From: a virus | Direction: 5' to 3' (one strand) | Virus record (IMG/VR): IMGVR_UViG_3300028840_006907 | Span: 64,001-128,000 of that record | Length of the DNA stretch: 64,000 nucleotides | Shown: positions 1 through 64,000 of the stretch, piece by piece | Position numbering within the stretch: the stretch's first letter is position 1 | Layout of the letters: each line of letters starts with the position of its first letter | Made by a program: the position numbers and the translations under genes | Notes under the pieces: generated by a model | The model's database searches: none | What the model saw: the letters and a program-made list of their open reading frames with translations, nothing else | Told to the model about the DNA's origin: nothing

Positions 1-441
1 AAGAAATTTCTCCGGCAAACAGATCTACTCGAAACGGAAGTTCTTGCCCAAGACGGGGATGGCTTTAAAAAGGCCATACTTCGTAAGAGTGCCCGTCAAG
101 TTGATTCAAAGATATCTTGGGTAGTCTTTAAACGGGATGGCTATATGTGCCGTTACTGTGGCCGTGATGACGTACCACTTACTGTTGACCATTTGGTGCT
201 CTGGGAAGATGGTGGTCCAACCATTGAAGAGAATTTGCTTTCAAGTTGTAAAAATTGCAATAAGAAGCGTGGAAGTATGCAGTATGCTGATTGGTTGAAA
301 TCACAGCGATACAGAAATGTATCGGAAAATCTGTCTGAGGAAATAAAGAGAGCAAATGAAGCTCTTATCTCAACATTAGATGCTATTCCTCGAAAGTTAC
401 ATATTCCATCACGTGGAGGGAAGAAAAAGAAAAAAAGATAA
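1..441 (+). CDS. HNH endonuclease (5' end truncated by window edge)
   Basis: Frame is open from position 1; HNH-type motif CRYCG...VDHLV...CKNCN in translation. Confidence 0.6.
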   Translation, partial: KKFLRQTDLLETEVLAQDGDGFKKAILRKSARQVDSKISWVVFKRDGYMCRYCGRDDVPLTVDHLVLWEDGGPTIEENLLSSCKNCNKKRGSMQYADWLKSQRYRNVSENLSEEIKRANEALISTLDAIPRKLHIPSRGGKKKKKR

Positions 442-469
442 TATATAACAAATAAAGAAGGAGCTTTAT

Positions 470-751
470 ATGAATTATGGTAATTCTGCTAGAAAAGCAT
501 TATTTGGTAAAATTTATGGATCTCCTGGTGCAGATTGGGGTAAAGTACATGCTATATTAAAAAACAAAGAAGCATCAGAACGAAGATCGTCGTCATCTAG
601 TAGTGGGGGTTGTACAGGAGGATATACCCCAACATTTACTCCTCGTGGACCTCGTACAGAGTTCGAAGAAGGGTTTAAAGGTAAATGCAAACATTGTAAT
701 TATACAATTAATTTTCATACCCCTAAAAAGAAATGGTGCCCTCTATATTAA
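470..751 (+). CDS. hypothetical small Cys-containing protein
   Basis: 93-aa ORF; AAGGAG about 8 nt upstream of ATG; C-terminal CxxC. Confidence 0.45.
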   Translation: MNYGNSARKALFGKIYGSPGADWGKVHAILKNKEASERRSSSSSSGGCTGGYTPTFTPRGPRTEFEEGFKGKCKHCNYTINFHTPKKKWCPLY

Positions 752-759
752 AATAAGGA

Positions 760-1410
760 ATGTTAAAAATGTTATTAGAAACTGAATATTTATCATGTAT
801 TTCTGAAATAAATCCTAATTTCGAAAAGATAATAGCTTTCCATAATTTAAAGGAATTAATAAATTTATATTCTGAGAGTTTCCGCATTTATCATAATTTG
901 GATCACATCGAACATGGTTATACATTACTTGAAGAAGTAAAAAATTTGTGTGATGATTATTTTCTGGTTTTATATGCTTGGTTTTACCATGATTGTATAT
1001 ATGTGCCCAATGCTAAAAATATTAATGAAATAATCAGTGCTGATAGAGCTGTATTTGATGGATCTCGGTTAGGTTTTGGTATTGATGCAGTGAGGAAAAT
1101 TCGGAATTTAGTTATGGCAACGGAACATGTTAAACCCATGGTTAATACTAATGATGAGAAAATTATACATGATGTTGATCTAGCAATACTTGGAGCAAAT
1201 CCAGATGATTATGATAGTTATTCAAGTGATATTAGAAAAGAATACTGCATCTTTCCGTGGAATCAATATCGAGATGGGCGACTTTTTGCAATGAATACTT
1301 TTTTGAAATTAGATCAGATTTATTTTACTGATTATTTTAAAGACCTTTTTGAGAAGAGAGCCCGAGCGAACATAAAACGTGAGATGAAAGCAATAAGGGA
1401 AATAGGGTAA
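760..1410 (+). CDS. hypothetical protein (His/Asp-rich motifs, possible metal-dependent hydrolase)
   Basis: 216-aa ORF; HNLDH and YHD motifs only; second ATG at 769 has better RBS spacing. Confidence 0.4.
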   Translation: MLKMLLETEYLSCISEINPNFEKIIAFHNLKELINLYSESFRIYHNLDHIEHGYTLLEEVKNLCDDYFLVLYAWFYHDCIYVPNAKNINEIISADRAVFDGSRLGFGIDAVRKIRNLVMATEHVKPMVNTNDEKIIHDVDLAILGANPDDYDSYSSDIRKEYCIFPWNQYRDGRLFAMNTFLKLDQIYFTDYFKDLFEKRARANIKREMKAIREIG

Positions 1411-1656
1411 ATTTTTATATAAAGTTTGGGGACTGCAGGTGCGTGGGATATATGTCTGCGAAACTTTATCTTACCTTGGTGAGCCTTGCAGTCCCTCTTT
1501 CTATTTAATATGTCAATTTTAATACTTGTAATTTTTACTCTTTGTGCATTTATAGTGTGGTGGTTTATTACCCATACCATTTATTCAGCTAAGTGGTATC
1601 TTTTAAGTTTAATAGGTAAACTCAGAAAAAAATTTAAGAAATGGAACCGGTTTTAA

Positions 1657-2097
1657 ATGGGATCATTATTAACATTAATTATAAGTGGTAAAGTTAAAGA
1701 AAGAATTAAAGAGATTGTAAAATATGCTGAAGCGCATCGGGTAGATTTTGAAACTCTGATGAGTATGAAAGATTATGGTAATCCAGGTTACACCGGTCCC
1801 ATTCCTGCCGGACTGAATCAAAACAATACGATGAAGATCTATGATATTAAGGGTTACCATTATTATAAAATTGCTTATACTATTGAGCAGATGGAACAAC
1901 TTTGGGTTAGACATTTCTCTGCTTCAGTAAGTACGAATGAAATGCCTAATTTGAAAATGCTTATGATGTGTCTTCCTGATTTCGGTTTTAAAGAATGTAA
2001 TATAAACAAACTTTATGTTGAGCCTCTTCCACCTGCATTACATATATTAGAGCCACTTGATATGACCTGGGAAGAGTTCACAAAGAAATATAAATGA
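1657..2097 (+). CDS. hypothetical protein
   Basis: 146-aa ORF, no recognisable motif. Confidence 0.4.
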   Translation: MGSLLTLIISGKVKERIKEIVKYAEAHRVDFETLMSMKDYGNPGYTGPIPAGLNQNNTMKIYDIKGYHYYKIAYTIEQMEQLWVRHFSASVSTNEMPNLKMLMMCLPDFGFKECNINKLYVEPLPPALHILEPLDMTWEEFTKKYK

Positions 2098-2340
2098 AAA
2101 AGAAGTACCAATTGATAGTGGCCCAATCAGTGGATCGTGAAAATGATATTCATACCTTATTTATGTACTATGTAAGCTGGTGGAGAGCCAAATTAAACCA
2201 GTTTACCCATTATATCTTCAATAAGAAGTGCTCCTCAACAACATTAAGAAGAATACCTTTCGTTTAATTTACCTTAATTTCCGAGTAATTTTCTATTAAT
2301 ATTTGTTGCAATATCTAAACCAATTTGGAAGGATATTGCA

Positions 2341-5300
2341 ATGTACTCTATTGATGATTTTATTCAAACTGTTTTTTCATATACTCTTCAGAAACAGAAA
2401 TTCTTCGCAGCAGCAGAACGTGCTTTAAAGAAAAATCTCCAATCCTATATACGCCCCGACTTTTTCGGAACTAGTTCGGGAGATGTCCGACTAGATAATT
2501 TACTTGTATCTCTCGCCAATAGATTGGGTGAAGCTGATGTTGAAGATAAAAGAATTTTTCTTGAAGATGCAGTAAGTGATTTTGTCTCAGAAGAGAAGGC
2601 TGACGAGTTAAGAGCAATCCTTGAAACCAAATTGGAAAGAAAACATAAAATCCCTGAAGAACTAGCTGATAAATTTATCAGTAAATCAGGTTTACTTGTT
2701 GATGAAGAGAAAAAAGAATTTGATCGTGTGAAGAAAGATATGGTCAAATTGATCTCAGGTTTTATTTACGGTTTCTTCGAAAATAAATTTAAAGAATTTG
2801 TACGAGCAAAAAAGAAAAAAGAAGATATCGGTAGAGAAGTAGCCCCGGATCTAGAAGTCCTGCCTGATAGTGAATTAATTGATCAAGCTGAAAAAGAACA
2901 AGAATGGCAAGAAGGTTTAACTAAAGATCTGTTTGGATATATCAATAAAAATGTTCCGGAAAAAAGGCGCTATGCTTATAAAATGATCTTGTTAAAAAGA
3001 TTTATGGTAGCACCAGCTAGTAGGATGGGTTTTGTTGAAATGGCAGAAAAGACAGGAATACCCAAATCATCTCTGGAAGAATGGGAAAAAGATTTGGGCC
3101 GTAGACTTGCTGAATATCTCTCTGCAGGTGGCCTTGGCCCTAAATTCGTTAGTGAGGGTGGCCTTTATAAAAAAGATGTTAAAGTTCCCGATTATAAAGA
3201 TGTTTTTAAAAACAAAGAGAATTCGAATGATTTCAAAGATTTCATGGAAGGCAAACAACCAAAAACCGGTAAACCCATGAGTGAGAAGGTAAAAAAAATA
3301 TTAGAGTTGTTTGCTGAAGGTAAAGATACCAAGGAAATCGAATCACAGACTGATGCGAGTATTGGTCAGATAAAAAAATTAAAAAGTACTCATTTCTCTC
3401 CCTGGTATAAAGAGTGGTATGCTGAAATGCTTAAGGATGTCAGAGAAGCTACAGAACGTATAAAGAAAGCTCTTATGATAATTAATGGTGAGACACCTCC
3501 TCCAGCTTCTCATGAGAAATATGTGAATATGGCAATAGCTAAAAAATACCCTCTTGAACTTACTGTAACTTTTAGTGCCAATTATGATAACCAGGATTTA
3601 ATAAAGGAAAGTGATCGAGTTGATCCGGAAAAAGACCCGGTTGATTTTAAATACAAACATTACCAGGTAAAATTAGAAAGGACCAGTAGACCCCGAATTG
3701 AATATACTTTTGATCAAAAATTAACCGATAAAGGTGATTTTGAAGGTAGCCCTCGATCATCATTGGTCATTGAAGGAAATCCTGGTCATGAAGGTTTGAG
3801 AAGAAGGCTCGATGAATATGTCGAGCAAGAAATGAAACCAGAGGGTATCCTTCCTTACGGTCCTTCGGTAAAGGGTAGAAAACCTGTCCAGATCCCTGTT
3901 GAATATGTAAATGAATCTCTTGATAGTACTAAGACCTATGATGGGTCTAAAAAAAGAAGATATCGTGGATTTATTGATTTCGCTGACAAGTACAAAGGTT
4001 TCATGGTAAAAGACCAACCTCATTTAACCCGGGTTCAGGAAGAAAGTAAAAGGGAAGAGAAGAAATTGTTACCTAAGGGTGGAAAAAATGAAATTCGAAA
4101 ATTGATCCAGCATTTAAAAGAAAATATTGGTGATGAAATGGAAGAGACTACACCCGATAAGAAAAAAGTTGAGGTGTGGAAAAAACAGATTAAAGAATTA
4201 CAGGATCATTTGAAGAAAGATTCTGAAAAAGAAATAGTGGATTTTGTCTCAAAACATAAAGAGAGGTTTAAATTCGCTGTCTCTGAAGAGCGCATGAAAA
4301 ATGTTCGTGAATTGATGAAACTCAGAGAACTAGTAGAAAACCAAGAACAACGATTGTTACAAAGAAAAATGAAAGGTGATCCTAAAGATAAGGATACAGT
4401 TAAACTTAAAGAAGATATAGCAACAAATAAAGATAAAATCACTAAGCTCGAAAAAATCCTTGAAGAAACAAAAGAGCCATTTCCTCCACCAGAATCGGCT
4501 AAAGTTCAAAAGTTATTAAAGGAACTTTCTGATCTCGGTATTAAAGACAGAAAATTAGAAGAATTCCTGACTTCAACTGATCTCCAATTTTTTGTTAACC
4601 AGGTACAAGGTGCTCTGGCCAAGGAAGCACAAGATAATATCGCAGGTGTTAAGAAAAACAAAAATATGAGTGATGAGGAAAAGAAACAGGAATATGAAGC
4701 TATTGAGAGAAAACGTGGTGTAAAGCTGAATAAATTTATCGAGTTGTTTGAAGCTGTACCTGAAGACATGAAAAAACGTCTGGAGAAATATAAAAAGGCT
4801 GATCCCAGTGGGTATAAAAAATTAGAAAAGAAGCATGGGGCTCTTTTAAACTGGGTAAATAATCCTGAAAAAGCCCTCTCTAAAGTAAAACAGAATCTTT
4901 CTACACCGAAAACTCTTGAGGCTCCAAAAGGTAAACAGGAATCAGTGGTACCTATGGAGGAAGAGGATGCTAAATACATGCTCAATTGGCTTGAGGCCCA
5001 GTTACAGGGTTTCGATGTTATAGGAGAAAGATTTGGTCAGGCAGCTTTAAAAGCAGAAGGTTTAAGTCCACAAGAGAGAGTTAAGGTAGAAAAACAATTA
5101 AAAGATACAGAAAAAGAGTTTCAGGATTTACGAAATAGAATAGGTGAAATGGAAGGTAAAGGGAAGGCTACCACTAGTGAAATCAAAGATCTGAAAAAAG
5201 ACATACCGACTTATATGAGAACAATAGAAGGTTTAAAAAGTTCTCTTTCTGATTCAAAAGAATCTCCTGCTATGATTATGGCACAAGTTTTAACTGATCG

Positions 5301-6885
5301 ACTTTCTGATTTCACTAAAATGTACAATCCGTTATCAAAGACTTTATGGTTTAGCCCAAAAACCTATGAGAAGAGAGCAGAAATTGTTACCAGTGAAGAT
5401 GATCCAGCTTTAGCTTCATTGCAAAAGAACATTGCTAAGGATACAGTTTCATTTTCAAAACTCAGCATCTTCGATAAAGAATCCATTAGATCTCTGGCAA
5501 GTACCATCCGGTCAGGTTTATCAAAATTCAAAAAGGAGTTACCAAGAATGGCCTCTTTTAATCCAATCTATTTAACAGTAGAAGAAAAAGCCCTTATGGA
5601 TAAACAAGCTAAGGAAGAAGATCACTTTGAAAAACGTGTTAAATTTGTTTTTCCTGAAGGTGAATTGAATGATGCCAAAAATATGGTAACTCAGCTCAAA
5701 GAGAAGAAATTAGATGATGCATCGAAAAAAGCTCAGAAAGAATTATCAGAATTAATTAAAAATGTCACAAGTGCCTATGATGATTTCGATATAGGTAAAA
5801 TTAAAGCATTGGCAGAAAAAGAGGAGATTTCTGAATCAAAAGCTGCTGTTCGTTTAAAAAGAATAAAAGACTCATTGGCTAAATATGCTCTAAGTCAATT
5901 CATTCTTAAGTGGCAAGATGTCATAGACATGGGATTTAAAGATACTCCAAGAAAGAAAGGACCTTTGGGAGGACCGGAATCCCAAAAATATGATAAAATT
6001 TTGGAAATAATTGAAGAGGATGTACCTGAGTTATTTAAAGAGGCTCCTCCTGAGAAAGAAATAAAAGAAGCTCCTAAAGGCTTACCTACTCCTAAGGAAA
6101 TCAGAGAACGTATCGAAATGGAATTTGAAGAAGGATTTCCAGCACAAAAAGAAAGAGAATACAGAACTCTGAAGGACAAAGGTCATAAATTATTCAAAGA
6201 TCCTTCTGGGGCTGGTGGTGGCGGTGGCGGAAAAGGTAAAAGTCGCCCAAAACCTATAAAGAAACATCCTCCTGCCCATACATATGAAACACTTAAGAGT
6301 AATTTCAAAGAAGCTCTGAAAACAAAATCAGTTCATGACATAGTACTTAGTGAAATAGGCAGGTATTTACATAATGTGAGAAATTATGTGAAAGGTGGCT
6401 CTTATTTCGATGTGGATGATGTTGTTGCTGGAGTTGTCGATGTATTGAAAAATTTTAAAAAAGTCATCAAATCATTAAGAGTAACCATGGATCCAGGAGC
6501 TACTGCAGATATAAAACTGAAAGATGAAAAAGAGGCAAAACAACTTTTTAATAAATTATCAGATATTTACAAATTAATAGATATGATTGCTGCTGATGAA
6601 AGTGGGAAACCTGTTATAAAAATAGGTCCTATACCAGGTGATCTGAGTAAGATAAAAACTCAACGTGGTGAACCCGATACCTGGTTCCCGAAAGGTCTTA
6701 TGGAAGCTGTTCAAGTAAAAAAACGAGAAGAGATTGAAGAAGGAGCAAAAGAGAAAGCTCCTGAAAAGTCAGTTTCAGCAAAAAAAGTATCAGCACAATT
6801 TTTGGCTTTTAAATTAGCACATAAGTTTTCCTTTTCAGATTTACAAAAGATTGAAGGTCTGAAAGAAGATATAGATAAAAAATAA
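2341..6885 (+). CDS. large Lys/Glu-rich coiled-coil protein (1514 aa), possibly virion-associated
   Basis: Single uninterrupted 4.5-kb ORF, GGAAGGA RBS, low-complexity charged sequence with a Gly-rich stretch. Confidence 0.55.
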   Translation: MYSIDDFIQTVFSYTLQKQKFFAAAERALKKNLQSYIRPDFFGTSSGDVRLDNLLVSLANRLGEADVEDKRIFLEDAVSDFVSEEKADELRAILETKLERKHKIPEELADKFISKSGLLVDEEKKEFDRVKKDMVKLISGFIYGFFENKFKEFVRAKKKKEDIGREVAPDLEVLPDSELIDQAEKEQEWQEGLTKDLFGYINKNVPEKRRYAYKMILLKRFMVAPASRMGFVEMAEKTGIPKSSLEEWEKDLGRRLAEYLSAGGLGPKFVSEGGLYKKDVKVPDYKDVFKNKENSNDFKDFMEGKQPKTGKPMSEKVKKILELFAEGKDTKEIESQTDASIGQIKKLKSTHFSPWYKEWYAEMLKDVREATERIKKALMIINGETPPPASHEKYVNMAIAKKYPLELTVTFSANYDNQDLIKESDRVDPEKDPVDFKYKHYQVKLERTSRPRIEYTFDQKLTDKGDFEGSPRSSLVIEGNPGHEGLRRRLDEYVEQEMKPEGILPYGPSVKGRKPVQIPVEYVNESLDSTKTYDGSKKRRYRGFIDFADKYKGFMVKDQPHLTRVQEESKREEKKLLPKGGKNEIRKLIQHLKENIGDEMEETTPDKKKVEVWKKQIKELQDHLKKDSEKEIVDFVSKHKERFKFAVSEERMKNVRELMKLRELVENQEQRLLQRKMKGDPKDKDTVKLKEDIATNKDKITKLEKILEETKEPFPPPESAKVQKLLKELSDLGIKDRKLEEFLTSTDLQFFVNQVQGALAKEAQDNIAGVKKNKNMSDEEKKQEYEAIERKRGVKLNKFIELFEAVPEDMKKRLEKYKKADPSGYKKLEKKHGALLNWVNNPEKALSKVKQNLSTPKTLEAPKGKQESVVPMEEEDAKYMLNWLEAQLQGFDVIGERFGQAALKAEGLSPQERVKVEKQLKDTEKEFQDLRNRIGEMEGKGKATTSEIKDLKKDIPTYMRTIEGLKSSLSDSKESPAMIMAQVLTDRLSDFTKMYNPLSKTLWFSPKTYEKRAEIVTSEDDPALASLQKNIAKDTVSFSKLSIFDKESIRSLASTIRSGLSKFKKELPRMASFNPIYLTVEEKALMDKQAKEEDHFEKRVKFVFPEGELNDAKNMVTQLKEKKLDDASKKAQKELSELIKNVTSAYDDFDIGKIKALAEKEEISESKAAVRLKRIKDSLAKYALSQFILKWQDVIDMGFKDTPRKKGPLGGPESQKYDKILEIIEEDVPELFKEAPPEKEIKEAPKGLPTPKEIRERIEMEFEEGFPAQKEREYRTLKDKGHKLFKDPSGAGGGGGGKGKSRPKPIKKHPPAHTYETLKSNFKEALKTKSVHDIVLSEIGRYLHNVRNYVKGGSYFDVDDVVAGVVDVLKNFKKVIKSLRVTMDPGATADIKLKDEKEAKQLFNKLSDIYKLIDMIAADESGKPVIKIGPIPGDLSKIKTQRGEPDTWFPKGLMEAVQVKKREEIEEGAKEKAPEKSVSAKKVSAQFLAFKLAHKFSFSDLQKIEGLKEDIDKK

Positions 6886-6923
6886 AAATAAAATAAGAGC
6901 CCTCTTAGAAGGCTTGTAAAGGC

Positions 6924-7682
6924 TTGGAGACATCTGTGAAGTATAGCGTACTTGTACCCTACTATAAACGCCTAGGGCACCTACATAATACCTTTATTTC
7001 CTTTCTACACCATTATTCAGATAGAAATGATTATGAGGTTGTCATAGCAGAAGATTATAAAAATGTCCAGAATAAAAAAGACCATGACGGTCTATCAGAA
7101 ACCATTGAGAAATTCCGTGAAAAAATACCGATAATTCATTTAACTCTTTCTATGGAAACCTGGAATCCAGCTCATGGTTTTAATGAAGCTGCAAAGTGGG
7201 CTTCTGGTGAATATTTCGTTGTAACCAATCCAGAATGTTTCCATCAAGTGAACATACTGGCTGGACTCGATAAAGAATTTGAAGAAGACCCCAATGTCTA
7301 TGTTGTATGTGGTTGTATGAATTATGTCCGTTGTAATTTTTTTATTAAAAACTTTAATGATCTAAATGGAAAATTTCAGAGATGGTACCAACACTCAATA
7401 CATAGAGCAGCCCACTATCATTTCTGTTCAGCTATTTCAAAACAGAATTGGGTAAAAATAGGAGGATTCGATGAAGACTTTGCTATGGGTATAGCCTATG
7501 ATGATGTCGATTTTAAATTAAGCATTCAAAAAGCCAAGATACCCTTTCATATCCGGGATGACCTTCTTACTATACATATTGACCATGGTTCCTTCCCATC
7601 TCCTCCAAATGCTCAGAAATTAGTTAATCGAAATAGAATCACCTATCAAAGAAAATGGGAAGGAAGTAATGAATCTTACTAG
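6924..7682 (+). CDS. putative glycosyltransferase-like protein
   Basis: 252-aa ORF with non-ATG start (TTG 6924 or GTG 6936); weak GT-A-like features only. Confidence 0.35.
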   Translation: METSVKYSVLVPYYKRLGHLHNTFISFLHHYSDRNDYEVVIAEDYKNVQNKKDHDGLSETIEKFREKIPIIHLTLSMETWNPAHGFNEAAKWASGEYFVVTNPECFHQVNILAGLDKEFEEDPNVYVVCGCMNYVRCNFFIKNFNDLNGKFQRWYQHSIHRAAHYHFCSAISKQNWVKIGGFDEDFAMGIAYDDVDFKLSIQKAKIPFHIRDDLLTIHIDHGSFPSPPNAQKLVNRNRITYQRKWEGSNESY

Positions 7683-9762
7683 TTATACCGCAGCCGACAG
7701 TATCCCGATAAAATTGATTAAGAACTTTAAATTGTTAAAGTCCATGACAACAAAAGGAGTCATCTTACCAATCCATGTCCAGTTCATACCCACAAATAGA
7801 TGTAACATGAAATGTGGATTTTGTAGCTGTGCTGAAGATGACAGAAAAACAGAAATGTCCCTTAAAAATGCTAAGAAGATCATCAGAAAATTAAAAAAAC
7901 TCGGTACTCAATCCGTAACCATCACCGGAGGAGGAGAACCACTCCTTTATCCTCATCTCCAAGAATTGTTTTCTCTGTTTAAAGATGCCGGGATAAAAAT
8001 CGGTTTTGTTACCAATGGCCTCTTATTAGGTAAATGTACCTATGAAGATGTAACCTGGTGTCGGATTTCTAATTCTGATGAAAGAAAAATGGACATGGAC
8101 TATTATCACACAATAGCTTATGCTGTTGAAGATAACCCAAACGTGGACTGGGCCTTTAGTCATGTCGTTTCTCCAAAACCAAATATCTCCGAAATAAAAC
8201 GGATCATAGAATTTGCCAATCTCCATGATTTTACCCATGTCCGATTAGTAGCTGATCTATTGAATTATAAAGAAGTAGATTTAATGCAGTTAAAAATCAC
8301 TCTTCGAGATGAAAATGTCGATGATGATAAAGTCATCTATCAAAGTAGAAATACCCCGCTCAGAGGCGGAGACTGTTATATATGCTATCTTAAACCCATG
8401 ATAGGGGCTGACTGTAATGTGTACGCTTGTTGTTTAGAGGCTAATGAACCTGTATTAATCCAGAGAAATAACGAAAGGATGTATTTATCTATAAAGGATG
8501 TTGTTCCAGGGGATTATGCTTGTGAATATGGAAAGATTTTAAATGTGTTTCATAAAGAGGGTGAAGAAGGCTTGGAAATAGTTTTGCAAAATAATAGGAC
8601 TATTTATGTTTCGAAAGATCATCTTATGCTTAAATTGACAAACCCTGAAATTAGACATAAGAGAAAGAAGTTATTATCTGACTATGAATTAGATACAATA
8701 GAATCTTCTGAATTAAGAATTGGAGATTTACTTCCGGTCAAATATAAATATGATATTAGTGAAATAAAAGAAGATACTATATCTGAAGAAGAAGCAGAAT
8801 TAATAGGATATTATGTAGCTGAAGGTTGGTCCAATGAACGAACTTGTATAGTTGATAAAAAATATCCTACTAGAACTACCACTATAGGATTTATGCTAGG
8901 GAAAGAGTCAAGAGAATATATAAGAAGATTTGAAGAAATTTGTGATATTTTGAATCTAAATTTTTCTATGACTGAACGTAGAACTGGTATGCAGTATCAG
9001 ATAGGTGCACATAAACCCTACGATGACTTAATTGTACACTGTGGTAATAAAGCAGAATTAAAAAAGATCCCTCCTTTTATTTTAAACGGCTCTGATAAAA
9101 TAAAGTGGAAATTTATTCAAGGCTATTTTGGAGGTGACGGGAATTTTCAAACTCCTTCTAAAAGCTATGATGGTTTTAAAATGAGAATGAGTACTGTCAG
9201 TAGACAACTAGCTAATGATATAATTTATCTCTTTTGTACTTTAAATATTCATGCTTCTATGAGAGTTGAGAGACGTGAAGGAAAAATGATAATAGAAGGA
9301 AGAGAGGTAAATGCTAAAGATCGGTATCATATAAATATAGGGGGAGCCTATAATTTAGAAAAAGCCCCATTCCTAAATGTAATTCAAACAAAAGAAAGAA
9401 GTCCTAAAAGAGCCCTCGGTTTTTTGAAAGATGAGGATAAGGGCATTATGTTTGTACCAGTTAAAGAGATCAGAGAGAAAAAGTTAGGAAAATTAGTAGA
9501 CATTCAAGTGGAAGGTTCAAATAAATTTATATCTTCATTTGGTATAATAGTTCATAATTGTGGCGTCCAGTATGCTCTTAAAAAGCCTTCAAAGAATCTT
9601 CCTAAGAAACTGAGCCTAGGAAGTGCTTTTGATCTTGAGAAGATAATTGAGAACAGTAATAAGCCCCTGGACGGGAGCATGTGTTATCGATGCTATTATA
9701 GTAATTATAACAAGATACTAGGATCCATCCTGGATGATACCGATCATATGGAGTTTGTATGA
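7669..9762 (+). CDS. radical SAM protein interrupted by an intein
   Basis: CNMKCGFC (CxxxCxxC) Fe-S motif near N-terminus; about 376-aa insertion with intein hallmarks. Confidence 0.7.
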   Translation: MNLTSYTAADSIPIKLIKNFKLLKSMTTKGVILPIHVQFIPTNRCNMKCGFCSCAEDDRKTEMSLKNAKKIIRKLKKLGTQSVTITGGGEPLLYPHLQELFSLFKDAGIKIGFVTNGLLLGKCTYEDVTWCRISNSDERKMDMDYYHTIAYAVEDNPNVDWAFSHVVSPKPNISEIKRIIEFANLHDFTHVRLVADLLNYKEVDLMQLKITLRDENVDDDKVIYQSRNTPLRGGDCYICYLKPMIGADCNVYACCLEANEPVLIQRNNERMYLSIKDVVPGDYACEYGKILNVFHKEGEEGLEIVLQNNRTIYVSKDHLMLKLTNPEIRHKRKKLLSDYELDTIESSELRIGDLLPVKYKYDISEIKEDTISEEEAELIGYYVAEGWSNERTCIVDKKYPTRTTTIGFMLGKESREYIRRFEEICDILNLNFSMTERRTGMQYQIGAHKPYDDLIVHCGNKAELKKIPPFILNGSDKIKWKFIQGYFGGDGNFQTPSKSYDGFKMRMSTVSRQLANDIIYLFCTLNIHASMRVERREGKMIIEGREVNAKDRYHINIGGAYNLEKAPFLNVIQTKERSPKRALGFLKDEDKGIMFVPVKEIREKKLGKLVDIQVEGSNKFISSFGIIVHNCGVQYALKKPSKNLPKKLSLGSAFDLEKIIENSNKPLDGSMCYRCYYSNYNKILGSILDDTDHMEFV
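8431..9558 (+). mobile_element. intein with LAGLIDADG-type homing endonuclease domain
   Basis: Starts with Cys (CLEANEP), block-B-like SKDH, LAGLIDADG-like LIGYYVAEGW and FIQGYFGGDGNF, ends IIVHN followed by Cys. Confidence 0.6.
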
Positions 9763-10310
9763 TCCGTTATAAAGAGATCTATGAACGAGTATTTGACATA
9801 CCTCATTATTCCAGAAACCAAGACCGAAAGATTACCTGTTCCCAAGTACATAACTATTTAATAGGAACTGAAAAATCTATCATTGATATAGGATCGGGGC
9901 GTGGGCCTGTTCTTATAGAACTGCTGAATCATTTTCAGAGATCTCAGATATTGTCTTGTGATTTAAAAAAGTTCCATGATATTGAAGTCCCGTTCCTGAA
10001 ACTGGATTTAACTGAGTTCAAGGATCGGGAAGCAATATTGAGGGTCTTTCCACAGTTTGATTTCTTAACCTGTTTTGATGTCCTGGAACATATCGAGCGA
10101 CAGGAATTGCACGCTATTCTCAGATTCTTTAAAGAGCTATCTAAAAAACATCTAATTATTGTAGCAAATCACTCTGATAACTGGGGCCAGGAATTACATT
10201 TAATACAGGAGCCCATGGACTGGTGGGAGGAAAGTTTTGGTGAATATTTTAAGATATTGGATAAAAAGAGTATTCATAATGATAGAGCGTATGTATTCCA
10301 TTTAGAATGA
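9759..10310 (+). CDS. class I SAM-dependent methyltransferase
   Basis: Gly-rich motif I IIDIGSGRGPV and FDVLEHI-type motif. Confidence 0.5.
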   Translation: MIRYKEIYERVFDIPHYSRNQDRKITCSQVHNYLIGTEKSIIDIGSGRGPVLIELLNHFQRSQILSCDLKKFHDIEVPFLKLDLTEFKDREAILRVFPQFDFLTCFDVLEHIERQELHAILRFFKELSKKHLIIVANHSDNWGQELHLIQEPMDWWEESFGEYFKILDKKSIHNDRAYVFHLE

Positions 10311-10320
10311 GAGGTATAGG

Positions 10321-10572
10321 ATGTTTAAAGGACTGATCAATTCGATTAAGGAAGATAACGGTAATGCTTCTTCTACCAGATTTATTATGTATGGTACTGG
10401 AGCTGTTGTCTTAGGGACATATCTTTTTCATAACATACTTTCTGCAGTAAGAGGAGGAGAATTTATTGATTTCCCAGTAAACAGTGTCGTTGTTCTTGGT
10501 ATCGTTCTGACGGGTAAAGTTACACAGAAATTCGCTGAGTTTAAAGGTAGCAATGGGAAGACAGATGCTTAA
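10321..10572 (+). CDS. small membrane protein (holin-like?)
   Basis: 83-aa ORF with two hydrophobic segments. Confidence 0.4.
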   Translation: MFKGLINSIKEDNGNASSTRFIMYGTGAVVLGTYLFHNILSAVRGGEFIDFPVNSVVVLGIVLTGKVTQKFAEFKGSNGKTDA

Positions 10573-10976
10573 GTTTCTTCGTGCTTTAAAGGAAAAAATA
10601 AAACCAGCAAATCCTACTCGTAGAAGTACTGTGATTAAATATTTAATGAGTCACCCTTTTGATAAACACACAAAATTAATCCCATTTGATAAATATTTAA
10701 AAAATATCCGGAAAAAGCATTCATGAAATGTCCCTTTATATAGAAGGAGATTGTCATGAATGTAATAAAACTAGAAGACTGCAGGAAATATTTCAAAGAT
10801 GAAGGAAATTTTAGGAAATTTGTGGAAACTTTTGGAAATTTTTTTAAAAAAGTTTCTCTTATCTTATCCTTGGTGATGATATTATAGGCACAACTTTAAC
10901 TCCTGAGTCCACCAAGGAATATATTATCGAAAGAATTTTAAAGAGGGAAGATATCCTGATAAAGGTTATAGAGGAG

Positions 10977-11540
10977 TTATAGGGATTTATTTGCGTGTGG
11001 AAAAGGTTTAACCACAATTTCTCGATCCAGGAACTTGCACAATGTTGCATATTTATTTTTATCTTCAATATCTATGAGTAGGAATCGGGGTTTGTCTTTG
11101 AAGAACTCTATGATTTCTTCATTCCTCTTATGGTATCGATCTATTATTTCAGCTTTGTTCTCTGGAATAAATTCAATCTTCCATATCCAGTTATACATGA
11201 CTTGTGCATTTTTTAATTGAATCCAATTTAAAACTGAGTTAAACCATTTCTCGGGATCCCGGGTCAAATGAATGAAGTAGGCATCGGGGAACATATCATA
11301 GAGCATTTCATGACTCCCTTCTAAATTGAAAGGGATATCACAAAATAAATTGGCTGTATATTTTCTTAATCGAAAAGCTTTAAAAAGTTGAATCATATTT
11401 TCTTTGGAATGTTTAAGTCCACCTCCAAGATAGAGTCCATATGCTTTAGTAGAGGGAATAGGGTTGAAACCAAGCTTTTTTATGGCTTGTTCCATAGAGG
11501 TTGTACCGGTTTTATTTGAGCCTATACAAAAGACTTTCAT
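10977..11540 (-). CDS. sulfotransferase-family protein
   Basis: N-terminal GSNKTGTTS P-loop-like motif typical of sulfotransferases. Confidence 0.45.
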   Translation of the reverse strand: MKVFCIGSNKTGTTSMEQAIKKLGFNPIPSTKAYGLYLGGGLKHSKENMIQLFKAFRLRKYTANLFCDIPFNLEGSHEMLYDMFPDAYFIHLTRDPEKWFNSVLNWIQLKNAQVMYNWIWKIEFIPENKAEIIDRYHKRNEEIIEFFKDKPRFLLIDIEDKNKYATLCKFLDREIVVKPFPHANKSL

Positions 11541-11617
11541 TTATGTATGATCTTTTTCCCATCTTGCTCTGAACGATTCACTTTCTTCTTCTATCCATTT
11601 ATGGATTGTGTCATCAT

Positions 11618-11983
11618 TCACGTGGTTACCGGCTTCTCTTTCTTTTTTAAGGTGCTTCTCAATTTCCTTGATCTGGTCTTGCATAAATTCTTTTTGTCGT
11701 CCCATTCTTCCAGACCTCCCTTATTGAGAGTATCATTTTTAAGCGTTAAGTTCAAGTCTCTTAATGACATACATGGAACATCCCGTACTCGTTTGGAGTT
11801 CCATATAGGGCATACAGTATGATTACACCTATTAGGACCTAACCTACACTCGACATTAAAATGTCCAGGTTCTCCGGCATAGAGGAAATTTCGTTCTATG
11901 CAGTGCGCCTGGAATACCTGAAAAGGCATTATCTTTTCGACACTTACCCCGTTTTTATGTGATTTATTATTCATATTTTTCAT
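11618..11983 (-). CDS. hypothetical Cys/His-containing protein
   Basis: ORF-track start at 12127 lies inside the repeat array; trimmed to internal Met at 11983. Confidence 0.3.
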   Translation of the reverse strand: MKNMNNKSHKNGVSVEKIMPFQVFQAHCIERNFLYAGEPGHFNVECRLGPNRCNHTVCPIWNSKRVRDVPCMSLRDLNLTLKNDTLNKGGLEEWDDKKNLCKTRSRKLRSTLKKKEKPVTT

Positions 11984-12019
11984 TCTAGGAATGTAAAGTA
12001 TTAGAGGATTATTAAGGGG

Positions 12020-15018
12020 AGGGAAACCCCGCTCAGATGCAGGGAAGAAGATTTCATTAAGAAGTTTTAGGAAGAGCCCCGCAGAGGAGGAACCTCGCAA
12101 GATGCGGGGAAAAGGAACTTCAGGCAATTGGCTGGGATTAGCCCCGCGAAGGTGCGGGGAAAACAGTTTCCATGAACTATATTAGGGAGAGCCCCGTTGA
12201 CACGGGGAAAAACCCGTCTTTACTTAGTGAGATCGAGGAAGGAACAGCCCCGTTGATACGGGGATAAAATAATATGACTTTTACGAATCCTCTAGGGACA
12301 GCCCTGCAGAGTGCAGGGAAAAGTAACGTCTGGGAATTGTTTAGGATTAGCCCCGCGAAGGTGCGGGGAAAGCCATAGATTTTATATTGACACAGGAAAA
12401 ACCCCGGTATAGTCCGGGGAAAAGTACGTAATCAAGATGTAAGAGGATTAGACCCGGCGAGTCCGGGAAAAGATTGGCCCAATCACTATTAAGTAGGGTG
12501 GGATAGCCCCGCAGAATGCAGGGAATAGATGCCTCACTTCATACCACTGCGTCAACCCCAGTAGAGTCCGGGGAACATGAGTGTAAATCTCTGTCGTAGG
12601 TTCAACCCCGGAGAGATCCAGGGGAAATGGGTACAACTTTGTGTACAAGGGGTAGCCCCGGAGAAATCCGAGGAAAATGAGTGTAAATCTGTGTTGAGGG
12701 TCCAGCCCCGCTCAGTGCAGGGAATATTAAGGGTCAAAACCGGTTGCCCCTGCGTCAACCCCGGTGAAGTCCGGGGAACATGAGTGTAAATCTCTGTGGT
12801 AGGATCAACCCCGCAGAGTGCAGGGAAAAATTGAACTTTTTAATCAACCCTGTAACAGCCCCGGAGTCAGTTTTGACAAGTCCGGGGGAATATCACTTCG
12901 TAAAGGAGTGGCTGTCAAGGGGGCAACCCCACAGAGATGTGGGGGAAAGTAAGCCAACGTTCCGGCATAGGCATAGCCCCTGAATTTACAGAGGGCAATT
13001 TTTCCAGTGTCCAGAAGAAGATGCAGGGAGAACCCCGGAAAGTCCAGGGGAAAATGTGTCACAGAACAACTCTTTGTGATCTCCAGGGTGAACCTCGCAG
13101 AGGTGCGGGGGAAAAGTGTCAATGAATACCAGTATGAGTCAGCCCCGGTATAGCCCGGGAATAATTACTTCTAGTCTGATAGAAGGTGCAACCCCGGGAA
13201 GTCCGGGGAAATCGGTCATAGCCATCTGGACCAGGAAGAACCCCGGTGAGATCCGGGGAAAAGGACGTTTAAATCCTGACATAGTAGCTAACTGAGGCGT
13301 AGCTCCGGTCGGGTCAGCCCTGCAGAGAGCAGGGAACAAACATAGGTAATAAATCGGCACGTGACAGCCCCGCAGAGAGGCGGGGATATATAGCGTGAGT
13401 TGCAGGGTAAGGTTCAACCCTTGTTTACCAAGGGAAAAATACCGGCAGATAAGAATTTAGGATGACCCCCGGTGAAAGTCCGGGGAAAATAATTAATACG
13501 CAAAACAGCAGGGCCAGTCCCGCGAGATGCAGGGAATGTTCAGCCAGTTTGTGTAATATTTCAGGAGACGGTGGTGCAACCCTGTCAAGGACAGGGATAT
13601 GCAACATCTGTGGCTCTACGAGGATCAGCCCCGGCAAGTCCGGGGAATTATCTTTTTATAAATGCCAAAAATAACAGTTGGGAGGGGCCAATTCCGCTGA
13701 TGCAGAAAGACATTTCATAATTAATATATTTATGGAAGAGCCCCGGTGAAATCCGGGGAAGTCAAGTAATTACAGCTCGCTGACCACTGGGGGTAGCCCC
13801 GGTAAGATCCGGGGAAAAGTTTGTTTTGAAACAAACGCTAGGAACAGCCCCGCTCAGGTGCGGGAGAATCACTGCATATTTGGTTAATGGCCCCCCTGAG
13901 TCAATCCCGCTCAGGTGCGGGGAAAATAAAGAGATAGACTAATTCAATATGCAGGAAGAACCCCGCTATATGCAGGAAAATTTAAAAAGTATGGATATCT
14001 CCTTGAGTCAACCCCGGAGATCCAGGGAAATGTAGGCACTCGTTGTCCTTTGTCGAAGTGTGAAGGGCAAACCTCGTTGATACGAGGAACAAATTTAGTT
14101 TTACTTTTGAATAAAAGTGGTCAAGCCCCGCTCAGGTGCAGGGAATAGATAAGTATACCGACGATAGCCAGGACAGCACCTGTGGTTTAGCCCTGCATGT
14201 GCAGGGAATAGTTGAGTTGAAGATTGAAGAAAAAGATAAAGTAGGGTCAGCTCTGCATGTGCAGAGAATAGCCTTTCTTCAAGCGTTGACTTGGGAGTAG
14301 GTGGGGATCAGCCCTGCACATGCAGGGAATAGAATGGTGAATCAAATTCCATTTTGTCAAAGAACGGCGACAGCCCTGCCAGTGCAGGGAATATGATTTT
14401 AACGATGGTAAAATTGGGAAGGGGTCAGCCCTGCACATGCAGGGAATAGTCGCTAGTTCAAATCCAATCGCCCCGACAGGATCAGCCCTGCATACGCAGG
14501 GAATAGAAAATACTGACGATAAACTAGCGATATGGGATCAGCCCTGCATACGCAGGGATATAGCTTGACGAATGGCCGTTTTAATGCCAGGAGTAACCCC
14601 GCTGCGAGGAATAGTCATTTCAAATATATAGGTAAAGCCCCGCGAAAGAGCGGGGGTATAATATGGCGGATTTTGTTCTATTGGTGGAATCCGGGCCATC
14701 CCCGTAGATTGACACGGGGAGATCTTTTAGAAATCTACCAAGGTGCCTTTCCGGAGTCATCCCCGTATATACGGGGGAGATTTCAATTCAGGGAATTTCG
14801 GTACAAAATTGGTCGGTTTATCCCCGTATACACGGGGAATATTGTTTCAATAGGGCATAGCAGATCTAGGATCGGGGAATCCCCGCAGGGGCGGGGAACA
14901 TCTCGGATTTATTAATCAAATTCAAACGTTTTTCGGGGAATCCCCGCAGGGGCGGGGAACATTGTTTTAAGAGGTGGTAGTTACCTCGTAGGGGAATCCC
15001 CGCAGGGGCGGGGAACAT
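12020..15018 (-). CRISPR. CRISPR array 1: about 55 hairpin repeat units, three identical leader-proximal repeats, progressively divergent distal repeats
   Basis: Leader-proximal repeat (minus strand) ATGTTCCCCGCCCCTGCGGGGATTCCCC at 14874-14901, 14935-14962, 14991-15018 with 33- and 28-nt spacers; periodic CCCCGC/GCGGGG-type hairpins back to about 12020. Confidence 0.8.
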
Positions 15019-15127
15019 ACTAAGTCATAATGCCATTCAAATCAAAGGTTTATAGGAACCCTAATTTTCTACCAAAGAAAAATGTACTTGTCATGTATAA
15101 ATGTCAAAGAGCGTCAGAGAGAAATCC
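15019..15127 (-). promoter_or_regulatory. CRISPR leader 1 with conserved ~50-bp block shared with leader 2
   Basis: 15058-15112 nearly identical to 22627-22677; contains TTGACA on the minus strand. Confidence 0.5.
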
Positions 15128-17359
15128 CTAGTGGATATACCGAATCCATTCATATCGAATTTTCATCGTTTTATAAGGAGCTTTTTTTCTCCCTGGAAAT
15201 ATGTTTCCTTCAAAAAGGAAAAATTTTTGAACAATTTTAAATTCAGCGTTTGATGGTGTCAAGCTCTGTGGTGCATAATCCGAACGCCAGTAATTATTAC
15301 AATATATAAATTTTTCTTCTCTGTCTTTTTGTATAAGGCCCGGAAACACCACTAAAACTATCTTTTCGTTTTCAATAACAATATCCCCTTGATAAATAGC
15401 TATTTCTAAATCCAGACCATCCTGCTCTATCACACGAGCATATTTCGAGAGTTTCCCATCAATCTTTACTTTAGCTTTAGGGGGAATATCAAAAGTTATC
15501 CATTCACCTTTTATGTCCTTAATGCTTTGAATAGGTTTTTTAACTGGAATTTCTTGAAAGACATGATCTTGGTATTCTGCTTTTTTAAGGATTTCTCCAT
15601 CTTTTTCCATATTAAGCAATAAAGCCTTTTCCATGATGTCTTTAAGTTCATAGAGATCTTTTTCAGTTAAGGGCTCTTTTGTTCCGAATACGATGGAACC
15701 TACATTCTCTAATCGAGCGATTTTATCAAAACCCTGTTTCCGGACAAAGTCTATGGTAATATGTTCTATTTTTCTATTTCTTGAAAGTCTTATGATTCTT
15801 ACAAATTCAGTTTTAATTGTGTCTTTGAAATTATCAAAACTTAAATGATCTTCTACGTAGGGATGATACAAATCCGCTATAAGACTTAATAAAATTTCTA
15901 TGTCTTCAGGTTTATCCTGTTTACGGTTGTAATCATAAGCTTTAATAATTTCTTGTCTCATTTCCATTAATATATCAGGAGCCATTATTTCACTTAAACT
16001 GGTAGATCCTTTTTTGTCCCGATAAAAGGGAGCTGTTGGAAGTAAGGGAATCCTGATAGCAGCACAAAGTTCTGACATTACAATTGAGGTTAAGAACAAA
16101 TTCAATCTGTCTGAATATAATGCCCTGATATTATTACGTTCTTCTTTTTTAATAGGTGGAACATAAATGTATAACCATATTTTATCTTTTTTAGGGTAAC
16201 ATCTGAAAATACGAAACATTATTTGAGAGAAGGTCACCTGACTCTTTCCATAACTTGTATTATGTAAAACAGCAGCAGGAGGCCAATCATACCCTTCATA
16301 GAATATTCTGCAAGATACGGCGACCCAGTATTTTTTATGATTACGTCTCAATAACTCTCTATTTTTTTTCTGAGTTTCCGGTGTGACTAAATCCAGTACT
16401 TTGGACGCAGGATATATTTCGTGAATAGCTTTTAAATATTTTTTAAGGGTTCCTTCCTCTCTGAACCGGTTCCCCATGTCAGGTAATATGACAATGTGTC
16501 TTTGATCTTTGTGCTCTTTCATATATCTAATGATCTGAGTAAGGGGATCTTTCCTATAGTGAGTGAAACGGAAATTGAATTCTTTGATTTTTATGATTGA
16601 GAGATAGTCATTTAATGGGATAACCCATTTTTCAAAATGATGTTTATAAGCATTGGGGACTATTTCTCCTCTGTCTGTGCGGTGGTAAGTAGCTGTATAA
16701 AAATTTACGTTACAAGTAGGTTCATGGATGGTACATACATCTCTGACAAAATCACCCAAATGAGTGGAATCTAGTGGGGTTGATTTTGAATGATGGCATT
16801 CATCTACATGTACAGTTAAATTTCTAAGGGCTTTCTTTTTTTCATAGTTGGTTAATTTTTCCCAGGTCATGACAAACCCTCTATGGGTAGCTGTAGCAAT
16901 AGGGCCTGTTATATGTTTTTCATTGTACGGGTATTTTCGAGGATCTGCTAAAAGGAATTCTTTAAGTCCTTTAATGGATTGAGGGTTTTCACTATTGAAT
17001 TTATGTTCTTTTGGTACTTCCCACAATCTTACCATACCTTTATATTTGATTTTTATTTGTCTATTTTGGGATCTGCAGAAATTTTCACCTATTTCTATTG
17101 TTGGTGCGATAAAGATATGTTTTCGAGTATTTTTAGATATTATGATTTCATCCAGGGATATGCATACTGCTAAAAAAGTTTTGCCGACTCCCCCTGGTGC
17201 ATCAAAGATCATGTATCTGAATTTTTTCCCATATTCTTTTGCATTGCATTGCCAGCCAGAGGGTATCATGATCCCTGATTCAAGTTTTTTATTATAGGTA
17301 CCAAGGTCAACCGGTTCTATTTTAATAGATTGCTGGAAAAGCGGTAATAGCTTTTTCAT
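15128..17359 (-). CDS. SF2 helicase, Cas3-like helicase module without HD nuclease domain
   Basis: Walker A DAPGGVGKT and DECHH box; in-frame stop 18 codons upstream excludes an N-terminal extension; no HD dipeptide. Confidence 0.6.
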   Translation of the reverse strand: MKKLLPLFQQSIKIEPVDLGTYNKKLESGIMIPSGWQCNAKEYGKKFRYMIFDAPGGVGKTFLAVCISLDEIIISKNTRKHIFIAPTIEIGENFCRSQNRQIKIKYKGMVRLWEVPKEHKFNSENPQSIKGLKEFLLADPRKYPYNEKHITGPIATATHRGFVMTWEKLTNYEKKKALRNLTVHVDECHHSKSTPLDSTHLGDFVRDVCTIHEPTCNVNFYTATYHRTDRGEIVPNAYKHHFEKWVIPLNDYLSIIKIKEFNFRFTHYRKDPLTQIIRYMKEHKDQRHIVILPDMGNRFREEGTLKKYLKAIHEIYPASKVLDLVTPETQKKNRELLRRNHKKYWVAVSCRIFYEGYDWPPAAVLHNTSYGKSQVTFSQIMFRIFRCYPKKDKIWLYIYVPPIKKEERNNIRALYSDRLNLFLTSIVMSELCAAIRIPLLPTAPFYRDKKGSTSLSEIMAPDILMEMRQEIIKAYDYNRKQDKPEDIEILLSLIADLYHPYVEDHLSFDNFKDTIKTEFVRIIRLSRNRKIEHITIDFVRKQGFDKIARLENVGSIVFGTKEPLTEKDLYELKDIMEKALLLNMEKDGEILKKAEYQDHVFQEIPVKKPIQSIKDIKGEWITFDIPPKAKVKIDGKLSKYARVIEQDGLDLEIAIYQGDIVIENEKIVLVVFPGLIQKDREEKFIYCNNYWRSDYAPQSLTPSNAEFKIVQKFFLFEGNIFPGRKKAPYKTMKIRYEWIRYIH

Positions 17360-17382
17360 TGTCTTTTTCCTCTCAAATAAGT

Positions 17383-17412
17383 CCTGGAAAGCCTTTTCAG
17401 GGGCTTTCCAGG
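17383..17412 (-). other. 11-bp stem-loop between micro-ORF and helicase gene
   Basis: CCTGGAAAGCC / GGCTTTCCAGG inverted repeat with 8-nt loop, about 25 nt upstream of helicase ATG. Confidence 0.4.
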
Positions 17413-17444
17413 ATTAATGTACTGTGTATTCTATATCAACACTT

Positions 17445-17600
17445 TCAATCGTTTTTATCAATCTCCGTGGCTAATACCGACATAAATGACATTCCGGTTC
17501 CTCCTGGTAATTCAATAATAGAAGGTCTTTTGATGTTCTCTTCTAAATTCCTAGAAGCGAGTTGCCAAGAATAGGCTTTTATAGTTTTTGTATTATTCAT
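17445..17600 (-). CDS. micro-ORF (51 aa) between cas6e and helicase
   Basis: GGAGAT 8 nt upstream of ATG at 17600; no known motif. Confidence 0.25.
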   Translation of the reverse strand: MNNTKTIKAYSWQLASRNLEENIKRPSIIELPGGTGMSFMSVLATEIDKND

Positions 17601-17628
17601 TTTAAAATCTCCATATAAAAGGTTTATT

Positions 17629-18273
17629 TTAATAAGATTTATACGGTGCAATAAGCATCATACCACATCCGAAACCTTTACTCTTACCAATTCCATTATA
17701 AATAGTATTCACAAAAAGATTTTTATTGACTACCTGAAGGACTCCTCGTAAATCAATACTGAAAAAAGATACAACTTTACCATCTTTTTTTTTGAATTTA
17801 CAGAATTGAAAAGATTGAACGGAATGCTTTTGAATCATATTTTTAAAACCGTAACTTTGGCCACGTTTCTGAAGCCAATTCTTTGAGGATTCGTGAGCAA
17901 TGAAATTCCAATTATAGGGTTCATCAAGAACTTTCATTTCATTTGCCAGATCCGTCATGATTGAAACCTTTTTCCTGGTTTTCAATTTACAAACTTCGGC
18001 ATTGAGTCTGAGATCGTATTGAAGAAATATTCCAGATTTTAAATTATTTAAATCGAATACTTTTGTTTGTGTAGTGTATTCGTCCTCTGGAGGATTTGGT
18101 TTCTTTTTTGATATGATATAAAGTTCACCATTATAGAGATAATAAAGGAAATCTCTTACCCTGTTAGATCTTTGATCACCAAAAAATTCCCAGACTTTTT
18201 GATGAAGCTCATATATACCTTCGGTGGGAGAATATCTTCTCAAGCTGTCACTGTAAATTTTACTCAGAAACAT
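17629..18273 (-). CDS. cas6e: Cas6e (CasE) endoribonuclease
   Basis: Start set at internal Met (GGAGG RBS); MFLSKIY N-terminus and C-terminal GIGKSKGFGCGMM resemble E. coli CasE. Confidence 0.75.
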   Translation of the reverse strand: MFLSKIYSDSLRRYSPTEGIYELHQKVWEFFGDQRSNRVRDFLYYLYNGELYIISKKKPNPPEDEYTTQTKVFDLNNLKSGIFLQYDLRLNAEVCKLKTRKKVSIMTDLANEMKVLDEPYNWNFIAHESSKNWLQKRGQSYGFKNMIQKHSVQSFQFCKFKKKDGKVVSFFSIDLRGVLQVVNKNLFVNTIYNGIGKSKGFGCGMMLIAPYKSY

Positions 18274-18910
18274 TCGATACCTCCTTCCATCCCATATACT
18301 CAATTCGGGATCGGTATTGTTTGGGACCGGTTACCTGATCAAAACGTTGATTGCTTTTTACTATTTTGATACTGGTATCGGTACCTTCCCAAAATATTCG
18401 GTTCTTTTCACGCCCTTTAAGACTACCATTAAGAAATTCAGGAAGAGAGTACTGTTCAAACGCCTCTGAGAGGCTCTCAGCCTTAACGATCTTAGGATCG
18501 GGTGGTATGTCATAGGAACAGCATTTCCTTCCAAGAAAGGGGGTATAGATGGGCCTATTAAGGGCTTCCATTATTTTCTTCAAAGTATAGGGACAGTTTT
18601 CATTCTCCCATATACATACGGTAAAGATGGCATTGACTAGGTAAAATCTATTCGAGACAATTCCTGGTCCGACTCTGACAATATGGAAATCTTTTAGAAT
18701 AGTACCAGGATTATCTTCCCTACAGGCAAATCCTAGTTGGGCAATCTGAGTTAATTCTTTCACCATTTCTCTTGAGACTCCAAGAGAAGCAGCGATTAAC
18801 CCGCTTACGCCAGATTTGGTAGGGTGATCATCTGTCTTTCGGGTATTACCCTGAAGGGGGAGACCCCAGGCGGATAGAGTACCCGAAAGAAGGAATAATA
18901 AATAATTCAT
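18260..18910 (-). CDS. cas5e: Cas5e (CasD)
   Basis: MNYLLFLLSGTLSAWG and YTPFLGRK resemble E. coli CasD MRSYLILRLAGPMQAWG and YTPYLGRR. Confidence 0.8.
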   Translation of the reverse strand: MNYLLFLLSGTLSAWGLPLQGNTRKTDDHPTKSGVSGLIAASLGVSREMVKELTQIAQLGFACREDNPGTILKDFHIVRVGPGIVSNRFYLVNAIFTVCIWENENCPYTLKKIMEALNRPIYTPFLGRKCCSYDIPPDPKIVKAESLSEAFEQYSLPEFLNGSLKGREKNRIFWEGTDTSIKIVKSNQRFDQVTGPKQYRSRIEYMGWKEVSNVSE

Positions 18911-18933
18911 AATATTATAACTCCTGGTAACAA

Positions 18934-20019
18934 TTAGAAATCGATGAATTTAATAAGTTCGTTAAGTGATCCTTCTTTTGTGAGTACATTCAAGATCCTA
19001 TAATCCATTTCATGGTAACATGAATCAAAACTACTTTTCATGTCAAGAAGGGCTTTGACAGCATTTTCCATAACCGCAGGACCTTTAATAGGAGTATGGA
19101 AGGCTTGACAGAGACTTCGTGGGGCAGTTGGAGCTTTTTCGATCATAACGAATGCTGGCCATGTTTGACTATCAGCACATCTGTTTTTATTAGCTGAGGG
19201 GGATGAAGTGGTTAATACTTCGACTATCTGTCGGATGGTTTTGATAGCTAGTTCTTTATTACCTTGAAGATTTTTCGTTAAGAGCTTGGAATTGATTACA
19301 AAGAAACTATAATAGACACCCTGGGTAAAATAGAAATTATCTAGGTGACCTGAACCTTTGGTTCCTTCTAATCCAAGGTTATCGGTAGCTGTAAAATAGT
19401 CGGTTTGGACAGATCCTATATCATTGACAGTAAAAGCGAAATTTGAGGACAGTGAAGCTTCAACATCATATTGGGGCAGTTTTGCAATCATGCGACCGGT
19501 AAGGGCTGTTCTGATTCCTGTATTTTCTTTTAAAAAGAAGAATTCTTGATCAGTGGGTTTATGCCCCTCAATAATTTTGTCAATCAGTTCTTCAATATGT
19601 TGTCTTTCGCTCGGTTGAATTTTAATGGTTTCGGTTTTAAGAAGATCAACCTTTTTTTTCTTTTTCTTTGTATTTTTATCATCTTCTTTTTCAGTGTGCT
19701 TTTTGATATCAACAAAAGTACCAATAAATTTAAATGCGTATTCTTCAGCTTTTTTAGGTGATATTCCACCATCAATTAATCTTTTCTCGACATATTTTCC
19801 AATAAGAGGAGTCTGAAGACCTATATCGATTTCGCACCTTTCAAATAGAGCCTTGTTTAAATCATATTTTCGATTTTGTGAAGACGAATAACCTCGGTTG
19901 GTATCATTAAGTTTCATTGTTTTAGGACGTCCGTCCTGGCCTCGGTTTATGCTAGATACAGCTACACCAGTGAGAAGGTGAATTAACCAGTAGGGGTCTT
20001 TAATAATAGTTTTAGACAT
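18934..20019 (-). CDS. cas7e: Cas7e (CasC) backbone subunit
   Basis: 361 aa; N-terminal SSINRGQDG...SSQ pattern like Cas7e SxLNRDD...SSQ. Confidence 0.75.
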   Translation of the reverse strand: MSKTIIKDPYWLIHLLTGVAVSSINRGQDGRPKTMKLNDTNRGYSSSQNRKYDLNKALFERCEIDIGLQTPLIGKYVEKRLIDGGISPKKAEEYAFKFIGTFVDIKKHTEKEDDKNTKKKKKKVDLLKTETIKIQPSERQHIEELIDKIIEGHKPTDQEFFFLKENTGIRTALTGRMIAKLPQYDVEASLSSNFAFTVNDIGSVQTDYFTATDNLGLEGTKGSGHLDNFYFTQGVYYSFFVINSKLLTKNLQGNKELAIKTIRQIVEVLTTSSPSANKNRCADSQTWPAFVMIEKAPTAPRSLCQAFHTPIKGPAVMENAVKALLDMKSSFDSCYHEMDYRILNVLTKEGSLNELIKFIDF

Positions 20020-20045
20020 AAATACTCCTTGATATTTATTATTTA

Positions 20046-21989
20046 TTATATGTTATTTGAATATTCTCTTTCCCAGTAGAACTTGACATCTTTGCTCCAG
20101 TGGGCATACCCTTCCATGAAACTGATGATGTTAAATCCTTCCATTCGAGAAACAACATCAGCAAATACTTTCCAGTTTTTTTGTATATCCGTTTTATTGA
20201 AACTCATCATTTCGTCAACATGTCGGCGGTTAATTTTTTGAGAACCCATTTGGGCACCGAAAGATTGAGAAAAATCCAGATCCTTAGCTTTAAAAACAAT
20301 TAGTAGAAGAGGTACGAAAAGAGTCTTCATATCTTCTGATCTTAAAGCAGGGAAATGCATAGACATTTCTAAAATAAAATTCAAATAAAGGTCTTCATGT
20401 TTTAAGATATCGATGTCAAAACATCGGGTAAATACCCTATGTTTTTCTGTATTTCTAATAGTCCCGTACCAGGACAGGAATGGTTTGGTAAAGACCTGGT
20501 TAAAATGAGGTAGGTTTAATTTCCTGTATTCGATATGGGCGAAATTCTCATATTCTAATGGTTGTAGTTTAAGAGGTTTAACAACTTTTTTATTTAAGGT
20601 TTCGATAAATTGTTCCTTAAAATATTTCTGTAAACCTCTCTTTTCAGTACCTACATTTTTTTCAAATGTATCGAAAGCTTTAACTACCATCTTTTCCAAC
20701 CATTTTTCGATATTATGATTCTTGAGAACTTCATAGAAGTATTCTTCAGTTTCTGTCAGAAATTCGTGAAATATTAAAGGTTCGGTTTTATCAGTTCCCC
20801 AGAACTTTCTTATATAATTACAGGTATACCATCCTATAAGATATGAGTGTTCTCTGATATTTAAAGTAAACGCACTATCTTTATAGAGTTCTTCTGGGAT
20901 ATCGAATTTATTTTCCTCCCATCCAAAGAGTTTGGCTTTAGCCATATTATAACCGAAAGTCCATAATCCGAAATCAGTTATTCCAAGATATTCTCGGTTC
21001 TCCATGAAATGACTCACCACTAAAGCTGGAGTTAATTTTTTAGCTGGTAGTAGATAGGTCACAAGATCGAGATGGCTGGTAAAGTCCAGGGGTTTCCGGA
21101 AACCTGTTTCTTTGCCTTTTATAATGGGTGAAAGGATATGACGTGGTTTGACATAACAGTTACCATAATTCCTCGTTTTTATCTTTCTAACCATTAATTT
21201 GGAATGATTGCCACAGATAGTACATGATTCATCAAATTTATCAAAGATAAGATGAATACGTAGAGGCATTTCCCAGAGCGGGTAATAAGGATTCATCTCA
21301 TCCAGGGAAACAGTAGCTTTGTTTTTACTATCAACGGTATCACTAAGCCATGGGAGTGTTACACCTTTTGGATTTCCTCCGAATTCAAACATGGTCTTTT
21401 TAATAATAACATTAGACCATATTGTTTCCCATAACGTGGAACCGGTAATAATAGTGGTAAGAGAACCATTGGCACCGGCTGTTATCGAAGTACGGTATCC
21501 TTGGCCTCCCATAATGGCACTGAGTTGATTAAGATAAAGGGCAATTGTAGCACAGGATTGGCAAAAAGTATGTATCTTTGCTTTTTGGAAGAAATCTTTA
21601 CCAGCTTTAATTGTCGCTGTCCCTGGAGTATCAAAGAGGAGATTACCAACATTTACGATTCTTTCAAGGTCCTGTGGCCGTTTATCCTGTAAAAAACGAG
21701 GACCTTTGCCATCTAGTTCAAAGAGTTTTGGTTTAAGTTTTTCTAGGATGGCTTTTTGGTTTGGTGCTTTTTTGAATAGTTTTTTCCATTCTTTCTTACT
21801 TGTAGGAGCAAGATAAGTGTTGAAAAAACCTATGAGAAGCCGTACACCTACAGCATTGAAATCGGGTCTACCGAAATCGAGAGCTATTATAGGGTTATTA
21901 GGTTTTGAAGTTATTTTGTAGGGTGGAATGTTTTCCCTGGTACCGTCTTTTCGGATGACGGGGATCCAAGGGTCCTTAATTACATTCAT
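20046..21989 (-). CDS. cas8e: Cas8e (Cse1) large subunit with about 145-aa C-terminal extension
   Basis: MNVIKDPWIPV and CQSCATIALY match Cse1 DNWIPV and CGGCTAIALF; GGAGGT RBS. Confidence 0.8.
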   Translation of the reverse strand: MNVIKDPWIPVIRKDGTRENIPPYKITSKPNNPIIALDFGRPDFNAVGVRLLIGFFNTYLAPTSKKEWKKLFKKAPNQKAILEKLKPKLFELDGKGPRFLQDKRPQDLERIVNVGNLLFDTPGTATIKAGKDFFQKAKIHTFCQSCATIALYLNQLSAIMGGQGYRTSITAGANGSLTTIITGSTLWETIWSNVIIKKTMFEFGGNPKGVTLPWLSDTVDSKNKATVSLDEMNPYYPLWEMPLRIHLIFDKFDESCTICGNHSKLMVRKIKTRNYGNCYVKPRHILSPIIKGKETGFRKPLDFTSHLDLVTYLLPAKKLTPALVVSHFMENREYLGITDFGLWTFGYNMAKAKLFGWEENKFDIPEELYKDSAFTLNIREHSYLIGWYTCNYIRKFWGTDKTEPLIFHEFLTETEEYFYEVLKNHNIEKWLEKMVVKAFDTFEKNVGTEKRGLQKYFKEQFIETLNKKVVKPLKLQPLEYENFAHIEYRKLNLPHFNQVFTKPFLSWYGTIRNTEKHRVFTRCFDIDILKHEDLYLNFILEMSMHFPALRSEDMKTLFVPLLLIVFKAKDLDFSQSFGAQMGSQKINRRHVDEMMSFNKTDIQKNWKVFADVVSRMEGFNIISFMEGYAHWSKDVKFYWEREYSNNI

Positions 21990-22210
21990 ATGATACCTCC
22001 GCGATTTATGAATGGTTGCGGAAATTTAATTATTTATGTTTTTACTCAACTTATTTATGTTTTTTTGCTTAGCTGAGACTTTGATTTAATTTTTTAATTA
22101 ACCCATTAGTTATAAAGTTAATTATAATCTAAAATAAATATAAATGCAACATTTTTTCAAGTACTTTATATATAACTATAATATTTCGAATTGTTTATAG
22201 CATGAGAAAT

Positions 22211-22236
22211 ATTTCCTCCGTTTACACGGAGGAAAT
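22211..22236. other. perfect 10-bp palindromic hairpin between array 2 and cas8e
   Basis: ATTTCCTCCG TTTACA CGGAGGAAAT. Confidence 0.35.
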
Positions 22237-22264
22237 TTAGGATTATATCAGAGATGGGCTCTGA

Positions 22265-22586
22265 GACAGCCCCGGTAAAGTCCAGGGAAATAAAAATTAG
22301 TGATAATTCGGGAATCAGCAGGAGGAGAGCATCAGCCCTGCGTATGCGGGGAATAGTGTTATCGTCTTACAGGATGTAAAGCAGAGACAGCCCCGCGTAT
22401 GCGGGGAATAGAAATTAATACATCTCATAAAATCTAGCATCAGCCCCGCGTATGCGGGGAATAGTTATTTATCTATACTTCCTACAACTCCCATAACGCA
22501 TCAGCCCCGCGTATGCGGGGAATAGCTCGTTGGTTTTCCCATTCCACAAAAGTTCAACGCATCAGCCCCGCGTATGCGGGGAATAG
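22265..22586 (-). CRISPR. CRISPR array 2: five 28-bp repeats plus a degenerate terminal repeat, four spacers
   Basis: Repeat (minus strand) CTATTCCCCGCATACGCGGGGCTGATGC at 22329, 22384, 22437, 22498, 22559; spacers 27, 25, 33, 33 nt. Confidence 0.85.
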
Positions 22587-22690
22587 ACTATAATATAATT
22601 AGTTGAAAATCAGAGAGTTACAAAGACCCTAATTTTCTACCAAAAAAAGTACTTGCCGTTTATAAATGTCAAAGAGCTTATCTTTAAAGG
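22587..22690 (-). promoter_or_regulatory. CRISPR leader 2
   Basis: 22627-22677 nearly identical to the array-1 leader block. Confidence 0.5.
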
Positions 22691-22857
22691 TATAAATCCT
22701 CTTCATCCTCAGGAGCCAGATCTATATCTGAAAGAGTTCTGCTCCCACCGAAATCTAATTCTAATACTTCATCTTCTCCACCTGTATTAAAAAAATCATC
22801 TTCTTCACTTGGCTCTTTAAGAATCTCATCAGCATCGTATTCTTCGATTGGTAACAT
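22684..22857 (-). CDS. small highly acidic protein (57 aa)
   Basis: Hand-translated MLPIEEYDADEILKEPSEEDD...; GAGGGG RBS; stop abuts leader 2. Confidence 0.45.
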   Translation of the reverse strand: MLPIEEYDADEILKEPSEEDDFFNTGGEDEVLELDFGGSRTLSDIDLAPEDEEDLYL

Positions 22858-22872
22858 AACATTTCCCCTCTT

Positions 22873-23316
22873 TTAATTGTTTCCTTCATTGATATAAAGA
22901 AATCCAGTTCTTTCCAATGTTAAATCTAAATCATTCTCTTTAAGTTTAAAGTTTTTTATTGTGTCTTGCACATCTTTTTTTCCATTCATACATACCCATA
23001 ATGCGTGTTGAAAGAATTCATCATTATCAGGTAACTTTGAGATGTACTTATGTGTAGGTGGAGGACAGTTTTCAGGTTTAATATCCTTTTTTAAAGCCAG
23101 TGCGGTTTTACCGCTATTAAATACATGTAATGGTAATCCTAAGAGATATACCCGACTTTTCATCTCTCTCAATGTCTGTTCTGCCTGGGATAATGTCATT
23201 TCATTGTTTTTCATTAATTCCATGATAGTTTGAGCCACAACCATTGCATTGTTATATTGTGGTTGATCTATAATTTTATTCATCTTTTTTAATACTTCTT
23301 TTATTATATCTGGCAT
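22873..23316 (-). CDS. hypothetical protein
   Basis: 147-aa ORF in a co-directional gene string. Confidence 0.5.
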   Translation of the reverse strand: MPDIIKEVLKKMNKIIDQPQYNNAMVVAQTIMELMKNNEMTLSQAEQTLREMKSRVYLLGLPLHVFNSGKTALALKKDIKPENCPPPTHKYISKLPDNDEFFQHALWVCMNGKKDVQDTIKNFKLKENDLDLTLERTGFLYINEGNN

Positions 23317-23317
23317 G

Positions 23318-23812
23318 TTAAATATTCTCTCCTTGTCCGGCTACAGTAATGCCTATTACTTCTTCTGGTTTTATGGTGAATTTAGTAAGGCTTTTAACAA
23401 CACCACTTGCTTTTGGATAATCTTTTAAGAAGATAAAGTTTATACATGTTTTAAGGGCTGTATAATTAATGGACTTTTCATTTAATAGAAGGACATATTT
23501 TAATCGGGGGTAATATTGACTGATTGTTTTTGTCCTTTCCTCAAAAGAAATAATATGAGAGATGGGAAATTGGTATCTTATCATTTTTATAATTAAGTTA
23601 TTACGTAGGTTAGATCCTGTAAGTAAAAATTCATTTCCTTCTAGAATAGGACGAAATTCATTATAATTATAATCAAGTCTTCCGAATACAGATAAGGTGC
23701 GATTAACTTGTTCATCATCTATGATATGGGTAAAAGAAAATTTTAAATACTTGAATAGTATTTTCTGCTTTTCTTCAAAAGACCCATGAGCCCATTTCCA
23801 GTTCTCAGTCAT
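23318..23812 (-). CDS. hypothetical protein
   Basis: 164-aa ORF, tightly packed. Confidence 0.5.
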   Translation of the reverse strand: MTENWKWAHGSFEEKQKILFKYLKFSFTHIIDDEQVNRTLSVFGRLDYNYNEFRPILEGNEFLLTGSNLRNNLIIKMIRYQFPISHIISFEERTKTISQYYPRLKYVLLLNEKSINYTALKTCINFIFLKDYPKASGVVKSLTKFTIKPEEVIGITVAGQGENI

Positions 23813-23815
23813 TTT

Positions 23816-24100
23816 TCACTCTTCCTCTTCTTCCGTAGCTTCTTCATACAAATTTATCATCCCGTCAACTTGGGTCTTGTGAGATCTTAATCTTTCCAAT
23901 AGGATTCTTTGGAGATCCTTTTTACTATTTATTTCTTCTTCATCATTGGTCCAGTACAGGCTATCACTGAAAAATATATAGATATCATTTCCATTGGTTT
24001 GTAGAGAAATAGTTTCGATAGTACTTAAATTATCAATACCGGTTTCAATCTCTTTATTTAGCTCTTTTATTATTTTCAGTAGTTCGGGAATATCCAACAT
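23816..24100 (-). CDS. hypothetical acidic protein
   Basis: 94-aa ORF. Confidence 0.45.
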   Translation of the reverse strand: MLDIPELLKIIKELNKEIETGIDNLSTIETISLQTNGNDIYIFFSDSLYWTNDEEEINSKKDLQRILLERLRSHKTQVDGMINLYEEATEEEEE

Positions 24101-24111
24101 TTATAATGCTC

Positions 24112-24444
24112 CTATAATTCAGTTACTTTAATTCCAAGATGTTTATAAAACCATTCTGCGACGATATGTCTATGGCAGAATTTTGTTTTATTTTCCCAGC
24201 ACAGGAGAATGGCATTCTCACCAAGTCGTTCATAAATTCTTTTAGGATCTAATTTATCCAGTACGTTTTCATAATAAAGTTTAATGTATTCTTTGGTATT
24301 GAGATCTTTTTTAAATTTATTTATGAGCCATCTTGGTGGAGCTAAAAGAGTAAAGTGTCTTCCTTTGAAACTGGGAGGATTTTTATATGCTATCGATACT
24401 GCATTTGGATTTTTACCTGATTTAGAGAAGTAGGATGTATTCAT
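24112..24444 (-). CDS. hypothetical protein (DUF488-like CHR motif)
   Basis: 110 aa; ILLCWENKTKFCHRH motif, recalled family only. Confidence 0.35.
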   Translation of the reverse strand: MNTSYFSKSGKNPNAVSIAYKNPPSFKGRHFTLLAPPRWLINKFKKDLNTKEYIKLYYENVLDKLDPKRIYERLGENAILLCWENKTKFCHRHIVAEWFYKHLGIKVTEL

Positions 24445-24896
24445 TATGTGTCACCGTCCATGGGTTTTGCTACTTGTACAAATATTTCATTTTCATATTT
24501 TATCCAATCCCATTTATCTTTAATCCATCTTCCTCTCATACTACAGGTATATTCGTTATTGTAATAGCAATTAAAAATAAGGTACAGCTCTTGTGTTTCG
24601 GTCCATCTCTTAAAGAATTCATCTATTCGAACACTGTTATTTAAATCTTTTGCATCAACTATTGAATCTACCTCAGTTCCAATAAGAATGGTCCTTTTTT
24701 CAGGATCAATGTGTACATCTTTGTTCAATCCATCTAAAGCTATTTCTAATTGTTGTGCTGTGTAGAGTCTGGGTAAGCCATCCGCTGTAACACAAAGTAC
24801 AGGGATTTCATCTTCAACAAATTCTCGTTCTGTTTTTTCGTCCATAGTAGAGGTGATCGTGTGTTTACTTGTAGTTGGTGAAACTATAATATTCAA
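24444..24896 (-). CDS. hypothetical protein
   Basis: 150-aa ORF. Confidence 0.5.
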   Translation of the reverse strand: MNIIVSPTTSKHTITSTMDEKTEREFVEDEIPVLCVTADGLPRLYTAQQLEIALDGLNKDVHIDPEKRTILIGTEVDSIVDAKDLNNSVRIDEFFKRWTETQELYLIFNCYYNNEYTCSMRGRWIKDKWDWIKYENEIFVQVAKPMDGDT

Positions 24897-24952
24897 AATT
24901 TATTATCCTTTCTTTATGGTAAAGTATATAAATATATCATTTCATAATATTA

Positions 24953-25150
24953 CTATTTTCTTTTATCGGGAAGATACCAGGAGGTCATAATAGCATACAT
25001 TCCCCCGATGATTAGAAGTACTTCTTTTATACCTATTTGTTCACCGTTAAGGAAAATTGATACTCCGTAACAAAAGAGTAAAAAAAGACCAATGATTAGA
25101 TAAGTTAATCGATTTATTTTAAGCATTTTTTCTGTCTCGCAATTTGACAT
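24953..25150 (-). CDS. small membrane protein
   Basis: 65 aa, two hydrophobic helices. Confidence 0.35.
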   Translation of the reverse strand: MSNCETEKMLKINRLTYLIIGLFLLFCYGVSIFLNGEQIGIKEVLLIIGGMYAIMTSWYLPDKRK

Positions 25151-25203
25151 AACAAAGTGAAAAGAACAGTTGAAACAATCTTTTTAATACTTTCAATCAT
25201 AAT

Positions 25204-25404
25204 TTACCAATCTTCAGAATCGGTTAAATTAATTTCCTCTCCACATAAACATTCGACATGAATCAAAGGACCCATGCCGGTAGGGGTAAATACGAATGAA
25301 AGTCTACCTCCAATGGCTCCAGCATCACTGTCGCATTTTTCACGATGTTTTTTATCCCACTCTTTGAATTTCCTGACTTGTTCTTCATCTAATTCAAATT
25401 TCAT
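25204..25404 (-). CDS. hypothetical small protein
   Basis: 66-aa ORF with Cys/His pairs. Confidence 0.35.
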   Translation of the reverse strand: MKFELDEEQVRKFKEWDKKHREKCDSDAGAIGGRLSFVFTPTGMGPLIHVECLCGEEINLTDSEDW

Positions 25405-25467
25405 AATTTACCCTTTTAATTATGTCCATGGATCAGGGAGATGTTCCCTGATCCATAATTAACATAA

Positions 25468-26352
25468 TTATTTTTTGAGTCCTTTTGCTAATTTTAAATC
25501 TTCAAGCCCAAAAACCCAAGTGGCCTGTTGTCCTGATTCAGAAATTTTATTAACCATCTCTTGTGTCTTGTTTATTTGATAATATGTTGCAAATGGGATG
25601 CCATTTCTTTTACAAGCTTTACCCATTGAATCAATTTTAGCTACTTCAAGTTTCACACTAACCAATTGAGCAGTTTCTTGGACTATTTTTTTATCTTGTT
25701 GAATATTTGATGCAGTTACATTTGTTAAAGTTAATGGCACTGAATTTCGTTGAAATATGGTATCTGCCATTGCATATAATTGGTTATTCAATACTTCTTT
25801 ATTCTTTTTAGTATTAAGTGTTTCAAAATTTTTAAATCCGGCAAAAACTATTCTGGCACTGGGTCTGCAATCCATTCCGGCATAAGTATCATAAACTGAC
25901 ATTAAGCTTATAATCTCTGTATTAGGGGTAGTACCTGGTTTAGATTTCATTTCACCTAATATTTTTGTGAGGTACTCAGTATTATTTCGAGAGAGGTTTA
26001 CTTTGTACCTGACATCTACAGTTAAGGGCGCTTGGTCTCCAAGAGTTATTCGATGGTCTTTGTCAGGGCTCTCTTTTACAAAGGGCTCTTTCTTGGTATA
26101 TACTCCAATTTCTACGAGAATTAGCTTGTTATGAAATTTAGTCTTTCTGTCTACTTTCCCTAGATTAACTAATTGTCCGGAGGTGTAAATTTTTAATTTG
26201 CCTCCACCGTCCATTTCAAATCCAGTGCTTATTTGTTTTACCCCAATATATTTTCGCGGTACTTCGACATATGTATCTCTAGCACAGCCTATCATCATGA
26301 GTAGGAATGAGGTAATTATTATGGTCGATAGAAGTTTTATGTACAGTTTCAT
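25468..26352 (-). CDS. putative lipoprotein
   Basis: Hydrophobic signal-like N-terminus ending in MIGC lipobox-like Cys. Confidence 0.5.
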   Translation of the reverse strand: MKLYIKLLSTIIITSFLLMMIGCARDTYVEVPRKYIGVKQISTGFEMDGGGKLKIYTSGQLVNLGKVDRKTKFHNKLILVEIGVYTKKEPFVKESPDKDHRITLGDQAPLTVDVRYKVNLSRNNTEYLTKILGEMKSKPGTTPNTEIISLMSVYDTYAGMDCRPSARIVFAGFKNFETLNTKKNKEVLNNQLYAMADTIFQRNSVPLTLTNVTASNIQQDKKIVQETAQLVSVKLEVAKIDSMGKACKRNGIPFATYYQINKTQEMVNKISESGQQATWVFGLEDLKLAKGLKK

Positions 26353-26384
26353 TTAAAGTGGTCTCCTTTTTTATAGTTAAATGG

Positions 26385-26693
26385 TTATTTGGTTGTATCT
26401 TGATAAACGGCTTCCCGTTTTTTCCCAACATCAGTTTCAAAAGTACTCTCTGGCATTTCCTGTGGTGGTATTAATCTTTCCTGATATCTTTTAGCGGTTG
26501 TAAATATCTGTAAAGCGATAATAACGATATTTAAAAGAATCCAAGTTTTTCCAAAATGCTTTTGAATTCCTTTGGGTAAAGATTTCTTTTTGAAACTGAT
26601 TATAGCTATCACAACATTTAAAATCAATAGAGTGGTTATTAAACCAGTCCACATTCTAAGATCTGATCTAAAAAGTTGTTCTATGAGATCCAT
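26385..26693 (-). CDS. membrane protein
   Basis: 102 aa, two hydrophobic segments. Confidence 0.4.
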   Translation of the reverse strand: MDLIEQLFRSDLRMWTGLITTLLILNVVIAIISFKKKSLPKGIQKHFGKTWILLNIVIIALQIFTTAKRYQERLIPPQEMPESTFETDVGKKREAVYQDTTK

Positions 26694-26714
26694 TATTTTT
26701 CATCACCTCCTTTT

Positions 26715-27032
26715 TTATTTCAGTGTTATAAACTTCCCATTAGGATTTGGCTTTTTTTCACATTTAGGACAGTACGGCATTTGTTCTTGTTTGACTTGTC
26801 CTGAACCTGACAAAGCAAAAAGTCCGTCATGAACAGGATGGGCTATTAAACCTACCAATATTTCATTACCACATTCAGTACAAATGAAATCATTATTTGT
26901 GCATTTGTAGGCATGTTTTTGGGAGAGCTTCTTATGGTAGACAGTATTGCATATAACGCATTTAGCTATATGTATCTCTTCTTCGATACCCCCTCCACGT
27001 GTAAATTTAAGTTCAACATCGCAACATTTCAT
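26715..27032 (-). CDS. zinc-ribbon protein
   Basis: Multiple CxxC pairs. Confidence 0.4.
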   Translation of the reverse strand: MKCCDVELKFTRGGGIEEEIHIAKCVICNTVYHKKLSQKHAYKCTNNDFICTECGNEILVGLIAHPVHDGLFALSGSGQVKQEQMPYCPKCEKKPNPNGKFITLK

Positions 27033-27322
27033 AATGCCTTCTTTCTTCTTTTTCGTCTATGTTCTAAAAGTATTTTTCCCATTTCATAATTTGTGATTTC
27101 TTTGGCACCCATTTCAATAGCTCTTTTTCTTCGGCTTTCTACCAAATCGAAATGAATAAAACCGGTTCTACTTTTTTGTATCCAGTTTTTTTTCATTCCA
27201 ATCTTTTCTGCAAATTCGAGTAATTCTTTAATACTAATATCAGAAAACATGTGACAGTTTTTCACATATCTTCCACGAAGTTTCCAAAGGTTATCTTTTA
27301 ATTCATCTACATATATTGTCAT
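27029..27322 (-). CDS. hypothetical protein (DUF4031-like?)
   Basis: 97 aa; YVDEL...CHM...HFDL pattern, recalled family only. Confidence 0.3.
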   Translation of the reverse strand: MTIYVDELKDNLWKLRGRYVKNCHMFSDISIKELLEFAEKIGMKKNWIQKSRTGFIHFDLVESRRKRAIEMGAKEITNYEMGKILLEHRRKRRKKAL

Positions 27323-27849
27323 GGTAATGTTAATCCGAATTTGTCAAAAATTCCTATGATTGCTTCAGCATTACCCATAGCATCATCTAGTGGATTATGG
27401 GTATGTTTTGTTTTTCGAAACTTCTTTTTCCAGTTCCTTTGAGCGTTGAATTTTTTTACAAGCCCACTATATAGATCCCCGATTCTCCTGGCACTATGTC
27501 CAAAAGGATTGTTATTACAAAAATGCCATAGATAATAATTTATGAATTGCCAGTCGAAAACGGGGTTATCCGAAATGAATACAATTCCTTGTTCTTTTTC
27601 ATTTATATTTTTTAACCATTGGTGAAATTTTTCTATTACTTTTTTGGGTGGAGGGAATTTTTTAACTTCTTTATATGAGAATCCTGAGACAACTAGAGCT
27701 GATTCGATAAATTTATTTGTTATAGGGCGTAATTGACTATAAAAAGTCCTGTTTAATTCTGGCTCTACAACTACCGCTCCGAAACAGACCATGGAATAAT
27801 CGCCGGGGCATGGACCGTCAGCTTCAATATCTACTGAGATAAGTTTCAT
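27319..27849 (-). CDS. putative 3'-5' exonuclease (DEDD-like)
   Basis: N-terminal VDIEADGP motif. Confidence 0.45.
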   Translation of the reverse strand: MKLISVDIEADGPCPGDYSMVCFGAVVVEPELNRTFYSQLRPITNKFIESALVVSGFSYKEVKKFPPPKKVIEKFHQWLKNINEKEQGIVFISDNPVFDWQFINYYLWHFCNNNPFGHSARRIGDLYSGLVKKFNAQRNWKKKFRKTKHTHNPLDDAMGNAEAIIGIFDKFGLTLP

Positions 27850-28031
27850 TGGTTTAACCTTTCATGTATTGTCTATTTATGTGTTTTTCATTTAGACCTA
27901 ATTTTTCAAGTGCTGAGGTAACCATATAATCCACTATTGTGATGTCAATTTCTTCTTCAAGATTTTCTTTAACAAGATTACCCGTTCTAATAATTTCTTG
28001 CACCATGTTTTCTTTTATAGTTTTTTTCATT

Positions 28032-28346
28032 TTAATTGGGATTTATAAATTTAAAAATTTCTTTTATAGCATCATCACAAGTATTATTTTTTGGAGAAGA
28101 TTTTAATATAGAATCAATTGCTGTAGCATAAAGCGCTCTGAGTTCAAATATAAATCGAATCTTTTCTTCTTTTGAAAGAGCTATATACATATCTCCTACA
28201 TTCTTGTCATGATTCATTATTTTTTCTTGGCAACTCGGACAAACAACTTGATTTAAAGGGCATCCTTTTTTACTATTACATGCTAAACATTTGGTTGGCA
28301 ATTTATCCTCTGTAATAAAACTGTGGCACAATTTACATCTATCCAT
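28032..28346 (-). CDS. Cys-rich zinc-binding protein
   Basis: Repeated CxxC motifs. Confidence 0.4.
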   Translation of the reverse strand: MDRCKLCHSFITEDKLPTKCLACNSKKGCPLNQVVCPSCQEKIMNHDKNVGDMYIALSKEEKIRFIFELRALYATAIDSILKSSPKNNTCDDAIKEIFKFINPN

Positions 28347-28362
28347 TTATTATCCTTAATTT

Positions 28363-28863
28363 TTAAAATTTCATAAAAGGTGGTAAATCTTCATCTGAAC
28401 CTCTTCTGAAAAAATCAGATAACATTTCAGATAACATATCAAGTATTCTTTCTACTCTTTTATTAGTAAATAGTTCCATAAATTTTTCTGAAAATTCCCT
28501 TCTCTGAATTGGATTAAGATCTATTAAAAGGTCTTTAATACTTTCTTTATTGGTATGTACTTTGTTAATACAGTCACTACAGAATATTTCCAGTAACATA
28601 CAGCTTTTTTGGCCATAGCAATCATGGCATCTCTCAATTTTGTTTTCTCCTTTTTTATATGTCTTTTTGCATAAGAGACATGATTCCTTTTTTTCTTTTT
28701 TATTGAAGTCAGTTTTGCAGGAATCTACTTTTTCTAGGCATGCTGTACATAAAGTATTCGGTCCAATACAATCTTTTTTATATTCGCATATTTCACATTT
28801 ACCACATTTTCTTATATCTTCTATAAGAGGTTTTTCACACTTTTTACATAATACTATTTTCAT
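28363..28863 (-). CDS. Cys-rich zinc-binding protein
   Basis: Repeated CxxC motifs. Confidence 0.4.
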   Translation of the reverse strand: MKIVLCKKCEKPLIEDIRKCGKCEICEYKKDCIGPNTLCTACLEKVDSCKTDFNKKEKKESCLLCKKTYKKGENKIERCHDCYGQKSCMLLEIFCSDCINKVHTNKESIKDLLIDLNPIQRREFSEKFMELFTNKRVERILDMLSEMLSDFFRRGSDEDLPPFMKF

Positions 28864-28895
28864 TATTTTCTACTCTTTTTTATATATAATTTTAA

Positions 28896-29093
28896 TTAAA
28901 GGGTTTCGAATTTTTCTTTTTCATCGTATTCATGTATAATTTTTCGCATTTGTTCAATCCGTTTTTTGAAATCGGGCATAGTTCTAATTATTTCAGAAAG
29001 AGGCATCCCCATTTTAATGACATATGTTGCTGTAGCATATCCTAATTGAAAAGCTTCAAATGCAAGATCTACCCGTGATTTATAATGATCCAT
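28896..29093 (-). CDS. hypothetical small protein
   Basis: 65-aa ORF. Confidence 0.3.
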   Translation of the reverse strand: MDHYKSRVDLAFEAFQLGYATATYVIKMGMPLSEIIRTMPDFKKRIEQMRKIIHEYDEKEKFETL

Positions 29094-29102
29094 ATACCTC
29101 CC

Positions 29103-29312
29103 CTATTTCAACATTTTAAAATGCTTAAAGGTATCCCAAAAGAAATTTATTGTACATATGATAAAATAGCCAGGTATCAATTTTAATAAGAGTTCTTTTT
29201 TTGTTTTATATTCTCCTAACCATAAATGCCCAAGAACAACAGTCCATTGCATTAATAAAAAATTCGCTATTACAAATAATACCCATACTAATCCTATAGA
29301 CATACTTACCAC
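29103..29312 (-). CDS. small membrane protein
   Basis: 69 aa, hydrophobic. Confidence 0.3.
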   Translation of the reverse strand: MVSMSIGLVWVLFVIANFLLMQWTVVLGHLWLGEYKTKKELLLKLIPGYFIICTINFFWDTFKHFKMLK

Positions 29313-30025
29313 ATTTCCCCAATGGCCTTTTTCTGTTTATTGGTTAATTTATAAACCAGCTTGCAATTAATACATTTCATTCTAGTTATATTCCCAAATA
29401 TATCATAAAGATCATCAGTTACCTTTCCAATCTTGTGACAAGAGTTTTGCTCACCTGCAGAAATGGTCCCATCGATATTAACTGATGGAGTGCACATTTT
29501 ACCCATCATTGCAAGACCCATCATAACTTGTGAAAGAGAGTTCGCCCCTGAATTTCGGCATAAGGATCTAAGGTTAAAACAATTAGGTGCTTTAGAGGTT
29601 ATTGGAAGTTCATTTTTAATGGCTCTTCCAAAGGGTGTTATCACTCTAAGCTGATGCTCATATGTAATATTAGGATGTTGTATAATAGGTACTTCTTTTG
29701 GATAGTACCGAGGATCATTGGTAATTTGAATATTTATTCCAATTTGAATGATTTCTTTTTTTAATGTTTCATCTTCAAGAAAAGTACCATTCGATAAAAG
29801 TGCTGGCATCAAACCTATATTTTTGGCTCTATTAATCATTTCAATAATGTCTGGATGTGAAGTTGGCTCTCCGCCTGTAAGCATTATTATAGGCATTTCA
29901 AGATTTTTTAAATATCGCAATGTCTGGTCATATGTTTTAAGATCCATATGTTCACCTTCCGGACATGCATTCACTGAACAATGAATGCAATTCATATGGC
30001 ATTTTTCAGTGACTCTTACGAGCAT
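29306..30025 (-). CDS. radical SAM protein
   Basis: CHMNCIHC (CxxxCxxC) near N-terminus, Gly-rich LTGGEP. Confidence 0.6.
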   Translation of the reverse strand: MLVRVTEKCHMNCIHCSVNACPEGEHMDLKTYDQTLRYLKNLEMPIIMLTGGEPTSHPDIIEMINRAKNIGLMPALLSNGTFLEDETLKKEIIQIGINIQITNDPRYYPKEVPIIQHPNITYEHQLRVITPFGRAIKNELPITSKAPNCFNLRSLCRNSGANSLSQVMMGLAMMGKMCTPSVNIDGTISAGEQNSCHKIGKVTDDLYDIFGNITRMKCINCKLVYKLTNKQKKAIGEMW

Positions 30026-30183
30026 TTCACTTATCCTTTCAAATATAATACTTACTTCTCCTCTATACTATATATACCAGATTTAAAGGCCAATTATCCC
30101 AAAATAATTTTAAATAATTTTGGGTATACTATATAACTCTATATTTATGAATGTATTATATAAGAAAAAAGTTGAGGGGAGAT

Positions 30184-30873
30184 TTAGTGTTTTCTATGTT
30201 TTCCAGTATTTAGAGATTTCTCATAATTCTTAGTGAGATGGTCATACATCTTTAAAAACCAACGATGCCATCGAGGTTTTTCTAACCAGCAGTCTTTTCC
30301 TACATGCCGAAATCCCATTTTAGAAGGAGGAGCACCTGTTACAAGATCATAGCCATTTTCTACGCGAGTTGTATCTATTGGAAGTTTATTATATTCATCT
30401 CTAAATGTCTTGTTTCCAATACGAGGACAACCATATACTATACAGGATAGGCCATTGATTCCTCTATTTTTGGCAAGGTGGCGTGCACATAAAACAGCCA
30501 GGGCTGCTCCACGAGAATGGCCTGTGGTATATATAGGCTTTTCATCATATGATTTTATGTATTTATCGATCATTTCTTTAAAGACAATCCAGCCATCATA
30601 GAAACCCTGGTGTATGGTCTTCGCCTCTTGGAGGGGGTAGATTTCAAAATCTGAGAGCCATCCTTTAATATTATCGGTACCACGAAAGGTCATGATAATA
30701 CGATTGGGATATTCAGCTATGAAAGCATAGTCAGTATTGTCTATTTTATGTATGAACTTGTCAGGTTCTTGGATATTATATCTATTTTTAGAAAGAGAGA
30801 CTAATTGTCCAGCATTGGTTGGTTCTTGGTATGCAATATTAGCAAAACCCCAGATATCTCTAAGTATCTTCAT
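30184..30873 (-). CDS. lipase class 3-like alpha/beta hydrolase
   Basis: GHSRGAA nucleophile-elbow motif (GHSxG). Confidence 0.5.
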   Translation of the reverse strand: MKILRDIWGFANIAYQEPTNAGQLVSLSKNRYNIQEPDKFIHKIDNTDYAFIAEYPNRIIMTFRGTDNIKGWLSDFEIYPLQEAKTIHQGFYDGWIVFKEMIDKYIKSYDEKPIYTTGHSRGAALAVLCARHLAKNRGINGLSCIVYGCPRIGNKTFRDEYNKLPIDTTRVENGYDLVTGAPPSKMGFRHVGKDCWLEKPRWHRWFLKMYDHLTKNYEKSLNTGKHRKH

Positions 30874-30906
30874 ATCAAAGCCTTATAACTATATTTTTGA
30901 TTATTT

Positions 30907-31197
30907 CTATTTAAGAGTGGATTGATACCCCGATACCTTAACATACTTTTTTGTGAGCGCTTTTCTCAATGATTTTATTTTTGGGATAATCTTTCTAAAT
31001 ATTAAAATTGCTTTCTCTGCATGAATACTAAAATCGGTTATAGCCTTATCCAGCCGAATCTTATTTAATTGGTATTCATCAAGTTTCACATGTTTGAAAC
31101 AATTGGCTATTGATTGGTTAATTTGGTGTAATCTTTTAAGTTCCTTTTCATTAATTTTAAGTATCATTTTTGGAATCGGTTTCATCTTCTTCCTCAC
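30907..31197 (-). CDS. hypothetical protein
   Basis: 96-aa basic ORF. Confidence 0.35.
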   Translation of the reverse strand: MRKKMKPIPKMILKINEKELKRLHQINQSIANCFKHVKLDEYQLNKIRLDKAITDFSIHAEKAILIFRKIIPKIKSLRKALTKKYVKVSGYQSTLK

Positions 31198-31316
31198 GAG
31201 GTTTTCTATTTAAATTACACCTTTCTGAATCTCGCTCTACGTTACATCCTTCAGGAGACATGTACCAAGCGCAATCAGAACAATTACCATAACCTAATTT
31301 TTTATCTGACATAATT

Positions 31317-32270
31317 TTATTCCTTAAAATAAAATTTAGATTTTAAATTATCGTAAGCACTCCAATTACCTTCAATAATACGATTAGTATATATAGTACT
31401 TAGATTGTATTCAGAGTCGATTATATCAGCTTTAGATAAAAGTATAGCTTCAGGAGTCATCGGGACTACTGCAGCCCCTAAATCCAGAGAACCGTGATGA
31501 CTTAATATTAAATGACCTAATATTTTTTTCATTCGGTTTCTTTCTTCCGGAGGAGCTTCTAATGCGTTTATGATTGGTATAATATTAGTATAACTTAAAT
31601 TGAGATGACTATGCAATCGTCCTATATCAGTCATTTCAATAGTCAAGTCATATGTATAGGAAAACATTTTTCCGTGATCATGAAGAAAAGCTCCCATGCA
31701 AATGATAGAAGGATCTATTGGATAAATATAACAGAAAGAGGAACAGATCTTCGTTACACATAAAGTATGCTCTAATAGACCGTGTAGATAAGCGTGATGG
31801 ACGTTACCCTTTCCTCCAGGGCACATTTTAAATTTATGCACAAATGTTTCATTATTTTTAAATTTATCCCAGAGATCTCTCATATATTTATTTTTAACTT
31901 TATCATCCATTATTTGAACTAGTTCAACCCACATTTCATCGGGATCATGTGGTGAAGTAGGAAGGAAATCTACAGGATTATAAGGATTTGTTTCTTCAAT
32001 TGAAGATACAATGATTTGATTCTGACCTTGATATACATTAACTTTCCCTTGAATACGACAAACTTTAGCATTTTTAACTATTTCGTAATAAGTATCTGCA
32101 TGATTGAAAGCGGTTGCTGCTATCTGTCCTTTTTTATCTCTCAACTCAAAAGTTAGAAAATTACCTTTTGAAGCGTTTTTGAATGGTCTTAGTGAAGCGT
32201 CTGCTATAACGAAGATTCCATCTATATCTGTTCCACTACTCAATGTTAATATATCTGCTGTGTTTACCAT
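31317..32270 (-). CDS. OB-fold plus HD-domain nuclease (YhaM-like)
   Basis: HHAYLHGLLEHT and FLHDHGK HD-domain motifs after an OB-fold-like N-terminus. Confidence 0.55.
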   Translation of the reverse strand: MVNTADILTLSSGTDIDGIFVIADASLRPFKNASKGNFLTFELRDKKGQIAATAFNHADTYYEIVKNAKVCRIQGKVNVYQGQNQIIVSSIEETNPYNPVDFLPTSPHDPDEMWVELVQIMDDKVKNKYMRDLWDKFKNNETFVHKFKMCPGGKGNVHHAYLHGLLEHTLCVTKICSSFCYIYPIDPSIICMGAFLHDHGKMFSYTYDLTIEMTDIGRLHSHLNLSYTNIIPIINALEAPPEERNRMKKILGHLILSHHGSLDLGAAVVPMTPEAILLSKADIIDSEYNLSTIYTNRIIEGNWSAYDNLKSKFYFKE

Positions 32271-32474
32271 TATTCTCCTCCTATATCTATGTCTATTTCA
32301 CCAATACCATCACCGACTTCTTCAATACCATCACAAATGATATCACAAAATGGTATATGCTTTCGGAAGATATAGCAGAAAATTATAATGAGAATTATTA
32401 TTGCAACAACAATTAAAACCCAACCCCACCAAGGCATAGGTCACTCCTTTATTATGTGTTATCTATTATTTTAT

Positions 32475-32885
32475 TTATACAAATTCAGTCATTGCTGTTA
32501 TATCAAATTTTAACTGAATCGGTATTGGTGCACCAAAATCCCATATAGAGAATTCTTTACAGTCAGTGCATCTATAAATTACTTCATTATCAGATTCTGT
32601 TATGAAACTTCCAGAAGTAATCAGCTCATTTCCGCAATTACATTTTAAAAAAGTGCATGGTTCATATGTAAATCTAACATCATACCAATCCAAACATTTC
32701 TGTGAAACTGAATTGAATGTTTCCATTCCTATTTGATTTTTTAAGCATCTTTGTAGGATATAAGCAGTTGAAAGGATTTTTAATTTTCCTTCAAGCTTTT
32801 TCCACCAAATGAATCTTCTCACAATTCTGGTTTTATTATAGACTTTCTTATGTATGCCTGGGTATGGATGAATATTGATCGCCAT
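32475..32885 (-). CDS. hypothetical Cys-containing protein
   Basis: 136-aa ORF. Confidence 0.4.
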   Translation of the reverse strand: MAINIHPYPGIHKKVYNKTRIVRRFIWWKKLEGKLKILSTAYILQRCLKNQIGMETFNSVSQKCLDWYDVRFTYEPCTFLKCNCGNELITSGSFITESDNEVIYRCTDCKEFSIWDFGAPIPIQLKFDITAMTEFV

Positions 32886-33242
32886 CTTGAATTACTCCAT
32901 AATATAAAAAGAACCTCATACTCTCAGTGCCTTTCAAGTCAAATTCCATTGCCAAATCCATGCATTAATCTGATATAGAATATATTTGTACTTGAGGTGA
33001 CATAATCGCCTGTCCCGCCTAGGCCAATCGTCTCTCGTTGGGCAAAGGATCGAACATATTAGTTGTCCCTATACCCTTGTGAGCCCGATTTTCAAGAGCA
33101 GAAATCTTTCTGGTATCGTCAAGAAAGATCCGCGACTGCACTTCGATAACATTTCTTTATCTTTTATTTTCGAGATACCACCGGAAATATCTTCATCAAT
33201 ACTTTGTAACCTCCTTTTGAGAGGGTATGAGGCCCTATTAAT

Positions 33243-33881
33243 TTAAAAAATACTTTTATATAATGTATTGTCACTATTTCCAATTTTATATGAAACTAGC
33301 GCTCCGAATTCTACAAATCGTTGCATTAATAAATATGCTTTGGCTCCAAATTTTTTAGAATAATCTTCAATCAATTCTGCCAGCTCTTCACGAGAAAATA
33401 AATGCGTGGTTATATCTTCACTTGCTTCGCTTAGATCTGAACTTATTTCTCCTTTAACAGAGCATAAAATCATAAATACCGATTCGTTCGTTAATCCTGT
33501 TGAACTATATATCGGAGGAGATACATGAAATATTTGATCGATATCTAATCCAGTTTCCTCCTTCATTTCTCTACGAGCCGCGATTTCGGGTGTCTCTCCT
33601 TTATCTATGAGCCCAGCAGGAAGGCCCCACTCGTAGTCTTCCAATGGTACTCTGTACTCTTTTGTTATCACCATTTTTCCATTATATAAAGCAGCGATAA
33701 CTACAGCTTTTTGATTATTAATTCTACGTACCCAATCCCATTTTTTATGTTCACCTCTTGTATCAATATATGGTGATGTAACCATTTGGATAAAAGGTGT
33801 TTTAAAATTAATTTCGATTAGATCCTTTAATATCCTCATTTTTCCATTAATCCTTAGAAATAAATGTTTCTGGTAACTCAT
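33243..33881 (-). CDS. Nudix hydrolase
   Basis: Nudix box GLIDKGETPEIAARREMKEETG. Confidence 0.7.
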   Translation of the reverse strand: MSYQKHLFLRINGKMRILKDLIEINFKTPFIQMVTSPYIDTRGEHKKWDWVRRINNQKAVVIAALYNGKMVITKEYRVPLEDYEWGLPAGLIDKGETPEIAARREMKEETGLDIDQIFHVSPPIYSSTGLTNESVFMILCSVKGEISSDLSEASEDITTHLFSREELAELIEDYSKKFGAKAYLLMQRFVEFGALVSYKIGNSDNTLYKSIF

Positions 33882-34335
33882 GTTCTGATATTATCATGGT
33901 TCTTGTATTTGTTACTCGTAATGTATGCCATTTATATTCAAGATCATCCCAGAGTCCCTTAAATGTAAAAAGGTATTTTTCTTTTTTATCATACACATTG
34001 TATTCAAGACCGAGCATTCTAGTTTCTACCCACCGTTCAAGAAAAGAATCTCCGTAAGTGTTGCTGTCTTTAATATCATATTCTATAAGAGCTGTGTTAG
34101 GATCATTGAATCTTCCACTTATAACCAATCTTCTTTTTTCTATATCAACACATACATATTTAGATAAATCACGGCAGACACTTTTCAGTTTATTTTTATC
34201 AATCTTTTTTGAAGATTGATCTAAAACAGCTATACAAGAACATACAGGGACATCGGTTTTTTTCATTGTCTCAGCACCTGGAGACACTAAATGTCTTGTG
34301 GAGCTTAAATAAACAGTGAATTGTTTTAAACCCAT
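33847..34335 (-). CDS. hypothetical protein
   Basis: 162-aa ORF. Confidence 0.45.
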   Translation of the reverse strand: MGLKQFTVYLSSTRHLVSPGAETMKKTDVPVCSCIAVLDQSSKKIDKNKLKSVCRDLSKYVCVDIEKRRLVISGRFNDPNTALIEYDIKDSNTYGDSFLERWVETRMLGLEYNVYDKKEKYLFTFKGLWDDLEYKWHTLRVTNTRTMIISEHELPETFISKD

Positions 34336-34425
34336 AATAACCTCGAATCGTTGAAGTTAAATGCTCCTATATATTATACAAGATTGGGATAAGTAATATT
34401 CACTTTTTTTAAAAAAAATTTAGGA

Positions 34426-34502
34426 TGGTACCCCAATCAGGACTCTAACCTGAAATCTTTGGCTCCGGAAACCAACGCTTTATACAATTAAGCTATTGGG
34501 GC
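34426..34502 (-). tRNA. tRNA-Arg (anticodon CCG), CCA encoded
   Basis: Hand-folded cloverleaf: GCCCCAA/TTGGGGT acceptor, loop TTCCGGA, atypical T-loop. Confidence 0.5.
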
Positions 34503-34511
34503 ATTATAAGA

Positions 34512-34586
34512 TGGCGGTGCGTAAGGGAATCGAACCCTTGCCAGGAGATCGACAGTCTCCGGTCCTAACCACTGAACGAACGCACC
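34512..34586 (-). tRNA. tRNA-Asp (anticodon GTC), CCA encoded
   Basis: GGTGCGT/ACGCACC acceptor, loop CTGTCGA, T-arm GGTTCGATTCC. Confidence 0.7.
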
Positions 34587-34595
34587 GTATTTTTA

Positions 34596-34760
34596 TTAAT
34601 CAATTTTTTTATTTCCGATAAAAAGACCGCAGTCGCATTGCCGAGCCATTTTCGTTTTATTCTTTATTACAATGCCTATTGCTTTAATAGGCTTTTTACA
34701 AGTGTTGCAAATATTTTGCTGTGTCTTTTTGTCATGCTGTTTCACTGCTGTTTTAGCCAT
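34596..34760 (-). CDS. micro zinc-ribbon protein (54 aa)
   Basis: Hand-translated MAKTAVKQHDKK...CNTCKK...CDCG; AAGGAG RBS. Confidence 0.35.
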   Translation of the reverse strand: MAKTAVKQHDKKTQQNICNTCKKPIKAIGIVIKNKTKMARQCDCGLFIGNKKID

Positions 34761-34782
34761 TACTTGTACTCCTTAAATGTTA

Positions 34783-34856
34783 TGGCAGGGACGGTCAGAT
34801 TCGAACTGACATCGCCGGTTTTGGAGACCGGGTGCTTGACCGTTAGCGACGCCCCT
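34783..34856 (-). tRNA. tRNA-Trp (anticodon CCA), CCA encoded
   Basis: Loop CTCCAAA, T-arm GTCAG TTCGAAT CTGAC. Confidence 0.65.
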
Positions 34857-34871
34857 GTATTGACAAATTTT

Positions 34872-35045
34872 TCATGATTTGAACCATTCACTACAACCTT
34901 CGGCTAGTTCTAATAAATGAACACAAGGTTTTGTTTCTTTTGCCAGAACACAGCCACACACTGTACAAATTACCACAGCAGGTTTCAAATCATGTTTCTC
35001 AATTTCAGCGAATGCTTTCACTATATCATTCACTATATCATTCAT
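34872..35045 (-). CDS. micro Cys-rich protein (57 aa)
   Basis: Hand-translated MNDIVNDIVKAF...CTVCGC... Confidence 0.3.
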   Translation of the reverse strand: MNDIVNDIVKAFAEIEKHDLKPAVVICTVCGCVLAKETKPCVHLLELAEGCSEWFKS

Positions 35046-35062
35046 TTTTTCTCCGAATTATC

Positions 35063-35135
35063 TGGGCGCAGACGGACTTGAACCGCCCACGAATGGCTTA
35101 TGAGACCACTACTCTACCGACTGAGTTATACGCCC
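35063..35135 (-). tRNA. tRNA-Met (anticodon CAT)
   Basis: GGGCGTA acceptor, loop CTCATAA, T-loop TTCAAGT; no CCA. Confidence 0.65.
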
Positions 35136-35143
35136 TTGACTTA

Positions 35144-35221
35144 TGGCACACCCGGCACGATTTGAACGTGCGACTTCTTCGTTCGTGGCGAAGATCTCTA
35201 TCCGGACTGAGTTACGGGTGC
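35144..35221 (-). tRNA. tRNA-Arg (anticodon ACG), CCA encoded
   Basis: Loop CCACGAA, T-arm CACG TTCAAAT CGTG. Confidence 0.6.
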
Positions 35222-35227
35222 GTATTT

Positions 35228-35728
35228 TTATAAAAAAGTTTTATACGTTTTTTTATTAATGATATATGATAATGTTGATTTTGCTGATTTATATTCCTTT
35301 GCTAATTTATTTAAACTTTCTCCATTTTTATTTCTGTTAATTATAGATTCTATCTCTTTTTTTGTGAATTTTCTTAATTTATACGCAGCTTTAACTGCTT
35401 GCTCTTTTCTTTCTTTTTCAGGTATATCAAATGAATTCTCTGATCTTGTACCAATTGATATATTAGAATCATTGAAATTTAATCTATTTCTATCTAAGTG
35501 TCTAGTCTCAATCCCTTCTTCAAAAACTTTATCCCCAAATAAAAAGTATGCTTTTAATTTATGTACTTTTAAATTTTTAATCTTTTTGTTTACATAGATA
35601 TTTATGGTAGGGTAACCTTTTGAATAATGGAATCTTAAAGGTTTTCCCATTGGCCCAATAACTTCATTTTTATCATTAAAATGATATCCTTTTTTTACAG
35701 CTATTTTTAAGACATCATTATTTTTCAT
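35228..35728 (-). CDS. HNH-family homing endonuclease
   Basis: Phage HNH-like GYHFNDKNEVIGPMGKPLRFH block and C-terminal helix-turn-helix; sits inside the tRNA cluster. Confidence 0.5.
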   Translation of the reverse strand: MKNNDVLKIAVKKGYHFNDKNEVIGPMGKPLRFHYSKGYPTINIYVNKKIKNLKVHKLKAYFLFGDKVFEEGIETRHLDRNRLNFNDSNISIGTRSENSFDIPEKERKEQAVKAAYKLRKFTKKEIESIINRNKNGESLNKLAKEYKSAKSTLSYIINKKTYKTFL

Positions 35729-35748
35729 ATATTAATTTTTCTTTCTAA

Positions 35749-35821
35749 TAGGGGTACGGGGAGTCGAACCCCGGTCGTGGGAGAGAAAATCCCATATCCT
35801 AAGCCATTAGAAGATACCCCC
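35749..35821 (-). tRNA. tRNA, anticodon probably TTC (Glu), atypical position 37
   Basis: GGGGGTA acceptor, T-arm CGGGG TTCGACT CCCCG, loop TTTTCTC. Confidence 0.5.
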
Positions 35822-35866
35822 ATAAAATAAAAAAGCTCCTGTCTGGTTCTCACCCGACAGGAGCTT
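35822..35866 (-). terminator. rho-independent terminator-like hairpin
   Basis: 10-bp stem AGCTCCTGTC/GACAGGAGCT followed on the minus strand by TTTTTTATTTT. Confidence 0.55.
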
Positions 35867-36023
35867 GTATTTGCTTTATTGTTAGACAATATTATACCCT
35901 ATCAGGTGATATGTACCTCCCGATCTCGTTCGCGCCATTCTATAGCGATTGATATAATATTGTTTGTTGTTTTCATAATAATTTAAATATACCCCAAAAG
36001 GAAAGATATGTCAACTTTAAATT

Positions 36024-36653
36024 TTATTTTTTCTTGAGTCGCTTATGAAAAGTATAAGCTTGAGCTGTTTGAAGTAAAAGAGTTAACCAGTTTTCTTCAA
36101 ATTCTGTTATTAGATAAGGGAATTTTTTGACATCTTTATCTAATTTTGCCCACTTCCAATTAATTGGATCATCGTTACTACTAACCCATATATCTCCATT
36201 GTGCTGATTAATATAAGCTACCCAAAGTTCATTTCTTTCATTAGTATAAGAGTGAAAACAGAATCCTGTTATAAACGGCCCATCGGGAAGTTTGAATGGA
36301 TCTTGGTATTCTTCGAAAAATTGTTTTGATGTTTTTAATCCTGTTTTAATACATCCTGGAATAATTATTTTTTCTATGACATTTTTTTCTGACATTTCTT
36401 CGTTCAATTTTAAAGTAAATTTTGTACTACCTGAGTGCCTTTTCTTCATTTCTTCTTCTGATAATTGTTTAACAATACCGTAATCTTTAAAAGAGGATAG
36501 GTTGAAGGAAGCCCCAATATTCTTTTTACTTTTATTATTAAAAGTAGCTTTTTTTGTCAATCCAGTAATATCTGATATTACATACCCTATGTAAGTTAAA
36601 TTTTCTTTACGCCTAATTTCTAAACCATTTTCTAATAGCTGTGTGTCTTTCAA
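36024..36653 (-). CDS. hypothetical protein
   Basis: 209-aa ORF. Confidence 0.5.
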   Translation of the reverse strand: MKDTQLLENGLEIRRKENLTYIGYVISDITGLTKKATFNNKSKKNIGASFNLSSFKDYGIVKQLSEEEMKKRHSGSTKFTLKLNEEMSEKNVIEKIIIPGCIKTGLKTSKQFFEEYQDPFKLPDGPFITGFCFHSYTNERNELWVAYINQHNGDIWVSSNDDPINWKWAKLDKDVKKFPYLITEFEENWLTLLLQTAQAYTFHKRLKKK

Positions 36654-36908
36654 AACATCTCCTTTGATTTATTATATGGATTTAAGATTTCTATATAATT
36701 AGAAATATATGAAAAATATAAGGAAAAATCAAGAAAAATTTAAGATATCGTGAAAAAGTCGTGAGAACTATTTAAGTATAAAAATCGGAAGTACATAGAT
36801 AGGGATGAATTATATTATTAATCGACACTTTTTTAAAATGATGAAGCCCTTTTGAGGGTAGTCGCACGGGATATCTGTGATTATGAAAATTATCATAGGT
36901 ATCCCATT

Positions 36909-37106
36909 TTATTGTATTATATGTAGCTGATTATCTATTTCCCAATTATCCTCATCTTTAATAATATCTTCTGGCCATCTGGCTGCAGGAGAAAATTCAT
37001 TATTTTGCCAAATTATAAATTTTTTCATAGCTTCTGATTTGTCTTTTGCTAATACAAGATATTGGTGGCATCCACATCCTTCAGCAAGGAATGTATAATA
37101 GTTCAC
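36909..37106 (-). CDS. hypothetical small protein
   Basis: 65-aa ORF. Confidence 0.35.
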   Translation of the reverse strand: MNYYTFLAEGCGCHQYLVLAKDKSEAMKKFIIWQNNEFSPAARWPEDIIKDEDNWEIDNQLHIIQ

Positions 37107-37193
37107 TTAAAAGAGCCTTTTTAATATGTAGGAATTTAAATTGGAGGATCCGCATTATGACGCAGATCCTCCAACAATGAAAGGAACTTAATA

Positions 37194-38192
37194 TTATTTA
37201 GATTTATTACTACCGGCGGCAATTTTCGAAACTTCTGAAATAGTCGCAGCGTCACCTTGTGCTTTCAGAGCTGCCTGTGCCATTGTAGCAACTTTTTCGT
37301 TGGCACTTAATACAGCTTCATTTGCTCTATTAATTTGTTTTTCCAGATCCACCACTTTAGCTTCAAGATTGGCAATAGTAGATTGAGCAATTTTAGCCTC
37401 AGCATCGGTATGGGATTTAACCATATTAGCCTGGAATTGCGCCGATTTCTTAGCTTTTTCCTCACCATTAGTAAAAGCTTCATCAATTTTATCTTGAATA
37501 CTCTTTTCAAGATTTTCAATCTTTCTAGAAAGTTCATCAATTTTACTATCTTTTTCATTGGCTATTTTTTCACGTTCACCGACTTCTTTTTCACGTTGAT
37601 CAAGGGATTTTGATTTCAACTCTAATTCATCAGCGACCTTATCAGCATCTTTACGACGGTTGCGTGTAGTATCATAGTTATATTGTTCTTCTTCACGAGC
37701 ACGTTCAATATCTTGTTTTTCTGTAATTTTTTCTGCTTCCTCATTGGTTTTCTTAATGGTGTCACGATAATATTCATCGGCTTCTTTCTTTTTCTCTTCA
37801 GCGTCAGCAATAATTTTCTTGGCCTCTTCATCTTTGTCAGCAATTAATTTTTCTTTAACCGCAGCCAGAGCAGCCAGGTCATTAGCACTAACTTCAATAC
37901 CATGAACTTCTTTTAATTCTGCTTTTTTAGCACCAATTGCAGTAACAAGATCATCGTATTCTTTTTTTAAGCCAACAACACCTTCGACAAGTTTTGTAAG
38001 AACAGTTTCAATAGTACTCGTGTCAATTCCAGAAGCATTTTTAACCGCACTTGATACAGCATCTTTGTTTGCTCTTTCAGTAGTACTGACAGGTTCATTT
38101 GCTTTTAATTTAGTTAATTCAGCTTTAGTTTCTTTATATGCATCCCATATTTCTTTTTTTGTGGAACCCATATATTTAATCTCTTCTGCCAT
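37194..38192 (-). CDS. Ala/Lys/Glu-rich coiled-coil protein (scaffold-like?)
   Basis: 332 aa of heptad-like charged sequence. Confidence 0.5.
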   Translation of the reverse strand: MAEEIKYMGSTKKEIWDAYKETKAELTKLKANEPVSTTERANKDAVSSAVKNASGIDTSTIETVLTKLVEGVVGLKKEYDDLVTAIGAKKAELKEVHGIEVSANDLAALAAVKEKLIADKDEEAKKIIADAEEKKKEADEYYRDTIKKTNEEAEKITEKQDIERAREEEQYNYDTTRNRRKDADKVADELELKSKSLDQREKEVGEREKIANEKDSKIDELSRKIENLEKSIQDKIDEAFTNGEEKAKKSAQFQANMVKSHTDAEAKIAQSTIANLEAKVVDLEKQINRANEAVLSANEKVATMAQAALKAQGDAATISEVSKIAAGSNKSK

Positions 38193-38334
38193 TTGAAATT
38201 CCTTTCTTTCAAAAGATTATTAATAAAAAGTTTGTACTACCCAACTATTTTTTGGTTGAGTAGTCCGTTAAATAATATTTAATTGTGAATATTTTTACTA
38301 GAGGAATTGGATGCTCCTTTACGGAGCACCTTTA

Positions 38335-39456
38335 TTATTTCATTCCGTGTTCCCAGTCCTCGACCTCATAAAGAAATTTTGTACCAGCAAGCAACTTCCG
38401 GTTATAGGAAGTACTCTGGATAAATATATTGTATTTGCCAAGATCTGCTTCTTTAGGAGCAAAAGAGACTCTTCCTTCTGGAATGCCTACGATCTCTCTT
38501 GCTTCACTACCACTGAAAAAATCTCCGGTGATTTTATCCTGGAGAATGACTTCTTTATATTCCTGAATCAGAACACGTTTAATAAATTCGTAGAATCCTC
38601 GGCCCTTCTTAAATGTCATCCCATTGTCTAGGACAAATTGTTTAATTGGACAATCTTCCTCAACATCCATAACCTGAAACCGTCCTGGTGGTACTGCAGA
38701 TAGCTTTGTGGTAGCATAACGCTCTTTATATTCTTTCGGAAGTGTAATTTCAGCTCCAGTAAGGGCTGTAAGGTTTTTGACCATGGAACGAGAGAAGTGA
38801 CGCTTCTTGAATCTCTTATTTACAAATTCAACAACTTTCTCTTTCCCGGCCTGGGAATAACATATAGCTTTAATCAGATCTGGAACATCTGAAAACTGAT
38901 TTAGTTCAAGATGAAGTCCTTCAGTTTTTCTGGCTACTTCTTTATAAAAACTGGTAGCATGACGACGGCCTAGTGCCTGAACTGCATATACGTGAACGCC
39001 CATTTCCAGGAGACAGTCTAGTTCGTTTCTCCAATCAAGATGTTTGTAATTTTGAGCCTCATTCTGTTTATGGGGAACATCATCACCGATAAGAACTAAA
39101 ACTTTGTTTTTGCCTGCTGTCCAGTTAAAGGCTCTGGCAGAATGAAGAACTAATTCATAACATTCCGGTGCATCACCACCGTAAGTATTACCACAATGAC
39201 GAATAAATTTTATTAATGAACTTTGATCGGTTGAGAGTTCATGTGTTTTAATAACATAAGTATTTCCATCATCACAATAATCCCCATGTGCAATTAACCC
39301 CATGCGAAAATTTGGTATGTCTTTAAAGAGATTTTTTGTAAACTTTTCGACCTCTTTTCGAACCTGGGTCAGGCATGGGTACATCGAGCCAGTAGTGTCA
39401 AAAGACACTAACACTTCGACGATTCCTTCTTTTTCATCCATAATTTTTTCCTCCAA
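38335..39456 (-). CDS. vWA-like domain protein
   Basis: MIDAS-like VSFDTTGSM near N-terminus. Confidence 0.4.
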   Translation of the reverse strand: MEEKIMDEKEGIVEVLVSFDTTGSMYPCLTQVRKEVEKFTKNLFKDIPNFRMGLIAHGDYCDDGNTYVIKTHELSTDQSSLIKFIRHCGNTYGGDAPECYELVLHSARAFNWTAGKNKVLVLIGDDVPHKQNEAQNYKHLDWRNELDCLLEMGVHVYAVQALGRRHATSFYKEVARKTEGLHLELNQFSDVPDLIKAICYSQAGKEKVVEFVNKRFKKRHFSRSMVKNLTALTGAEITLPKEYKERYATTKLSAVPPGRFQVMDVEEDCPIKQFVLDNGMTFKKGRGFYEFIKRVLIQEYKEVILQDKITGDFFSGSEAREIVGIPEGRVSFAPKEADLGKYNIFIQSTSYNRKLLAGTKFLYEVEDWEHGMK

Positions 39457-39495
39457 TTTATGATTTTGGATTTTTGAATTTGTTTATTTATGTAT

Positions 39496-39852
39496 TTATG
39501 TTTTTTTGGCTGGAAAACCTAAATATGTAAGTTTCCAATCTAATTTTTGAGTCCATCCTTTTTCGATGGCTATATTTCTTGCTTCTTTTCTTGTCCTTGC
39601 TTGAATAACTTTAAAAAAATCTTTACGTGCAGGTACAGTAAAAAGAAAGAGAGGGGGATTTCCGTTAGGCATCTCCACTTTTGGAAGATGTTGATCTTTA
39701 GAGAAAATCCTCTCTATAGTTGTTACCCGATACCCACACTTTGGATTGGTACATAATCTCCTTCGCCTAGTGACATAAGGAGTTTTACAACGTGAATCTA
39801 TTACTTGAGTAGCACTCTCACATTGAGGGCATTTAAATTTTGTATGTGTCAT
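39496..39852 (-). CDS. NrdR-like zinc-ribbon regulator without ATP-cone
   Basis: [16 protein letters not shown]...TRRRRLC...RVTTIERI matches NrdR N-terminal zinc ribbon. Confidence 0.5.
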
Positions 39853-40726
39853 CTATACTTTGTTCCGCTATATTTAACAAATATTTTCCGTAATTATTCT
39901 TTTCCATTGGTAGAGCTAGGTTCATTAATTGCCCCTCATTTATATAACCATTTCGGTATGCTATCTCTTCAGGAGAAGAAATGATCAGTCCTTGTCTGGT
40001 TTGTATAGCTTCTACAAACTGGGAAGCTTGCATCATGGATTCATGTGTACCCGTATCAAGCCATGCTACTCCTCGGCCAAGAAGTTCTACTTTCAATAAT
40101 TCTTTTTCAAGATAAATCTGGTTAAGGCTAGTTATTTCAAGTTCTCCTCTGGGGGAGGGTTTTACCTGATGAGCGTATTCCACAACATTTTCATCATAGC
40201 AATATAAACCGGTAACAGCATAGTTTGATTTTGGATATTTGGGTTTCTCTTCAATACTAATGGCTCTTCCGTGTCCATTAAATTCTACAACTCCATATCT
40301 TTGGGGATCTGTGACTTGGTAACCGAAAACAGTAGCACCATGATTAAGTGTTACTGATTTTCGGAGTTTATCAATGAATTTATGACCCCAGAATATATTG
40401 TCTCCTAAAATGAGTGTCGTAGGTGAATCCATGGCAAAATCAGCCCCGACAAGAAAGGCTTGAGCCAGCCCTTCAGGTTTAGGTTGTATTACATAAGAGA
40501 AGGACAGCCCCAATTTATGGCCATCTCCGAGTAATCGTTTATACGACTCTATATCCTGGGGTGTTGATATTATGAGAATTTCTCTAATTCCTGCAAGCAT
40601 TAGTATTGATAGAGGATAATATATCATCGGCTTATCGTATATAGGAATTAACTGTTTGCTTATTCCTATAGTAGCTGGATAGAGCCTAGTCCCTGATCCT
40701 CCGGCAAGGATAATACCTTTTACCAT
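39833..40726 (-). CDS. rmlA: glucose-1-phosphate thymidylyltransferase
   Basis: [19 protein letters not shown]...[16 protein letters not shown]-terminus. Confidence 0.85.
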
Positions 40727-40944
40727 TATTTTGTCTCTCCTTCAAAAGCTGCTTCTTTTTCATCACCTTTATTTTTATTAGCCATTTCGATGTATCTTTG
40801 TTCAATAAGATATGCTATCTCACCAGGTTCTAAATTTAATACAGCAAACCATCCTGGCATATCATTACGCATTAATCTTATTTGTACAACAGTAGGAGAG
40901 TGTTTTACATCACAGATGCTTATAACAGGCTTTTGTTTTGACAT
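40726..40944 (-). CDS. small protein with MPGWFA motif (paralog A)
   Basis: 72 aa; motif shared with adjacent ORF. Confidence 0.4.
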
Positions 40945-40952
40945 AATTCCCC

Positions 40953-41177
40953 CTATTTTGATTTTAATTTTCTTGGTAATTTAGAAAACCCGCTACGGTC
41001 TTCAATTCCATTTTGAATTAAATTTTCATCAATTTTATATTTCTCTTCAAGTAATTGAGTAATTTCTTCTGCATCTAAATCCAATTCTGCAAACCATCCT
41101 GGCATATTTTTTTCTTTTAGTGTGATTCTGATAGCCCCCTCAACAGGTATCACATCTAATATGCTAAATGATCCCAT
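40953..41177 (-). CDS. small protein with MPGWFA motif (paralog B)
   Basis: 74 aa; tandem paralog of 40726-40944. Confidence 0.4.
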   Translation of the reverse strand: MGSFSILDVIPVEGAIRITLKEKNMPGWFAELDLDAEEITQLLEEKYKIDENLIQNGIEDRSGFSKLPRKLKSK

Positions 41178-41189
41178 CCTTTCTCCTTA

Positions 41190-41441
41190 TTAACATTTGG
41201 GTGGTTGGTTATAACTGGACACATTTGCAAGAGAACCAAATGCACTTTTAACTCCTTTAAAAGTTGATGTGATTATATTGTCTATTGTTGAAATAGTAAC
41301 TTTACATATAGTTACTATCCCTGTAACAATCACCCACAATGAAAATCCTGCCGTAACTAGAGTGAAACAACAAACAATTGTTTCTTGCACGTTGAGCCCA
41401 TCATTAATTAATTCCACTATTGCTTGCATTAATTCATTCAT
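41190..41441 (-). CDS. small membrane protein
   Basis: 83 aa, hydrophobic. Confidence 0.35.
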   Translation of the reverse strand: MNELMQAIVELINDGLNVQETIVCCFTLVTAGFSLWVIVTGIVTICKVTISTIDNIITSTFKGVKSAFGSLANVSSYNQPPKC

Positions 41442-41466
41442 ATCTGATTCCTATTTTATTTATTAT

Positions 41467-41931
41467 TTAATCTTCCCAAACAGTGTATTTATTAACACCT
41501 TGCCAATTAGTCTTATCATAAATGATCACAGGTCTTAAGAGATCCGGATCCAGAGCCATGGGAATCAACCATCTTAAATTTGGAATGATATTATTTGGCA
41601 AGTTGTTAATATCTGCTATAATTACTTTCTCATCTGTGGGATTATGTTCGGGTAAAATCAGTGCTGCTTTATTCAAAGCATAGAAAAAATAAACTCTCCA
41701 TCCTGAACCATTTATGATAGCAAAGTTTTTAAAATCCGCGATAGTATAAGAAGTTTCTTCTTTAAATTCCCTGATCATTGCCTGTTCAGGAGACTCCATT
41801 GGTTCAATATGACCTCCTATTCCGTTTACTTTATTTATCTGCCATTCTGGTCGATTTTTTTCTATCAGCATTACTTTATTAGTATGCCCTAAACAATCAT
41901 TAAAAAGAAATCCGACTACCATTTCAGTCAT
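41467..41931 (-). CDS. Nudix hydrolase (second copy)
   Basis: Nudix box GGHIEPMESPEQAMIREFKEETS. Confidence 0.6.
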   Translation of the reverse strand: MTEMVVGFLFNDCLGHTNKVMLIEKNRPEWQINKVNGIGGHIEPMESPEQAMIREFKEETSYTIADFKNFAIINGSGWRVYFFYALNKAALILPEHNPTDEKVIIADINNLPNNIIPNLRWLIPMALDPDLLRPVIIYDKTNWQGVNKYTVWED

Positions 41932-42317
41932 TCTTTTACTACCTCGATTGCGGGTTCACCTGGTTTATATGAATTACAAAGAGAATCGATAAATTCTTCT
42001 ATTGTACCGTACCTTTCTCGGGCACCTAATCCTTTATATTTTTCATTGTTCCAAAATTGGTCTGCCCGTTTCTCCATATACTCTCGATGTTTCTCAGGAG
42101 TAAGATCTGTAAAGATCCTGGAACCAACGGGAGGATCGTAATTAGGAAGACAACAATCTCCTTCCCAGTTTATATGAAGCATGTCTTTACCACATTTTAT
42201 ACATGTGATACCAAACGGGGTAACACCATCACGGCTGTTCCATATTGTTTCGGAATATCCACAATCCTTACACTGATATTTCATTAAACAGAAAGCTTCT
42301 TTGTGTAGATATGCCAT
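41928..42317 (-). CDS. zinc-ribbon protein
   Basis: CKDCG...CIKCG pairs. Confidence 0.45.
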   Translation of the reverse strand: MAYLHKEAFCLMKYQCKDCGYSETIWNSRDGVTPFGITCIKCGKDMLHINWEGDCCLPNYDPPVGSRIFTDLTPEKHREYMEKRADQFWNNEKYKGLGARERYGTIEEFIDSLCNSYKPGEPAIEVVKE

Positions 42318-42329
42318 AGATCCTCCTTG

Positions 42330-42542
42330 TTAATGTCCAAATACTTCATCTGTATCATCTTCAACAAATGCTATAGGATCAGCTACTCCGAATTCTCCCA
42401 TATCTTTTACGCACTCATGGTAAACACAAGTGGGAGTTAACGGCTTGTTTGCTTTAACATTTTCTTTGAATTCAATCTCATTTATACCAATTTCAAAAGT
42501 GCGCTTACAATTTCTGCATAAAAGTTTAATATAATATTTCAT
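42330..42542 (-). CDS. small zinc-ribbon protein
   Basis: 70 aa. Confidence 0.35.
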   Translation of the reverse strand: MKYYIKLLCRNCKRTFEIGINEIEFKENVKANKPLTPTCVYHECVKDMGEFGVADPIAFVEDDTDEVFGH

Positions 42543-42790
42543 TTGGTTTTGTCCTTTTTAAGTCTGTTTTTAACCCGGTCCTTTTCTTGAAAATGCAAAT
42601 CTGCTGTTGACATGTGTGGGCATCCATCATATGGATCAGTGCAGAATTTAATTTCATGCCGAAAACCAATATGTGATTTTATTAATATTATTTTTTTGCA
42701 CCATATGTTTTTGTCTTCATCAGTTATAAGACAACAGACTGGTAGGGTTTCAATACCTTTATTAGAATTTTCTTCGTAATTTACCATCAA
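42539..42790 (-). CDS. hypothetical small protein
   Basis: 83 aa, overlapping stop/start. Confidence 0.35.
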   Translation of the reverse strand: MMVNYEENSNKGIETLPVCCLITDEDKNIWCKKIILIKSHIGFRHEIKFCTDPYDGCPHMSTADLHFQEKDRVKNRLKKDKTK

Positions 42791-42996
42791 TTTAAACCTA
42801 TATGATCAAATCGTTTCAAGGCACATTCTACACATTCATCATCACTTTTTATTTCTATTTTCGGATTTACATCACATCCGCAGTCTATGCATTTCTTTGG
42901 TTTAATTAATCTCGCTTTAATATTTAATTTTGTAAATAGTTGTATAAATTTTCCTATAAACTTTTCTTGTGTTTCTATTATAAAATAGTGGCTCAT
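42787..42996 (-). CDS. small zinc-ribbon protein
   Basis: 69 aa, CIDCG...CVEC. Confidence 0.35.
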   Translation of the reverse strand: MSHYFIIETQEKFIGKFIQLFTKLNIKARLIKPKKCIDCGCDVNPKIEIKSDDECVECALKRFDHIGLN

Positions 42997-43047
42997 TTAT
43001 TGTTCTTGCCCTTTTGCAAGGTTCCTTTCTTTTTAGGTTTAAATACA

Positions 43048-44658
43048 TTAGTACAGAGGCTTTCCTGGTGCTGATCTCATACTCATAGGTCTTGGTATTT
43101 CTTCTTTCGCTGTTTCATCTTCTATAATAGCTATCTCTTCATTGAATTTATATGCTTTTAAATTCTTTTTAGACTGTTCGAAAAAGGTGATAGCTTTATC
43201 GATTTCATCTATAAGTGTTGATGTTTCCGGATTATCCATATTAATAAAGACCTTTTCAATAATACCGCATGTTAATTCTGCTTGTGTAAAATTATTGTTT
43301 AAGCATCGTGTTAGTATTTTTTCCAGATCTTTTTGTAGAGGAAATTCAATATCTTCGAATTTGGTATAGAAGCGTTTTAGTTTATTGAATTTGGACAGCA
43401 TCACGACATATGCCTCATCCCCGGTTCTGGGAGGTTTTATTTCAACTATTTCATCGAATCTCCCTGGTCGGTCAATGATAGTTTTATGGACTAATTCTGT
43501 GTCGTTAATGGTTATTAAAAGAACTATGTTAAGGTTATTATTTGTATCATCTATTTCATTTATAAAAGCTCCAACACGTTCGTTTTTTTCCTTAAATCCA
43601 AGAGCATCGAGATCTTCAATAATAACAAGAGCTGGTTGAATCATCCGAACAAATTGAAAGCACTTTTTTATTCGGTAAACTGTGCTGAATTCTTCAGGAC
43701 CTAGTTTGATAATAGTTATATCCGTAAGGATCTCTTCGAGTTTTTTTATGATAATAGATTTACCGGTACCCTGAAGCCCTATGAATCCGAAACCCCTTTT
43801 ACGATTATACTTTAAAATTTTCCTTATTACTTGTGCAAAAGCAGGAACATCATATTGGTTGATATTCTCTTCAACCTTCTGACGTGGTTTTGTTATAAGG
43901 CCATTTCTGAATTCCAATATATTGTCATGGGTATTAAAGGTGACAATGAAATCTTTTATTATGAGTTCTTCTAGATCGCGGATAATTTCTTCTGCTGAGT
44001 AAGATGAATTTAACGCATATTGTAAATCAAAGTAATATGAGGAAGATATCAACTTTGTGATCTTTAAATCGAACAATATTTTCTCATCATTAAATTCAAC
44101 CAGAATAAGGATCTCATTAAATTCGTGATCGAGTGAAACCTTTTCTAATGGTTTAAAAGAATGATCATAGTAACCTATTATTTTATATCCATTTGTTTTC
44201 GGGCTTTTAAATAGCCAGAATATGATGTCTTCATTTAAATATTTAGTCTCGTAATAACTGACATTATGGATATCCTCTATCTCTAAAAATTCTTTTAATT
44301 TCTTCTGCCTCTTATCATATTCAGAAAGTTCTTTTTGGTTTATTTTATCTATATATTTCTTGATTTTAATACCCATCTCCAGGCCATAGAGTGAAGCCGG
44401 TAAGGTATAGCGAAATAAGTTGAAGGTGTTTTTAAAAGTGAGTTTTCGATTACCATTGGTTAAGAATTTAAATCCTTTATCTAAATCTAAGATAACAGAT
44501 AAAGCTTTTGTGATATCTGCTGGACTTCCGTAATTTTCACCAATAAAATTGAATAAATGATATAGTTTGTGGTTTCTGGGAACCAGATTCATCAGTGATA
44601 TATCTGTTTTGGGATTTTCATCTCCTGCTGTCGTTACTGGCATATTTACTCGTGGCAT
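43048..44658 (-). CDS. AAA+ ATPase
   Basis: Walker A GLQGTGKS and Walker B VIIEDLD. Confidence 0.6.
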   Translation of the reverse strand: MPRVNMPVTTAGDENPKTDISLMNLVPRNHKLYHLFNFIGENYGSPADITKALSVILDLDKGFKFLTNGNRKLTFKNTFNLFRYTLPASLYGLEMGIKIKKYIDKINQKELSEYDKRQKKLKEFLEIEDIHNVSYYETKYLNEDIIFWLFKSPKTNGYKIIGYYDHSFKPLEKVSLDHEFNEILILVEFNDEKILFDLKITKLISSSYYFDLQYALNSSYSAEEIIRDLEELIIKDFIVTFNTHDNILEFRNGLITKPRQKVEENINQYDVPAFAQVIRKILKYNRKRGFGFIGLQGTGKSIIIKKLEEILTDITIIKLGPEEFSTVYRIKKCFQFVRMIQPALVIIEDLDALGFKEKNERVGAFINEIDDTNNNLNIVLLITINDTELVHKTIIDRPGRFDEIVEIKPPRTGDEAYVVMLSKFNKLKRFYTKFEDIEFPLQKDLEKILTRCLNNNFTQAELTCGIIEKVFINMDNPETSTLIDEIDKAITFFEQSKKNLKAYKFNEEIAIIEDETAKEEIPRPMSMRSAPGKPLY

Positions 44659-44927
44659 TATTCTTTATCTTCTTCCTCTATTAATTTGTAACCCATACTA
44701 TGAGGCTCTTGTGGTTTAAAATATTTGTCATAAGTATCTGTGTCATCAATGTGAGCTATAATATAATCCCCTTTTATTTCTTTTACTTTCCCTATTATTT
44801 TATCTCCAAATTTAATTGGAGACCCTATAGGAGGTGCCCCTAAATTTGGGTTAATAGGAAATTTTATAAATTCCCCTTTTTCTTTTCGTTTTAAGAATTT
44901 TAAGAATATTTTTGGAAGAGCCATCAT
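44658..44927 (-). CDS. hypothetical small protein
   Basis: 89 aa. Confidence 0.35.
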   Translation of the reverse strand: MMALPKIFLKFLKRKEKGEFIKFPINPNLGAPPIGSPIKFGDKIIGKVKEIKGDYIIAHIDDTDTYDKYFKPQEPHSMGYKLIEEEDKE

Positions 44928-45202
44928 AATCCTAGTGCTTCTTTTTCTTTTTTGGTTAATTTTTTTAAAGCTCTTTTTCTGTAAATAACTTTGGGATCTG
45001 TTTTATCCAAATTATAGACTTTTCCTTCAACAATGACACGACCGCCACTGATCTCTTCTCCACTGGCTTTTAAAGGTCTGTAATCAACCCATTCTTCTTT
45101 CAAATCCCCACATTTTAATTCACAAGTTTCTTTATGGATAAATGCCTCTTTCATAAGATTCGACCCACCCATTGTACTTCTTTTCATTAAATAGACTTCC
45201 AT
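44924..45202 (-). CDS. hypothetical small protein
   Basis: 92 aa. Confidence 0.35.
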   Translation of the reverse strand: MEVYLMKRSTMGGSNLMKEAFIHKETCELKCGDLKEEWVDYRPLKASGEEISGGRVIVEGKVYNLDKTDPKVIYRKRALKKLTKKEKEALGL

Positions 45203-45612
45203 TATTTATTCCTTTTAATCAATGTCAAAAGAGTCAGCACTTCCACATTTGGGACACCTAGCTTTTCCATGGTTGTGGTCTCTTTTCCAATTCTCATAAA
45301 ACCACCATTTTTGAATCCAAAACTTTCGAAAGATCCTTTTAAATTGCTGTAACGCTAACCACCAGGAGTGCGGGTCAGATCTTTTCCAACCATTTTCTTC
45401 AGCATAATAGTCATCAAACCTAATTCGTGTTGGATACCAGTAACCTTTTTTAGTGAATACATATGAAAGGAAACAGGATATTGGATTATACCCCCATTTT
45501 ATTTTTATGATTGGGAAAGTATAATAACCATATTTTCCAAATTTAAAGTCCCAGAAATCATCCTGACTCCAATCACAGTTATGACAGTGTAAATAAGCGA
45601 TATTTAACTCCT

Positions 45613-46407
45613 TTATATATAGGTAGTGATTGTCTTTTCTACTGCCATAGGCAAAGTCTCAAAATTGGCATCTAATCTAATACAGGGAATTATACTAACA
45701 ATTTCTTCCATATTAAAATGCGATACTTCAAGTTCTCGTTTATAACCATCACTGTAATGATCGTAACATTTTTTATATTTATTAACAAAGTCTTGCCTGA
45801 CAACGAGATTTCTGTTTTCTTCTACAATAAGCCTCCCTTTGGTACCCTTGGTTCTCTGTACTACATTGTAGTATCTTTTCGCATATTTCGGAATTTTAAA
45901 ACGCCATAGATCATCAGGAGAAGCCCCACTGAATTTTACTGCTAATTTTCTTTTTTTCGATGGAGGTAAAAAACCGTCAATTAAAATCAATGCCTGTATG
46001 TTAGGTTTTTTATGATATGGTTTGAAAAAAGACAAGGCGGTAAGGGTATCCCCAACTCCGAAGCTCTTGGCAACAATGATATGATTAACATTATTTCCAT
46101 AATATTGCATAGTTTGTTGTAAAGCCTCAAAGAGACATTCTTCTGAGTCAGATCCAATAGTACCTCGACCAAAGATGAATACATAATTATCTTTGGTCTC
46201 AGGGGCCTTATTGCTCGTCCTGGCTTGTTCAACCCCGGTTAAGACTTCATAAAACAGGGAAGAATTGGTTTTCTCTATTTCTTGAACGTGAGGTAGCCAG
46301 ATAGTATTATAACCATCTAGTGCGTTCATATCAAAAGGATGTTCAGTGTCCTTTTGATGGAACCGGTTCATCCCAAGCATTACTGTTATAATAGTATATG
46401 AATCCAT
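45613..46407 (-). CDS. hypothetical protein
   Basis: 264-aa ORF. Confidence 0.5.
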   Translation of the reverse strand: MDSYTIITVMLGMNRFHQKDTEHPFDMNALDGYNTIWLPHVQEIEKTNSSLFYEVLTGVEQARTSNKAPETKDNYVFIFGRGTIGSDSEECLFEALQQTMQYYGNNVNHIIVAKSFGVGDTLTALSFFKPYHKKPNIQALILIDGFLPPSKKRKLAVKFSGASPDDLWRFKIPKYAKRYYNVVQRTKGTKGRLIVEENRNLVVRQDFVNKYKKCYDHYSDGYKRELEVSHFNMEEIVSIIPCIRLDANFETLPMAVEKTITTYI

Positions 46408-46654
46408 CCATTCTCCTAATTGTTGAAAAAGCTACATATATTTTACGACATAAGGAGACGCTTTCATTAAGTAGTTTTTTTGAAAATCTAAAATAGTTTT
46501 ATTCGGGAAAAATTTCTGTGGTTAAATATTTGATATTAAAGTATGATTTTAAAGGAATTATCTAAGTTAAATCATTTTTTCAACTCAACAACGTAATATT
46601 AATATACCTTCATAAATATAGAACACTCTTTATCACATTTTTTTAGGATGGATT

Positions 46655-47758
46655 ATGAAATTGTTTGTTACCGGTGGAGCAGGATTTATAGGAGCTAATT
46701 TCGTAAATTATTGGATTCAGAAACACCCCAATGACTATGTTACTGTTTTTGATAAATTAACGTATGCAGGGAATCTTAGTAGTTTATCAAAAGTAATGAA
46801 ACATCCTCATTTTAAATTCATTCGTGGGGATATTTTAGATTATAATTTATTATGCAAATCATTGAAAGAAGTAAGTACAGTTGTTCATTTCGCTGCGGAA
46901 TCCCATGTGGATCGGTCTCTTTCGGGATATGAAGCAGAGATGTTGTTTAATCGAACTAATTTGGATGGTACTATCACGCTTCTTCATGCTTGTTCTTTAA
47001 TGGATGTTGAGAGATTTCATCATGTCTCTACAGATGAGGTATATGGTGATTTAGGATATGATGATAAGCCATTTAATGAGAAATCACCCTATAATCCCCA
47101 TAACCCTTATGCTATAAGTAAAGCTGCGGCTGATTTTGCGGTTAGAGGATTTTCCCGTAGTCATGGGTTGGTATATACTATAAGTAATTGTACCAATAAT
47201 TATGGTAAATACCAAACCCCAGAAAAAATTATCCCTCGATCTATATGTCTTTTATTGCAGGATAAAAAGATTGAACTCTATACCGATGAACTAGGAAATC
47301 CAGGGACGAATATTCGAGATTGGATTTTTGTAGAAGATCATTGTAGGGCAATTGAGAAGATCCTTTTATATGGGAAAAATGGAGAAACTTATTGTATTGG
47401 TGGTAATTGTGAGCTAAAAAATATCGAATTGGTTAAAAAGATTTTAGCAATTATGTCAAAATTATTGGGTAAAACCTTTTTTGTTGAAAATAATGTCAAA
47501 CTAGTTAAAGACAGACCCGGGCATGATTTAAGATATGCTATGGATATTGAGAAGATTTCTTCTGAGTTGGACTGGATCCCTAAGCATTCATTTAATGAGG
47601 CATTTGAGTTAACCGTAAAGTGGTATTTATCAGAAGAAGGACAACAGTGGTTAAAATCAGTTGAAAAAACTTCTGGGGAAGTGAGAAAAGATCAGAGTAA
47701 AAAACATAAGAAGAGTTTTGATCTAAAGAATAAATTCAGCCATATTTTCAAACAGTAG
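46655..47758 (+). CDS. rmlB: dTDP-glucose 4,6-dehydratase
   Basis: MKLFVTGGAGFIGANFVNYW Rossmann N-terminus, YAISKAAAD catalytic YxxxK. Confidence 0.85.
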   Translation: MKLFVTGGAGFIGANFVNYWIQKHPNDYVTVFDKLTYAGNLSSLSKVMKHPHFKFIRGDILDYNLLCKSLKEVSTVVHFAAESHVDRSLSGYEAEMLFNRTNLDGTITLLHACSLMDVERFHHVSTDEVYGDLGYDDKPFNEKSPYNPHNPYAISKAAADFAVRGFSRSHGLVYTISNCTNNYGKYQTPEKIIPRSICLLLQDKKIELYTDELGNPGTNIRDWIFVEDHCRAIEKILLYGKNGETYCIGGNCELKNIELVKKILAIMSKLLGKTFFVENNVKLVKDRPGHDLRYAMDIEKISSELDWIPKHSFNEAFELTVKWYLSEEGQQWLKSVEKTSGEVRKDQSKKHKKSFDLKNKFSHIFKQ

Positions 47759-47760
47759 AA

Positions 47761-47800
47761 GTTGGCCTCTCCTATAAGAAGAGGCCAACCATTCTTTAAG
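47761..47800 (+). terminator. rho-independent terminator-like hairpin after rmlB
   Basis: Perfect 10-bp stem GTTGGCCTCT/AGAGGCCAAC then CATTCTTTAAG. Confidence 0.5.
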
Positions 47801-47872
47801 TGGTATACACAACTTAAAGAGCGGTCCTTCATGTTAACGTAGGTAATTTTCTCTGTAAGTTGTTGATTTATA

Positions 47873-48282
47873 TGGAGGTGAGGAGAGTTGAACTCCTGTC
47901 CGCGAAGGTATCTTGAGTAAACCTCTACATGTTTAGTCTATGGTTTAAATCTTATTCATAATCACGTTCACAGACAAACTTAATTAAGAACCAGTCTCTA
48001 GTCTCATTCATTGGTCAAGACTCCTCAATGAACCAGAACCCGTTTGGCTATCCGGAATTAACAGGGTTCAGTTAAAACCGGATTTGTCGTTTTTTGTTTA
48101 AACGACGGCTTCTTCTGCTTGATGAATAGCAGCAAGGTTAAGTGCTGAAAACATCGCACAGAAGTTAACTGTATTAGTTTTTTCAGTTATTATTGAAATC
48201 GGCTTTTTTACGAGGCCAACCGATTAACCTCGACATGCAGTTTACATTTCAACTCATCACGTCGAAAACCAAGTACACCCCC
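47873..48282 (-). ncRNA. ssrA: tmRNA (SsrA)
   Basis: Minus strand starts GGGGGUGUACUUGGUUUUCGACG, has GCAUGUCGAGG...GGUUGGCCUCGUAAAAAAGCCG, ends GGACAGGAGUUCAACUCUCCUCACCUCCA; 620-bp ORF-free gap. Confidence 0.65.
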
Positions 48283-48382
48283 AGAATTATCAAAGAACTA
48301 TTAATAGTATAAACTATTTCAATGAAAATATCAAATGTTTTTATCTTTATAAGGCTGTTTTTTAATTAGACTAAATACTAAT

Positions 48383-49201
48383 TTAACTTGATAAAGTTAA
48401 GCTTGGCACTTTTTTAATAGTAGTCTCAGTTTTACTCTCTTCAAAACTGACACCAACAGTAGTCTCATAAAAATCATATAATTTCTCTAATTGTTCTTCC
48501 AATCTTTGATTTGATTCAATAGCTATTTCTCTCGCTTGTTTAAACATGTTATAAGCCATTTTTAAATAATCTTCTTTGTTTTCATCGTAAGCTTCACGAA
48601 TTTCTTCCCTTGATACTTCCATTTTATCACTACAATAAAAATTATCAAAAAACTGGCTAGTTAATTCATATAGTATGATAGCTTTTTTCTCAGCATATTC
48701 TTTAAATTCATTATCAGTCATTTTATCAATATGATTTTGTTTAAATGCTGTAATCATGAGTTCTTTGACATCTCTACACATAATTAAATCTACAAGAGTG
48801 GCAAATGCTTTGTAATCTTCATGAGATGTGACATTTTTACTATCTTTAATATGTGGCATAAGAAGTTTACCATAAGTATTAAGCATGGCTGAACGGGAGA
48901 TAATTAATTGTTCTTCAACAGCAGACATTTGAGCTTTAAGAGTTTCCTGATATTTGATATTGCTATATACAGACATCACTTCAATTGTTTTTACCACGGT
49001 TTTTTTGAAATCAATGTTATGAGGGCATTTTTCATGAGGGGATGTTTTTCCTCCTTTTTGTGTCCCCAGTGCGAATACGAAAGATTTACCTATTTTTATA
49101 TATGGTTTTCCAAGAAAAATGATGATTAGTAATGTGATTAGGATAATGAGCAACACAGTCATAAGTTGCCAAAACTCAAATTTACTTAGAAATTCGACCA
49201 T
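48383..49201 (-). CDS. membrane-anchored hypothetical protein
   Basis: 272 aa with N-terminal transmembrane helix. Confidence 0.5.
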   Translation of the reverse strand: MVEFLSKFEFWQLMTVLLIILITLLIIIFLGKPYIKIGKSFVFALGTQKGGKTSPHEKCPHNIDFKKTVVKTIEVMSVYSNIKYQETLKAQMSAVEEQLIISRSAMLNTYGKLLMPHIKDSKNVTSHEDYKAFATLVDLIMCRDVKELMITAFKQNHIDKMTDNEFKEYAEKKAIILYELTSQFFDNFYCSDKMEVSREEIREAYDENKEDYLKMAYNMFKQAREIAIESNQRLEEQLEKLYDFYETTVGVSFEESKTETTIKKVPSLTLSS

Positions 49202-49300
49202 AAGATAAACTCCTCCGAAATATTTAAACGATTAAAATGCTGTTATCTTGTTGCAATTTCTGTTTAATAAATTTTCGGTATTAATACATTATTGGAGTTT

Positions 49301-49756
49301 TTAGCTCTTTTTGATGAATTTTTTAGTGAGTGCTGTAAAACGATTGTGTCTAATCTCTTCTTTTTTTGGCTCCATTCTAAGGATCTTATTACTCCATAAA
49401 AATTCGCCTTTTTTTAGTATAAACCATATATCTTCTTCTACTAAATAACCCAATTCAAGATGGTCATGTTTCTTAAATAGTCTCCCTAAAACATTTATAA
49501 TGTCATCTGGAATGATAAAGGTTATGACAGAATTTCTAAGATTTGCTACGAATTGCTTTATTTCGGTTTTTTTTATTGGGTCAATAATTTTTTCTATTAA
49601 AACAGTGACTGTATTTTTTCTTAGAATTTTGTTAGTATAAAAATTGTGCATTATTGTTCTCCTTAACAATAATACACAATTTAGGTAAGAAAGATTTAGA
49701 AAAAAATTAAATAATTTTATCCCAGTCGAATCCTGGGCCAATATCAAGTTTTCCAT
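49301..49756 (-). CDS. hypothetical protein (paralog of 50631-50987)
   Basis: Shares C-terminal EFLWSNKI...RFTALTK block with the ORF on the other side of the amidase. Confidence 0.4.
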   Translation of the reverse strand: MENLILAQDSTGIKLFNFFLNLSYLNCVLLLRRTIMHNFYTNKILRKNTVTVLIEKIIDPIKKTEIKQFVANLRNSVITFIIPDDIINVLGRLFKKHDHLELGYLVEEDIWFILKKGEFLWSNKILRMEPKKEEIRHNRFTALTKKFIKKS

Positions 49757-50627
49757 AGCCTCGATAGTTTACATGTGAACAAATTCCCTGGAAAGTCTGA
49801 GCTTCCTCTTTAGAAGGGAATAATCTGTAACGTTTATTCTCTGGAAGTAGTTCATGAGGAATATTGAATCTACTACATAGATAGGCTAATAAGTTACGAA
49901 GAGAGTCATATTGCTCTTCTGTGAAAGTAGCAAAATACGTATATTTGCGAAATGGCGTATCCAATTTAACATAAAATTCATCTTCATTAATGCCACAATA
50001 TTTCGTTCCGTAAACGGTATGTAAGTCTCCATTCTCTCTTACCAATGGGCCTATATTGGATAATTCAATAGCGATACTTCGTTTCGAATTTATACCATTT
50101 CCACCGACAGATCCTCGGCCCAGATGGTATGACCAATATCTTGGATCAAAAAGCTCGTATACAACACCATTTCGGCCTATCACATAAGCCGTAGACATAT
50201 GGACATCCTGCTCAGTCAGAGAGGCTAAATCACTCCGTAAAAACCCAACTGTAAAATGCAAGACTACCATATCTTTATCATATTCTGTCTCATAATAATA
50301 GCCAGTCACACCCTTTGGAGTTAAAATCGATAAAGGGAAAGTGAATGACCCATCTTCTTTCACATCATAAGAGACTCCGTCAGTATCTTTTTTTGTCCTT
50401 TCAAATTTTTCCTCGTGATTAGTAATACCTTCAGGGTACATCATTACCTCCTTTGTCTGATTGGTATTATCCTTTTCTGGTTCTTCTTTAATAGGCTCCG
50501 GCATTAAAGAAGTAGATGCAATAACTGATTCTTTTATTTTTGGTTGATCAGTTATTTTTTTGTTTGACTCGGTATTTGCAAACATTTGGCTTAAAAACCT
50601 GAAAAATGATTCTAATAAATTTTTCAT
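49707..50627 (-). CDS. N-acetylmuramoyl-L-alanine amidase (amidase_2/PGRP-like), probable endolysin
   Basis: HFTVG, YHLG, SIAIELSNIG and SHVNY...DIGPGFDW blocks parallel T7 lysozyme-type motifs. Confidence 0.6.
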   Translation of the reverse strand: MKNLLESFFRFLSQMFANTESNKKITDQPKIKESVIASTSLMPEPIKEEPEKDNTNQTKEVMMYPEGITNHEEKFERTKKDTDGVSYDVKEDGSFTFPLSILTPKGVTGYYYETEYDKDMVVLHFTVGFLRSDLASLTEQDVHMSTAYVIGRNGVVYELFDPRYWSYHLGRGSVGGNGINSKRSIAIELSNIGPLVRENGDLHTVYGTKYCGINEDEFYVKLDTPFRKYTYFATFTEEQYDSLRNLLAYLCSRFNIPHELLPENKRYRLFPSKEEAQTFQGICSHVNYRGYGKLDIGPGFDWDKII

Positions 50628-50630
50628 AGT

Positions 50631-50987
50631 TTAACCTCCTTCCTTTATAAGTGCAGTATACCGATTGAACCTTTTCTTTGGTTCTGATTTTACTTCTTTA
50701 GGTTTTTCTGTAGTGATTTTAAAGTTACTCCATAGAATTTCCTCACCTAGAATCACAAACCATAATCTGTGTTTTCGGATATAACCTACATCACATATAT
50801 TATTTTTAAGAAGTACTTGATTAATTTTATAAAGAGTACCATTTGGTATCTTTAAACTAATCGTCCTATCTACATTGCGTGCATAAGTATCACCACCCTC
50901 CGTAAAAAGTAATACTTTGTTATAAGTGTCTTGTAATTCATCTATGGGAACATAAATAGGAAATTTTTTACTCATAATTCTACCCAA
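50631..50987 (-). CDS. hypothetical protein (paralog of 49301-49756)
   Basis: C-terminal ILWSNFKI...RYTALIK block. Confidence 0.4.
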   Translation of the reverse strand: MGRIMSKKFPIYVPIDELQDTYNKVLLFTEGGDTYARNVDRTISLKIPNGTLYKINQVLLKNNICDVGYIRKHRLWFVILGEEILWSNFKITTEKPKEVKSEPKKRFNRYTALIKEGG

Positions 50988-51305
50988 TTCATTATATATT
51001 TAAAATTCACCCTCAATACATTATACAAGATGTATAAGAGAGAAATTTGGTACTATTTTACTTTTTGAATATATTTAAGAGTACATCTTCAACTTTTTGC
51101 TTTGTAAGTTTTGTCTTTTTAGTGGCATATAGATATTGAATATCCAATAAATATTTCTTGGCTTCATTCATCTCATTTGAGGTATCTGTCTTTGATGTTT
51201 TTAAGTCCATAAGGTTAAAAAATAAAATTAAAGGATTATTACAGAAATTAATTATATTAAAAACAGATTTATAAAGAAAAAAACCATATTTACAAGAGAA
51301 CTACC

Positions 51306-51476
51306 ATGCCGAAATGTAGCGTATGTGGCCAGGATAAAGGAACTGTTGATAGAAATATGTTTGATGGTATGTGTGCTGAATGTACGGATAAAGCTTTATA
51401 TGACCCTTCAGTTAGTAAAAAGGCTGAAGAGAATAATAAATTACTTAAACAATTAAATGAATTGAACATTTTTTAG
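51306..51476 (+). CDS. micro zinc-ribbon protein (56 aa)
   Basis: Hand-translated MPKCSVCGQDKG...CAEC; weak RBS. Confidence 0.3.
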   Translation: MPKCSVCGQDKGTVDRNMFDGMCAECTDKALYDPSVSKKAEENNKLLKQLNELNIF

Positions 51477-51484
51477 GATTAATT

Positions 51485-51946
51485 ATGCTAGATAAAGTAC
51501 CTACATTATATGTATTAATCGGTATCCCGGGTTCAGGGAAGAGCCGTTGGGCCATAAAGAATTCTCAGTATTACCGAATATGTCCTGATGATATGATGAA
51601 TCAGAAGAATAATATCAATGCTCATTTAATTGTAAGAGGAATGTTGATCACAGCTTTAAAATTTGGTATAGACACCGTTTTAGACGGGACTAATCTTAAT
51701 ACACGTTTTCGTAGAGAGATGTTTGCTAAACTCCCATTTCATAAAAGATGTGCAAAAATGTTTGAGATAGATCCTGAAATAGCTTTTGACCGCATGAGCA
51801 AAGATATAAAAGACGGTATTTATAGAGCCGATGTACCTAAATCCACATTTTATCGATATTATGGAGATTTTTTATATTGTAAAGAGGCTGTGAAAGAAGA
51901 AGAAGAATTCGATTCGATAGATTATGTTGATCAGGATTCATTTTAA
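51485..51946 (+). CDS. P-loop kinase-like protein
   Basis: Walker A GIPGSGKS near N-terminus. Confidence 0.5.
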   Translation: MLDKVPTLYVLIGIPGSGKSRWAIKNSQYYRICPDDMMNQKNNINAHLIVRGMLITALKFGIDTVLDGTNLNTRFRREMFAKLPFHKRCAKMFEIDPEIAFDRMSKDIKDGIYRADVPKSTFYRYYGDFLYCKEAVKEEEEFDSIDYVDQDSF

Positions 51947-52063
51947 GTCATCTACTTCAAAGACCCACAGAAAAACCATATATAGTAAGAAAAAATCTGT
52001 TTTCTCTGAAAAATGTATTATTTTAATATCTATATATAATATAGAGCATAGGAGGAAACTGAT

Positions 52064-52522
52064 ATGAATATAAGAGATAGAGTGTTAGATCTTTTAGAGA
52101 AAAGTTCGAAACCCTTATCTTCAGAAGAAATTGCAAAGCAATTGAAGCTAACTAATCGGCAGGTTCAAGAAGCAAACACAAAACTTAAAAGACAAAAGCG
52201 TATTAAATCACATGGTATTCGTCCATGTAAGTTTTCGTTTCTCACAAGAGAACTAGGGACAAAACTATCAACCAAAAAAGTCGAAAAGAAAAAAACTGAA
52301 AAGAAGAAAACGACTGTTAAAAATAGTTCTTCTTTTAAATTTAATGGCTACATATTGATGTTTTTAACGGAGGATTCTCCTGACCCTAAGATGCTCCATG
52401 ATTTTGATAATGCTAAAGAATTAACTGATAAATTCGAAGAACTTCAAGATATGGATGGATTGATTGATATAGCGGCTTATTCAAAAATTGGGATGGTTCG
52501 AAAACTACAATTAGAAATTTAA
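52064..52522 (+). CDS. hypothetical protein with N-terminal HTH-like segment
   Basis: 152-aa ORF, AGGAGG RBS. Confidence 0.45.
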   Translation: MNIRDRVLDLLEKSSKPLSSEEIAKQLKLTNRQVQEANTKLKRQKRIKSHGIRPCKFSFLTRELGTKLSTKKVEKKKTEKKKTTVKNSSSFKFNGYILMFLTEDSPDPKMLHDFDNAKELTDKFEELQDMDGLIDIAAYSKIGMVRKLQLEI

Positions 52523-52523
52523 T

Positions 52524-53405
52524 TTATTTGTCTATATAGTGATAGCCCATTTTCTCCCACTGCTCTCTGAATTGAATAGCTTCATATTCTATCCCTAATA
52601 AATTTATTAGTATCTTTTCACTCTTTTTTGTTTTTTGTTGAATAGCTTGTTTAGTGATTTTATAAGAGTTAGCTAATTCTTCAAAAGTCCATTTACCTTT
52701 ATTATCCAAATTATACCGATGGATAATAATATTTTGTTGTTGTTCATTTAAATAGTTTTTTATGACTCTTCGAATGATAACATCTATTTCCGAATTCTCA
52801 TATTCTTTTCCGGTTAAGTAATGTTCATCAAGATCAGGTATATTATTTATTAGAAGGATGTCTTCAATTTCATTTCCATTACCTATGGGTTCATAGAGAG
52901 ATTCAACTTTTAATAATTTAAATCTCAATTTTTCCTTTTCTGTATATCTAATGTGAGGCATGTATTTTGTAATTATATTCTTTCTCGCTATTGGTGGTAT
53001 CATACTCATTATAAAAGTGGTCTCTTTATAAGCTGGGTTATAGCATTTACTTGAATGGGTGAGAATAGTAAGATTGATTTCATTTATAATATCCTGATAT
53101 TCTACTCCACCTTGTAAAGAGGTATATATCTTCTTTGCTATATTCACGACTATTCCTTCGTGTTTGGCTGGATCTATACGGTATATCTGTCGTATTAAAA
53201 TTTCTTTTCCTTTTATGGATGGTGAAGGTCTTTCTTTAAAGAGGCGGTATTCAGCTATTTTATTTTTTATTTGTTTAATTCCCGCTTTTTTGGCTGTCTT
53301 TTCATCGGTACAATTTGTTACTACTGCTGTGAATACTCTTTTGGAACCACTGAGATTTAATTTATCAGCTTTACCTTGTAATTTTACCTTAACTTCAAAT
53401 AGCAT
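52524..53405 (-). CDS. sigma-70-family-like factor
   Basis: C-terminal TFEELANSYKITKQAIQQ resembles sigma region 4 HTH. Confidence 0.45.
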   Translation of the reverse strand: MLFEVKVKLQGKADKLNLSGSKRVFTAVVTNCTDEKTAKKAGIKQIKNKIAEYRLFKERPSPSIKGKEILIRQIYRIDPAKHEGIVVNIAKKIYTSLQGGVEYQDIINEINLTILTHSSKCYNPAYKETTFIMSMIPPIARKNIITKYMPHIRYTEKEKLRFKLLKVESLYEPIGNGNEIEDILLINNIPDLDEHYLTGKEYENSEIDVIIRRVIKNYLNEQQQNIIIHRYNLDNKGKWTFEELANSYKITKQAIQQKTKKSEKILINLLGIEYEAIQFREQWEKMGYHYIDK

Positions 53406-53564
53406 TATAACTCTCTTATTTTTTATATGAATATTTTCCAGGAATCACCCTAGCATGATCTGTGATATTTTGTTGTGGAATTTATTTAAATTACAGTTTA
53501 TGGGATTCTAATTATGACATGAATATTTAAAGAATATTACGATTTAATTTATTTGAAGAAGTTG

Positions 53565-53593
53565 TTGACTTTTTATTCGAAATTGAGTATACT
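53565..53593 (+). promoter_or_regulatory. sigma70-like promoter
   Basis: TTGACT, 17-nt spacer, TATACT. Confidence 0.5.
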
Positions 53594-53757
53594 ATACAAA
53601 TAGCAAATGAAATTTAAATTAAAGAAGGAAAAATGACTTCAATAAATCTAAGCGCAATTATAAAAACAGCGGGAGCCACCGGGACAACAGTCGTAGTGGG
53701 TACGGCAGGAGTATTGCCTTAGAGGAAGTCTATATTATATATAAAGTCAAAGAAAAA

Positions 53758-53792
53758 GGACTTCCTCGATAAAAAGAGGGAGTCCTTTTTTT
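53758..53792 (+). terminator. rho-independent terminator
   Basis: GGACTTCCTC/GAGGGAGTCC stem followed by TTTTTTT. Confidence 0.55.
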
Positions 53793-53794
53793 AT

Positions 53795-53868
53795 GCCGGA
53801 ATAGCTCAGTTGGCCAGAGCGGTTGATTTGTAATCAATTCGTCGGGGGTTCGAATCCCTCTTTCGGCT
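53795..53868 (+). tRNA. tRNA-Thr (anticodon TGT)
   Basis: GCCGGAA/TTTCGGC acceptor, loop TTTGTAA, T-arm GGGGG TTCGAAT CCCTC. Confidence 0.65.
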
Positions 53869-53934
53869 TGTAAATTTATTTGGAAAGGAGATGACATGAT
53901 GGCGAAAGTGTGATACTTAAACAAAGGAGCCGTT

Positions 53935-54234
53935 ATGTCTCATCCGAAAAACAAAAGAGAACGTTTTCTTATTGGGAAACGTAAAGGGGAAAAACGTTCT
54001 TATTTGTATTGGAGTGGTTATTCCAATTGGTTTGACCTTCCAGATTATTTCTATAAGAAAAGCCCTCGTAATAAGGGTGTTGAGTATGAGGAGAAAAAGA
54101 GATTACTCGAAAAGAGTAAAGCAATAAGAAGGGATACAACAAAGTTATGCTCTTGTCCTCAGTGTGGAAATCCGCGCAGACATTTTAAAGAGCGTACTTT
54201 ACAAGAAAAAAGATATTTTACTGCGGGGGGCTAG
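53935..54234 (+). CDS. basic zinc-finger protein
   Basis: 99 aa, CSCPQCG motif; 3' end overlaps next tRNA. Confidence 0.45.
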   Translation: MSHPKNKRERFLIGKRKGEKRSYLYWSGYSNWFDLPDYFYKKSPRNKGVEYEEKKRLLEKSKAIRRDTTKLCSCPQCGNPRRHFKERTLQEKRYFTAGG

Positions 54235-54294
54235 GCCTGGTGGTCTGGCAGGTCTCATAAGCCTGCAACTCAAGTTCAATTCTTGGCCCCGCAA
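54222..54294 (+). tRNA. tRNA with CAT anticodon (Met or Ile2)
   Basis: TGCGGGG/CCCCGCA acceptor, loop CTCATAA, T-loop TTCAATT. Confidence 0.5.
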
Positions 54295-54314
54295 ATGCAT
54301 ATAAAGGGGAAATA

Positions 54315-54683
54315 ATGGGAATGGATATACATGAGTGTTTTGAATATAAATTAAAATCATTTAATGAAATGGTTGCAAAGATCAATGAGAAACCGAAAGA
54401 AGATGAAGAGATCGATCTTGATAAACCTTATATCAGTCAATGGGATCATTTTGAGAGCTTCTTGAGGGAATTAATCTCTGATGATCACAGTCGGTTTAAA
54501 AGTGCTATTTTATGGCTTTTCTTTGCTGATGAAGAATTAGAGTTGCATGAAAAGATGAAAAACTTGTTTAACATATTAACAGATTTTGACGATAAACAAT
54601 TGATCTCTATGGTTTATGATTCGGGTTGTGATCGAGTGAAAGTTGATTTTGATAAATCGGAAAGTATAATTCATATGGAATAA
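54315..54683 (+). CDS. hypothetical acidic protein
   Basis: 122-aa ORF. Confidence 0.45.
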   Translation: MGMDIHECFEYKLKSFNEMVAKINEKPKEDEEIDLDKPYISQWDHFESFLRELISDDHSRFKSAILWLFFADEELELHEKMKNLFNILTDFDDKQLISMVYDSGCDRVKVDFDKSESIIHME

Positions 54684-54689
54684 AAATGG

Positions 54690-54765
54690 GGGCCGGAATG
54701 TTCCAAGGGGGCGAGAATGCCTTGCAAGCAATCTGCGGTGAGTTCGATTCTCACTCGGTCCACCA
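54690..54765 (+). tRNA. tRNA-Ala (anticodon TGC), CCA encoded
   Basis: G3-U70 wobble in acceptor stem, loop CTTGCAA, T-arm GTGAG TTCGATT CTCAC. Confidence 0.6.
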
Positions 54766-54919
54766 TAAGTAAAATAACAAAATCTTTCAAAAGGAAGTAG
54801 GCTTAAGAGTAGCCACTTTAATGAGTGATGAAAGGCGATGTGCACACGAATTTCGTGGAGTAGTTATCCGAATAGTCTTTGGTGTAACAACACACCTTTT
54901 GAAAGATTATTAATATAAT

Positions 54920-54994
54920 GCGAGTGTAGTTCAATGGCAGAACCCCACCCTTCCAAGGTGGTTGTTGTGAGTTCAAATCTCATCACTCGCTCCA
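54920..54994 (+). tRNA. tRNA-Gly (anticodon TCC), CCA encoded
   Basis: GCGAGTG/CACTCGC acceptor, loop CTTCCAA. Confidence 0.7.
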
Positions 54995-55001
54995 AATTTA
55001 T

Positions 55002-55076
55002 GCGGTAGTAGCTCAATGGTGGAGTTCCTCTTTGCCAAGGAGGAGGTTATCGGTTCAAGCCCGATCTACCGCTCCA
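55002..55076 (+). tRNA. tRNA-Gly (anticodon GCC), CCA encoded
   Basis: GCGGTAG/CTACCGC acceptor, loop TTGCCAA. Confidence 0.7.
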
Positions 55077-55166
55077 GGTCAAAGGCTCTGGCAGGTTGCC
55101 TTAAATAAAATGGGGTGTGGGTACCTAGGCACTTCTCACATCTCTGCCTGACCTGATTAAATTTAC

Positions 55167-55245
55167 GGGCGCGTAGCCTAGCTGGTTAGGGCACCTGTTT
55201 TACACGCAGGAGATTTCGTAGGTTCAAGTCCTACCGCGCCTACCA
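55167..55245 (+). tRNA. tRNA-Val (anticodon TAC), CCA encoded
   Basis: Loop TTTACAC, T-arm GTAGG TTCAAGT CCTAC; 7-nt variable region. Confidence 0.55.
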
Positions 55246-55253
55246 TAAATCAA

Positions 55254-55328
55254 GCCGGAGTAGCTCAGAGGCAGAGCAACGCTCTCGTAAAGCGTAGGTC
55301 AAGGGTTCAAGTCCCTTTTCCGGCTCCA
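55254..55328 (+). tRNA. tRNA-Thr (anticodon CGT), CCA encoded
   Basis: Stem ACGCT/AGCGT, loop CTCGTAA. Confidence 0.65.
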
Positions 55329-55424
55329 TTATGAAAGAAGAAATAATATGCCAAAAGCAGAAAGGGCAGATGCCCATTAACTATCTCTGGAAAAACAATT
55401 GATGGAAATTTCGTTGTTAAGGGT

Positions 55425-55655
55425 GTGTTTCCATTATTCTCTTCATTAACAGGCTTACCTCTTGAAGATATCCTAGAAGTTTTAAAACAGAATAATATGA
55501 TTGTGGATTGGCTGGATTTTTATGACCAGGCAATGGAAGAGAATTGGAAACCGAAACGGACTTTATTGAAAATTCGTGATTCGGTCGGAGAGGTATATGG
55601 ATCTAAGGTAGGAGAAGAGATCATGAAAAAATTTAAAATTTTTCGGGATATTTGA
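55425..55655 (+). CDS. hypothetical small protein
   Basis: 76-aa ORF. Confidence 0.4.
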   Translation: MFPLFSSLTGLPLEDILEVLKQNNMIVDWLDFYDQAMEENWKPKRTLLKIRDSVGEVYGSKVGEEIMKKFKIFRDI

Positions 55656-55705
55656 TATTCTAGTCTCGTATAATATTTATAGGGATATTTAAATATAAAT
55701 AATAA

Positions 55706-56290
55706 ATGGAGGGAAATATGGTAAATAAAGATCCAGAAGATGTGGCTTTATTCGACATGGATGGCACTCTCTGTGACTACGAGAAAGGACTTATAAAGAG
55801 CTTGGAACAACTCAGGTCACCAATGGAGCCTCCTGTAACGAAACCACCTTCAAAAAGTTCCCCGAACTATTTAAGGGTACGTGCGGATCTGGTACGTACG
55901 AATGAAGATTGGTATGTTAACCTTGATCGATTTGAACTTGGTTTTGATATCTGGAATATTGCTGAAGAACTCGATTATACCAGAATGATTTTAACCCAAG
56001 GCCCGAAACGAAATCCATTCGCATGGTCTGGGAAAAAGATGTGGATCGATAAGCATCTGGGGACGGATGTTGGCATCACCATCACGCGAGATAAAGGGTT
56101 AGTGTATGGACGTGTTCTTGTAGATGACTACCCAGGATATATCAATCGTTGGTTGGAATGGCGTAGGAACGGGTTGGTAGTAATGCCAGCTAGTAGAATT
56201 AATGGTGATTTCAAGCATCCTCAGGTTATCCGATATGACGGGAGTAATTTAAATGAAGTCAGAGAAAGAATGATTGCAGTGAAGAGGTAA
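55706..56290 (+). CDS. HAD-superfamily hydrolase (5'-nucleotidase-like)
   Basis: Motif I FDMDGTL. Confidence 0.5.
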   Translation: MEGNMVNKDPEDVALFDMDGTLCDYEKGLIKSLEQLRSPMEPPVTKPPSKSSPNYLRVRADLVRTNEDWYVNLDRFELGFDIWNIAEELDYTRMILTQGPKRNPFAWSGKKMWIDKHLGTDVGITITRDKGLVYGRVLVDDYPGYINRWLEWRRNGLVVMPASRINGDFKHPQVIRYDGSNLNEVRERMIAVKR

Positions 56291-56291
56291 T

Positions 56292-56693
56292 ATGAGAATG
56301 GTTTATTGTTTTCAAGATTTTGGGTCACACGGATTAATATATCCTCTTGAAGGTGATAATACTCCTAATATGGTTTTTTATATTGAGGAAAATGAAAACG
56401 GTATTTTAGATAATGCATATTTAATGAATACTATTTTTTGTAAAACAAAAGAGATATTCAATACAATTCTTAATAGAATTAAGAATGATCTATTTGAAGT
56501 GAAATATAAAGATTATTCGATTATGTTTAAAGCAATGAAATCGGATAAATCTTATGTGGGTAAATTAAAAAAGCCTTCGAATTCTCTATGGACATTAACA
56601 GAAATTGAAAAAAAAGATACAATCACTCAAATAGATTTATTTATAAAATGTGGCATTGTTCTAATAGGTTATTCTGAGGGAAAAGTAAAATGA
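56292..56693 (+). CDS. hypothetical protein
   Basis: 133-aa ORF. Confidence 0.4.
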   Translation: MRMVYCFQDFGSHGLIYPLEGDNTPNMVFYIEENENGILDNAYLMNTIFCKTKEIFNTILNRIKNDLFEVKYKDYSIMFKAMKSDKSYVGKLKKPSNSLWTLTEIEKKDTITQIDLFIKCGIVLIGYSEGKVK

Positions 56694-56902
56694 ATAATTT
56701 AAATAATTCCGAAGATTTAATTCAAAATTTATCTAATAGATCGCTTTTTTTATTAGATCAAGTCTCTGTTTTGAAAAACGATGAAGATTTTCTACTTTTA
56801 TGTTTACATATTGATTCATTGAAATCTTTCGAAAAAAAGATATTTATTAAATTACTTGAGAAAGAAAATATGGATTTTTATGAAAGATTTAAAAATTTAT
56901 GA
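56690..56902 (+). CDS. hypothetical small protein
   Basis: 70-aa ORF, overlapping stop/start. Confidence 0.35.
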   Translation: MNNLNNSEDLIQNLSNRSLFLLDQVSVLKNDEDFLLLCLHIDSLKSFEKKIFIKLLEKENMDFYERFKNL

Positions 56903-57333
56903 AATGTCCTGTTTGTAGTACTAAAATAAAAACAATGCCGAATGACGAAGATACGGTTTATTGCCCTAATTGCCATTCAGAGATTCCTCAAAGATTTGCT
57001 GAGAATTTTGAATTATATAAAGAAATGGGAAAAAGGATCAATCCATTCAATGAAATTGAAATCGCTCCTCAGGTCTTAGCGGATCAGTATGAAGATATTG
57101 CAAATCATTTTATACCACAAATCATTGGAGTAAAAGGATTCCTGATAACTGATGAATCGAGTTTGCTTGATTTTAATTTCGAAATTGTAGATGGGAAAAT
57201 AAAAAGAGAGACCAAAAAGACACTGAAGAAAATAAAAAAAATTTATGATGTAGATGTATCTGATATCAAAGATTTGAATTTAATGAAAATCTTTGAACGG
57301 TTAAGGATATTATCACCTGTATTTAATCAGTAA
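56899..57333 (+). CDS. zinc-ribbon protein
   Basis: CPVC...CPNC N-terminus. Confidence 0.45.
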   Translation: MKCPVCSTKIKTMPNDEDTVYCPNCHSEIPQRFAENFELYKEMGKRINPFNEIEIAPQVLADQYEDIANHFIPQIIGVKGFLITDESSLLDFNFEIVDGKIKRETKKTLKKIKKIYDVDVSDIKDLNLMKIFERLRILSPVFNQ

Positions 57334-57475
57334 AGTGAGGTATTATGCTTTATTTAATTATTAACTCAATAATGATTCTTATAGCTATAGGGGTTTTAGT
57401 AATGTTCTATAGATTCAGTGAACAAGATATTGGCATGGAGTATGCCAGGGACGGATTACCATATAAGGGGAAAAT

Positions 57476-58360
57476 GTGGATTTAATAATTGAAACAGATA
57501 TAGGTCATGATCCTGATGATTTCTTTGCACTCTGTTATTTCTTTTCTGTAGGAGTAAATGTACGGGCTATTTTAATCTCACCAGGAGATGAATCACAAGT
57601 TGCTATTGTTCGTTTTCTCCTCTCTGAACTGGGTAGAGAGGATGTAGTTGTAGGTGTCCCGGAACTGGGCAGAAGAAAGGAATATTTAACAAGTATTCAT
57701 AAATATTTTATTATAAGATATAATTATCCACGTTTTTCAGATGATTGTTGTGTTGGTGAAGAAATTCTTCATACTGTTTTTGATATATACCCTCAGAGTG
57801 AATTGTTTATTTGTGGTGCAATAAGAAATATTGGTAATTATCTTATCAGAAATGAAAATATAAAAATACCGAAAGCAGTCATGCAAGGTGGGTTTATAGG
57901 ATACGATACTCATGGTATTGATGTACCTAAATTAGATAAGTTCATTGGTAAAGAGAGTGTACCAACTTTTAATCTCAATGGATATGTCAGAGGTTCTCAG
58001 GCTTTTTTAAATCATTATAATATTGGGGAAAGATGGTTTGTTTCTAAAAATGTGTGTCACACAGCTATCTATGATTCAAAGATCCATGAAAAAGTTACGG
58101 CTATTCCGGCCAAGAACAGAGCAATGGAATTATTCCAGGAAGGAATGACAGAGTATTTAAGGAAACATCCTAAAGGTAAGAAATTCCATGATCCAACGGC
58201 AGCGGTATGCCATCTTCATCCTGAAATCGGGACTTGGGTAAAAGCCCGGTTATATCGATATCAAGGGGGATGGGGTTCTCGTATAGACGGTAATGGTGAT
58301 AATATTATAGTTGATATTGATCATAAAAAATTATGGGATTACATTGCAAAAGGAAAATAA
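57476..58360 (+). CDS. nucleoside hydrolase (IUNH-like)
   Basis: N-terminal IETDIGHDPDD matches the DxDxxxDD fingerprint. Confidence 0.55.
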   Translation: MDLIIETDIGHDPDDFFALCYFFSVGVNVRAILISPGDESQVAIVRFLLSELGREDVVVGVPELGRRKEYLTSIHKYFIIRYNYPRFSDDCCVGEEILHTVFDIYPQSELFICGAIRNIGNYLIRNENIKIPKAVMQGGFIGYDTHGIDVPKLDKFIGKESVPTFNLNGYVRGSQAFLNHYNIGERWFVSKNVCHTAIYDSKIHEKVTAIPAKNRAMELFQEGMTEYLRKHPKGKKFHDPTAAVCHLHPEIGTWVKARLYRYQGGWGSRIDGNGDNIIVDIDHKKLWDYIAKGK

Positions 58361-58369
58361 TAGTTTGAT

Positions 58370-58645
58370 ATGTTACAGATTGCTTTTGATGTAGATGGTT
58401 GTTTAATTCAACAAATTGGGGTAAAAGAAGATACTCCCCGATATGATGTTATTGCTCTTTATCGTTTATTTGAAAAATTTGAAAATGATCTGTACATTTG
58501 GTCCGGCGGTGGTATAGATTATGCTACTAGATGGAGAGATAAATTAGGTTTAACAGGTGAGGTCGTTCAAAAAGGCTCTTTTAAACCTGATATTGCTGTT
58601 GATGACGAAGAAGTTGATCTTGGTATAGTAAATTTAAGGGTTTGA
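58370..58645 (+). CDS. hypothetical protein
   Basis: 91-aa ORF. Confidence 0.4.
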   Translation: MLQIAFDVDGCLIQQIGVKEDTPRYDVIALYRLFEKFENDLYIWSGGGIDYATRWRDKLGLTGEVVQKGSFKPDIAVDDEEVDLGIVNLRV

Positions 58646-58646
58646 T

Positions 58647-58829
58647 ATGAATGCAAATAATGAAGAAAATCTGGATCAGGAAGATACTGGTTTTATATTA
58701 TGGTGTTTAGGATTTGTCCTTGGTGTATCAGAAGGTTTAGATGATAAACATAAAAAATTTATAAAAGATAATCATGATAGGGTTGCTTTAAAAATAGGCC
58801 GAATACATGAGAGGCAACAGGTAAATTAA
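58647..58829 (+). CDS. hypothetical small protein
   Basis: 60-aa ORF. Confidence 0.3.
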   Translation: MNANNEENLDQEDTGFILWCLGFVLGVSEGLDDKHKKFIKDNHDRVALKIGRIHERQQVN

Positions 58830-58993
58830 TGGGACTTATAGGAAAACCTAATAAAGAATATAAAATCCGATTAAAATATTGGACCAAAGGCATGGAAATA
58901 CAATGCCCTAGTTGTAAAACAATGGTTAAAGAACCCTATAAATGTCCTAAATGTTTTTCTATTCTTAAACCATATGTTAAGGGGAAAAGATGA
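58829..58993 (+). CDS. micro zinc-ribbon protein (54 aa)
   Basis: Hand-translated MGLIGKPNKEY...CPSCK...CPKC; start and stop overlap neighbours. Confidence 0.35.
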   Translation: MGLIGKPNKEYKIRLKYWTKGMEIQCPSCKTMVKEPYKCPKCFSILKPYVKGKR

Positions 58994-59796
58994 TAAAGTT
59001 AATTTATGCTACTGACCTTCATGGGGATCCTCGTAAGTATCGAGCTGTTCTGGAATTCGCTCTGAAACATGATATAAAGTTAATTCATCTCGGTGCTGAT
59101 ATATTACCGAAAGGTACCAATCTGTTAAAGATACAGAAAAGGTTCGTTAAGAATTACTTAAAAGATTTTCATACTGAGTGCGACTCTTATGGTATCAAAA
59201 TTTTAAGTTTCTTTGGCAATGACGATATCTATACTCGTAAGAAGTATTTTCGGGAATATGGTGAATTGCTCGATGAGAATCCATGTACAATAGAAGGCTA
59301 TGAATTTAAAGCTTACCCCTATGTCTTGGATTATCCCTTTGGTATAAAATCCGCTTGTAAACTGGATTATCCTGGGTGGAAATGTCCCGATCTTTATTTA
59401 ACCAATCCATGTGAGTTTAATGAAAAAGGTTATTATCTCATTGAAGATATAAATGATTACTTTCTGCAGAAGGGTACTGTGGAAGATGATCTTAAAGAGA
59501 TCCATGCCGATGATAAAACTATCATGGCGATGCATATGCCTCCGCAGGGACTCGGTATGGATGTCTGTTACGGGAACAGGCGTGTAGGTTCCAAGTCAGT
59601 CCTGGACTGGATCTATCGGGAACAACCCTTGTTATTTCTGTCAGGTCATATTCATGAAAGTCCTGAGATAACGGGTATTTGGAAGACTATGGTAGGTGAC
59701 ACAGTGGTTATTCAGCCCGGACAAAAAACCGATAAAACCACAATGGTTTATATCGAAATAGATGGTAATAAAGTTGATGCTCAATTAATAGGATAA
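58990..59796 (+). CDS. calcineurin-like metallophosphoesterase
   Basis: DLHGD, GNDD and GHIHE motifs. Confidence 0.65.
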   Translation: MIKLIYATDLHGDPRKYRAVLEFALKHDIKLIHLGADILPKGTNLLKIQKRFVKNYLKDFHTECDSYGIKILSFFGNDDIYTRKKYFREYGELLDENPCTIEGYEFKAYPYVLDYPFGIKSACKLDYPGWKCPDLYLTNPCEFNEKGYYLIEDINDYFLQKGTVEDDLKEIHADDKTIMAMHMPPQGLGMDVCYGNRRVGSKSVLDWIYREQPLLFLSGHIHESPEITGIWKTMVGDTVVIQPGQKTDKTTMVYIEIDGNKVDAQLIG

Positions 59797-59799
59797 ATT

Positions 59800-60072
59800 A
59801 TGTTTGAAAATTTACAGATAATAGTTTCTTCGGAAGAAGAGAAACAGGAATTATTAAGAGGGTGTAAGCATATTCATGATTTTACTGTGTTGTCTCAGGA
59901 TGATAAAAGCATCACAGCTCACGATGAATTTGGTGAAACTAGACCTCTTGAAAAAGATGTTGTTGGGGTATGTTTGAATTTCGATGAGTACCCTTTTGTT
60001 AATTTCCTAGCCGGACTATACGACTGTGATGATAAATCGATTCAAGAAGATATTATTAAAGTAAAACCCTAA
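59800..60072 (+). CDS. hypothetical protein
   Basis: 90-aa ORF. Confidence 0.4.
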   Translation: MFENLQIIVSSEEEKQELLRGCKHIHDFTVLSQDDKSITAHDEFGETRPLEKDVVGVCLNFDEYPFVNFLAGLYDCDDKSIQEDIIKVKP

Positions 60073-60169
60073 TTGCTCATACTAAATTATGATGTGATTA
60101 TAAAGTGAAAATATAAAAAGAAACAGTCTAATACCTGAAGAATACAGAAAAAATAAAAATAAAAAACTG

Positions 60170-60198
60170 GTTGACACGGTTATGTTTTTTTAGTATTA
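60170..60198 (+). promoter_or_regulatory. sigma70-like promoter
   Basis: TTGACA, 17-nt spacer, TATTAT. Confidence 0.55.
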
Positions 60199-60401
60199 TT
60201 AAGGGTAGTTATTGAAGATTAAATTTTTAAAAAGTAGGAAAATGATGAATTTATTTAAGGCCCAGAACACAGTCAAAAGCATAAGACTACTATCAAGTAG
60301 TTTTAAATGCTCATTGTGTTTATCCCATATGCTCTATTCAATTAGAGGAAAACAGGTATGGGTGGGGTCTATGTGAATGTGATTTAATACATAATACGGA
60401 T

Positions 60402-60444
60402 AAAAAAAGCCCCCGCCCGATAAAAAGGACGGGGGCTTTTTTCG
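60402..60444 (+). terminator. rho-independent terminator (A-tract, GC hairpin, T-tract)
   Basis: AAAAAAAGCCCCCGCCC gataaaaa GGACGGGGGC TTTTTT. Confidence 0.65.
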
Positions 60445-60462
60445 TTTATAGGGTTAAAAGTA

Positions 60463-60711
60463 ATGAAAACAGTAAAAGACAGAGCATATTCATTTAATCA
60501 TACGAAAGATCGGCTTCTTGAAAGATGCCAGGTATCTTTATCGTTCGATGAATACAATGAGCTTTGTCAGAGATATATTGATAATAAAGTAACAATTGAT
60601 AATGTGGAAGGAGAGCAGATAGTATTCCTGACTGGATTTAAAGGAAACATGATTAAGTTTGTCTGGTCAAATAAACGTAAGTTGATTACAACTGCTCTTA
60701 AAACAATTTAA
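60463..60711 (+). CDS. hypothetical protein
   Basis: 82-aa ORF. Confidence 0.4.
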   Translation: MKTVKDRAYSFNHTKDRLLERCQVSLSFDEYNELCQRYIDNKVTIDNVEGEQIVFLTGFKGNMIKFVWSNKRKLITTALKTI

Positions 60712-60767
60712 CAAAGGAGACAGCCATTATGGTTGATGACTTTAGTGACTTTAGAAGTTTTAATTAT

Positions 60768-60843
60768 GGCTGTCTGACCGATGTGGTAAAGGTGCTGGAC
60801 TGAAAATCCAGAAATTCCGGTTCAATTCCGGAGGCAGCCACCA
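60768..60843 (+). tRNA. tRNA-Phe (anticodon GAA), CCA encoded
   Basis: Stem CTGGA/TCCAG, loop CTGAAAA, T-arm TCCGG TTCAATT CCGGA. Confidence 0.65.
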
Positions 60844-60870
60844 TTAGTAAATTAGTGTTTTTTAATAAAA

Positions 60871-60946
60871 GGGCGTATCGGCAAGCGGTTAAGCCACTAC
60901 TCTGATAAGGTAGCATGCGAAAGTTCAAATCTTTCTACGCCCACCA
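60871..60946 (+). tRNA. tRNA-Ile (anticodon GAT), CCA encoded
   Basis: GGGCGTA/TACGCCC acceptor, loop CTGATAA. Confidence 0.65.
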
Positions 60947-60965
60947 TAAATCTTAGGAGGACAAG

Positions 60966-61732
60966 GTGTTCTGGGTTTTACAAAACAATCTTTTTAATGA
61001 AGTAGGGTTTCAGTCTTTGGTAGGAACTCTGGAAAGGATGAATATAAAACATATCATTGTGAAAGTGGTTCCTTTTGTAGGAGATATAATTCCTGACATA
61101 AACCCGAAGAACCCTGTCATAGCAGTGGGAGCCTATTCCATGTGGAAGGTTGCCAAAAGAAAAGATGGCACCCAGGTGTCTTTGTGAATGAGAATTTTAC
61201 GTATCCGAAATTGATAAAACATTATGGAGACAATCTCTTAAATAAAGAATGCAATATAACTACACTTGAGAATGTTCTCCCGAAATATAACGAATTTTTT
61301 ATAAAACCTTGTAAGGATAGTAAAGTTTTCTCAGGACAAAGGATGACCTGGGTAGAATTTAAAGAGTGGAGAGAAAGAATCTTAGAACTCGGATGGGAGG
61401 GTTCAGTAAAGGGAAGTACCTGTGTAGTACAGGCACCTGTAAAAGAAATCTACCGGGAGTACCGGTTCTTTATAGTGAATGGTAAAGTTGTCACAGGTTC
61501 GCAATACAGAGTAGGAATGCGGGTATTTTCAACGGAATGTCATGAAAAGGATGTAATTGAATATGCTCAACGAATGGTTGATCTCTGGAGTCCGGATGTA
61601 GGTTTTGTCATTGACATAGCACTAACTCCTGAAGGATTCAAAGTTATCGAGATAAACTGTTTAAATGCTTCAGGCTTTTATGCCTGTGATATGAGTAAAG
61701 TAGTTTTTGCATTGGAGAAAATTTATAATTAA
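60966..61732 (+). pseudogene. ATP-grasp-like gene split by a frameshift (or programmed frameshift)
   Basis: ORFs 60966-61187 and 61142-61732 overlap in different frames across the A-run AAAAGAAAAG. Confidence 0.4.
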
Positions 61733-61733
61733 C

Positions 61734-61819
61734 GCAGACGTGCTGGAATGGTAGACAGGCTTGGCTAAGGACCAAGTGTTCGTATGGGCGTGAGAGTTCG
61801 AGTCTCTCCGTCTGCACCA
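61734..61819 (+). tRNA. class II tRNA, anticodon reads AAG (Leu), CCA encoded
   Basis: GCAGACG/CGTCTGC acceptor, stem CTTGG/CCAAG with loop CTAAGGA, long variable arm. Confidence 0.5.
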
Positions 61820-61833
61820 TATAGGAAGTAAAG

Positions 61834-61998
61834 ATGGGCGAATGTAATTGCTGTTATATGACAATGGGAGAACATGCTTTGACTTGCCCTGCGTATAAAA
61901 GGGATAAAAGTCAGCCCTGTGATTGTTGCTATATGACAACAGGAGAACATGCTCTTACTTGCCCACAGTATGAAATTGAAGATAATGAGGAGGATTAA
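61834..61998 (+). CDS. Cys-rich peptide with internal tandem duplication (54 aa)
   Basis: AGGAAG RBS; CNCCYMTMGEHALTCPAY and CDCCYMTTGEHALTCPQY. Confidence 0.45.
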   Translation: MGECNCCYMTMGEHALTCPAYKRDKSQPCDCCYMTTGEHALTCPQYEIEDNEED

Positions 61999-62077
61999 GA
62001 TGGGACTGAACTCATCGTTGTTTAAACGTAAGTGGTTTGTAGATTAAGACCTGAGCCTGAGTGCTACAGGTCTGTAC

Positions 62078-62150
62078 GGGCTTGTGGCCAAGTTGGTAAG
62101 GCTCTTGACTTTTAATCAAGAAATCGTCAGTTCGATCCTGACCAGGCCCA
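62078..62150 (+). tRNA. tRNA-Lys (anticodon TTT)
   Basis: Stem CTTGA/TCAAG, loop CTTTTAA, T-arm GTCAG TTCGATC CTGAC. Confidence 0.65.
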
Positions 62151-62159
62151 TATGTAAAC

Positions 62160-62236
62160 GCTCCCGTAACTCAGTTGGTCAGAGTAGCTGATTCTTAATC
62201 AGCGAGTCGAGTGTTCAAATCACTCCGGGAGTACCA
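62160..62236 (+). tRNA. tRNA-Lys (anticodon CTT), CCA encoded
   Basis: Stem GCTGA/TCAGC, loop TTCTTAA. Confidence 0.6.
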
Positions 62237-62255
62237 TAAGTAAAGTAAATAATTC

Positions 62256-62344
62256 GGAAGGGAGCCAGATATTGGTTAGCTGGGGCTGTCTGCTAAACAG
62301 TTGTTCTATAAGGACTTAGGGTTCAATTCCCTATCCTTCCGCCA
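62256..62344 (+). tRNA. tRNA-Ser (anticodon GCT), CCA encoded
   Basis: Loop CTGCTAA, long variable arm, T-arm TAGGG TTCAATT CCCTA. Confidence 0.6.
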
Positions 62345-62360
62345 TAAAAAGAAGATTAGC

Positions 62361-62603
62361 ATGAAAGATGAAGATGAACTTAAATGGTGTGATGACGATT
62401 GCAAAAATTGTGATGACGATTCAATAATTAAAGAAATACATGCTATTCGGAAGGAACATGCTAAAAGGTTTAATTATGATATAAAAGCTATGGGAGACGA
62501 TCACAAATTAAAACATCCAATCATTGTAGAGATGATGACTGCAAGTAGAAAAGGAGATCATGAAACTGTTAGAAAATTAAGACAAAAGTTGAATTCTATG
62601 TGA
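62361..62603 (+). CDS. hypothetical Cys/Asp-rich protein
   Basis: ORF-track start 62301 overlaps tRNA-Ser; trimmed to ATG at 62361. Confidence 0.4.
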   Translation: MKDEDELKWCDDDCKNCDDDSIIKEIHAIRKEHAKRFNYDIKAMGDDHKLKHPIIVEMMTASRKGDHETVRKLRQKLNSM

Positions 62604-62767
62604 ATGAAAAGATTTTAAAAATGAATATGAAAAAGAAAGAACAGAAAAAGGCAATAAAATGGGGCAGAAGAAAGATATACATAGGAAGAAAAAGATTAAT
62701 GCCCGTAAACGAAAACCGTGTAATCGGGATTGCGAAAACTATAAAAAATTCAAGTGTTAATATATAG

Positions 62768-62845
62768 GGCCGAGTGGTGAAGTTGTTTTAACACGGTAGT
62801 CTGCAAAACTATTATGCGTCGGTTAGAATCCGACCTCGGCCTCCA
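62768..62845 (+). tRNA. tRNA-Cys (anticodon GCA), CCA encoded
   Basis: GGCCGAG/CTCGGCC acceptor, loop CTGCAAA, T-loop TTAGAAT. Confidence 0.55.
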
Positions 62846-62861
62846 GTTCTTTGAAATAAAT

Positions 62862-63061
62862 AAGTATATCGAGTCCACGCGCAGATGTTAAGTCTGTGAG
62901 GAAGCTCAGGACATCACCGCTGACGGAAGGAGACGTAAGTCGTAGGTACTTCCTAGGATGCAACACAAACAGACCTATGCCGGTGAGCGGGGCTATGATG
63001 GTCGGGTTAGTGGCAAAGATAAATGTGGACATAAAACAGAATCCTGGCTACGGATATACTT
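62862..63061 (+). ncRNA. candidate structured RNA with RNase P-like P1/P4 motifs (about 200 nt)
   Basis: No ORF, locally GC-richer; GAGGAAGCUCAGG and ACAGAAUCCUGGCU can pair with a bulged U; terminal helix AAGTATATC/GATATACTT. Confidence 0.3.
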
Positions 63062-63068
63062 ATTATAC

Positions 63069-63175
63069 GGAGAGGTAGGTTTAATTGGTAAAATCAGTGC
63101 TTTGCACAGCACCTAAGCTAGCAAGGTGCCATTCCAGGGATGGATTTCGGGGTTCAAGTCCCCGTCTCTCTGCCA
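63069..63175 (+). other. oversized tRNA-like element (107 nt) with canonical T-arm and CCA end
   Basis: GGAGAGG/TCTCTCT acceptor, D-loop with GG, GCA-anticodon-like loop, 34-nt extra region, T-arm CGGGG TTCAAGT CCCCG. Confidence 0.35.
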
Positions 63176-63186
63176 ATAAATTATAC

Positions 63187-63275
63187 GGAGGTAGACCGGC
63201 TGGACGAGGAGCCTGTCTTGAAAACAGGTAGGGCTGTAAAAGGTCTTCGGGGTTCAAGTCCTCGTGCCTCCGCCA
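63187..63275 (+). tRNA. tRNA-Ser (anticodon TGA), CCA encoded
   Basis: Stem CCTGT/ACAGG, loop CTTGAAA, long variable arm. Confidence 0.6.
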
Positions 63276-63352
63276 TAAAAACAATAGTTATCAAAAGGTA
63301 ACTATAAGTTCTTTGACATTTCGGTTATTATGAAGTAAGCACATATTTATAT

Positions 63353-63431
63353 GGTGAGCGTAGCTTAACTTGGTTAGAGCACTGGATTGTGGTTCCAGGA
63401 GTTGGGGATTCGAGTTCCCTCGCTCACCCCA
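63353..63431 (+). tRNA. tRNA-His (anticodon GTG) with encoded G-1, CCA encoded
   Basis: Extra 5' G opposite discriminator C, stem CTGGA/TCCAG, loop TTGTGGT. Confidence 0.7.
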
Positions 63432-63459
63432 TAAATTTTCATTTTATATAGAATGAAAC

Positions 63460-63549
63460 GAGTAGGAGGTCAGATAGTGGTTGGCTGCACCGGACTGTAA
63501 ATCCGGATCTCGTAAAGGGACGCTGGGGGTTCGACGCCCTCCCTACTCA
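63460..63549 (+). tRNA. tRNA-Tyr (anticodon GTA)
   Basis: GAGTAGG/CCTACTC acceptor, stem CCGGA/TCCGG, loop CTGTAAA, long variable arm. Confidence 0.65.
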
Positions 63550-63563
63550 TTTGTCAATTTTAT

Positions 63564-63649
63564 GGAGAGCAACCGAATGGTTAGGAGGCGGTTTCGAAAA
63601 CCGTTAAGGCTGAAAGGCTAACTAAGTTCGATTCTTAGGCTCTCCGCCA
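63564..63649 (+). tRNA. tRNA-Ser (anticodon CGA), CCA encoded
   Basis: GGAGAGC/GCTCTCC acceptor, loop TTCGAAA, long variable arm. Confidence 0.6.
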
Positions 63650-63985
63650 TTAACAAACAGATTTTAAAAAAGATGATGCTACTCTTTTAATTGCTTCTTT
63701 ATCGGCGTTTTCCATTTGATTAACAATTTTTTTGGCCCAGGTATATCCAGAATCACCTCCCCAAACAAGCCATGCTACATAACCTTTATCTTTCCATGGT
63801 TCATTTTTATATTCTGGGTTTATCTTTTTATTCTTTTGATGACGGTCGAAGAAAGCTTTCATTCTTTTGACTGTTTTGGGAGATAAAATATCTCTGTTTT
63901 TAAGATTAACAGCTCTTTGAACACCAGACCCAACACCTTCTGCTTTTGCCTGTTCAACTGTTAGTCCTCCTTTACCACCGGCCAT
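63650..63985 (-). CDS. hypothetical protein
   Basis: 111-aa ORF; start 15 nt from window end so RBS not visible. Confidence 0.4.
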   Translation of the reverse strand: MAGGKGGLTVEQAKAEGVGSGVQRAVNLKNRDILSPKTVKRMKAFFDRHQKNKKINPEYKNEPWKDKGYVAWLVWGGDSGYTWAKKIVNQMENADKEAIKRVASSFLKSVC

Positions 63986-64000
63986 TCTTCTATATCTTAA

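Follow-up and report, generated by a model that had tools for sequence, protein, structure and literature searches.

The window, a 64,000-nucleotide stretch at bases 64001–128000 of a 469,617-bp contig, encodes a type I-E Cascade on an element that looks viral. The genes run on the minus strand in the order cas8e, cas7e, cas5e, cas6e, followed by a gene for a 743-aa SF2 DExH helicase, and the operon is flanked on each side by one CRISPR array with a conserved leader. At chances slightly short of even, we hypothesize that this virus-borne type I-E derivative interferes with its targets in the manner of type IV-A, coupled to a helicase and without a nuclease of its own. Its targets would probably be silenced or displaced rather than shredded, because the locus has no Cas3 or spacer-acquisition genes but has kept a dedicated, unrelated helicase and two arrays. 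The features of the locus are as follows.

12019..15018, minus strand: CRISPR array 1, about 57 units in repeat-variant blocks
15019..15125, minus strand: array 1 leader, with a conserved block shared with the array 2 leader
15128..17359, minus strand: Cascade-linked SF2 DExH helicase, 743 aa (ResIII 8.9e-07)
17382..17413, minus strand: terminator-like hairpin (12-bp stem) that separates the remnant ORF from the helicase gene
17445..17600, minus strand: 51-aa ORF, a remnant of a helicase N-terminus that has lost the Walker A lysine (GTGMS); similar to helicase P0008
17629..18273, minus strand: cas6e, 214 aa from the ATG at MFLSKIY (ORF 17629–18303; TIGR01907 3.9e-34)
18260..18910, minus strand: cas5e, 216 aa (TIGR01868 1.7e-35, Cas_Cas5d 1e-26)
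18934..20019, minus strand: cas7e, 361 aa (Cas_CT1975 1.1e-52, TIGR01869 2.4e-45, PADLOC Cas7e 2.5e-53)
20046..21989, minus strand: cas8e fused to a cas11-like domain, 647 aa (Pfam Cse1, AF2 model, Foldseek)
22207..22586, minus strand: CRISPR array 2, five near-identical repeats (CTATTCCCCGCATACGCGGGGCTGATGCG) and then two degenerate units
22587..22693, minus strand: array 2 leader, block GCTCTTTGACAT...AAGTAC...TTTGGTAGAAAATT...TTTAGT, resembling the array 1 leader

Gene Content of the Locus

The gene identities and canonical I-E order proposed in an earlier, sequence-only reading hold up in profile searches with Pfam, TIGRFAM-type, and PADLOC models, in which the four minus-strand ORFs match the Cas8e, Cas7e, Cas5e, and Cas6e families with E-values of 1e-26 to 1e-55; the I-E-type repeats that it described are likewise found on both sides of the operon. 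Cas8e matches Pfam CRISPR_Cse1 (4.6e-48; 164.9 bits, cut-off 24.7), TIGR02547 (1.6e-33; 116.4 bits, cut-off 70), and PADLOC Cas8e (3.9e-55). Cas5e scores 122.8 bits (cut-off 69) and Cas6e 118.8 bits (cut-off 45), and Cas7e scores 180 bits in Pfam and 155.9 bits with TIGR01869, the latter under the model cut-off of 178 bits. The effector proteins match I-E models only, with no match to Csf1, Csf2, or Csf3 in profile searches that included PADLOC. Cas5e is of ordinary length and lacks an HNH insertion, and neither Cas8e nor Cas5e has an HNH family match in the profile searches. An alignment of Cas6e with Escherichia coli CasE reveals that the catalytic histidine (yelHqkvW vs. YQLHQGLW) and the glycine-rich loop (GIGKSKGFGCG vs. 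GIGPAKSMGCG) are retained. The 51-aa remnant ORF shares 41% identity over 44 aa with the N-terminus of helicase P0008 and has no Pfam match. The terminator-like hairpin that lies between the cas genes and the helicase gene in the window counts against a helicase-coupled reading.

Profile searches detected no separate cas11 (Cse2) gene in the locus, so that the earlier statement to this effect is literally true; Cas11 is nevertheless predicted not to be missing but to form the C-terminal part of Cas8e, an assignment made from the fold alone. Residues 1 to ~470 of Cas8e correspond to Cse1, of which the Pfam Cse1 match spans residues 2–375 only, and residues ~480–647 (~165 residues) form an all-helical Cse2-like domain. 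When the AF2 model of Cas8e (pLDDT 91.7) was compared with solved structures using Foldseek, the best 20 matches were Cse1 chains and Cse2/CasB chains came next, among them 5h9e_B with a TM-score of 0.70 over 149 columns (probability 1.0). The similarity of the C-terminal ~165 residues to Cse2/CasB structures (TM-score 0.6–0.7, probability 0.96–1.0) is at the level of fold only, and sequence-level searches found no Cse2 signal in this region. The fold matches of Cas8e also include the HNH-Cascade Cas8 chains 8yb6_J and 8zlu_C.

The reported lack of adaptation and nuclease genes also extends beyond the operon: no Cas1, Cas2, Cas3, or Cas4 was found in the ~79 kb examined of the 469,617-bp contig. 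Among the 59 other window ORFs of at least 90 aa there are no matches to the Cas1, Cas2, Cas4, and Cas3 models of PADLOC and Pfam; one of these ORFs has a generic HD match to Cas3 models (E = 9e-4). Precomputed Pfam tables for ~15 kb of extra flank contain no Cas families, Cas1 and Cas2 included, and profile searches of the locus proteins recovered no HD nuclease.

The proposed viral origin is supported by the length of the contig, by 21 tRNAs and a tmRNA in the region, by long co-directional runs of small ORFs without family matches, and by HNH, intein, and amidase genes with PHROG matches, which together look like a phage-like genome of ~470 kb. Across the ~79 kb examined, neither a capsid nor a terminase gene was seen, and the single weak "portal" PHROG match (1.1e-10) has no ORF assigned to it.

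A Helicase Clade Linked to Cascade

An SF2 helicase does follow cas6e in the place usual for cas1–cas2, as had been noted from the sequence. Its motifs I, II (DECHH), III (TAT), and VI are intact, the middle of the protein is helical, the C-terminal domain (residues ~600–743) is β-rich, and no HD or other nuclease signature was found in it. We rejected its identification as Cas3, given a cas3_core score of 13.8 bits against a cut-off of 102.45 bits and a PADLOC Cas3 E-value of 0.006; at E ≤ 1, a profile search against solved structures recovered chains of XPB, RIG-I-like, and DEAD-box proteins but none of Cas3. Membership of the DinG family was also rejected, as the PADLOC DinG models do not match the window helicase. 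The best sequence matches among solved structures are XPB/Rad25 (6e-05), and the fold matches include "SSL2" phage helicases. Like XPB/Rad25 (SSL2, COG1061-type) SF2 helicases, the protein has a ResIII match above the cut-off, and the solved chains closest to it in sequence are archaeal XPB RecA2 domains; however, the likeness is confined to the helicase core, and the C-terminal domain matches no identified relative.

The family is large and, going by the contigs examined, mostly non-CRISPR, and the CRISPR-linked clade within it is small. At E ≤ 1e-30 the wider family numbers 437 representative clusters. Out of 1180 representative clusters, only 4 have alignments that run through the C-terminal domain and reach the profile end. 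This β-rich domain is specific to the CRISPR-linked clade, throughout which GxGKT, DECHH, TAT, and QxxxRxxR are invariant; no acidic or histidine cluster is conserved in the domain across the clade.

In all six relatives with examined contigs (L003, L004, L005, L023/L024, and L026), each on a large phage contig, the helicase gene is located directly after cas6e or one small gene later. Helicase identity is 33–59%, the flanking genes vary among the lineages that carry Cascade and helicase, and an array lies beyond the helicase in the window, L003, L005, and L023. Because its position after cas6e is conserved among relatives, we conclude that the helicase is part of a conserved module and not a chance neighbor.

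Arrays and Leaders

Both arrays share the minus-strand direction of the cas genes, which corrects the first reading. The two leaders resemble each other (families D13 and D17, 71–89% identity), and the array 2 leader aligns with those of L005, L023, and L003 with an invariant core, TCTTTGACA. The measured spacers of array 2 are 32, 32, 24, and 24 nt, and its last unit doubles as a terminator-like hairpin (22236–22211). Array 1 contains spacers in classes of 18–20, 22–28, and 30–35 nt that cluster near 19–20, 25–27, and 31–33 nt. Its repeats have diverged to 22 different stem variants in 58 units, yet 5.90 of 6 positions pair with their own partner compared with 4.95 ± 0.07 with shuffled partners; the hairpin is maintained through compensatory changes. 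In the 5′ handle, position 2 is still T and positions 6 and 7 are still C.

Leader-proximal units consist of a 29-nt hairpin repeat and a 32-nt spacer and occur in blocks of identical repeats (12 such units in one relative), and distal units have 28–33-nt repeats and 19–27-nt spacers. The conserved leaders and the identical leader-proximal repeats with 32-nt spacers look like the product of spacer acquisition at the leader end, possibly via Cas1–Cas2 in trans; the earlier suggestion that the system cannot adapt is consequently not established. Spacers are mostly unique, with one spacer motif common to two diverged phages, and no protospacer was found for any spacer.

Comparison with Known Systems

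The phage locus resembles canonical type I-E (E. coli Cascade and Cas3) in its Cas8e, Cas7e, Cas5e, and Cas6e families and their order, its predicted Cas11-like fold, its 29-nt hairpin repeats and 32-nt leader-proximal spacers, and its 5′ handle xTxxxCCx, as in ATAAACCG. It is unlike canonical type I-E in having no nearby Cas3, Cas1, or Cas2 and a non-Cas3 helicase in the unit, one fused Cas11-like domain instead of two free subunits, many spacers of 19–27 nt, strongly diversified repeats, and a ~470-kb phage-like genome as its carrier. With type IV-A (the Csf complex and CasDinG) it shares carriage on a mobile element, the lack of an effector nuclease and adaptation module (for the phage locus, within the ~79 kb examined), and the combination of a dedicated SF2 helicase and a crRNP processed by Cas6. 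Unlike type IV-A, its effectors are I-E and not Csf, its helicase is ResIII/XPB-like and not DinG, and it has Cas8e and a Cas11-like minor-filament domain.

Two further type I derivatives are comparable. The type I-C variant (Al-Shayeb et al. 2020, PMC7162821) is a system of huge phages, which the carrier of the present locus resembles, and likewise has no Cas1 and Cas2 and an unidentified helicase for Cas3; however, it has no Cas6 and is processed by Cas5d, whereas the phage locus is I-E with Cas6e and a predicted Cas8e–Cas11 fusion. The HNH-Cascades (Cas5-HNH type I-E and Cas8-HNH type I-F1; Altae-Tran et al. 2023, PMC10910872) also lack Cas3, and some have cas8–cas11 fusions, but neither Cas5 nor Cas8 of the phage locus contains an HNH or other nuclease domain, and a helicase is present instead.

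Proposed Mechanism and Alternatives

We posit that both arrays are transcribed from the conserved leaders on the minus strand and that Cas6e would cut the repeat hairpins to release crRNAs, which would join Cas5e, a filament of Cas7e, and a single Cas8e–Cas11 fusion protein to form Cascade. The length of the complex is predicted to track that of the spacer, with spacers of ~20, ~26, and ~32 nt accommodating about 4, 5, and 6 Cas7 subunits. In E. coli, a 20-nt spacer yields Cse2(1)Cas7(4)Cas5Cas6e (PMC5159557), which agrees with a single fused Cas11 and the 19–20-nt spacer class. The complex would bind matching double-stranded DNA and open an R-loop, to which the dedicated SF2 helicase would be recruited in Cas3's place, probably via its clade-specific C-terminal domain. 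We are cautious about this last step: docking through the C-terminal domain is a guess, because the structure model of the helicase is poor (pLDDT 67) and resembles SF2 folds only in a generic way. Driven by ATP, the helicase may then translocate from the R-loop and block or strip transcription and replication machinery on the target, a competing phage or host gene, and new spacers would probably be joined at the leader end by Cas1–Cas2 acting in trans. A helicase stands in Cas3's place in the huge-phage I-C variant (PMC7162821), and nuclease-free silencing and in-trans acquisition are documented for type IV-A (PMC11656645; PMC11127173).

Alternatively, the recruited helicase could unwind DNA for a separate phage or host nuclease that cuts the single strands, giving degradation as in split Cas3′/Cas3″, which we consider unlikely. 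XPB, the nearest solved relative in sequence, is a partner of the nuclease Bax1 in archaea (6p4o, 6p4f), and a conserved ~200-aa gene in L004, L005, and L026, with a stop that overlaps the helicase start, could encode a nuclease partner. However, this gene is not present in the window, L003, or L023/L024, and profile and structure searches detected no nuclease family or solved relative for it. Two other candidates, a DEDDh exonuclease and a YhaM-like OB-fold/HD protein, are encoded in the window 5–9 kb from the locus, but the HD protein fits the YhaM exoribonuclease model (3.1e-32, under its 460-bit equivalog cut-off) and Cas3-HD only at E ~1e-3, and neither protein is in the gene tables of L004, L005, L023, and L026.

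That the phage instead borrows host proteins, with a host I-E Cas3 loaded on phage R-loops, Cas1–Cas2 also taken from the host, and the helicase in an accessory or other role, seems to us quite improbable. The effectors are bona fide I-E family members, the leader-proximal units have I-E-typical dimensions, and the use of host I-E adaptation proteins in trans has been documented for type IV-A3 (PMC11656645); against this, no host array matching the leader-proximal repeats was found in 185,579 species genomes, and the strict retention of a dedicated helicase in the module points to the phage as the supplier of the helicase function.

A Cascade that only binds DNA as a roadblock, next to an ordinary phage replication or recombination helicase, would fit the size of the wider helicase family, whose distant members show no Cas genes nearby on the other large phage contigs examined, as well as the hairpin and helicase remnant between cas6e and the helicase gene. 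We regard it as very improbable, given that in the window, L003, L005, and L023 the helicase gene has cas6e on one side and the downstream leader and array on the other and so lies inside the CRISPR-cas unit, that this position persists despite sequence divergence and different flanking genes, and that the linked clade is marked by a C-terminal domain of its own. Least credible, with hardly any likelihood in our estimation, is a decoy that guides nothing and sequesters host I-E components in the manner of RNA anti-CRISPRs: the many stem variants of array 1 could mimic many host repeats and no spacer has a target found, but the effector gene set is complete, the active site of Cas6e is intact, the 5′ handle is conserved at the positions that matter for Cas5/Cas7 binding, the spacers are mostly unique and include a motif common to two diverged phages, and the genomes searched yielded no host array with these repeats.

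Returning to nuclease-free, helicase-coupled interference, it is possible, at somewhat worse than even chances, that the locus represents an undescribed and distinct I-E derivative that has captured a Cas3-unrelated phage helicase as Cascade's dedicated effector partner and combines a single fused Cas11 with natural 19–20-nt spacers. If so, the capture of this helicase would be a further independent recruitment beside those of Cas3, CasDinG, and RecD, and a single array would yield graded "mini-Cascades" with about 4, 5, or 6 Cas7 subunits for the nuclease-free silencing of competitors or host genes.

Gene content and layout of the unit

The four minus-strand ORFs that the sequence-only reading had assigned to Cas8e, Cas7e, Cas5e and Cas6e are borne out by Pfam, TIGR and PADLOC profile matches, and with the helicase gene that follows them they form a unit that is co-directional throughout. 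We place its bounds at about 22693 to 12019, given that arrays and leaders flank the cas genes and the helicase.

Features of the CRISPR unit
22207-22586, minus strand: array 2, upstream of cas8e
20046-21989, minus strand: Cas8e (Pfam Cse1 4.6e-48, TIGR02547 1.6e-33, PADLOC Cas8e 3.9e-55)
18934-20019, minus strand: Cas7e (profile match 1.1e-52)
18260-18910, minus strand: Cas5e (TIGR01868 1.7e-35)
17629-18303, minus strand: Cas6e, start probably the ATG at 18273 (TIGR01907 3.9e-34)
17445-17600, minus strand: 51-aa ORF, remnant of the N-terminal part of a second helicase, lying between the cas6e and helicase genes
17413-17382, minus strand: terminator-like strong hairpin of 12 bp, after the 51-aa remnant
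15128-17359, minus strand: SF2 helicase, 743 aa, next gene after cas6e (ResIII 8.9e-07)
12019-15018, minus strand: array 1, downstream of the helicase

Because the alignment of Cas6e to E. coli CasE spans the catalytic histidine and the glycine-rich loop, crRNA processing by this protein is probably intact. The claim that cas1 and cas2 are missing also holds: Cas1, Cas2 and Cas4 models match none of the 59 other window ORFs, and for a further ~15 kb of flanking sequence the precomputed Pfam tables contain no Cas families. An extremely acidic 57-aa protein rich in D and E, whose gene directly adjoins the array 2 leader on its upstream side (22684-22857, minus strand), may act as a DNA mimic or in anti-defence.

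The helicase and a proposed mode of interference

Nuclease-free interference coupled to the helicase is, tentatively, our most likely reading of this unit. The crRNPs would bind DNA and generate an R-loop to which the helicase would be recruited, and by translocating it would interfere with target transcription or replication. We propose that the system operates in the manner of type IV-A, whose helicase is CasDinG (PMC11656645, PMC11127173). Spacers would be gained at the leader end, probably via Cas1-Cas2 supplied in trans.

The search for a Cas3 nuclease among the 59 other window ORFs yielded only a generic HD match (E=9e-4) to the product of 31317-32270 (minus strand), ~9 kb from cas8e. 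This protein has an OB fold and an HD domain and matches the YhaM exoribonuclease model (NF010007) at 3.1e-32, below the model cut-off, and Cas3-HD models only with generic similarity (E~1e-3); we reject it as Cas3'', and the gene tables of relatives list no counterpart close to the system. It is unlikely that a nuclease partner is supplied in trans, and the phage Cascade hijacking a host Cas3 seems more doubtful still. A DEDDh/RNase T-type exonuclease is encoded 5 kb upstream of cas8e (27322-27849, minus strand; coordinates assigned by way of a gene called as RNase_T (Pfam) in locus L001) and matches the PADLOC "Effector Exonuclease" (2.6e-39) and Cas-associated DEDDh (8.9e-08) models. Exonucleases of the DEDDh type are known to take part in I-E adaptation as partners.

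The genes flanking the module vary by lineage, yet members of the close helicase clade (33-59% identity) are always encoded right after cas8e-cas7e-cas5e-cas6e or one small gene further on (loci L003, L004, L005, L023/L024 and L026 of relatives), and this retention after cas6e despite differing neighbours makes the helicase a conserved component of the CRISPR module. A pure DNA roadblock to which the helicase is unrelated is thus an improbable account, and a decoy or anti-CRISPR role is the least probable of all. Motifs I (GxGKT), II (DECHH), III (TAT) and VI are invariant within the clade; the invariant residues of the C-terminal region are no more than scattered, with no nuclease-like cluster among them. 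We reject the identification of the helicase as Cas3' (Cas3 13.8 bits, far short of the 102-bit threshold; PADLOC Cas3 E=0.006). A profile search of solved structures returned archaeal XPB/Rad25 as the best match (6e-05) and no Cas3, and the structure model, which is poor (pLDDT 67), gave generic SF2 fold matches.

At E<=1e-3 the wider helicase family counts 1180 representative clusters, of which 437 reach E<=1e-30; an alignment that covers the final ~130 residues up to the profile end is seen in only four of the 1180. No Cas genes occur within 10 kb of distant members on other large phage contigs, and a second homologue search with the helicase alignment added nothing new. Over 44 aa the 51-aa remnant shares 41% identity with P0008, which belongs to the non-CRISPR clade, and the Walker A lysine of the remnant is gone (GTGMS). 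Three relatives have an extra gene of ~200 aa whose stop overlaps the helicase start (9396-10004 in L004, with equivalents in L005 and L026), a ~110-aa gene after the helicase (12289-12618 in L004, again with equivalents in L005 and L026) and a multi-winged-helix regulator upstream of cas8e. The ~200-aa protein has Rossmann-like motifs (CYLTLCG, GIDRD, IYLDTTNF) and the ~110-aa protein has two HTH-like repeats and ends in QQIAAxRAHxTMGTY; searches returned no family match or solved relative for either. All three genes are absent from the window, which has the 51-aa remnant and strong hairpin instead and contains no remnant of the ~200-aa gene.

A predicted Cas11-like domain in Cas8e

The sequence-only reading noted that the locus has no separate cas11; this is correct for the gene, but a Cas11-like fold is found in the C-terminus of Cas8e by AF2 modelling and Foldseek. 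Cas8e is 647 aa long, and Cse1 models reach only to about residue 375 from residue 1. In the confident AF2 model (pLDDT 91.7) the Cse1 body is followed by a four-helix bundle and then by one more domain, all-helical, at ~480-647. Foldseek with this model returned 20 Cse1 chains first and Cse2/CasB chains next, the E. coli chain 5h9e_B having a TM-score of 0.70 over 149 of its 151 residues. No Cse2 sequence signal was detected in Cas8e, either by profile search of solved structures or by hhalign against a natural Cse1-Cse2 fusion, and we predict a Cas11-like C-terminal domain based on fold. No conserved internal methionine hints at a separately translated Cas11. Among the top matches the long Cas8e (647-664 aa) is confined to this clade; Pfam recognises a Cse1-Cse2 fusion elsewhere as well (P0090), and cas8-cas11 fusions have been reported among HNH variants (PMC10910872).

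In E. coli Cascade, a spacer shortened by 6 nt gives a complex with one Cas7 fewer, and a spacer shortened by 12 nt gives Cse2(1)Cas7(4)Cas5Cas6e (PMC5159557). Taken with this stoichiometry, a single fused Cas11 and the dominant 19-20-nt spacer class would fit one consistent picture.

CRISPR arrays

On the minus strand the repeats are organised as in type I-E, for example CTATT-CCCCGC-ATAC-GCGGGG-CTGATGCG in the window and GAGTT-CCCCGC-GCCA-GCGGGG-ATAAACCG in E. coli. A leader of ~100 nt precedes both arrays, with one conserved block common to both that also lies ahead of the arrays of L005, L023 and L003. Array 1 has ~57 units, grouped in blocks of repeat variants and also recovered as plain direct repeats. 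Its stems occur in 22 different combinations among 58 units and the hairpin is kept, with 5.90 of 6 positions paired between own partners, a value somewhat inflated by the choice of units with a hairpin scan, versus 4.95 +/- 0.07 with shuffled partners (2000 shuffles, maximum 5.17). Compensatory types are clear at pair 6 (CG 29, GC 18, TA 7). The count was anchored on the stem because loops of variable length misalign the 5' stem halves in a MAFFT repeat alignment such as RNAalifold would use. In the handle of array 1, position 2 (T) and positions 6 and 7 (both C) are conserved and agree with the E. coli handle.

With repeat boundaries uncertain by 1-2 nt, array 1 spacers fall into three length classes, 18-20 nt (n=20), 22-28 nt (n=18) and 30-35 nt (n=12), with none of 21 or 29 nt, long spacers being leader-proximal and short ones distal. 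The arrays of relatives have the same pattern: that of L023 begins at the leader with 12 uniform 29-nt repeats and 32-nt spacers and continues with degenerate, closely spaced units, and spacers are 24-32 nt in L005 and 15-19 nt in L003.

Array 1 contains three copies of the spacer motif ACAGAGATTTACACTC (12548-12830), inside duplicated 85-nt segments, and variants of it are present in the array of L003 (3470-3600), whose helicase is only 59% identical to that of the window; this recurrence suggests selection on the guide. Spacer-target searches found no target of the motif. Some array units have the usual stem and a much longer loop, such as CCCCCGGA followed by 15 nt and TCCGGGG (12856-12891), and one such loop in L003 (~3465-3505) holds the conserved motif. 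A Cys-rich small protein (…FQAHCIERNFLYAG…ECRLGPNRCN…CPIWNS…) is encoded immediately downstream of array 1 (11618-11990, minus strand) and is conserved immediately downstream of the L003 array (3780-3990); a sulfotransferase gene is next. Rfam has no matches over 11500-23000.

Targets, occurrence and carrier genome

No spacer targets were found in the window with arrays masked, in INPHARED phages for the arrays of the window and L023, in IMG/VR for five spacers, or in 500 kb of fetched loci, and one spacer searched against JGI metagenomes matched the same phage only. A search for host arrays matched the repeats to nothing in 185,579 species genomes. The system is rare: a helicase search of 5.8 billion clusters returned eight, seven of them in the Cascade-linked clade, INPHARED contains no relatives, and IMG/VR contains no Cas8e relatives and only distant helicase relatives without Cas neighbours.

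The window corresponds to bases 64001-128000 of JAEORW010000001.1 (GCA_016840655.1; 469,617 bp), and its sequence is also present on JGI contigs of 388,651 and 469,541 bp. GC is near 0.33. Small co-directional ORFs with no family match follow one another over long stretches, and the region also has HNH endonucleases, an amidase, several PHROG matches and the following RNA genes.

34426-35822, 47873-48282, 53795-55328 and 60768-63431: three tRNA clusters (21 tRNAs in total) and a tmRNA

We infer that the carrier is a huge phage, a well-supported assignment short of demonstration; no capsid or terminase gene was found in the ~79 kb examined. The tag predicted for the tmRNA is unusual (…ALNLAAIHQAEEAVV). 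Two radical SAM proteins are encoded at 7669-9762 (plus strand) and 29306-30025 (minus strand), the larger with an intein bearing a LAGLIDADG domain, and are presumably the two window ORFs that match viperin-like (pVip) PADLOC models (7.5e-15). A 1514-aa ORF (2341-6885, plus strand) has no Pfam or PHROG matches and has a 1540-aa counterpart at a similar position in L003.

Comparison with known systems and significance

The unit is not a complete type I-E system, given that neither Cas3 nor Cas1-Cas2 was found in ~79 kb; nor is it type IV, as its effector proteins are those of I-E and its helicase is not DinG. With no HNH family match in Cas8e or Cas5e, it is not an HNH-Cascade either. It resembles the I-C variant of huge phages in which a helicase replaces Cas3 (PMC7162821), and we found no description of an I-E-plus-helicase architecture in the searchable literature.

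The system offers a natural test of Cascade size versus spacer length, as one fused Cas11 with 20-, 26- and 32-nt spacers would correspond to stoichiometries so far known only from engineered E. coli crRNAs. A four-gene Cascade with one helicase, acting without shredding of DNA, could lend itself to use as a compact programmable repressor or as a loader of translocases, and the long-lived array, with its structure-preserving repeat divergence, is a record of array evolution on a phage apparently without adaptation genes of its own. If our reading of helicase-coupled interference is true, this would be one more instance, independent of the others, of an RNA-guided Cascade giving up its helicase-nuclease in favour of another helicase. 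It would lend weight to the view that mobile elements arrive repeatedly at helicase coupling and not at cleavage.

Follow-up and report, generated by a model that had tools for sequence, protein, structure and literature searches.

Nuclease-free class 1 CRISPR-Cas systems in which a helicase accompanies the effector complex are known mainly from type IV systems on plasmids, the mechanism of which is just beginning to be resolved. In type IV-A, CasDinG is an SF2 helicase whose ATPase is required for interference, and no nuclease is present. These systems combine a class 1 multisubunit crRNA complex with CasDinG and reside on mobile elements (PMC11519345; bioRxiv 10.1101/2023.06.23.546257). Among type I systems, a type I-C variant of huge phages has no Cas1, Cas2, or Cas3 and carries "a helicase protein instead of Cas3" (Al-Shayeb et al. 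2020, PMC7162821), and the I-E2 and I-F4 HNH-Cascades are type I derivatives devoid of Cas3 in which Cas5 or Cas8 carries a fused HNH nuclease that cuts DNA precisely (PMC12669027; PMC10910872). We found no description in the literature of a type I-E Cascade with a non-Cas3 helicase, although a 2022 paper in Cell on CRISPR systems encoded by viruses may contain a prior account. The locus analysed here is carried by a giant phage, on a contig of at least 469 kb; the window, namely the whole 64-kb stretch of DNA under analysis, contains 22 tRNAs and a tmRNA.

Pfam, NCBIfam, and PADLOC HMMs identify four Cascade genes, all on the minus strand (E-values from 1e-26 to 1e-55): cas8e (20046..21989, 647 aa; PF09481 4.6e-48 over residues 2-375, TIGR02547 116 bits), cas7e (18934..20019; PF09344 1e-52), cas5e (18260..18910; TIGR01868 122.8 bits, cut-off 68.95), and cas6e, encoding the crRNA endonuclease (17629..18303; TIGR01907 118.8 bits, cut-off 45.2; PF08798 6e-32). 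Cas7e is slightly below its NCBIfam cut-off (TIGR01869, 155.9 bits against 178) yet strong with Pfam and PADLOC, and residues 1-356 of Cas8e also match the structure of E. coli CasA (2.9e-10). Along the minus strand the order is cas8e-cas7e-cas5e-cas6e, followed by a helicase gene and then by a CRISPR array. Cas8e, Cas7e, Cas5e, and Cas6e together with repeats of I-E type make this a type I-E effector. The effectors are not of the Csf1/Csf2/Csf3 type that marks type IV: all four proteins match I-E models best, the match of Cas6e to type IV Cas6 models being secondary and weak (4.5e-7 vs 1e-34 with PADLOC). With ~150 aa more than usual and no separate cas11 in the locus, Cas8e may be a Cas8e-Cas11 fusion; a faint Pfam Cse2 match occurs in the cas8e orthologue of a related locus (L028), and hhalign of the window Cas8e C-terminus against E. 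coli CasB was negative.

The locus thus resembles the I-E system of E. coli K-12 in its four Cascade families, its gene order (casA-casC-casD-casE), its 29-nt repeats with a CCCCGC stem, and its 32-nt spacers, but differs in having no cas3, cas1, cas2, or separate cas11 (casB). In E. coli K-12 cas3 precedes casA, whereas in the phage the helicase gene comes after cas6e. A scan of the other 37 window ORFs of 130 aa or more (a size range above that of Cas2) detected neither cas1 nor cas3, and the Cascade loci of the relatives contain no cas1, cas2, cas3, or separate cas11. An OB+HD protein (31317-32270) was considered as a trans-acting Cas3'' and discarded as a component of the system, YhaM being by far its best match (111.9 bits vs 14-17 for Cas3-HD models); none of the related loci has it close to the system. 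With type IV-A the phage system shares its class 1 nature, its location on a mobile element, the absence of cas1, cas2, cas3, and a nuclease, and the pairing with an SF2 helicase. With the huge-phage I-C variant it shares a type I effector in a huge phage, a helicase, and the lack of Cas1, Cas2, and Cas3; that variant, however, relies on Cas5d-type processing and has no Cas6, whereas the present system is I-E-like with Cas6e. Unlike I-E2 and I-F4, it adds a nuclease-less motor, and no HNH domain was found in Cas5e or Cas8e with Pfam, NCBIfam, or PADLOC.

The helicase gene (15128..17359, minus strand) is an intact ORF with an ATG start that encodes an SF2 (DECH-box) helicase or translocase of 743 aa. 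The initial annotation had described such a protein, with a Walker A motif near the N-terminus, a DECHH box, and no HD dipeptide, and a script run on the translation recovered it, with DAPGGVGKT at residues 53-61 (lysine K60), DECHH at residues 186-190, and zero occurrences of HD in the whole protein. Other elements of that description also held: an in-frame stop lies upstream of the ATG with 18 sense codons between, excluding a missed N-terminal HD extension; the gene runs in the same direction as cas6e; and the leader of array-1 follows it directly. In the structure model (pLDDT 66.9), only ~30 residues precede the first RecA-like domain (~30-250), which is followed by the second (~270-435), a helical region (~455-600), and a beta-rich C-terminal domain (~610-743). 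Pfam detects ResIII (8.9e-7, 29.4 bits against a cut-off of 22.5) and DEAD (1e-4), and nine aligned Cascade-linked homologues show no variation in motifs I, II, III, and VI (K60; D186, E187, and H189; T222-A223-T224; Q379, R383, and R386). Two RecA-like domains with GxGKT, DExH, TAT, and QxxxRxxR motifs, on which the fold model and the matches agree, place the protein in SF2. A nuclease hidden in the last 200 residues had been envisaged; neither a nuclease fold nor a set of catalytic residues was detected in the homologue alignment or the structure models over the last 300. The protein appears to be a helicase with no detectable nuclease, and a very divergent nuclease fold is conceivable given the moderate quality of the models (pLDDT 67-70, built from 7-8 sequences).

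This helicase does not belong to the Cas3 family. It scores 13.8 bits with both TIGR01587 (cas3_core, cut-off 102.45) and the PADLOC Cas3 model, the weak matches being confined to residues 50-191 (E 0.006-0.02), and hhalign of its family against E. coli Cas3 covers just 39 columns spanning motifs II-III (probability 79%). No Cas3 chain appeared in a PDB search with the family profile up to E=10 or among the PDB fold matches of the model, and neither Pfam nor NCBIfam detected an HD or Cas3_HD domain at E<=1. It differs from E. coli Cas3, therefore, in having neither the HD domain nor the Cas3 core signature. CasDinG/Csf4 does not fit either, since the XPD/DinG-type core (Pfam DEAD_2, Helicase_C_2, and arch or accessory domains) was found neither by Pfam nor among the folds; the comparison with the Cas3 core and with DinG that had been proposed at the outset thus excludes both families. 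The best PDB sequence match of the family is the second RecA-like domain of XPB (6e-5), and the closest folds are Hef, LGP2/RIG-I, HsdR, a type ISP enzyme, XPB, and Rad54. Hef, RIG-I-like proteins, HsdR, ISP enzymes, XPB, and Rad54 are mostly duplex-tracking translocases. Identity to Hef/FANCM, RIG-I-like proteins, the motors of type I and III restriction enzymes, and XPB is only 11-16%. No Pfam family other than ResIII and DEAD matched the protein, and no solved structure resembled its helical region or its beta-rich C-terminal domain.

The helicase family comprises ~1180 representatives, which come from metagenomes and phages only; no relative was found in 185,579 bacterial and archaeal species genomes. 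Searching with the nine-sequence alignment returned the same eight proteins and nothing new. All 11 readable members scoring above 430 bits (P0001-P0007, P0010, P0011, P0012, and P0016, from 100% down to ~30% identity) lie directly after cas8e-cas7e-cas5e-cas6e, with no cas1, cas2, or cas3. This order is shared by 11 independent metagenomic lineages whose flanking phage genes differ, which argues that the arrangement is not due to chance; overlaps of 1-4 nt between neighbouring genes are frequent, and the arrays come after the helicase. In a neighbour-joining tree of 162 family members, the 11 linked helicases fall in one clade of 22, from which all 15 members known to have no cas genes nearby are absent. 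The clade amounts to ~22 clusters at 50% identity, all on phage-like contigs, and the deeper branches of the family are occupied by helicases of large phages without cas genes. Of the two options that the initial annotation had offered, a Cas3 helicase that had lost its nuclease has to be abandoned, whereas an unrelated helicase recruited to Cascade agrees with a phage SF2 family whose Cascade-linked members form a single clade. The absence of the linkage in relatives, which it had named as part of a refuting condition, was not observed, every close relative examined being linked to Cascade.

Array-1 (12150..15018, minus strand) begins with a repeat (ATGTTCCCCGCCCCTGCGGGGATTCCCC[T/G]) at 15018, and the helicase stop lies at 15128, which leaves a leader of ~110 nt after the gene. 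The leader-proximal repeats are 29 nt long with spacers of 27-33 nt; further down, ~30 or more units have differing hairpin stems and a period of 48-62 nt. Most of the array consists of heterogeneous repeats with shortened spacers. Array-2 (22326..22586, minus strand), upstream of cas8e, has five repeats (CTATTCCCCGCATACGCGGGGCTGATGCG, minus strand). A candidate sigma-70-like promoter for array-1 (TTGACA-17-TAAAAT, 15234..15262, minus strand) lies within the 3' end of the helicase gene, ~215 nt ahead of the first repeat; it is the best consensus match and is proposed on that match only, the number of such matches being that expected from shuffled sequences. The window spacers have no match in the window itself, and IMG/VR yielded no target for them, either with one exact pattern or with three patterns in which every sixth position was N. 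Positions 53695-53731 of the window share 37 nt with L026, but this was rejected as a spacer match, as the sequence is intergenic and conserved and lies upstream of a tRNA. Among the relatives, one spacer of L005 matches the helicase gene of L001 (30/32 nt) and has no match in the helicase gene of L005 itself; its sense orientation implies that the target is DNA and not mRNA. This inter-phage match suggests that the systems are weapons in phage-against-phage competition.

A further component appears in the relatives. Most Cascade-linked relatives carry a gene for a conserved ~200-aa protein, which in seven loci (L002, L003, L006, L007, L028, L029, and L031) is placed between cas6e and the helicase, and the same partner is found near unlinked helicases of the family in ten viral contigs, adjoining the helicase in nine (L011, L012, L014-L017, L019, L020, and L024) and ~4 kb upstream of it in L013. 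This gene is ancestral to the helicase module, and the window has lost it. It has invariant residues K14, Y40, E54, Q68, D113, N143, and M193, and no match to any Pfam, PHROG, NCBI-named, or PDB family; a search of 5.8 billion proteins returned unnamed proteins only. A Rossmann or methyltransferase-like pattern, seen in a single match of E=0.47 and in a reading of the alignment, is not claimed. The partner has been lost at least twice, in the clade of the window, L001, and L005 and in L026, with Cascade, helicase, and arrays intact; L026 and L027 retain a 32-aa remnant of it. In the window, the 270 nt between cas6e and the helicase, a gap that the initial annotation had not noticed, contain instead a 51-aa ORF (17445..17600, minus strand) and, between this ORF and the helicase start codon, a terminator-like hairpin of 12 bp (17382..17413, minus strand). 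The ORF resembles the helicase N-terminus around motif I (pairwise BLASTP E=0.001) but has Met where the Walker lysine would be, and is probably a gene remnant. Taken together, the hairpin, the missing partner, and the heterogeneous array-1 could mean that the window copy of the system is in decay. Most Cascade-linked members are also accompanied by a ~110-aa double helix-turn-helix protein.

The reading that we favour, and that we hold to be probable if far from assured, is that a dedicated CRISPR-associated SF2 motor other than Cas3 fills the Cas3 slot of an I-E-derived Cascade that a giant phage carries without cas1, cas2, or cas3. A helicase from a phage-specific family would have been captured into that slot in this lineage. 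Both arrays would be processed by Cas6e, and Cascade would find a PAM-flanked DNA target and open an R-loop; the R-loop complex would then recruit the helicase, possibly through its clade-specific beta-rich C-terminal domain, and ATP hydrolysis would drive translocation along the target DNA. Since the helicase contains no detectable nuclease, RNA polymerase or replication proteins would be blocked or stripped off to achieve interference, or the DNA, once unwound, would be passed to a nuclease encoded at another locus. By analogy, such recruitment, translocation, and nuclease-free interference would function much like the Csf complex with CasDinG in type IV-A, which is likewise used in conflicts between mobile elements, and the targets are probably competing phages. 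A bolder version, a variant of I-E exclusive to giant phages in which Cascade and a captured DECH-box duplex translocase, either nuclease-free or with new chemistry supplied by a partner, amount to an independent type I reinvention of the type IV strategy, seems to us a serious possibility that falls somewhat short of probable.

The helicase might alternatively be an accessory, aiding R-loop formation, removing bound Cascade, or helping spacer capture, with the I-E Cas3 and Cas1-Cas2 of the host carrying out cleavage and spacer uptake. Some array-1 repeats have the E. coli-type end CGGGGATAAACCG, which marks the system as a close I-E derivative, and the long regular arrays of relatives (22 units in L029, 12 in L026) without cas1 or cas2 imply that spacers must be acquired in trans. 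Complementation by the host has been proposed for phage systems without interference genes (Al-Shayeb et al. 2020, PMC7162821), and a Cas3 acting in trans is compatible with a cas3 survey that covers the 64-kb window of the larger contig. We nevertheless consider this unlikely: a fixed operon position in 11 of 11 lineages and conserved ATPase motifs fit a core component, the repeat handles vary within and between arrays, a poor fit to a single host system, and the absence of relatives from the species genomes leaves no known host.

More improbable still is a unit made of the helicase and the ~200-aa partner, perhaps with the ~110-aa protein, in which the partner cleaves or modifies the target and the partnerless window copy is a reduced or defective derivative. 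The recurrence of the partner beside linked and unlinked helicases, its seven invariant residues, and the remnant in L026/L027 speak for it; nonetheless, without any family match an enzymatic role is a guess, and repeated loss with the rest of the system intact suggests that the partner is dispensable. We regard as very improbable that an ordinary phage replication or recombination helicase lies by chance beside a CRISPR locus that acts purely as a DNA binder. Distant members do occur among DNA-metabolism genes, as in the Tunturiibacter phage Tunturi_5, where one is beside ligase and other helicase genes, and in the window the hairpin stands between cas6e and the helicase. Against this stand the gene order kept down to ~30% identity amid changing phage genes, the gene overlaps, the monophyly of the linked members, and the array that always follows the helicase, placing it inside the CRISPR-cas locus. 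Finally, a highly diverged Cas3' that has lost its HD domain could account for the position by the Cascade operon and for the weak Cas3-core matches, but the distance from the cut-off, the short hhalign alignment, the lack of Cas3 among PDB sequence and fold matches, and nearest kin outside the linked clade that are phage helicases beside the ~200-aa partner and away from cas genes effectively refute it.

The replacement of Cas3 by an unrelated phage motor in a phage I-E Cascade points to a rare and seemingly undescribed use of CRISPR in phage-versus-phage conflict. The best-understood Cascade would have independently exchanged Cas3 for such a motor, in a combination that persisted and diversified, and would thereby become the second tractable system in which to study interference that is RNA-guided and motor-dependent. 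How Cascade recruits its effectors becomes a question too, as Cas8e would need to recognise a completely different partner, and the ~200-aa protein is a candidate source of a new activity tied to the RNA-guided motor. A compact Cascade with a non-cutting translocase could, moreover, be of interest for programmable blockade of transcription or replication.

The helicase ORF (window 15128-17359, minus strand, 743 aa) follows directly, on a common strand, four genes for type I-E Cascade subunits, as assigned by HMM libraries: Cas8e (20046-21989, minus, 647 aa), Cas7e (18934-20019, minus), Cas5e (18260-18910, minus), and Cas6e (17629-18303, minus). A five-repeat CRISPR array (22326-22586) is located upstream of cas8e, and a much longer one, array-1 (12150-15018, minus), starts ~110 nt past the helicase stop codon with repeats of the I-E kind (ATGTTCCCCGCCCCTGCGGGGATTCCCCG, 29 nt, spacers of 27-33 nt). 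Scripted inspection bore out the initial annotation of this protein: the ORF is real and co-directional with cas6e, its Walker A motif (DAPGGVGKT) starts at residue 53 and its DECHH box at residue 186, no HD dipeptide occurs anywhere in its 743 residues, and its ATG is preceded by an in-frame stop at a distance of 19 codons. Neither cas1 nor cas3 was found among the 37 other window ORFs of at least 130 aa. A separate cas11/cse2 gene is also absent from this locus and the related ones; the Cse1 homology of Cas8e stops near residue 375 of 647 and one Cas8e orthologue (in locus L028) shows a faint Pfam Cse2 match, so that Cas11 appears likely to be fused to Cas8e or translated internally.

Two origins had been proposed for the helicase, namely a Cas3 that lost its nuclease or an unrelated helicase recruited to Cascade, and the comparisons speak against the first. 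Its Pfam matches are limited to the generic ResIII (8.9e-7) and DEAD families, the TIGR01587 Cas3 core model gives 13.8 bits where its cut-off is 102.45, a search of the PDB with the helicase family profile retrieved no Cas3 chain up to E=10, and profile-profile comparison with Escherichia coli Cas3 aligned 39 columns, around motifs II-III only. We therefore rejected a Cas3 identity, and a degenerate Cas3 is effectively excluded. The helicase belongs to SF2 and is neither Cas3 nor CasDinG; the Cascade subunits are of the I-E kind and not type IV effectors. In the PDB, the family profile matches archaeal XPB best, at its second RecA domain (6e-5), and then MDA5/RIG-I. SF2 enzymes of this kind, with a DECHH motif II, mostly track along duplex nucleic acid, and by resemblance in motif II and profile matches the helicase would group with them. 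In its AlphaFold model (pLDDT 66.9), a pair of RecA domains is followed by a helical region and a C-terminal domain rich in beta strands.

A divergent HD domain or other nuclease fold hidden in the C-terminal part was also sought, and none was detected. Across nine aligned Cascade-linked homologues, region 440-743 keeps R540, F544, D545, G554, G559, T560, L572, W620, F623, V643, Y656, W691, P702, I734, and W738 invariant, a set with one acidic residue and no histidine. The case for the absence of a nuclease is good but not absolute, with models built on 7-8 sequences.

The helicase family is unnamed and rare. Eight members occur in a database of 5.8 billion proteins and none in the genomes of 185,579 bacterial and archaeal species; an exhaustive profile search yielded ~1180 representatives at E<=0.001, 437 of them below 1e-30. 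Eleven members ranging from 100% to ~30% identity (P0001-P0007, P0010, P0011, P0012, and P0016) were examined in their genomic surroundings, and every one directly follows cas8e-cas7e-cas5e-cas6e, without cas1, cas2 or cas3 and with a CRISPR array next wherever the contig extends. More distant members (<=28% identity) are found on viral contigs of 33-467 kb devoid of I-E cas genes, including that of the cultured jumbo phage Tunturiibacter phage Tunturi_5, where the gene adjoins those for a DNA ligase and further helicases. Neighbour joining on the helicase core of 162 members, without support values, placed the eleven linked proteins in one clade of 22, from which all 15 members with a known unlinked context are absent; a single acquisition of a phage helicase by an I-E Cascade locus would fit this topology. 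The C-terminal beta-rich domain is strongly conserved in the closest linked members only and is weak or undetectable in distant ones.

Most linked relatives encode, between cas6e and the helicase, a ~200-aa partner protein whose gene often extends a few bases past the start of the helicase gene (L002:9396-10004, L003:9399-10004, L006:770-1396, L007:9405-10004, L028:8726-9364, L029:4343-4945, and L031:5101-5748). Homologues with 23-42% identity accompany unlinked helicases (L011-L017, L019, L020, and L024), directly adjacent in nine of these viral contigs and ~4 kb away in the tenth; helicase and partner thus constitute an ancestral module. Seven residues of the partner are invariant (K14, Y40, E54, Q68, D113, N143, and M193); it has no match in Pfam, PHROG or solved structures, and its database homologues are all unnamed. 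Several linked relatives also carry, 3' of the helicase, a ~110-aa gene with two tandem helix-turn-helix-like repeats of ~50 aa (L002:12289-12618, L003:12307-12639, L006:3705-4022, and L007:12274-12606); longer repeat proteins follow unlinked helicases or are fused to them (L004 p328, Tunturi_5 gp99/gp98, Pfam HA / INT_rpt). Neither gene is present in the window, L001 or L005, and the partner of L026/L027 is reduced to a 32-aa remnant, so the partner has been lost at least twice. In the window, its place is occupied by a 51-aa ORF (17445-17600, minus) resembling the helicase N-terminus around motif I (ELPGGTGMSF versus DAPGGVGKTF, Met replacing the Walker lysine), probably left over from a duplication or from a gene since lost, and followed, before the helicase, by a 12-bp terminator-like hairpin (17382-17413).

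This hairpin, the missing partner, and the irregularity of array-1, regular only in its leader-proximal units, could mean that the window system is a reduced or partly decayed version of what its relatives carry. The first 3-5 units of array-1 are regular and of I-E type; ~30 or more hairpin units follow, with differing, still perfectly paired stems (CCCCGC, CCCTGC, CCCCGG, CCCCGT, CCCGC, and others), variable 3' handles, and a period down to 48-56 nt. The array of L005 is similarly heterogeneous over >40 units; those of L026 and L029 are regular (61 nt). Decay is countered by the intactness of all five genes, the intact and conserved ATPase motifs, and the presence of an identical helicase on six contigs from the JGI and Logan sample sets.

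Contigs with the identical helicase measure 388-470 kb, and 22 tRNA genes, grouped in three clusters, and one tmRNA gene (tag peptide EKTNTVNFCAMFSALNLAAIHQAEEAVV) are found in the window (34426-35822, 47873-48282, 53795-55328, and 60768-63431), a set typical of very large phages, to which the source belongs. An OB-fold and HD-domain protein 9 kb upstream of cas8e (31317-32270, minus) is a YhaM-like 3'-5' exonuclease (NCBIfam, 111.9 bits versus 14-17 bits for Cas3-HD models) without homologues near the helicase-Cascade system in related loci. A DEDD-type 3'-5' exonuclease ~5 kb upstream of cas8e (27319-27849, minus) matches the PADLOC 'Effector exonuclease' (2.6e-39) and a CRISPR-associated DEDDh model (8.9e-8). 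The cluster encoding a glycosyltransferase, a methyltransferase, a sulfotransferase, and a 1514-aa protein without family match also encodes a 697-aa radical SAM protein (7669-9762, plus), which may hold an intein, an identical gene giving weak Pfam intein-splicing and LAGLIDADG matches.

I-E Cascade genes and arrays, an ATPase-intact motor in the place of Cas3, no detectable nuclease, and a conserved, monophyletic linkage are what we observe, and they make it very probable that this is a dedicated CRISPR-associated, non-Cas3 helicase without a nuclease of its own. The alternative of a mere neighbour of the Cascade genes, which the unlinked members might recall, has to face the linkage of all eleven members read and their confinement to one clade; recruitment of an unrelated helicase was the proposal that prevailed. 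How the system acts is a more tentative matter, and by analogy we give nuclease-free, motor-dependent interference a likelihood approaching even. Cascade would open an R-loop on the target, the helicase would be recruited to it, plausibly via its C-terminal beta-rich domain, and ATP-driven translocation would hinder transcription or replication of the target or, alternatively, expose its DNA to a nuclease encoded elsewhere. Competing with this are complementation of the phage Cascade by a host Cas3, and a functional unit of motor and partner enzyme, of which the window copy would be a reduced form; the ancestral module speaks for the latter, the repeated loss of the partner beside intact helicases against it.

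The closest functional analogue of the motor-dependent system is type IV-A with CasDinG. In print, the nearest precedent is a type I-C variant of huge phages, described as having 'a helicase protein instead of Cas3' (PMC7162821). I-E2 (Cas5-HNH), I-E3 (Cas11-nuclease), and I-E5 (transposon-associated) are listed in the 2025 classification text, which has nothing like an I-E Cascade with a non-Cas3 helicase; the 2023 survey of rare systems is likewise silent on such a system. Class 1 systems with a non-Cas3 helicase are thus already known and the I-E form appears new, an earlier description elsewhere being possible.

Searches with the window's own spacers yielded no target, either in the window or, with one exact pattern and three patterns left free at every sixth position, in IMG/VR. 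A 37-nt stretch at the far end of the L026 array region (L026:13813-13849), 89% identical to an intergenic sequence upstream of tRNA-Thr in the window (53695-53731), resembles a conserved non-coding element more than a spacer. One 32-nt spacer of L005 (5333-5364) matches the helicase gene of L001 (1663-1694) over 30/32 nt (BLAST E 9e-8). The protospacer is preceded on its 5' side by AAA, and L005's own helicase gene contains no comparable match. Since this spacer is in the mRNA sense, its crRNA could pair with the template DNA strand and not with the transcript. This one case fits DNA targeting in the competition of related phages, and suggests that phages with the helicase-Cascade system may target each other's copy of it.

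Follow-up and report, generated by a model that had tools for sequence, protein, structure and literature searches.

The cas8e gene of this locus encodes a complete Cse1 and, on the same polypeptide, a Cse2/Cas11 domain at approximately amino acids (aa) 493-647, an assignment supported by both sequence profile and fold. No separate cas11 gene exists in the window (the whole 64-kb stretch of DNA analysed here). The overall explanation, which we consider likely to be right, is that this is a true covalent fusion which would form a Cascade with one tethered Cas11 and recruit a helicase without an HD nuclease. The initial annotation had left three options for the small subunit: fusion, production by internal initiation, or being dispensed with. 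The first agrees with our results, internal initiation finds no footing in the window gene, and the third is rejected because the Cas11 domain is present and conserved.

A complete Cse1 followed by a Cas11 domain

The protein had been described as about 145 aa longer than canonical Cse1, stopping 26 bp before cas7e and lacking a cas11 gene nearby. The length difference is accurate against Escherichia coli CasA, which has 502 aa, and amounts to 173 extra residues against a complete canonical Cse1 (P0011, 539 aa). The gap is indeed 26 nt (20020-20045, with the cas7e start at 20019), there is no cas11 between cas8e and cas7e, and the window contains no second Cse2-like ORF. The long ORF is not an assembly artefact, since the identical protein occurs on several independent metagenome contigs (388-470 kb) and uninterrupted homologues of 642-664 aa exist at 26-57% identity. 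Among the relatives, no truncated forms were seen except at contig ends. The features of the locus are listed in Table 1.

Table 1. Coordinates of the fusion gene, its domains, the neighbouring genes and the CRISPR arrays in the window
Feature	Position	Strand	Remarks
cas8e-cas11 fusion gene	20046..21989	-	647 aa + stop; Pfam, NCBIfam and PADLOC identify Cas8e/Cse1 on aa 1-380
Cas8e N-terminal globular domain, aa 1-347	20949..21989	-	Cse1 profiles; BLASTP to P0011
Canonical Cse1 C-terminal four-helix bundle, aa 348-473	20571..20948	-	P0011 alignment; AF2
Linker between bundle and Cas11 domain, aa 474-492	20514..20570	-	Past the Cse1 end, before the first stand-alone-Cse2 column
Cas11/Cse2 domain, aa 493-647	20049..20513	-	
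cas7e, 361 aa	18934..20019	-	PF09344 E 1.1e-52; TIGR01869 E 2.4e-45
cas5e, 216 aa	18260..18910	-	TIGR01868 E 1.7e-35; PF09704 E 1e-26
cas6e, 224 aa from TTG start (214 aa per JGI)	17629..18303	-	TIGR01907 E 3.9e-34; PF08798 E 5.9e-32
SF2 helicase, 743 aa, at the place of Cas3	15128..17359	-	GGVGKT and DECHH motifs; weak ResIII and DEAD matches
Upstream array	22326..22586	-	5 repeats, 29 nt (CTATTCCCCGCATACGCGGGGCTGATGCG); spacers 32, 32, 24 and 26 nt
Downstream array, 3' of the helicase	12027..15014	-	~52 diverged Cas6e-type hairpin repeats

The Cse1 models PF09481 (E 4.6e-48, 164.9 bits against a cut-off of 24.7) and TIGR02547 (E 1.6e-33, 116.4 bits against a cut-off of 70.05) match within aa 2-375 only, and the PADLOC Cas8e model matches at E 3.9e-55. 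In the BLASTP alignment, P0011 pairs with aa 1-474 of the query, its residue 526 corresponding to query residue 474. Amino acids 1-474 thus span a full-length canonical Cse1. The full-length AF2 model predicts four long helices (372-397, 404-424, 427-446, and 451-470) in a block with pLDDT mostly at ~70-88, followed by a linker with pLDDT of ~61-65 in this model and 52-75 in the domain model. Built from 6 sequences, this full-length model had pLDDT below 50 in its N-terminal half because of the shallow alignment, and only its C-terminal half was used. The extension could have been no more than the canonical four-helix bundle; that reading fails because a complete Cse1, including its own bundle, is finished by aa 474, ahead of the Cas11 domain.

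To the region beyond the bundle, the Pfam Cse2 model gave no match at E values up to 10, either with the window protein or with its C-terminal 174 aa, and HMMER searches of PDB sequences and Pfam, with either the whole protein or the C-terminal profile, did not find Cse2. The homology surfaced only when profiles were searched exhaustively or compared with one another, and when folds were compared. A profile of aa 474-647 and its homologues, searched against 1.84 billion proteins, recovered other long Cas8e proteins and six stand-alone proteins of 169-189 aa, all of which are Pfam Cse2 (PF09485) above the gathering cut-off (E 1e-13 to 3e-19). One fused relative (P0116) itself clears the Pfam Cse2 gathering score, at 25.1 versus 24.6 bits. 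Furthermore, hhalign aligned the fused-domain alignment with the stand-alone Cse2 alignment over 154 columns with 99.0% probability (E 6e-18). When an HMM of the stand-alone Cse2 proteins only was run against every six-frame ORF of the window that reached 50 aa (373 in all), the single significant match was Cas8e aa 497-636 (E 1.6e-6), and the runner-up ORF had an E value of 0.46.

Structure prediction, the check proposed for this region in the initial annotation, pointed the same way. The AF2 model of the domain reached a pLDDT of 92.3, its top 20 Foldseek matches were all Cse2, and the full-length model, built from fused proteins only, gave the same Cse2 fold matches, so that the C-terminal domain is predicted to have the all-helical Cse2 fold. 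The earlier description of a helical extension of Cas11 size therefore stands as to identity, but the domain starts near aa 493, after a linker of ~20 aa, rather than at aa 500.

Five arginine columns are conserved in the six stand-alone Cse2 proteins, and the window domain keeps one of them (R522), with H517, T521, H590, and D611 in the others. On the assumption that these five arginines contact nucleic acid, that role of the Cas11 domain may be altered, given the loss of four of the five. The core tryptophans W507, W631, and W639, the hydrophobic positions, the reading frame, and the length are kept in relatives as distant as 26-27% identity. The fusion is old: the domain has moved past detection by Pfam Cse2 and retains a single one of the five arginines, together with its hydrophobic core and fold. 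Across five relatives, identity was 44, 45, 38, 26, and 13% in the C-terminal part versus 57, 56, 53, 37, and 27% in the whole protein, respectively; the C-terminal part evolves faster than the remainder of the protein.

Operon, helicase and CRISPR arrays

The genes downstream of the fusion are those of a type I-E Cascade. Cas7e scored 155.9 bits with TIGR01869, under the curated cut-off of 178.05, and is over the Pfam cut-off. No HNH insertion was found in Cas5e, whose full 216 aa are spanned by Cas5 models with no extra domain. A 51-aa ORF between cas6e and the helicase gene was considered as a small subunit and rejected, being too small and not called in relatives. No Pfam match to Cas1 or Cas2 was found among the genes tabulated for the 22 kb around the operon or in the other larger ORFs scanned.

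Identification of the helicase as Cas3 is not supported. Its cas3_core match is at E 0.023, with 13.8 bits where the cut-off is 102, hhalign to real Cas3 gave 8.5% probability, and it has no match to an HD nuclease. The profile of its family, searched against PDB, retrieved generic SF2 helicases only. This family is rare, with 8 clusters among 5.8 billion proteins, and lies 3' of cas6e also in four of the related loci (L003, L004, L010, and L014).

The same operon was found in L003, L004, L005, L010, and L014, with Cas8e identity of 26-53%, in the order cas8e-cas11, cas7e, cas5e, cas6e, and an SF2 helicase of ~740 aa, without cas3, cas1, or cas2. A canonical operon (L008) has a separate cse2 of 175 aa. 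Judged from the sequences, the fusion is old and conserved, as relatives at 26-57% identity retain the operon. These relatives were found in metagenome contigs only; none was found in IMG/VR viral contigs or GTDB genomes, and megablast of the operon against GenBank phages returned no match. The carrier is probably a huge phage, because its 388-470 kb contig is rich in tRNA genes.

The downstream array has periods of approximately 50, 56, and 61 nt. In relatives, the period is strictly 61 nt, i.e., 32-nt spacers, and short spacers with a shorter Cascade were rejected on this ground as a family-wide reason for a single Cas11. For the downstream array of this phage itself, a short-spacer Cascade is possible.

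Proposed assembly and competing explanations

In canonical operons, cse1 and cse2 overlap, and the canonical I-E Cascade (E. coli, T. fusca) consists of one Cse1, two Cse2, six Cas7, one Cas5, and one Cas6e, with Cas3 in addition. The fusion would most likely have originated when adjacent cse1 and cse2 genes lost their stop/start junction. The complex may assemble on Cas6e-processed crRNA from Cas5e, the Cas7e backbone, and one Cas8e-Cas11 polypeptide. Its minor ('belly') filament would comprise the four-helix bundle and one tethered Cas11 at a fixed 1:1 ratio, instead of the bundle and two free Cse2. After R-loop formation, the SF2 helicase of ~740 aa, replacing Cas3, would probably be recruited, a partnership suggested by gene neighbourhood only, and the outcome would be interference or silencing without an HD nuclease. 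Relatives have ordinary 32-nt spacers, and a single tethered Cas11 rather than two free copies is therefore the probable state. As a counterpoint, the canonical I-E complex with a 32-nt spacer has two Cse2, and one tethered copy leaves the minor filament partly unfilled. In E. coli I-E, silencing and plasmid interference tolerate the loss of Cas11 (PMC12235044), as does Cas5-HNH Cascade (PMC10910872), and Cse2 copy number adjusts to crRNA length (PMC5159557).

The second position in the filament might be occupied in other ways. The fusion gene could also yield free Cas11 by internal in-frame translation, with the fused copy nucleating the minor filament and free copies finishing it, which we consider unlikely. 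Internal translation is documented where no separate cas11 accompanies the large-subunit gene (McBride et al., bioRxiv 10.1101/2020.04.18.045682; PMC11899642), a 32-nt spacer would ordinarily need two Cas11, and in some relatives an SD-like motif is followed by a Met close to the domain boundary (M481 in L003, M485 after AAGGAG in L010, and M480 after GGAGG in L014). The positions of these candidate starts are not conserved, however, and the SD spacing is long (12-13 nt). In the window gene, codons 435-535 are free of ATG, GTG, and TTG, and no start-type codon is preceded by an SD motif of the GGAG/GAGG type; the nearest internal starts are M434, within the four-helix bundle and with a weak SD (-3.4 kcal/mol), and L536, within the Cas11 domain. 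With no start at the boundary, internal initiation in this gene is not supported; as far as the sequence can tell, it is unlikely. Distinctly unlikely, in our judgement, is a supply of free Cas11 in trans, encoded either in another part of the 388-470 kb element or by a host I-E system. The search for Cse2 covered 64 kb of the contig, a host system is conceivable because the repeats are I-E-like, and huge phages have been proposed to borrow host Cas proteins (PMC7162821). Against this, the window has no Cse2-like ORF beyond the fused domain, all related loci examined keep the fused architecture without cas11, and the fused domain has drifted far from canonical Cse2.

That same divergence could mark the Cas11 domain as a decaying remnant, a structural appendage only, with the small-subunit function in effect dispensed with. 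The replacement of four of the five arginine columns, the blindness of Pfam to the domain, the faster evolution of the C-terminal part, and the dispensability of Cas11 for some activities in E. coli and Cas5-HNH systems (PMC12235044, PMC10910872) are in line with decay, but frame, length, tryptophans, and hydrophobic positions persist to 26-27% identity, the domain model folds at pLDDT 92, and truncation was confined to contig ends, which makes a remnant very unlikely. It is extremely improbable that the extension is a Cse1 helical bundle of larger size, or that two genes were joined into the long ORF by an artefactual frameshift or misassembly. No Cse2 turned up when the window protein was searched directly against Pfam and PDB sequences, as such a reading would have it; yet the canonical Cse1, bundle included, is complete at aa 474, the remainder matches Cse2 by profile and fold, and many independent, divergent contigs carry the ORF without interruption.

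Relation to known systems and significance

The locus shares with canonical I-E systems the Cas8e, Cas7e, Cas5e, and Cas6e families, the order cas8-(cas11)-cas7-cas5-cas6, 29-nt hairpin repeats, the Cse2 fold, and, in relatives, the 61-nt array period. It differs in that Cse2 is carried covalently on Cas8e, rather than encoded by a separate gene giving two copies, and its arginines are mostly lost; no Cas3 HD-helicase, Cas1, or Cas2 was recognised among the ORFs scanned, and an unrelated SF2 helicase follows cas6e. In the type I-F1 Csy complex, the C-terminal helical bundle of Cas8f forms a short minor filament, with no Cas11. That complex likewise has no free small subunit, but it has no Cse2-homologous domain, is built from other Cas8, Cas7, and Cas5 families, and uses Cas2/3. 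As in types I-B, I-C, and I-D (McBride et al. 2020), a small-subunit domain lies at the 3' end of the large-subunit gene and a separate cas11 is lacking. Genes of those types have a conserved internal Met and RBS, giving several free Cas11, whereas the window gene has no start or SD at the boundary; moreover, the Cas11 domain here follows a complete Cas8e bundle, whereas in those types it is the C-terminus itself.

Cas8e-Cas11 fusion is a rare arrangement that has been noted briefly before. Cas8-Cas11 fusions were mentioned for HNH-Cascade variants (Altae-Tran 2023), and our literature text search found no dedicated study of the Cas8e-Cas11 fusion. Cas5-HNH Cascade (I-E2; PMC10910872) is also derived from I-E, lacks cas3, and has an occasional cas8-cas11 fusion, Cas11 being partly dispensable there. 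In contrast, the present locus has no HNH, its extra component is a helicase and not a nuclease, and its fusion is ancient and fixed across the clade. The I-C variant of huge phages (Al-Shayeb et al. 2020, PMC7162821) similarly has a huge phage-like carrier, no adaptation module, and another helicase for Cas3, the helicases being likened by role alone; it has Cas5d and no Cas6, whereas this locus resembles I-E and has Cas6e and the Cas8e-Cas11 fusion.

A GC-rich metagenomic locus (L007), with a Cse1-Cse2 protein recognised as such by Pfam, offers the closest parallel in architecture: a 674-aa Cas8e with a C-terminal Cse2 (P0082) precedes cas7e, cas5e, and cas6e, and neither cas3 nor cas1 or cas2 lies nearby. 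Its Cse2 domain is canonical-like, at 97% to the stand-alone Cse2 profile, with the arginine motifs kept and no match to the profile of the window clade. It is probably an independent, younger fusion. A 519-aa protein after the L007 operon, considered as a relative of the helicase, was found to be unrelated.

More speculatively, and with considerable doubt, the locus might represent an undescribed huge-phage I-E variant with a single tethered Cas11, a dedicated SF2 helicase other than Cas3, and neither nuclease nor adaptation genes, performing type IV-A-like nuclease-free interference or silencing with crRNAs of ~20-, 26-, and 32-nt spacers from the diverged, covarying array of ~52 units.

The apparent loss of a gene is resolved, as the system does have its small subunit, in the form of a diverged domain overlooked by standard Cas annotation models. 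The need for Cas11 copies and the role of the minor filament have so far been studied only in engineered E. coli complexes, and the fusion provides a natural experiment in which evolution set one Cas11 per Cas8e, with relatives still at 32-nt spacers. Compact type I tools could also benefit from such a five-gene Cascade, which saves one gene and has its stoichiometry defined. Considered along with the conserved non-Cas3 helicase, the fusion suggests a phage-borne I-E derivative that may bind or remodel its targets without shredding them.

The C-terminal residues of Cas8e

ORF calling resolved a five-gene operon on the minus strand of the window, in which the 26 nt separating the end of cas8e from the beginning of cas7e, correctly read in the initial annotation, leave no room for a cas11 gene. 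The 51-aa ORF between cas6e and the helicase gene was called on both contigs carrying the identical operon and not in relatives, and was ruled out as Cas11 because it is too small.

Features of the operon, its surroundings and related metagenome loci
Feature	Position	Strand	Basis or remark
Cas8e/Cse1, 647 aa	20046-21989	minus	Pfam, NCBIfam, PADLOC
Cas7e, 361 aa	18934-20019	minus	Pfam, NCBIfam, PADLOC
Cas5e, 216 aa	18260-18910	minus	Pfam, NCBIfam, PADLOC
Cas6e, 224 aa	17629-18303	minus	Pfam, NCBIfam, PADLOC
51-aa ORF	17445-17600	minus	
SF2 helicase, 743 aa, fifth operon gene	15128-17359	minus	Walker A GGVGKT, DECHH
Helicases of relatives	L003 14589-16826; L010 6247-8514; L014 5412-7616		Walker A GGVGKT, DECHH
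Upstream array	22326-22586	minus	Five near-identical I-E-like 29-nt repeats; spacers 32, 32, 24, 26 nt
Decayed repeat-like hairpins	22270-22287; 22214-22233		
Downstream diverged hairpin repeats, 3 kb	12027-15014	minus	About 52 Cas6e-type repeats
tRNA clusters and tmRNA	34426-35822; 47873-48282; 53795-55328; 60768-63431		Among short ORFs
1514-aa ORF	2341-6885	plus	No PHROG match
Radical-SAM/anaerobic ribonucleotide-reductase-like protein, 697 aa	7669-9762		After the 1514-aa ORF
TrmB/IclR-like winged-helix protein, ~357 aa	L003 8891-9967; L010 601-1674		Directly upstream of fused cas8e

Cse1 models match only residues 2-375 of Cas8e. Locus L008 has a canonical I-E operon (cas3, cse1, a distinct 175-aa cse2, cas7, cas5, cas6, cas1 and cas2). 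Residues 1-526 of its 539-aa Cse1 (P0011) align with residues 1-474 of Cas8e, and AlphaFold2 predicted four long helices at residues 372-470, which are the Cse1 four-helix bundle. The entire canonical large subunit thus fits within residues 1-473. The extra length first noticed was confirmed; it is about 145 aa against E. coli CasA (502 aa) and, more exactly, 173 residues beyond the P0011 alignment.

Direct HMMER searches of these residues against PDB sequences and Pfam gave no match. Six long homologues supplied a profile (A2) covering the C-terminal 174 residues, and its exhaustive search of 1.84 billion representative proteins retrieved 16. They comprised nine long Cas8e-like proteins (602-664 aa), a 55-aa fragment, a 447-aa protein (P0119) that is probably cut at its N-terminus, as its Pfam match starts only at Cse1 profile position 174, and six stand-alone proteins (169-189 aa) aligned over almost their whole length. 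All six belong to Pfam Cse2 (PF09485, E 5.6e-13 to 3.2e-19), and the fused relative P0116 is also above the Cse2 gathering score. Compared profile to profile, the fused domain and the six stand-alone proteins aligned over 154 columns, almost the full Cse2 length, with a probability of 99.0% and an E of 6e-18. In the reverse test, an HMM from stand-alone Cse2 only was run unfiltered on every one of the window's 373 six-frame ORFs; its sole match was the Cas8e ORF (residues 497-636, E 1.6e-6), and the next best ORF had an E of 0.46. There is no other cas11 in the 64 kb, as had been proposed.

The Cas11 domain begins near codon 493. It keeps the core tryptophans W507, W631 and W639 and hydrophobic positions, but of the five arginine columns that stand-alone Cse2 proteins share it has only one. 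It is evolving faster than the remainder of the protein.

Alternatives to a fused small subunit

The C-terminal residues might have belonged to the Cse1 four-helix bundle, with no Cas11 fold of their own. A full-length structure model, which is not biased by inclusion of Cse2 because only fused proteins went into it, gave the same Cse2 matches in fold comparison as a model of the separate domain, and this ruled out the bundle assignment. With Cse2 matches by both profile and fold in residues beyond a complete Cse1, the Cas8e-Cas11 fusion suspected at the outset is supported.

Internal initiation had been listed as another source of the small subunit. In types I-B, I-C and I-D, large-small subunit fusions are established, with internal translation, Cas11 being made from an internal Met that is conserved and has an RBS; in I-F1, a short minor filament is formed from Cas8f alone (McBride et al., bioRxiv 10.1101/2020.04.18.045682). 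Codons 435-535 of the window gene contain no ATG, GTG or TTG, and no start-type codon comes after a GGAG/GAGG-type motif. The closest start codons on either side are M434, in the four-helix bundle with a weak SD, and L536, inside the Cas11 domain. Candidate starts occur in relatives at positions that are not conserved, namely L003 M481 and L010 M485 ('MELPLL'), 12-13 nt past AAGGAA or AAGGAG, and L014 M480, after GGAGG. Judged from these sequences, internal initiation is unlikely for the window gene and may occur in parts of the family.

Relatives, arrays and source element

Relatives are confined to a few metagenome contigs, and searches of GenBank phages, of IMG/VR and of GTDB species genomes found nothing similar. 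Each long homologue (57, 56, 53, 37 and 27% identity) has a single unbroken frame. The fused cas8e-cas7e-cas5e-cas6e block is retained in five loci (L003, L004, L005, L010 and L014). Beyond cas6e, L005 has a CRISPR array and then an ORF that extends to the contig end; the other four, which lack cas11, cas3, cas1 and cas2, have the helicase directly after cas6e. This SF2 helicase of ~740 aa is present in all full loci of the window clade and belongs to a very rare family (8 clusters in 5.8 billion proteins). Its C-terminal part, roughly 350 aa, has no recognised domain, and the window copy has weak ResIII and DEAD matches and no HD domain. Profile comparison gave generic SF2 similarity only, to Cas3 and XPB/RIG-I-like helicases, and identity with Cas3 was not demonstrable. 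In one clade branch, the winged-helix protein upstream of cas8e may be an operon regulator; the window has no counterpart, and the small array occupies that place.

A second Cse1-Cse2 fusion, P0082 (674 aa), occurs on a GC-rich metagenome contig (L007 8001-14411) flanked by IS605/TnpB-type genes. Its Cse2 part is Pfam-detectable and canonical-like, keeps the arginine motifs, and matches the stand-alone profile (97%) and not that of the window clade. Downstream of the fusion gene lie cas7e, cas5e and cas6e, then a two-repeat array and a gene for a 519-aa protein that has no Pfam match and was found unrelated to the window-clade helicase; cas3, cas1 and cas2 are absent from the locus. The differing Cse2 part and downstream gene suggest that the P0082 fusion is independent and that such fusion probably occurred more than once. 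A small change would be enough, since the stop of cse1 and the start of cse2 overlap in canonical operons (as in L008).

Two arrays flank the window operon in its own orientation. After the upstream array, two decayed hairpins lie ahead of the cas8e promoter region. The downstream array has ~50% GC versus roughly 34% in its flanks, and nearly every repeat differs, with stems still paired via compensatory changes (CCCCGC/GCGGGG, CCCCGG/CCGGGG, CCCTGC/GCAGGG, CCCCGT/ACGGGG and CCTCGT/ACGAGG); the repeats of CRISPR arrays do not usually diverge in this way. Its units fall into classes of 48-51 nt (n=20), 54-58 nt (n=12) and 59-65 nt (n=12), and include tandem duplicates (85-nt family, 85% identity). 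With a 29-nt repeat, the classes correspond to about 20-, 26- and 32-nt spacers, in one-Cas7 steps. Arrays of relatives are ordinary and uniform, with a strict 61-nt period and hence 32-nt spacers.

The operon is surrounded mainly by short ORFs with function unassigned, some matching phage protein families, and no structural phage gene was identified in the window. The 21 tRNA genes and one tmRNA of the window, together with the 388-470 kb metagenome contigs on which the identical Cas8e occurs, fit a huge phage.

Predicted Cascade and its probable helicase

Cascade here would contain one Cas8e-Cas11 polypeptide, giving a minor filament of two modules, the four-helix bundle and a tethered Cas11, in fixed 1:1 stoichiometry. 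Cse2 copy number tracks crRNA length, a 20-nt spacer giving (Cse2)1(Cas7)4 (PMC5159557); the 32-nt spacers of the relatives' arrays point to a backbone of presumably six Cas7, in which the second Cse2 position would be vacant. Such a vacancy is plausible because Cas11 is dispensable in E. coli for silencing and plasmid interference (PMC12235044); its removal merely lowers activity in Cas5-HNH Cascade (PMC10910872). Altae-Tran et al. (2023) make short mention of Cas8-Cas11 fusions among HNH-Cascade variants. The 2025 classification, in the portion available to us, includes I-E2 (Cas5-HNH), I-E3 (nuclease fused to Cas11) and I-E5 (transposon-associated), and describes no I-E variant combining a Cas8e-Cas11 fusion with a non-Cas3 helicase. 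In a huge-phage I-C variant, a helicase takes the place of Cas3 (Al-Shayeb et al. 2020, PMC7162821). Once an R-loop has formed, leading perhaps to target degradation through a host nuclease, to protein displacement or to repression, the conserved helicase of the window clade would probably stand in for Cas3.

Follow-up and report, generated by a model that had tools for sequence, protein, structure and literature searches.

A second CRISPR array with a probably copied leader, upstream of cas8e in a type I-E-derived system of a huge phage

The window, by which we mean the whole 64,000-nucleotide stretch of DNA analysed here, is AT-rich (G+C about 34%) and holds many small open reading frames (ORFs), 21 tRNA genes and one tmRNA. 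A Cas7 protein identical to the one encoded in the window is found on a 388,651-bp JGI metagenome contig (3300017963, Ga0180437_10000019) and on a Logan contig from a different run. Both contigs are 100% identical to the window along the common stretch, and the region of the second CRISPR array (array 2), our subject here, is the same in two independent assemblies. Six assemblies of 0.2-1 Mb contain the locus. The Logan contig ends at 22524, inside array 2; population variation was rejected as the cause, an exact 31-nt repeat that breaks k-mer assembly being the better explanation. GenBank phages gave no match in a megablast search with the entire locus, nor did IMG/VR when scanned with a Cas7 pattern. 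The source belongs with the huge phages that Al-Shayeb et al. (2020; PMC7162821) described.

A block of four cas genes is flanked by two arrays, array 2 beside cas8e and array 1 beyond a helicase gene (Table 1). The initial annotation had called a CRISPR array beside cas8e, and profile searches bear out the cas genes: Cse1, Cas7e, Cas5e and Cas6e, the effector proteins of type I-E, are all strong matches in Pfam, NCBIfam and PADLOC (E-values 1e-26 to 1e-55). In all three databases the Cse1 profile covers residues 1-380 of Cas8e. The AlphaFold model of Cas8e (pLDDT 81) compares with E. coli Cse1 at a TM of 0.76-0.79 and separately matches Cse2/Cas11 chains (probability 1.0, TM 0.6-0.7, about 150 columns). 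We found no separate Cas11 gene, and the Cas11 component of type I-E is accounted for by the Cas8e model. Since the model matches both Cse1 and Cse2, Cas11 is fused to Cas8e, most likely as the helical C-terminal part of the protein (about residues 480-645). Type IV-A is defined by Csf1, Csf2, Csf3 and Csf5 with DinG; the effectors here match I-E profiles instead.

The gene at the expected Cas3 position encodes a helicase with ResIII and DEAD matches only. The ResIII match spans residues 45-225, with the helicase core right at the N-terminal start, and the Cas3 profile reaches only E=0.006. No sequence relatives were found in the PDB, the fold matches are to generic SF2 helicases and resemble no characterised subfamily, and there is no DinG match by sequence or fold. 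An identification as Cas3 is supported by neither sequence nor fold, and the combination of HD nuclease and SF2 helicase that makes up the Cas3 of type I-E is not what this gene encodes. None of the 29 window ORFs scanned (those flanking the cas genes and 20 others) encodes Cas1, Cas2 or an HD-Cas3, and the Cas1-Cas2 adaptation module of type I-E was not found within the window.

Table 1. Features of the locus, in window coordinates and in the direction of the minus strand.
Feature	Coordinates	Strand	Details
Array-2 conserved leader block, putative promoter	22623-22679	-	GCTCTTTGACAT..AAGTAC..TTTGGTAGAAAATTAGGGT; about 94% identical to 15055-15114
Array-2 leader, repeat-proximal 36 nt	22587-22622	-	junction end ..TATAGT; 69% identical to the array-1 segment of the same length
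Array-2 repeat 1 (leader-proximal)	22558-22586	-	CTATTCCCCGCATACGCGGGGCTGATGCG
Array-2 spacer 1, 32 nt	22526-22557	-	TTGAACTTTTGTGGAATGGGAAAACCAACGAG; no target found
Array-2 repeat 2	22497-22525	-	same as repeat 1
Array-2 spacer 2, 32 nt	22465-22496	-	TTATGGGAGTTGTAGGAAGTATAGATAAATAA; no target found
Array-2 repeat 3	22436-22464	-	handle CUGAUGCU
Array-2 spacer 3, 24 nt	22412-22435	-	
Array-2 repeat 4	22383-22411	-	variant handle CUGUCUCU
Array-2 spacer 4, 26 nt	22357-22382	-	
Array-2 repeat 5	22328-22356	-	C.A mismatch at stem pair 4, hairpin weakened
Array-2 spacer 5, 35 nt	22293-22327	-	
Array-2 degenerate terminal unit	22262-22292	-	TATTT CCCTGG ACTTTA CCGGGG CTGTCTCA
Terminator-like hairpin downstream of array 2	22211-22236	-	11-bp stem
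cas8e promoter-like element	22121-22149	-	TTGCAT-17-TATAAT
cas8e	20046-21989	-	647 aa, C-terminal Cas11 (Cse2)-like domain (model-based)
cas7e	18934-20019	-	
cas5e	18260-18910	-	
cas6e	17629-18303	-	sole Cas6 found in the window
SF2 helicase gene at the expected Cas3 position	15128-17359	-	743 aa, without HD nuclease domain
Array-1 conserved leader block	15055-15114	-	paralogue of 22623-22679
Array 1	12027-15018	-	54 hairpin units, 52 distinct repeat variants

Array 2 consists, as first described, of five repeats (28/29 nt) and a degenerate terminal unit, and extends over 22262-22586. On the plus strand the repeats read (N)GCATCAGCCCCGCGTATGCGGGGAATAG and end at 22356, 22411, 22464, 22525 and 22586. 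On the minus strand the repeat reads CTATT CCCCGC ATAC GCGGGG CTGATGCG, which is the type I-E layout (5 + 16 + 8): 5 nt, then a hairpin with a 6-bp stem and 4-nt loop, then a handle of 8 nt. The three leader-proximal repeats are identical in their first 28 nt, and the third deviates at the 29th only (CUGAUGCU vs CUGAUGCG). Repeat 4 has an altered handle, CTGTCTCT on the minus strand, and the C.A stem mismatch of repeat 5 (minus strand) halves its hairpin stability (-5.9 vs -12.1 kcal/mol). The hairpin of the terminal unit (CCCTGG-ACTTTA-CCGGGG) is like those of the CCGG-class units of distal array 1, for example the unit at 13033. The five spacers (32, 32, 24, 26 and 35 nt) all differ in sequence, and the predicted Cas6e cut-to-cut spacing is 61, 61, 53, 55 and 66 nt; the two newest spacers, of 32 nt, give 61-nt units as in I-E.

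A CRISPR array is recognised by regular short direct repeats with unique spacers of similar length, flanked by an AT-rich leader on one side and a degenerate repeat on the opposite side, and array 2 has each of these. It also has the 29-nt repeat, GC-rich stem (6-7 bp in type I-E), 4-nt loop, 8-nt handle and 32-nt spacer of type I-E. The sequence of the handle is not the type I-E one: CUGAUGCG matches AUAAACCG at U2 and C7 only, which are the two handle positions invariant across units here. A strict repeat motif (TT/TC, a CC-stem of 6 pairs, handle U2 and C7) has 42 matches in the window, 37 in array 1, five in array 2 and none elsewhere. Rfam, searched at the gathering threshold and at E <= 1, reported no CRISPR-DR or other relevant family within the arrays.

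The orientation first given for array 2, minus strand and toward the cas operon, is borne out by four agreeing lines of sequence evidence. In array 1, the unit at 14822 has the minus-strand sequence ATATTCCCCGTGTATACGGGGATAAACCG, which we take to be the canonical I-E repeat. When the 54 array-1 units are read as minus-strand RNA, the non-Watson-Crick stem cells comprise 14 G.U and 3 C.A. The strict motif is matched on the minus strand in 42/42 cases and on the plus strand in 0/42. The degenerate units of the arrays lie at the low-coordinate ends. A plus-strand orientation is ruled out by the first three of these. Because the orientation evidence favours the minus strand, the leader is at the right end and array 2 is directed toward cas8e.

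The leader at the high-coordinate end of array 2 is shared with array 1, on the same minus strand, as had been claimed. The segments 22627-22677 and 15058-15112 had been called nearly identical, and in a pairwise alignment 48/51 bases agree, with 4 gap columns. The 12-mer and 16-mer cores TTGACATTTATA and TGGTAGAAAATTAGGG have exact matches in the 64 kb at the two leaders only, so the likeness is far beyond chance. The leader carries TCTTTGACAT..GGTAGAAAATTAG. In related phages (described below) the leader starts with TCTTTGA[CA]AT, followed in most lineages by AAG[TC]ACAT and GGTA[GAC]RAAAT; both window leaders retain these family elements, with AAGTACTT at the second element in array 2. This leader motif heads the array in six related phage lineages and is retained even where the helicase is only 33% identical, and the junction motif TAGT is also present in L004 and L019. 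Since the block occurs in both window leaders and in the leaders of the relatives, it would be a conserved functional element of the phage family, most simply a promoter. The contrast between the block (94%) and the remaining leader (69%), together with retention in distant lineages, argues for selection on both copies. As a promoter the leader is only partly sigma-70-like, with a perfect TTGACA as -35-like hexamer (22672-22667 in array 2) and a weak -10; a promoter scan did not flag it. We also considered a Bacteroidota-type promoter (TTTG / TAnnTTTG); the cas8e promoter of the same locus is of the plain TATAAT type.

Repeats in array 1 are highly heterogeneous, and only its three newest are identical. 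The units were compared in a structure-anchored alignment made in Python, as MAFFT had placed gaps at the 5' end and not in the loops. Stem cells are paired in 99.1% of cases; 1000 partner shuffles averaged 85.5% and never exceeded 89.8%. The handle has U at position 2 in 54/54 units and C at position 7 in 53/54. The initial annotation equated the array-2 repeat with the array-1 units at 14480-14560, which proved false: the nearest units (14312 and 14486) differ from it at 6/33 positions. Among these, stem pair 4 has changed in a compensatory way (C-G versus U-A), and the rest include two bases of the loop and positions 6 and 8 of the handle. The array-2 repeat is of the same class as these units (CTATT...CTGAT) and equal to none. 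It had also been considered unusual for one Cas6e to serve arrays with different repeats. The repeats do differ; given 52 variants among 54 units in array 1 alone, the difference is nothing unusual here. Because the array-2 repeat satisfies the array-1 invariants (hairpin, U2 and C7), we would expect a single Cas6e/Cascade to serve both arrays.

Pooled over the two arrays, spacer lengths form three separate classes with no lengths in between: 18-20 nt (peak 19, n=18), 24-28 nt (n=13) and 30-35 nt (n=16). The short array-2 spacers belong to array-1 length classes. Certain 19-nt guides are retained among lineages whose Cas7 is 57-65% identical. No spacer is common to arrays 1 and 2. As for the order of repeat classes, array 2 has a terminal unit like the distal class of array 1 and, before it, repeats like the middle class.

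Relatives were collected by Cas7, Cas8e and helicase searches and by contig look-ups. They form about six lineages, all metagenomic and with phage-like neighbours: L003 with L007-L010 (Cas7 65% identical, helicase gene absent); L004 with L005 (Cas7 57% identical); L006 and L011 (identical across the array region, with the array between cas6e and the helicase-position gene); L012-L017 (Cas8e 36% identical); L018 (helicase 59% identical); and L019 (helicase 33% identical). Conservation of the helicase beside the cas genes extends to L004, L012-L017, L018, L019 and L011; the L011 product has 815 residues and no recorded Pfam hit. Every related lineage carries a single array, which lies downstream of either cas6e or the helicase. 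In the four lineages with the region upstream of cas8e recovered (L003/L007-L010, L011, L012-L017 and L019), none has an array there; in L003, 168 nt separate the homologous acidic-protein gene from the cas8e behind it. Because these four lineages have no array at that site, array 2 is, judged by sequence comparison, a lineage-specific gain through duplication of leader plus array. Its class order mirrors the older two-thirds of array 1, which fits a duplication made while the CTGAT class was leader-proximal. The array-1 leader would have been copied, probably with some of the then-proximal CTATT...CTGAT-class repeats, and the copy would have landed between the small acidic-protein gene and the cas8e promoter. 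Array 1 would afterwards have acquired other repeat types at its leader end. The arrays of related lineages are unchanged between samples (0-2 mismatches across 1.7-1.9 kb), so there is no sign of ongoing acquisition in them. Given these invariant arrays and the lack of Cas1/Cas2 in the window, the array may be static.

Between array 2 and cas8e lie the terminator-like hairpin, with a weak T-tract behind it (ATATTTCT), and the cas8e promoter-like element. The TATAAT of the latter is invariant in a four-lineage alignment of the window and three relatives without an array at this site. Because the hairpin and the conserved promoter separate the array from the operon, array 2 looks like a transcription unit of its own, set between the small acidic-protein gene and a pre-existing cas8e promoter. 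Of the transcription toward the cas operon proposed earlier, the direction holds; plain co-transcription into the operon does not, since the hairpin and the cas8e promoter intervene.

We searched for protospacers of the concatenated array-2 spacers in GenBank phages, of spacers 1 and 2 in IMG/VR (with the flipped sixth positions masked as N), of spacer 1 in JGI metagenome contigs, and of all spacers in the window and 15 related loci. None was found in these searches. This negative result is weak because the source contig itself is absent from the collections, which cover its environment poorly. Competing phages and host genes are candidates for the targets.

On balance, we consider it likely that array 2 is a true CRISPR array, if a small one, of a huge-phage type I-E-derived system, with a copy of the leader and a proposed route to crRNAs. 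The array is real and probably functional; hairpin stability and leader conservation favour its putative transcription and crRNA processing. It could instead be a decaying, functionless by-product of segmental duplication, transcribed or not, that brings the phage no gain. Such decay would agree with the lack of targets in the searches made, the lack of adaptation genes in the window and the absence of array 2 from every relative examined, and also with the broken stem pair, variant handle and short spacers (24 and 26 nt) of its older half. However, the leader block has stayed 94% conserved against 69% in the drifting leader next to it, three repeats are identical over their first 28 nt with all family-wide invariants retained, the two newest spacers have the canonical 32-nt length, and the short ones lie within array-1 length classes. 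We therefore regard decay as improbable.

Array 2 sits directly upstream of the cas8e promoter and is directed at it, and the weak T-tract makes read-through possible, which raises the question of whether its main role is to regulate the cas operon, either as a CreR/CreA-like mini-CRISPR that represses the cas8e promoter or as an extra read-through promoter. CreR/CreA-type regulatory mini-CRISPRs have degenerate repeats beside a cas promoter, and array 2 likewise has a degenerate repeat near one. Their defining feature, however, is PAM-proximal partial complementarity (about 11 nt or more) to a cas or toxin promoter, and this was sought and not found: in the region upstream of cas8e (21990-22264), no partial match anchored at the 5' end was seen for any spacer or for the pseudo-spacer that follows the degenerate unit. 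The best spacer matches in the window are 12-14 nt, about chance by our estimate for the number of comparisons, and CreR-like autoregulation was rejected with seed matches at chance level only. The cas8e promoter itself is conserved in relatives without array 2. A mainly regulatory role seems very unlikely to us, and we give still less credence to array 2 as a decoy or exploit against a host type I-E system, that is, as an RNA anti-CRISPR for host Cas6e/Cascade or a mini-array that uses host Cas proteins. Repeat mimics and mini-arrays are known in phages (PMC11656645), and the array-2 repeat is I-E-like. Viral mini-arrays and RNA anti-CRISPRs have a host-identical repeat and no cognate cas genes, whereas here the phage's own complete Cascade and Cas6e adjoin array 2 and the leader is that of the phage family. 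Exact-match searches with the core of the array-2 repeat and with the proximal repeat of array 1 found nothing in 185,579 species genomes, IMG/VR or a metagenome collection, and host-repeat mimicry was rejected on this absence from the genome, viral and metagenome contigs searched.

If array 2 is a functional array, minus-strand transcription would begin within the conserved leader block, and the pre-crRNA would end mostly at the 22236-22211 hairpin. The single Cas6e would cut behind each GCGGGG stem and release crRNAs of 61 nt (8-nt handle CUGAUGCG, 32-nt spacer and 21-nt 3' hairpin), together with less long ones measuring 53 and 55 nt. These would load a Cascade of the Cas8e-Cas11 fusion, Cas7e, Cas5e and Cas6e. 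Because there is no HD nuclease and an SF2 helicase stands in the place of Cas3, target binding would be more likely to block or remodel DNA or transcription than to lead to shredding. Plasmid type IV-A systems act by blocking or silencing (10.1101/2023.06.23.546257; PMC11656645), and the same has been suggested for nuclease-less systems of huge phages (PMC7162821).

A wider and more doubtful idea, which we put forward tentatively, is that the I-E arrays of this phage family are hard-wired guide sets rather than adaptive memories, with array 2 as the newest module. Without a Cas1-Cas2 pair of their own, the repeats would drift freely and be constrained by the hairpin and two handle bases only. 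Spacers would lose about 6 nt at a time (from 32 to 26 and then to 19-20), as would suit a mini-Cascade that has four or five Cas7 subunits and a single fused Cas11. With an HD-less helicase for Cas3, conserved host or rival-phage targets would be silenced, not cut. Copying the leader promoter to a second site would create a separate guide group with its own expression control. The idea that the 19-20-nt spacer class suits a Cascade whose only Cas11 is the fused one is speculative and drawn by analogy.

E. coli K-12 has two type I-E arrays, CRISPR-1 and CRISPR-2, with a homologous leader. The phage system is similar in having several arrays per cas operon, related AT-rich leaders, one Cas6e that would serve all arrays and a predicted 61-nt crRNA unit, in which the 5' handle takes up 8 nt and the 3' hairpin 21 nt. 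Both E. coli arrays have the same repeat, ending in AUAAACCG, whereas the arrays here differ, with handles CUGAUGCG and AUUCCCCG. The present system is also phage-borne and, unlike that of E. coli, lacks Cas1, Cas2 and a Cas3 nuclease in the window. The locus is a natural test of the repeat and handle variation that one Cas6e/Cascade tolerates, and two handle positions and the stem base appear to be the sole requirements.

The length classes have a parallel in the shortened crRNAs of Kuznedelov et al. (2016; PMC5159557), in which Cascade still forms, with 5 or 4 Cas7, once the spacer has lost about 6 or 12 nt. The engineered E. coli Cascade drops one Cas7 per 6 nt removed, and the -12 complex, (Cse2)1(Cas7)4, still interferes (PMC5159557). 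Those arrays were engineered, whereas the 24- and 26-nt spacers of array 2 and the 19-20-nt class of array 1 are natural; by analogy, shortened spacers are compatible with a functional Cascade (PMC5159557). A Cas8e-Cas11 fusion with naturally short guides may be of interest for compact Cascade tools.

Al-Shayeb et al. (2020; PMC7162821) described huge-phage CRISPR-Cas systems without adaptation genes, including an I-C variant with a helicase for Cas3. Ours is like them in its huge phage with many tRNAs and a tmRNA, in the lack of Cas1/Cas2 and in an unassigned helicase that replaces Cas3. Compact arrays are common to both (a median of six repeats per array in PMC7162821). Their variant is I-C-like and without Cas6, whereas this system is I-E-like with Cas6e and a Cas8e-Cas11 fusion, and its duplicated leader and extreme repeat heterogeneity are not described in PMC7162821. 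Plasmid type IV-A3 systems (Benz et al. 2023, bioRxiv 10.1101/2023.06.23.546257; review PMC11656645) are similarly borne by a mobile element, have no adaptation module and use a helicase in place of a nuclease; they interfere by crRNA-guided repression, and their leaders and repeats resemble I-E. They differ in their Csf-type effectors and DinG helicase, where the phage has bona fide I-E proteins and a helicase unlike any characterised subfamily. Spacer acquisition in trans has been shown for type IV-A3, whereas the related arrays here are invariant between samples.

Taken alone, array 2 is an ordinary small CRISPR array; the system that it serves is a new variant of type I-E. On the reading that we favour, an adaptation-less phage Cascade would enlarge its guide repertoire by duplicating a conserved leader and not by acquiring spacers. 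The system would be the type I-E counterpart of the nuclease-less, helicase-bearing plasmid type IV-A and of the huge-phage I-C variant, and a further case for mobile elements repeatedly turning CRISPR from cutting to silencing.

Array 1, the main CRISPR array, is extremely heterogeneous: among its 54 hairpin units there are 52 different repeat variants. Their stems show covariation, pairing CCCCGC with GCGGGG, CCCTGC with GCAGGG, CCCCGG with CCGGGG and CCCCGT with ACGGGG, and G·U intermediates are also present among the stem types. The array has a G+C content of 50% against a 34% background. Two related metagenomic phage loci, L011 and L012, likewise have a regular leader-proximal part followed by a degenerate tail.

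Neighbouring repeats have reverse-complementary loops both within array 1 (ATGT versus ACAT) and between array 1 and array 2, the small second array (GTAT versus ATAC), and look like the product of repeated hairpin-loop inversion. The stretches concerned are listed in the Table. Logan contig SRR6963591_119263 stops at 22524, within array 2, probably because a 31-nt exact repeat breaks k-mer assembly.

Coordinates of features in the window and, where a locus is named, in related phage loci
Feature	Position	Strand	Remark
1514-aa ORF	2341-6885	+	No Pfam match
Radical-SAM protein	7669-9762	+	Intein-family Pfam matches (precomputed annotation)
Array 1	12027-15018	-	
Guide ACNACAGAGATTTACACTC	12579-12597; 12679-12697; 12782-12800		Array 1
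ACNACAGAGATTTACACTC copies, 3 mismatches	L003 7676; L007 6506; L008 6962; L010 5258		
ACNACAGAGATTTACACTC, more diverged	L006 about 2751		
Spacer GTCGGGGCGATTGGATTTGAACTAGCGA	14453-14480		Array 1
Repeats with reverse-complementary loops	14191-14557; 22336-22581		
SF2 helicase	15128-17359	-	
Cas8e	20046-21989	-	
cas8e 5' UTR hairpin	21998-22022		TCCGCGATTTATGAATGGTTGCGGA on + strand
Array 2	22262-22586	-	
Small, very acidic protein, 57 aa	22687-22857	-	DADEIL(K/R)EP motif; just upstream of cas locus
Acidic-protein homologue	L003 2501-2662		
OB-fold + HD-domain protein	31317-32270	-	Few kb upstream of cas locus
OB-fold + HD protein in relatives	L009 2303-3259; L011 870-1823		Few kb upstream of cas locus
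Further exact TCTTTGACAT sites	48762-48771; 63310-63319	+	
Sigma-70 region 4 protein	52524-53405	-	

Across arrays 1 and 2, spacer lengths are trimodal (18–20, 24–28 and 30–35 nt), with no spacers of 21–23 or 29 nt among them. These classes lie about 6 nt apart, in agreement with the length of the Cas7 repeat in Cascade. One 19-nt spacer guide, ACNACAGAGATTTACACTC, is present three times in array 1 and recurs with three mismatches in arrays of the L003 lineage (L003 and L007–L010; Cas7 65% identical); the L006/L011 lineage has a version that has diverged further. Retention of this guide across lineages points to a conserved target. GTCGGGGCGATTGGATTTGAACTAGCGA, another spacer of array 1, appears to be antisense to the T-arm and acceptor end of a tRNA or tmRNA (GGTTCAAATCC-like), and may derive from an RNA gene carried by a rival element.

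The first motif of the leader, the promoter-like block heading both arrays, is TCTTTGACAT. It occurs exactly at two further sites in the window, one of them 44 nt upstream of tRNA-His (63354), and may serve the phage more generally as a promoter element. The window also encodes a possible phage sigma factor, a protein containing a sigma-70 region 4 domain.

Cas8e carries a fused Cse2 (Cas11)-like domain, which we infer to lie at its C-terminus, and the window's cas locus has no separate cas11 gene. Pfam Cse1 and Cse2 occur together in at least one further Cas8e sequence from the database (P0087). In the cas8e 5' UTR, a hairpin overlaps the ribosome-binding site GGAGG and is partially conserved in the related loci L011 and L019. 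A homologue of the acidic protein occupies the corresponding position in the L003 lineage; possible roles are DNA mimic and regulator.

The Cas3 position is taken by an SF2 helicase that lacks an HD domain. Most relatives keep the helicase adjoining the cas genes; the L003 lineage is without it, and in L011 it is placed after the array. In the window and two relatives, a gene upstream of the cas locus encodes a protein that combines an OB-fold with an HD domain. Its HD domain is not that of a Cas3. The combination of domains is reminiscent of YhaM-family exoribonucleases.
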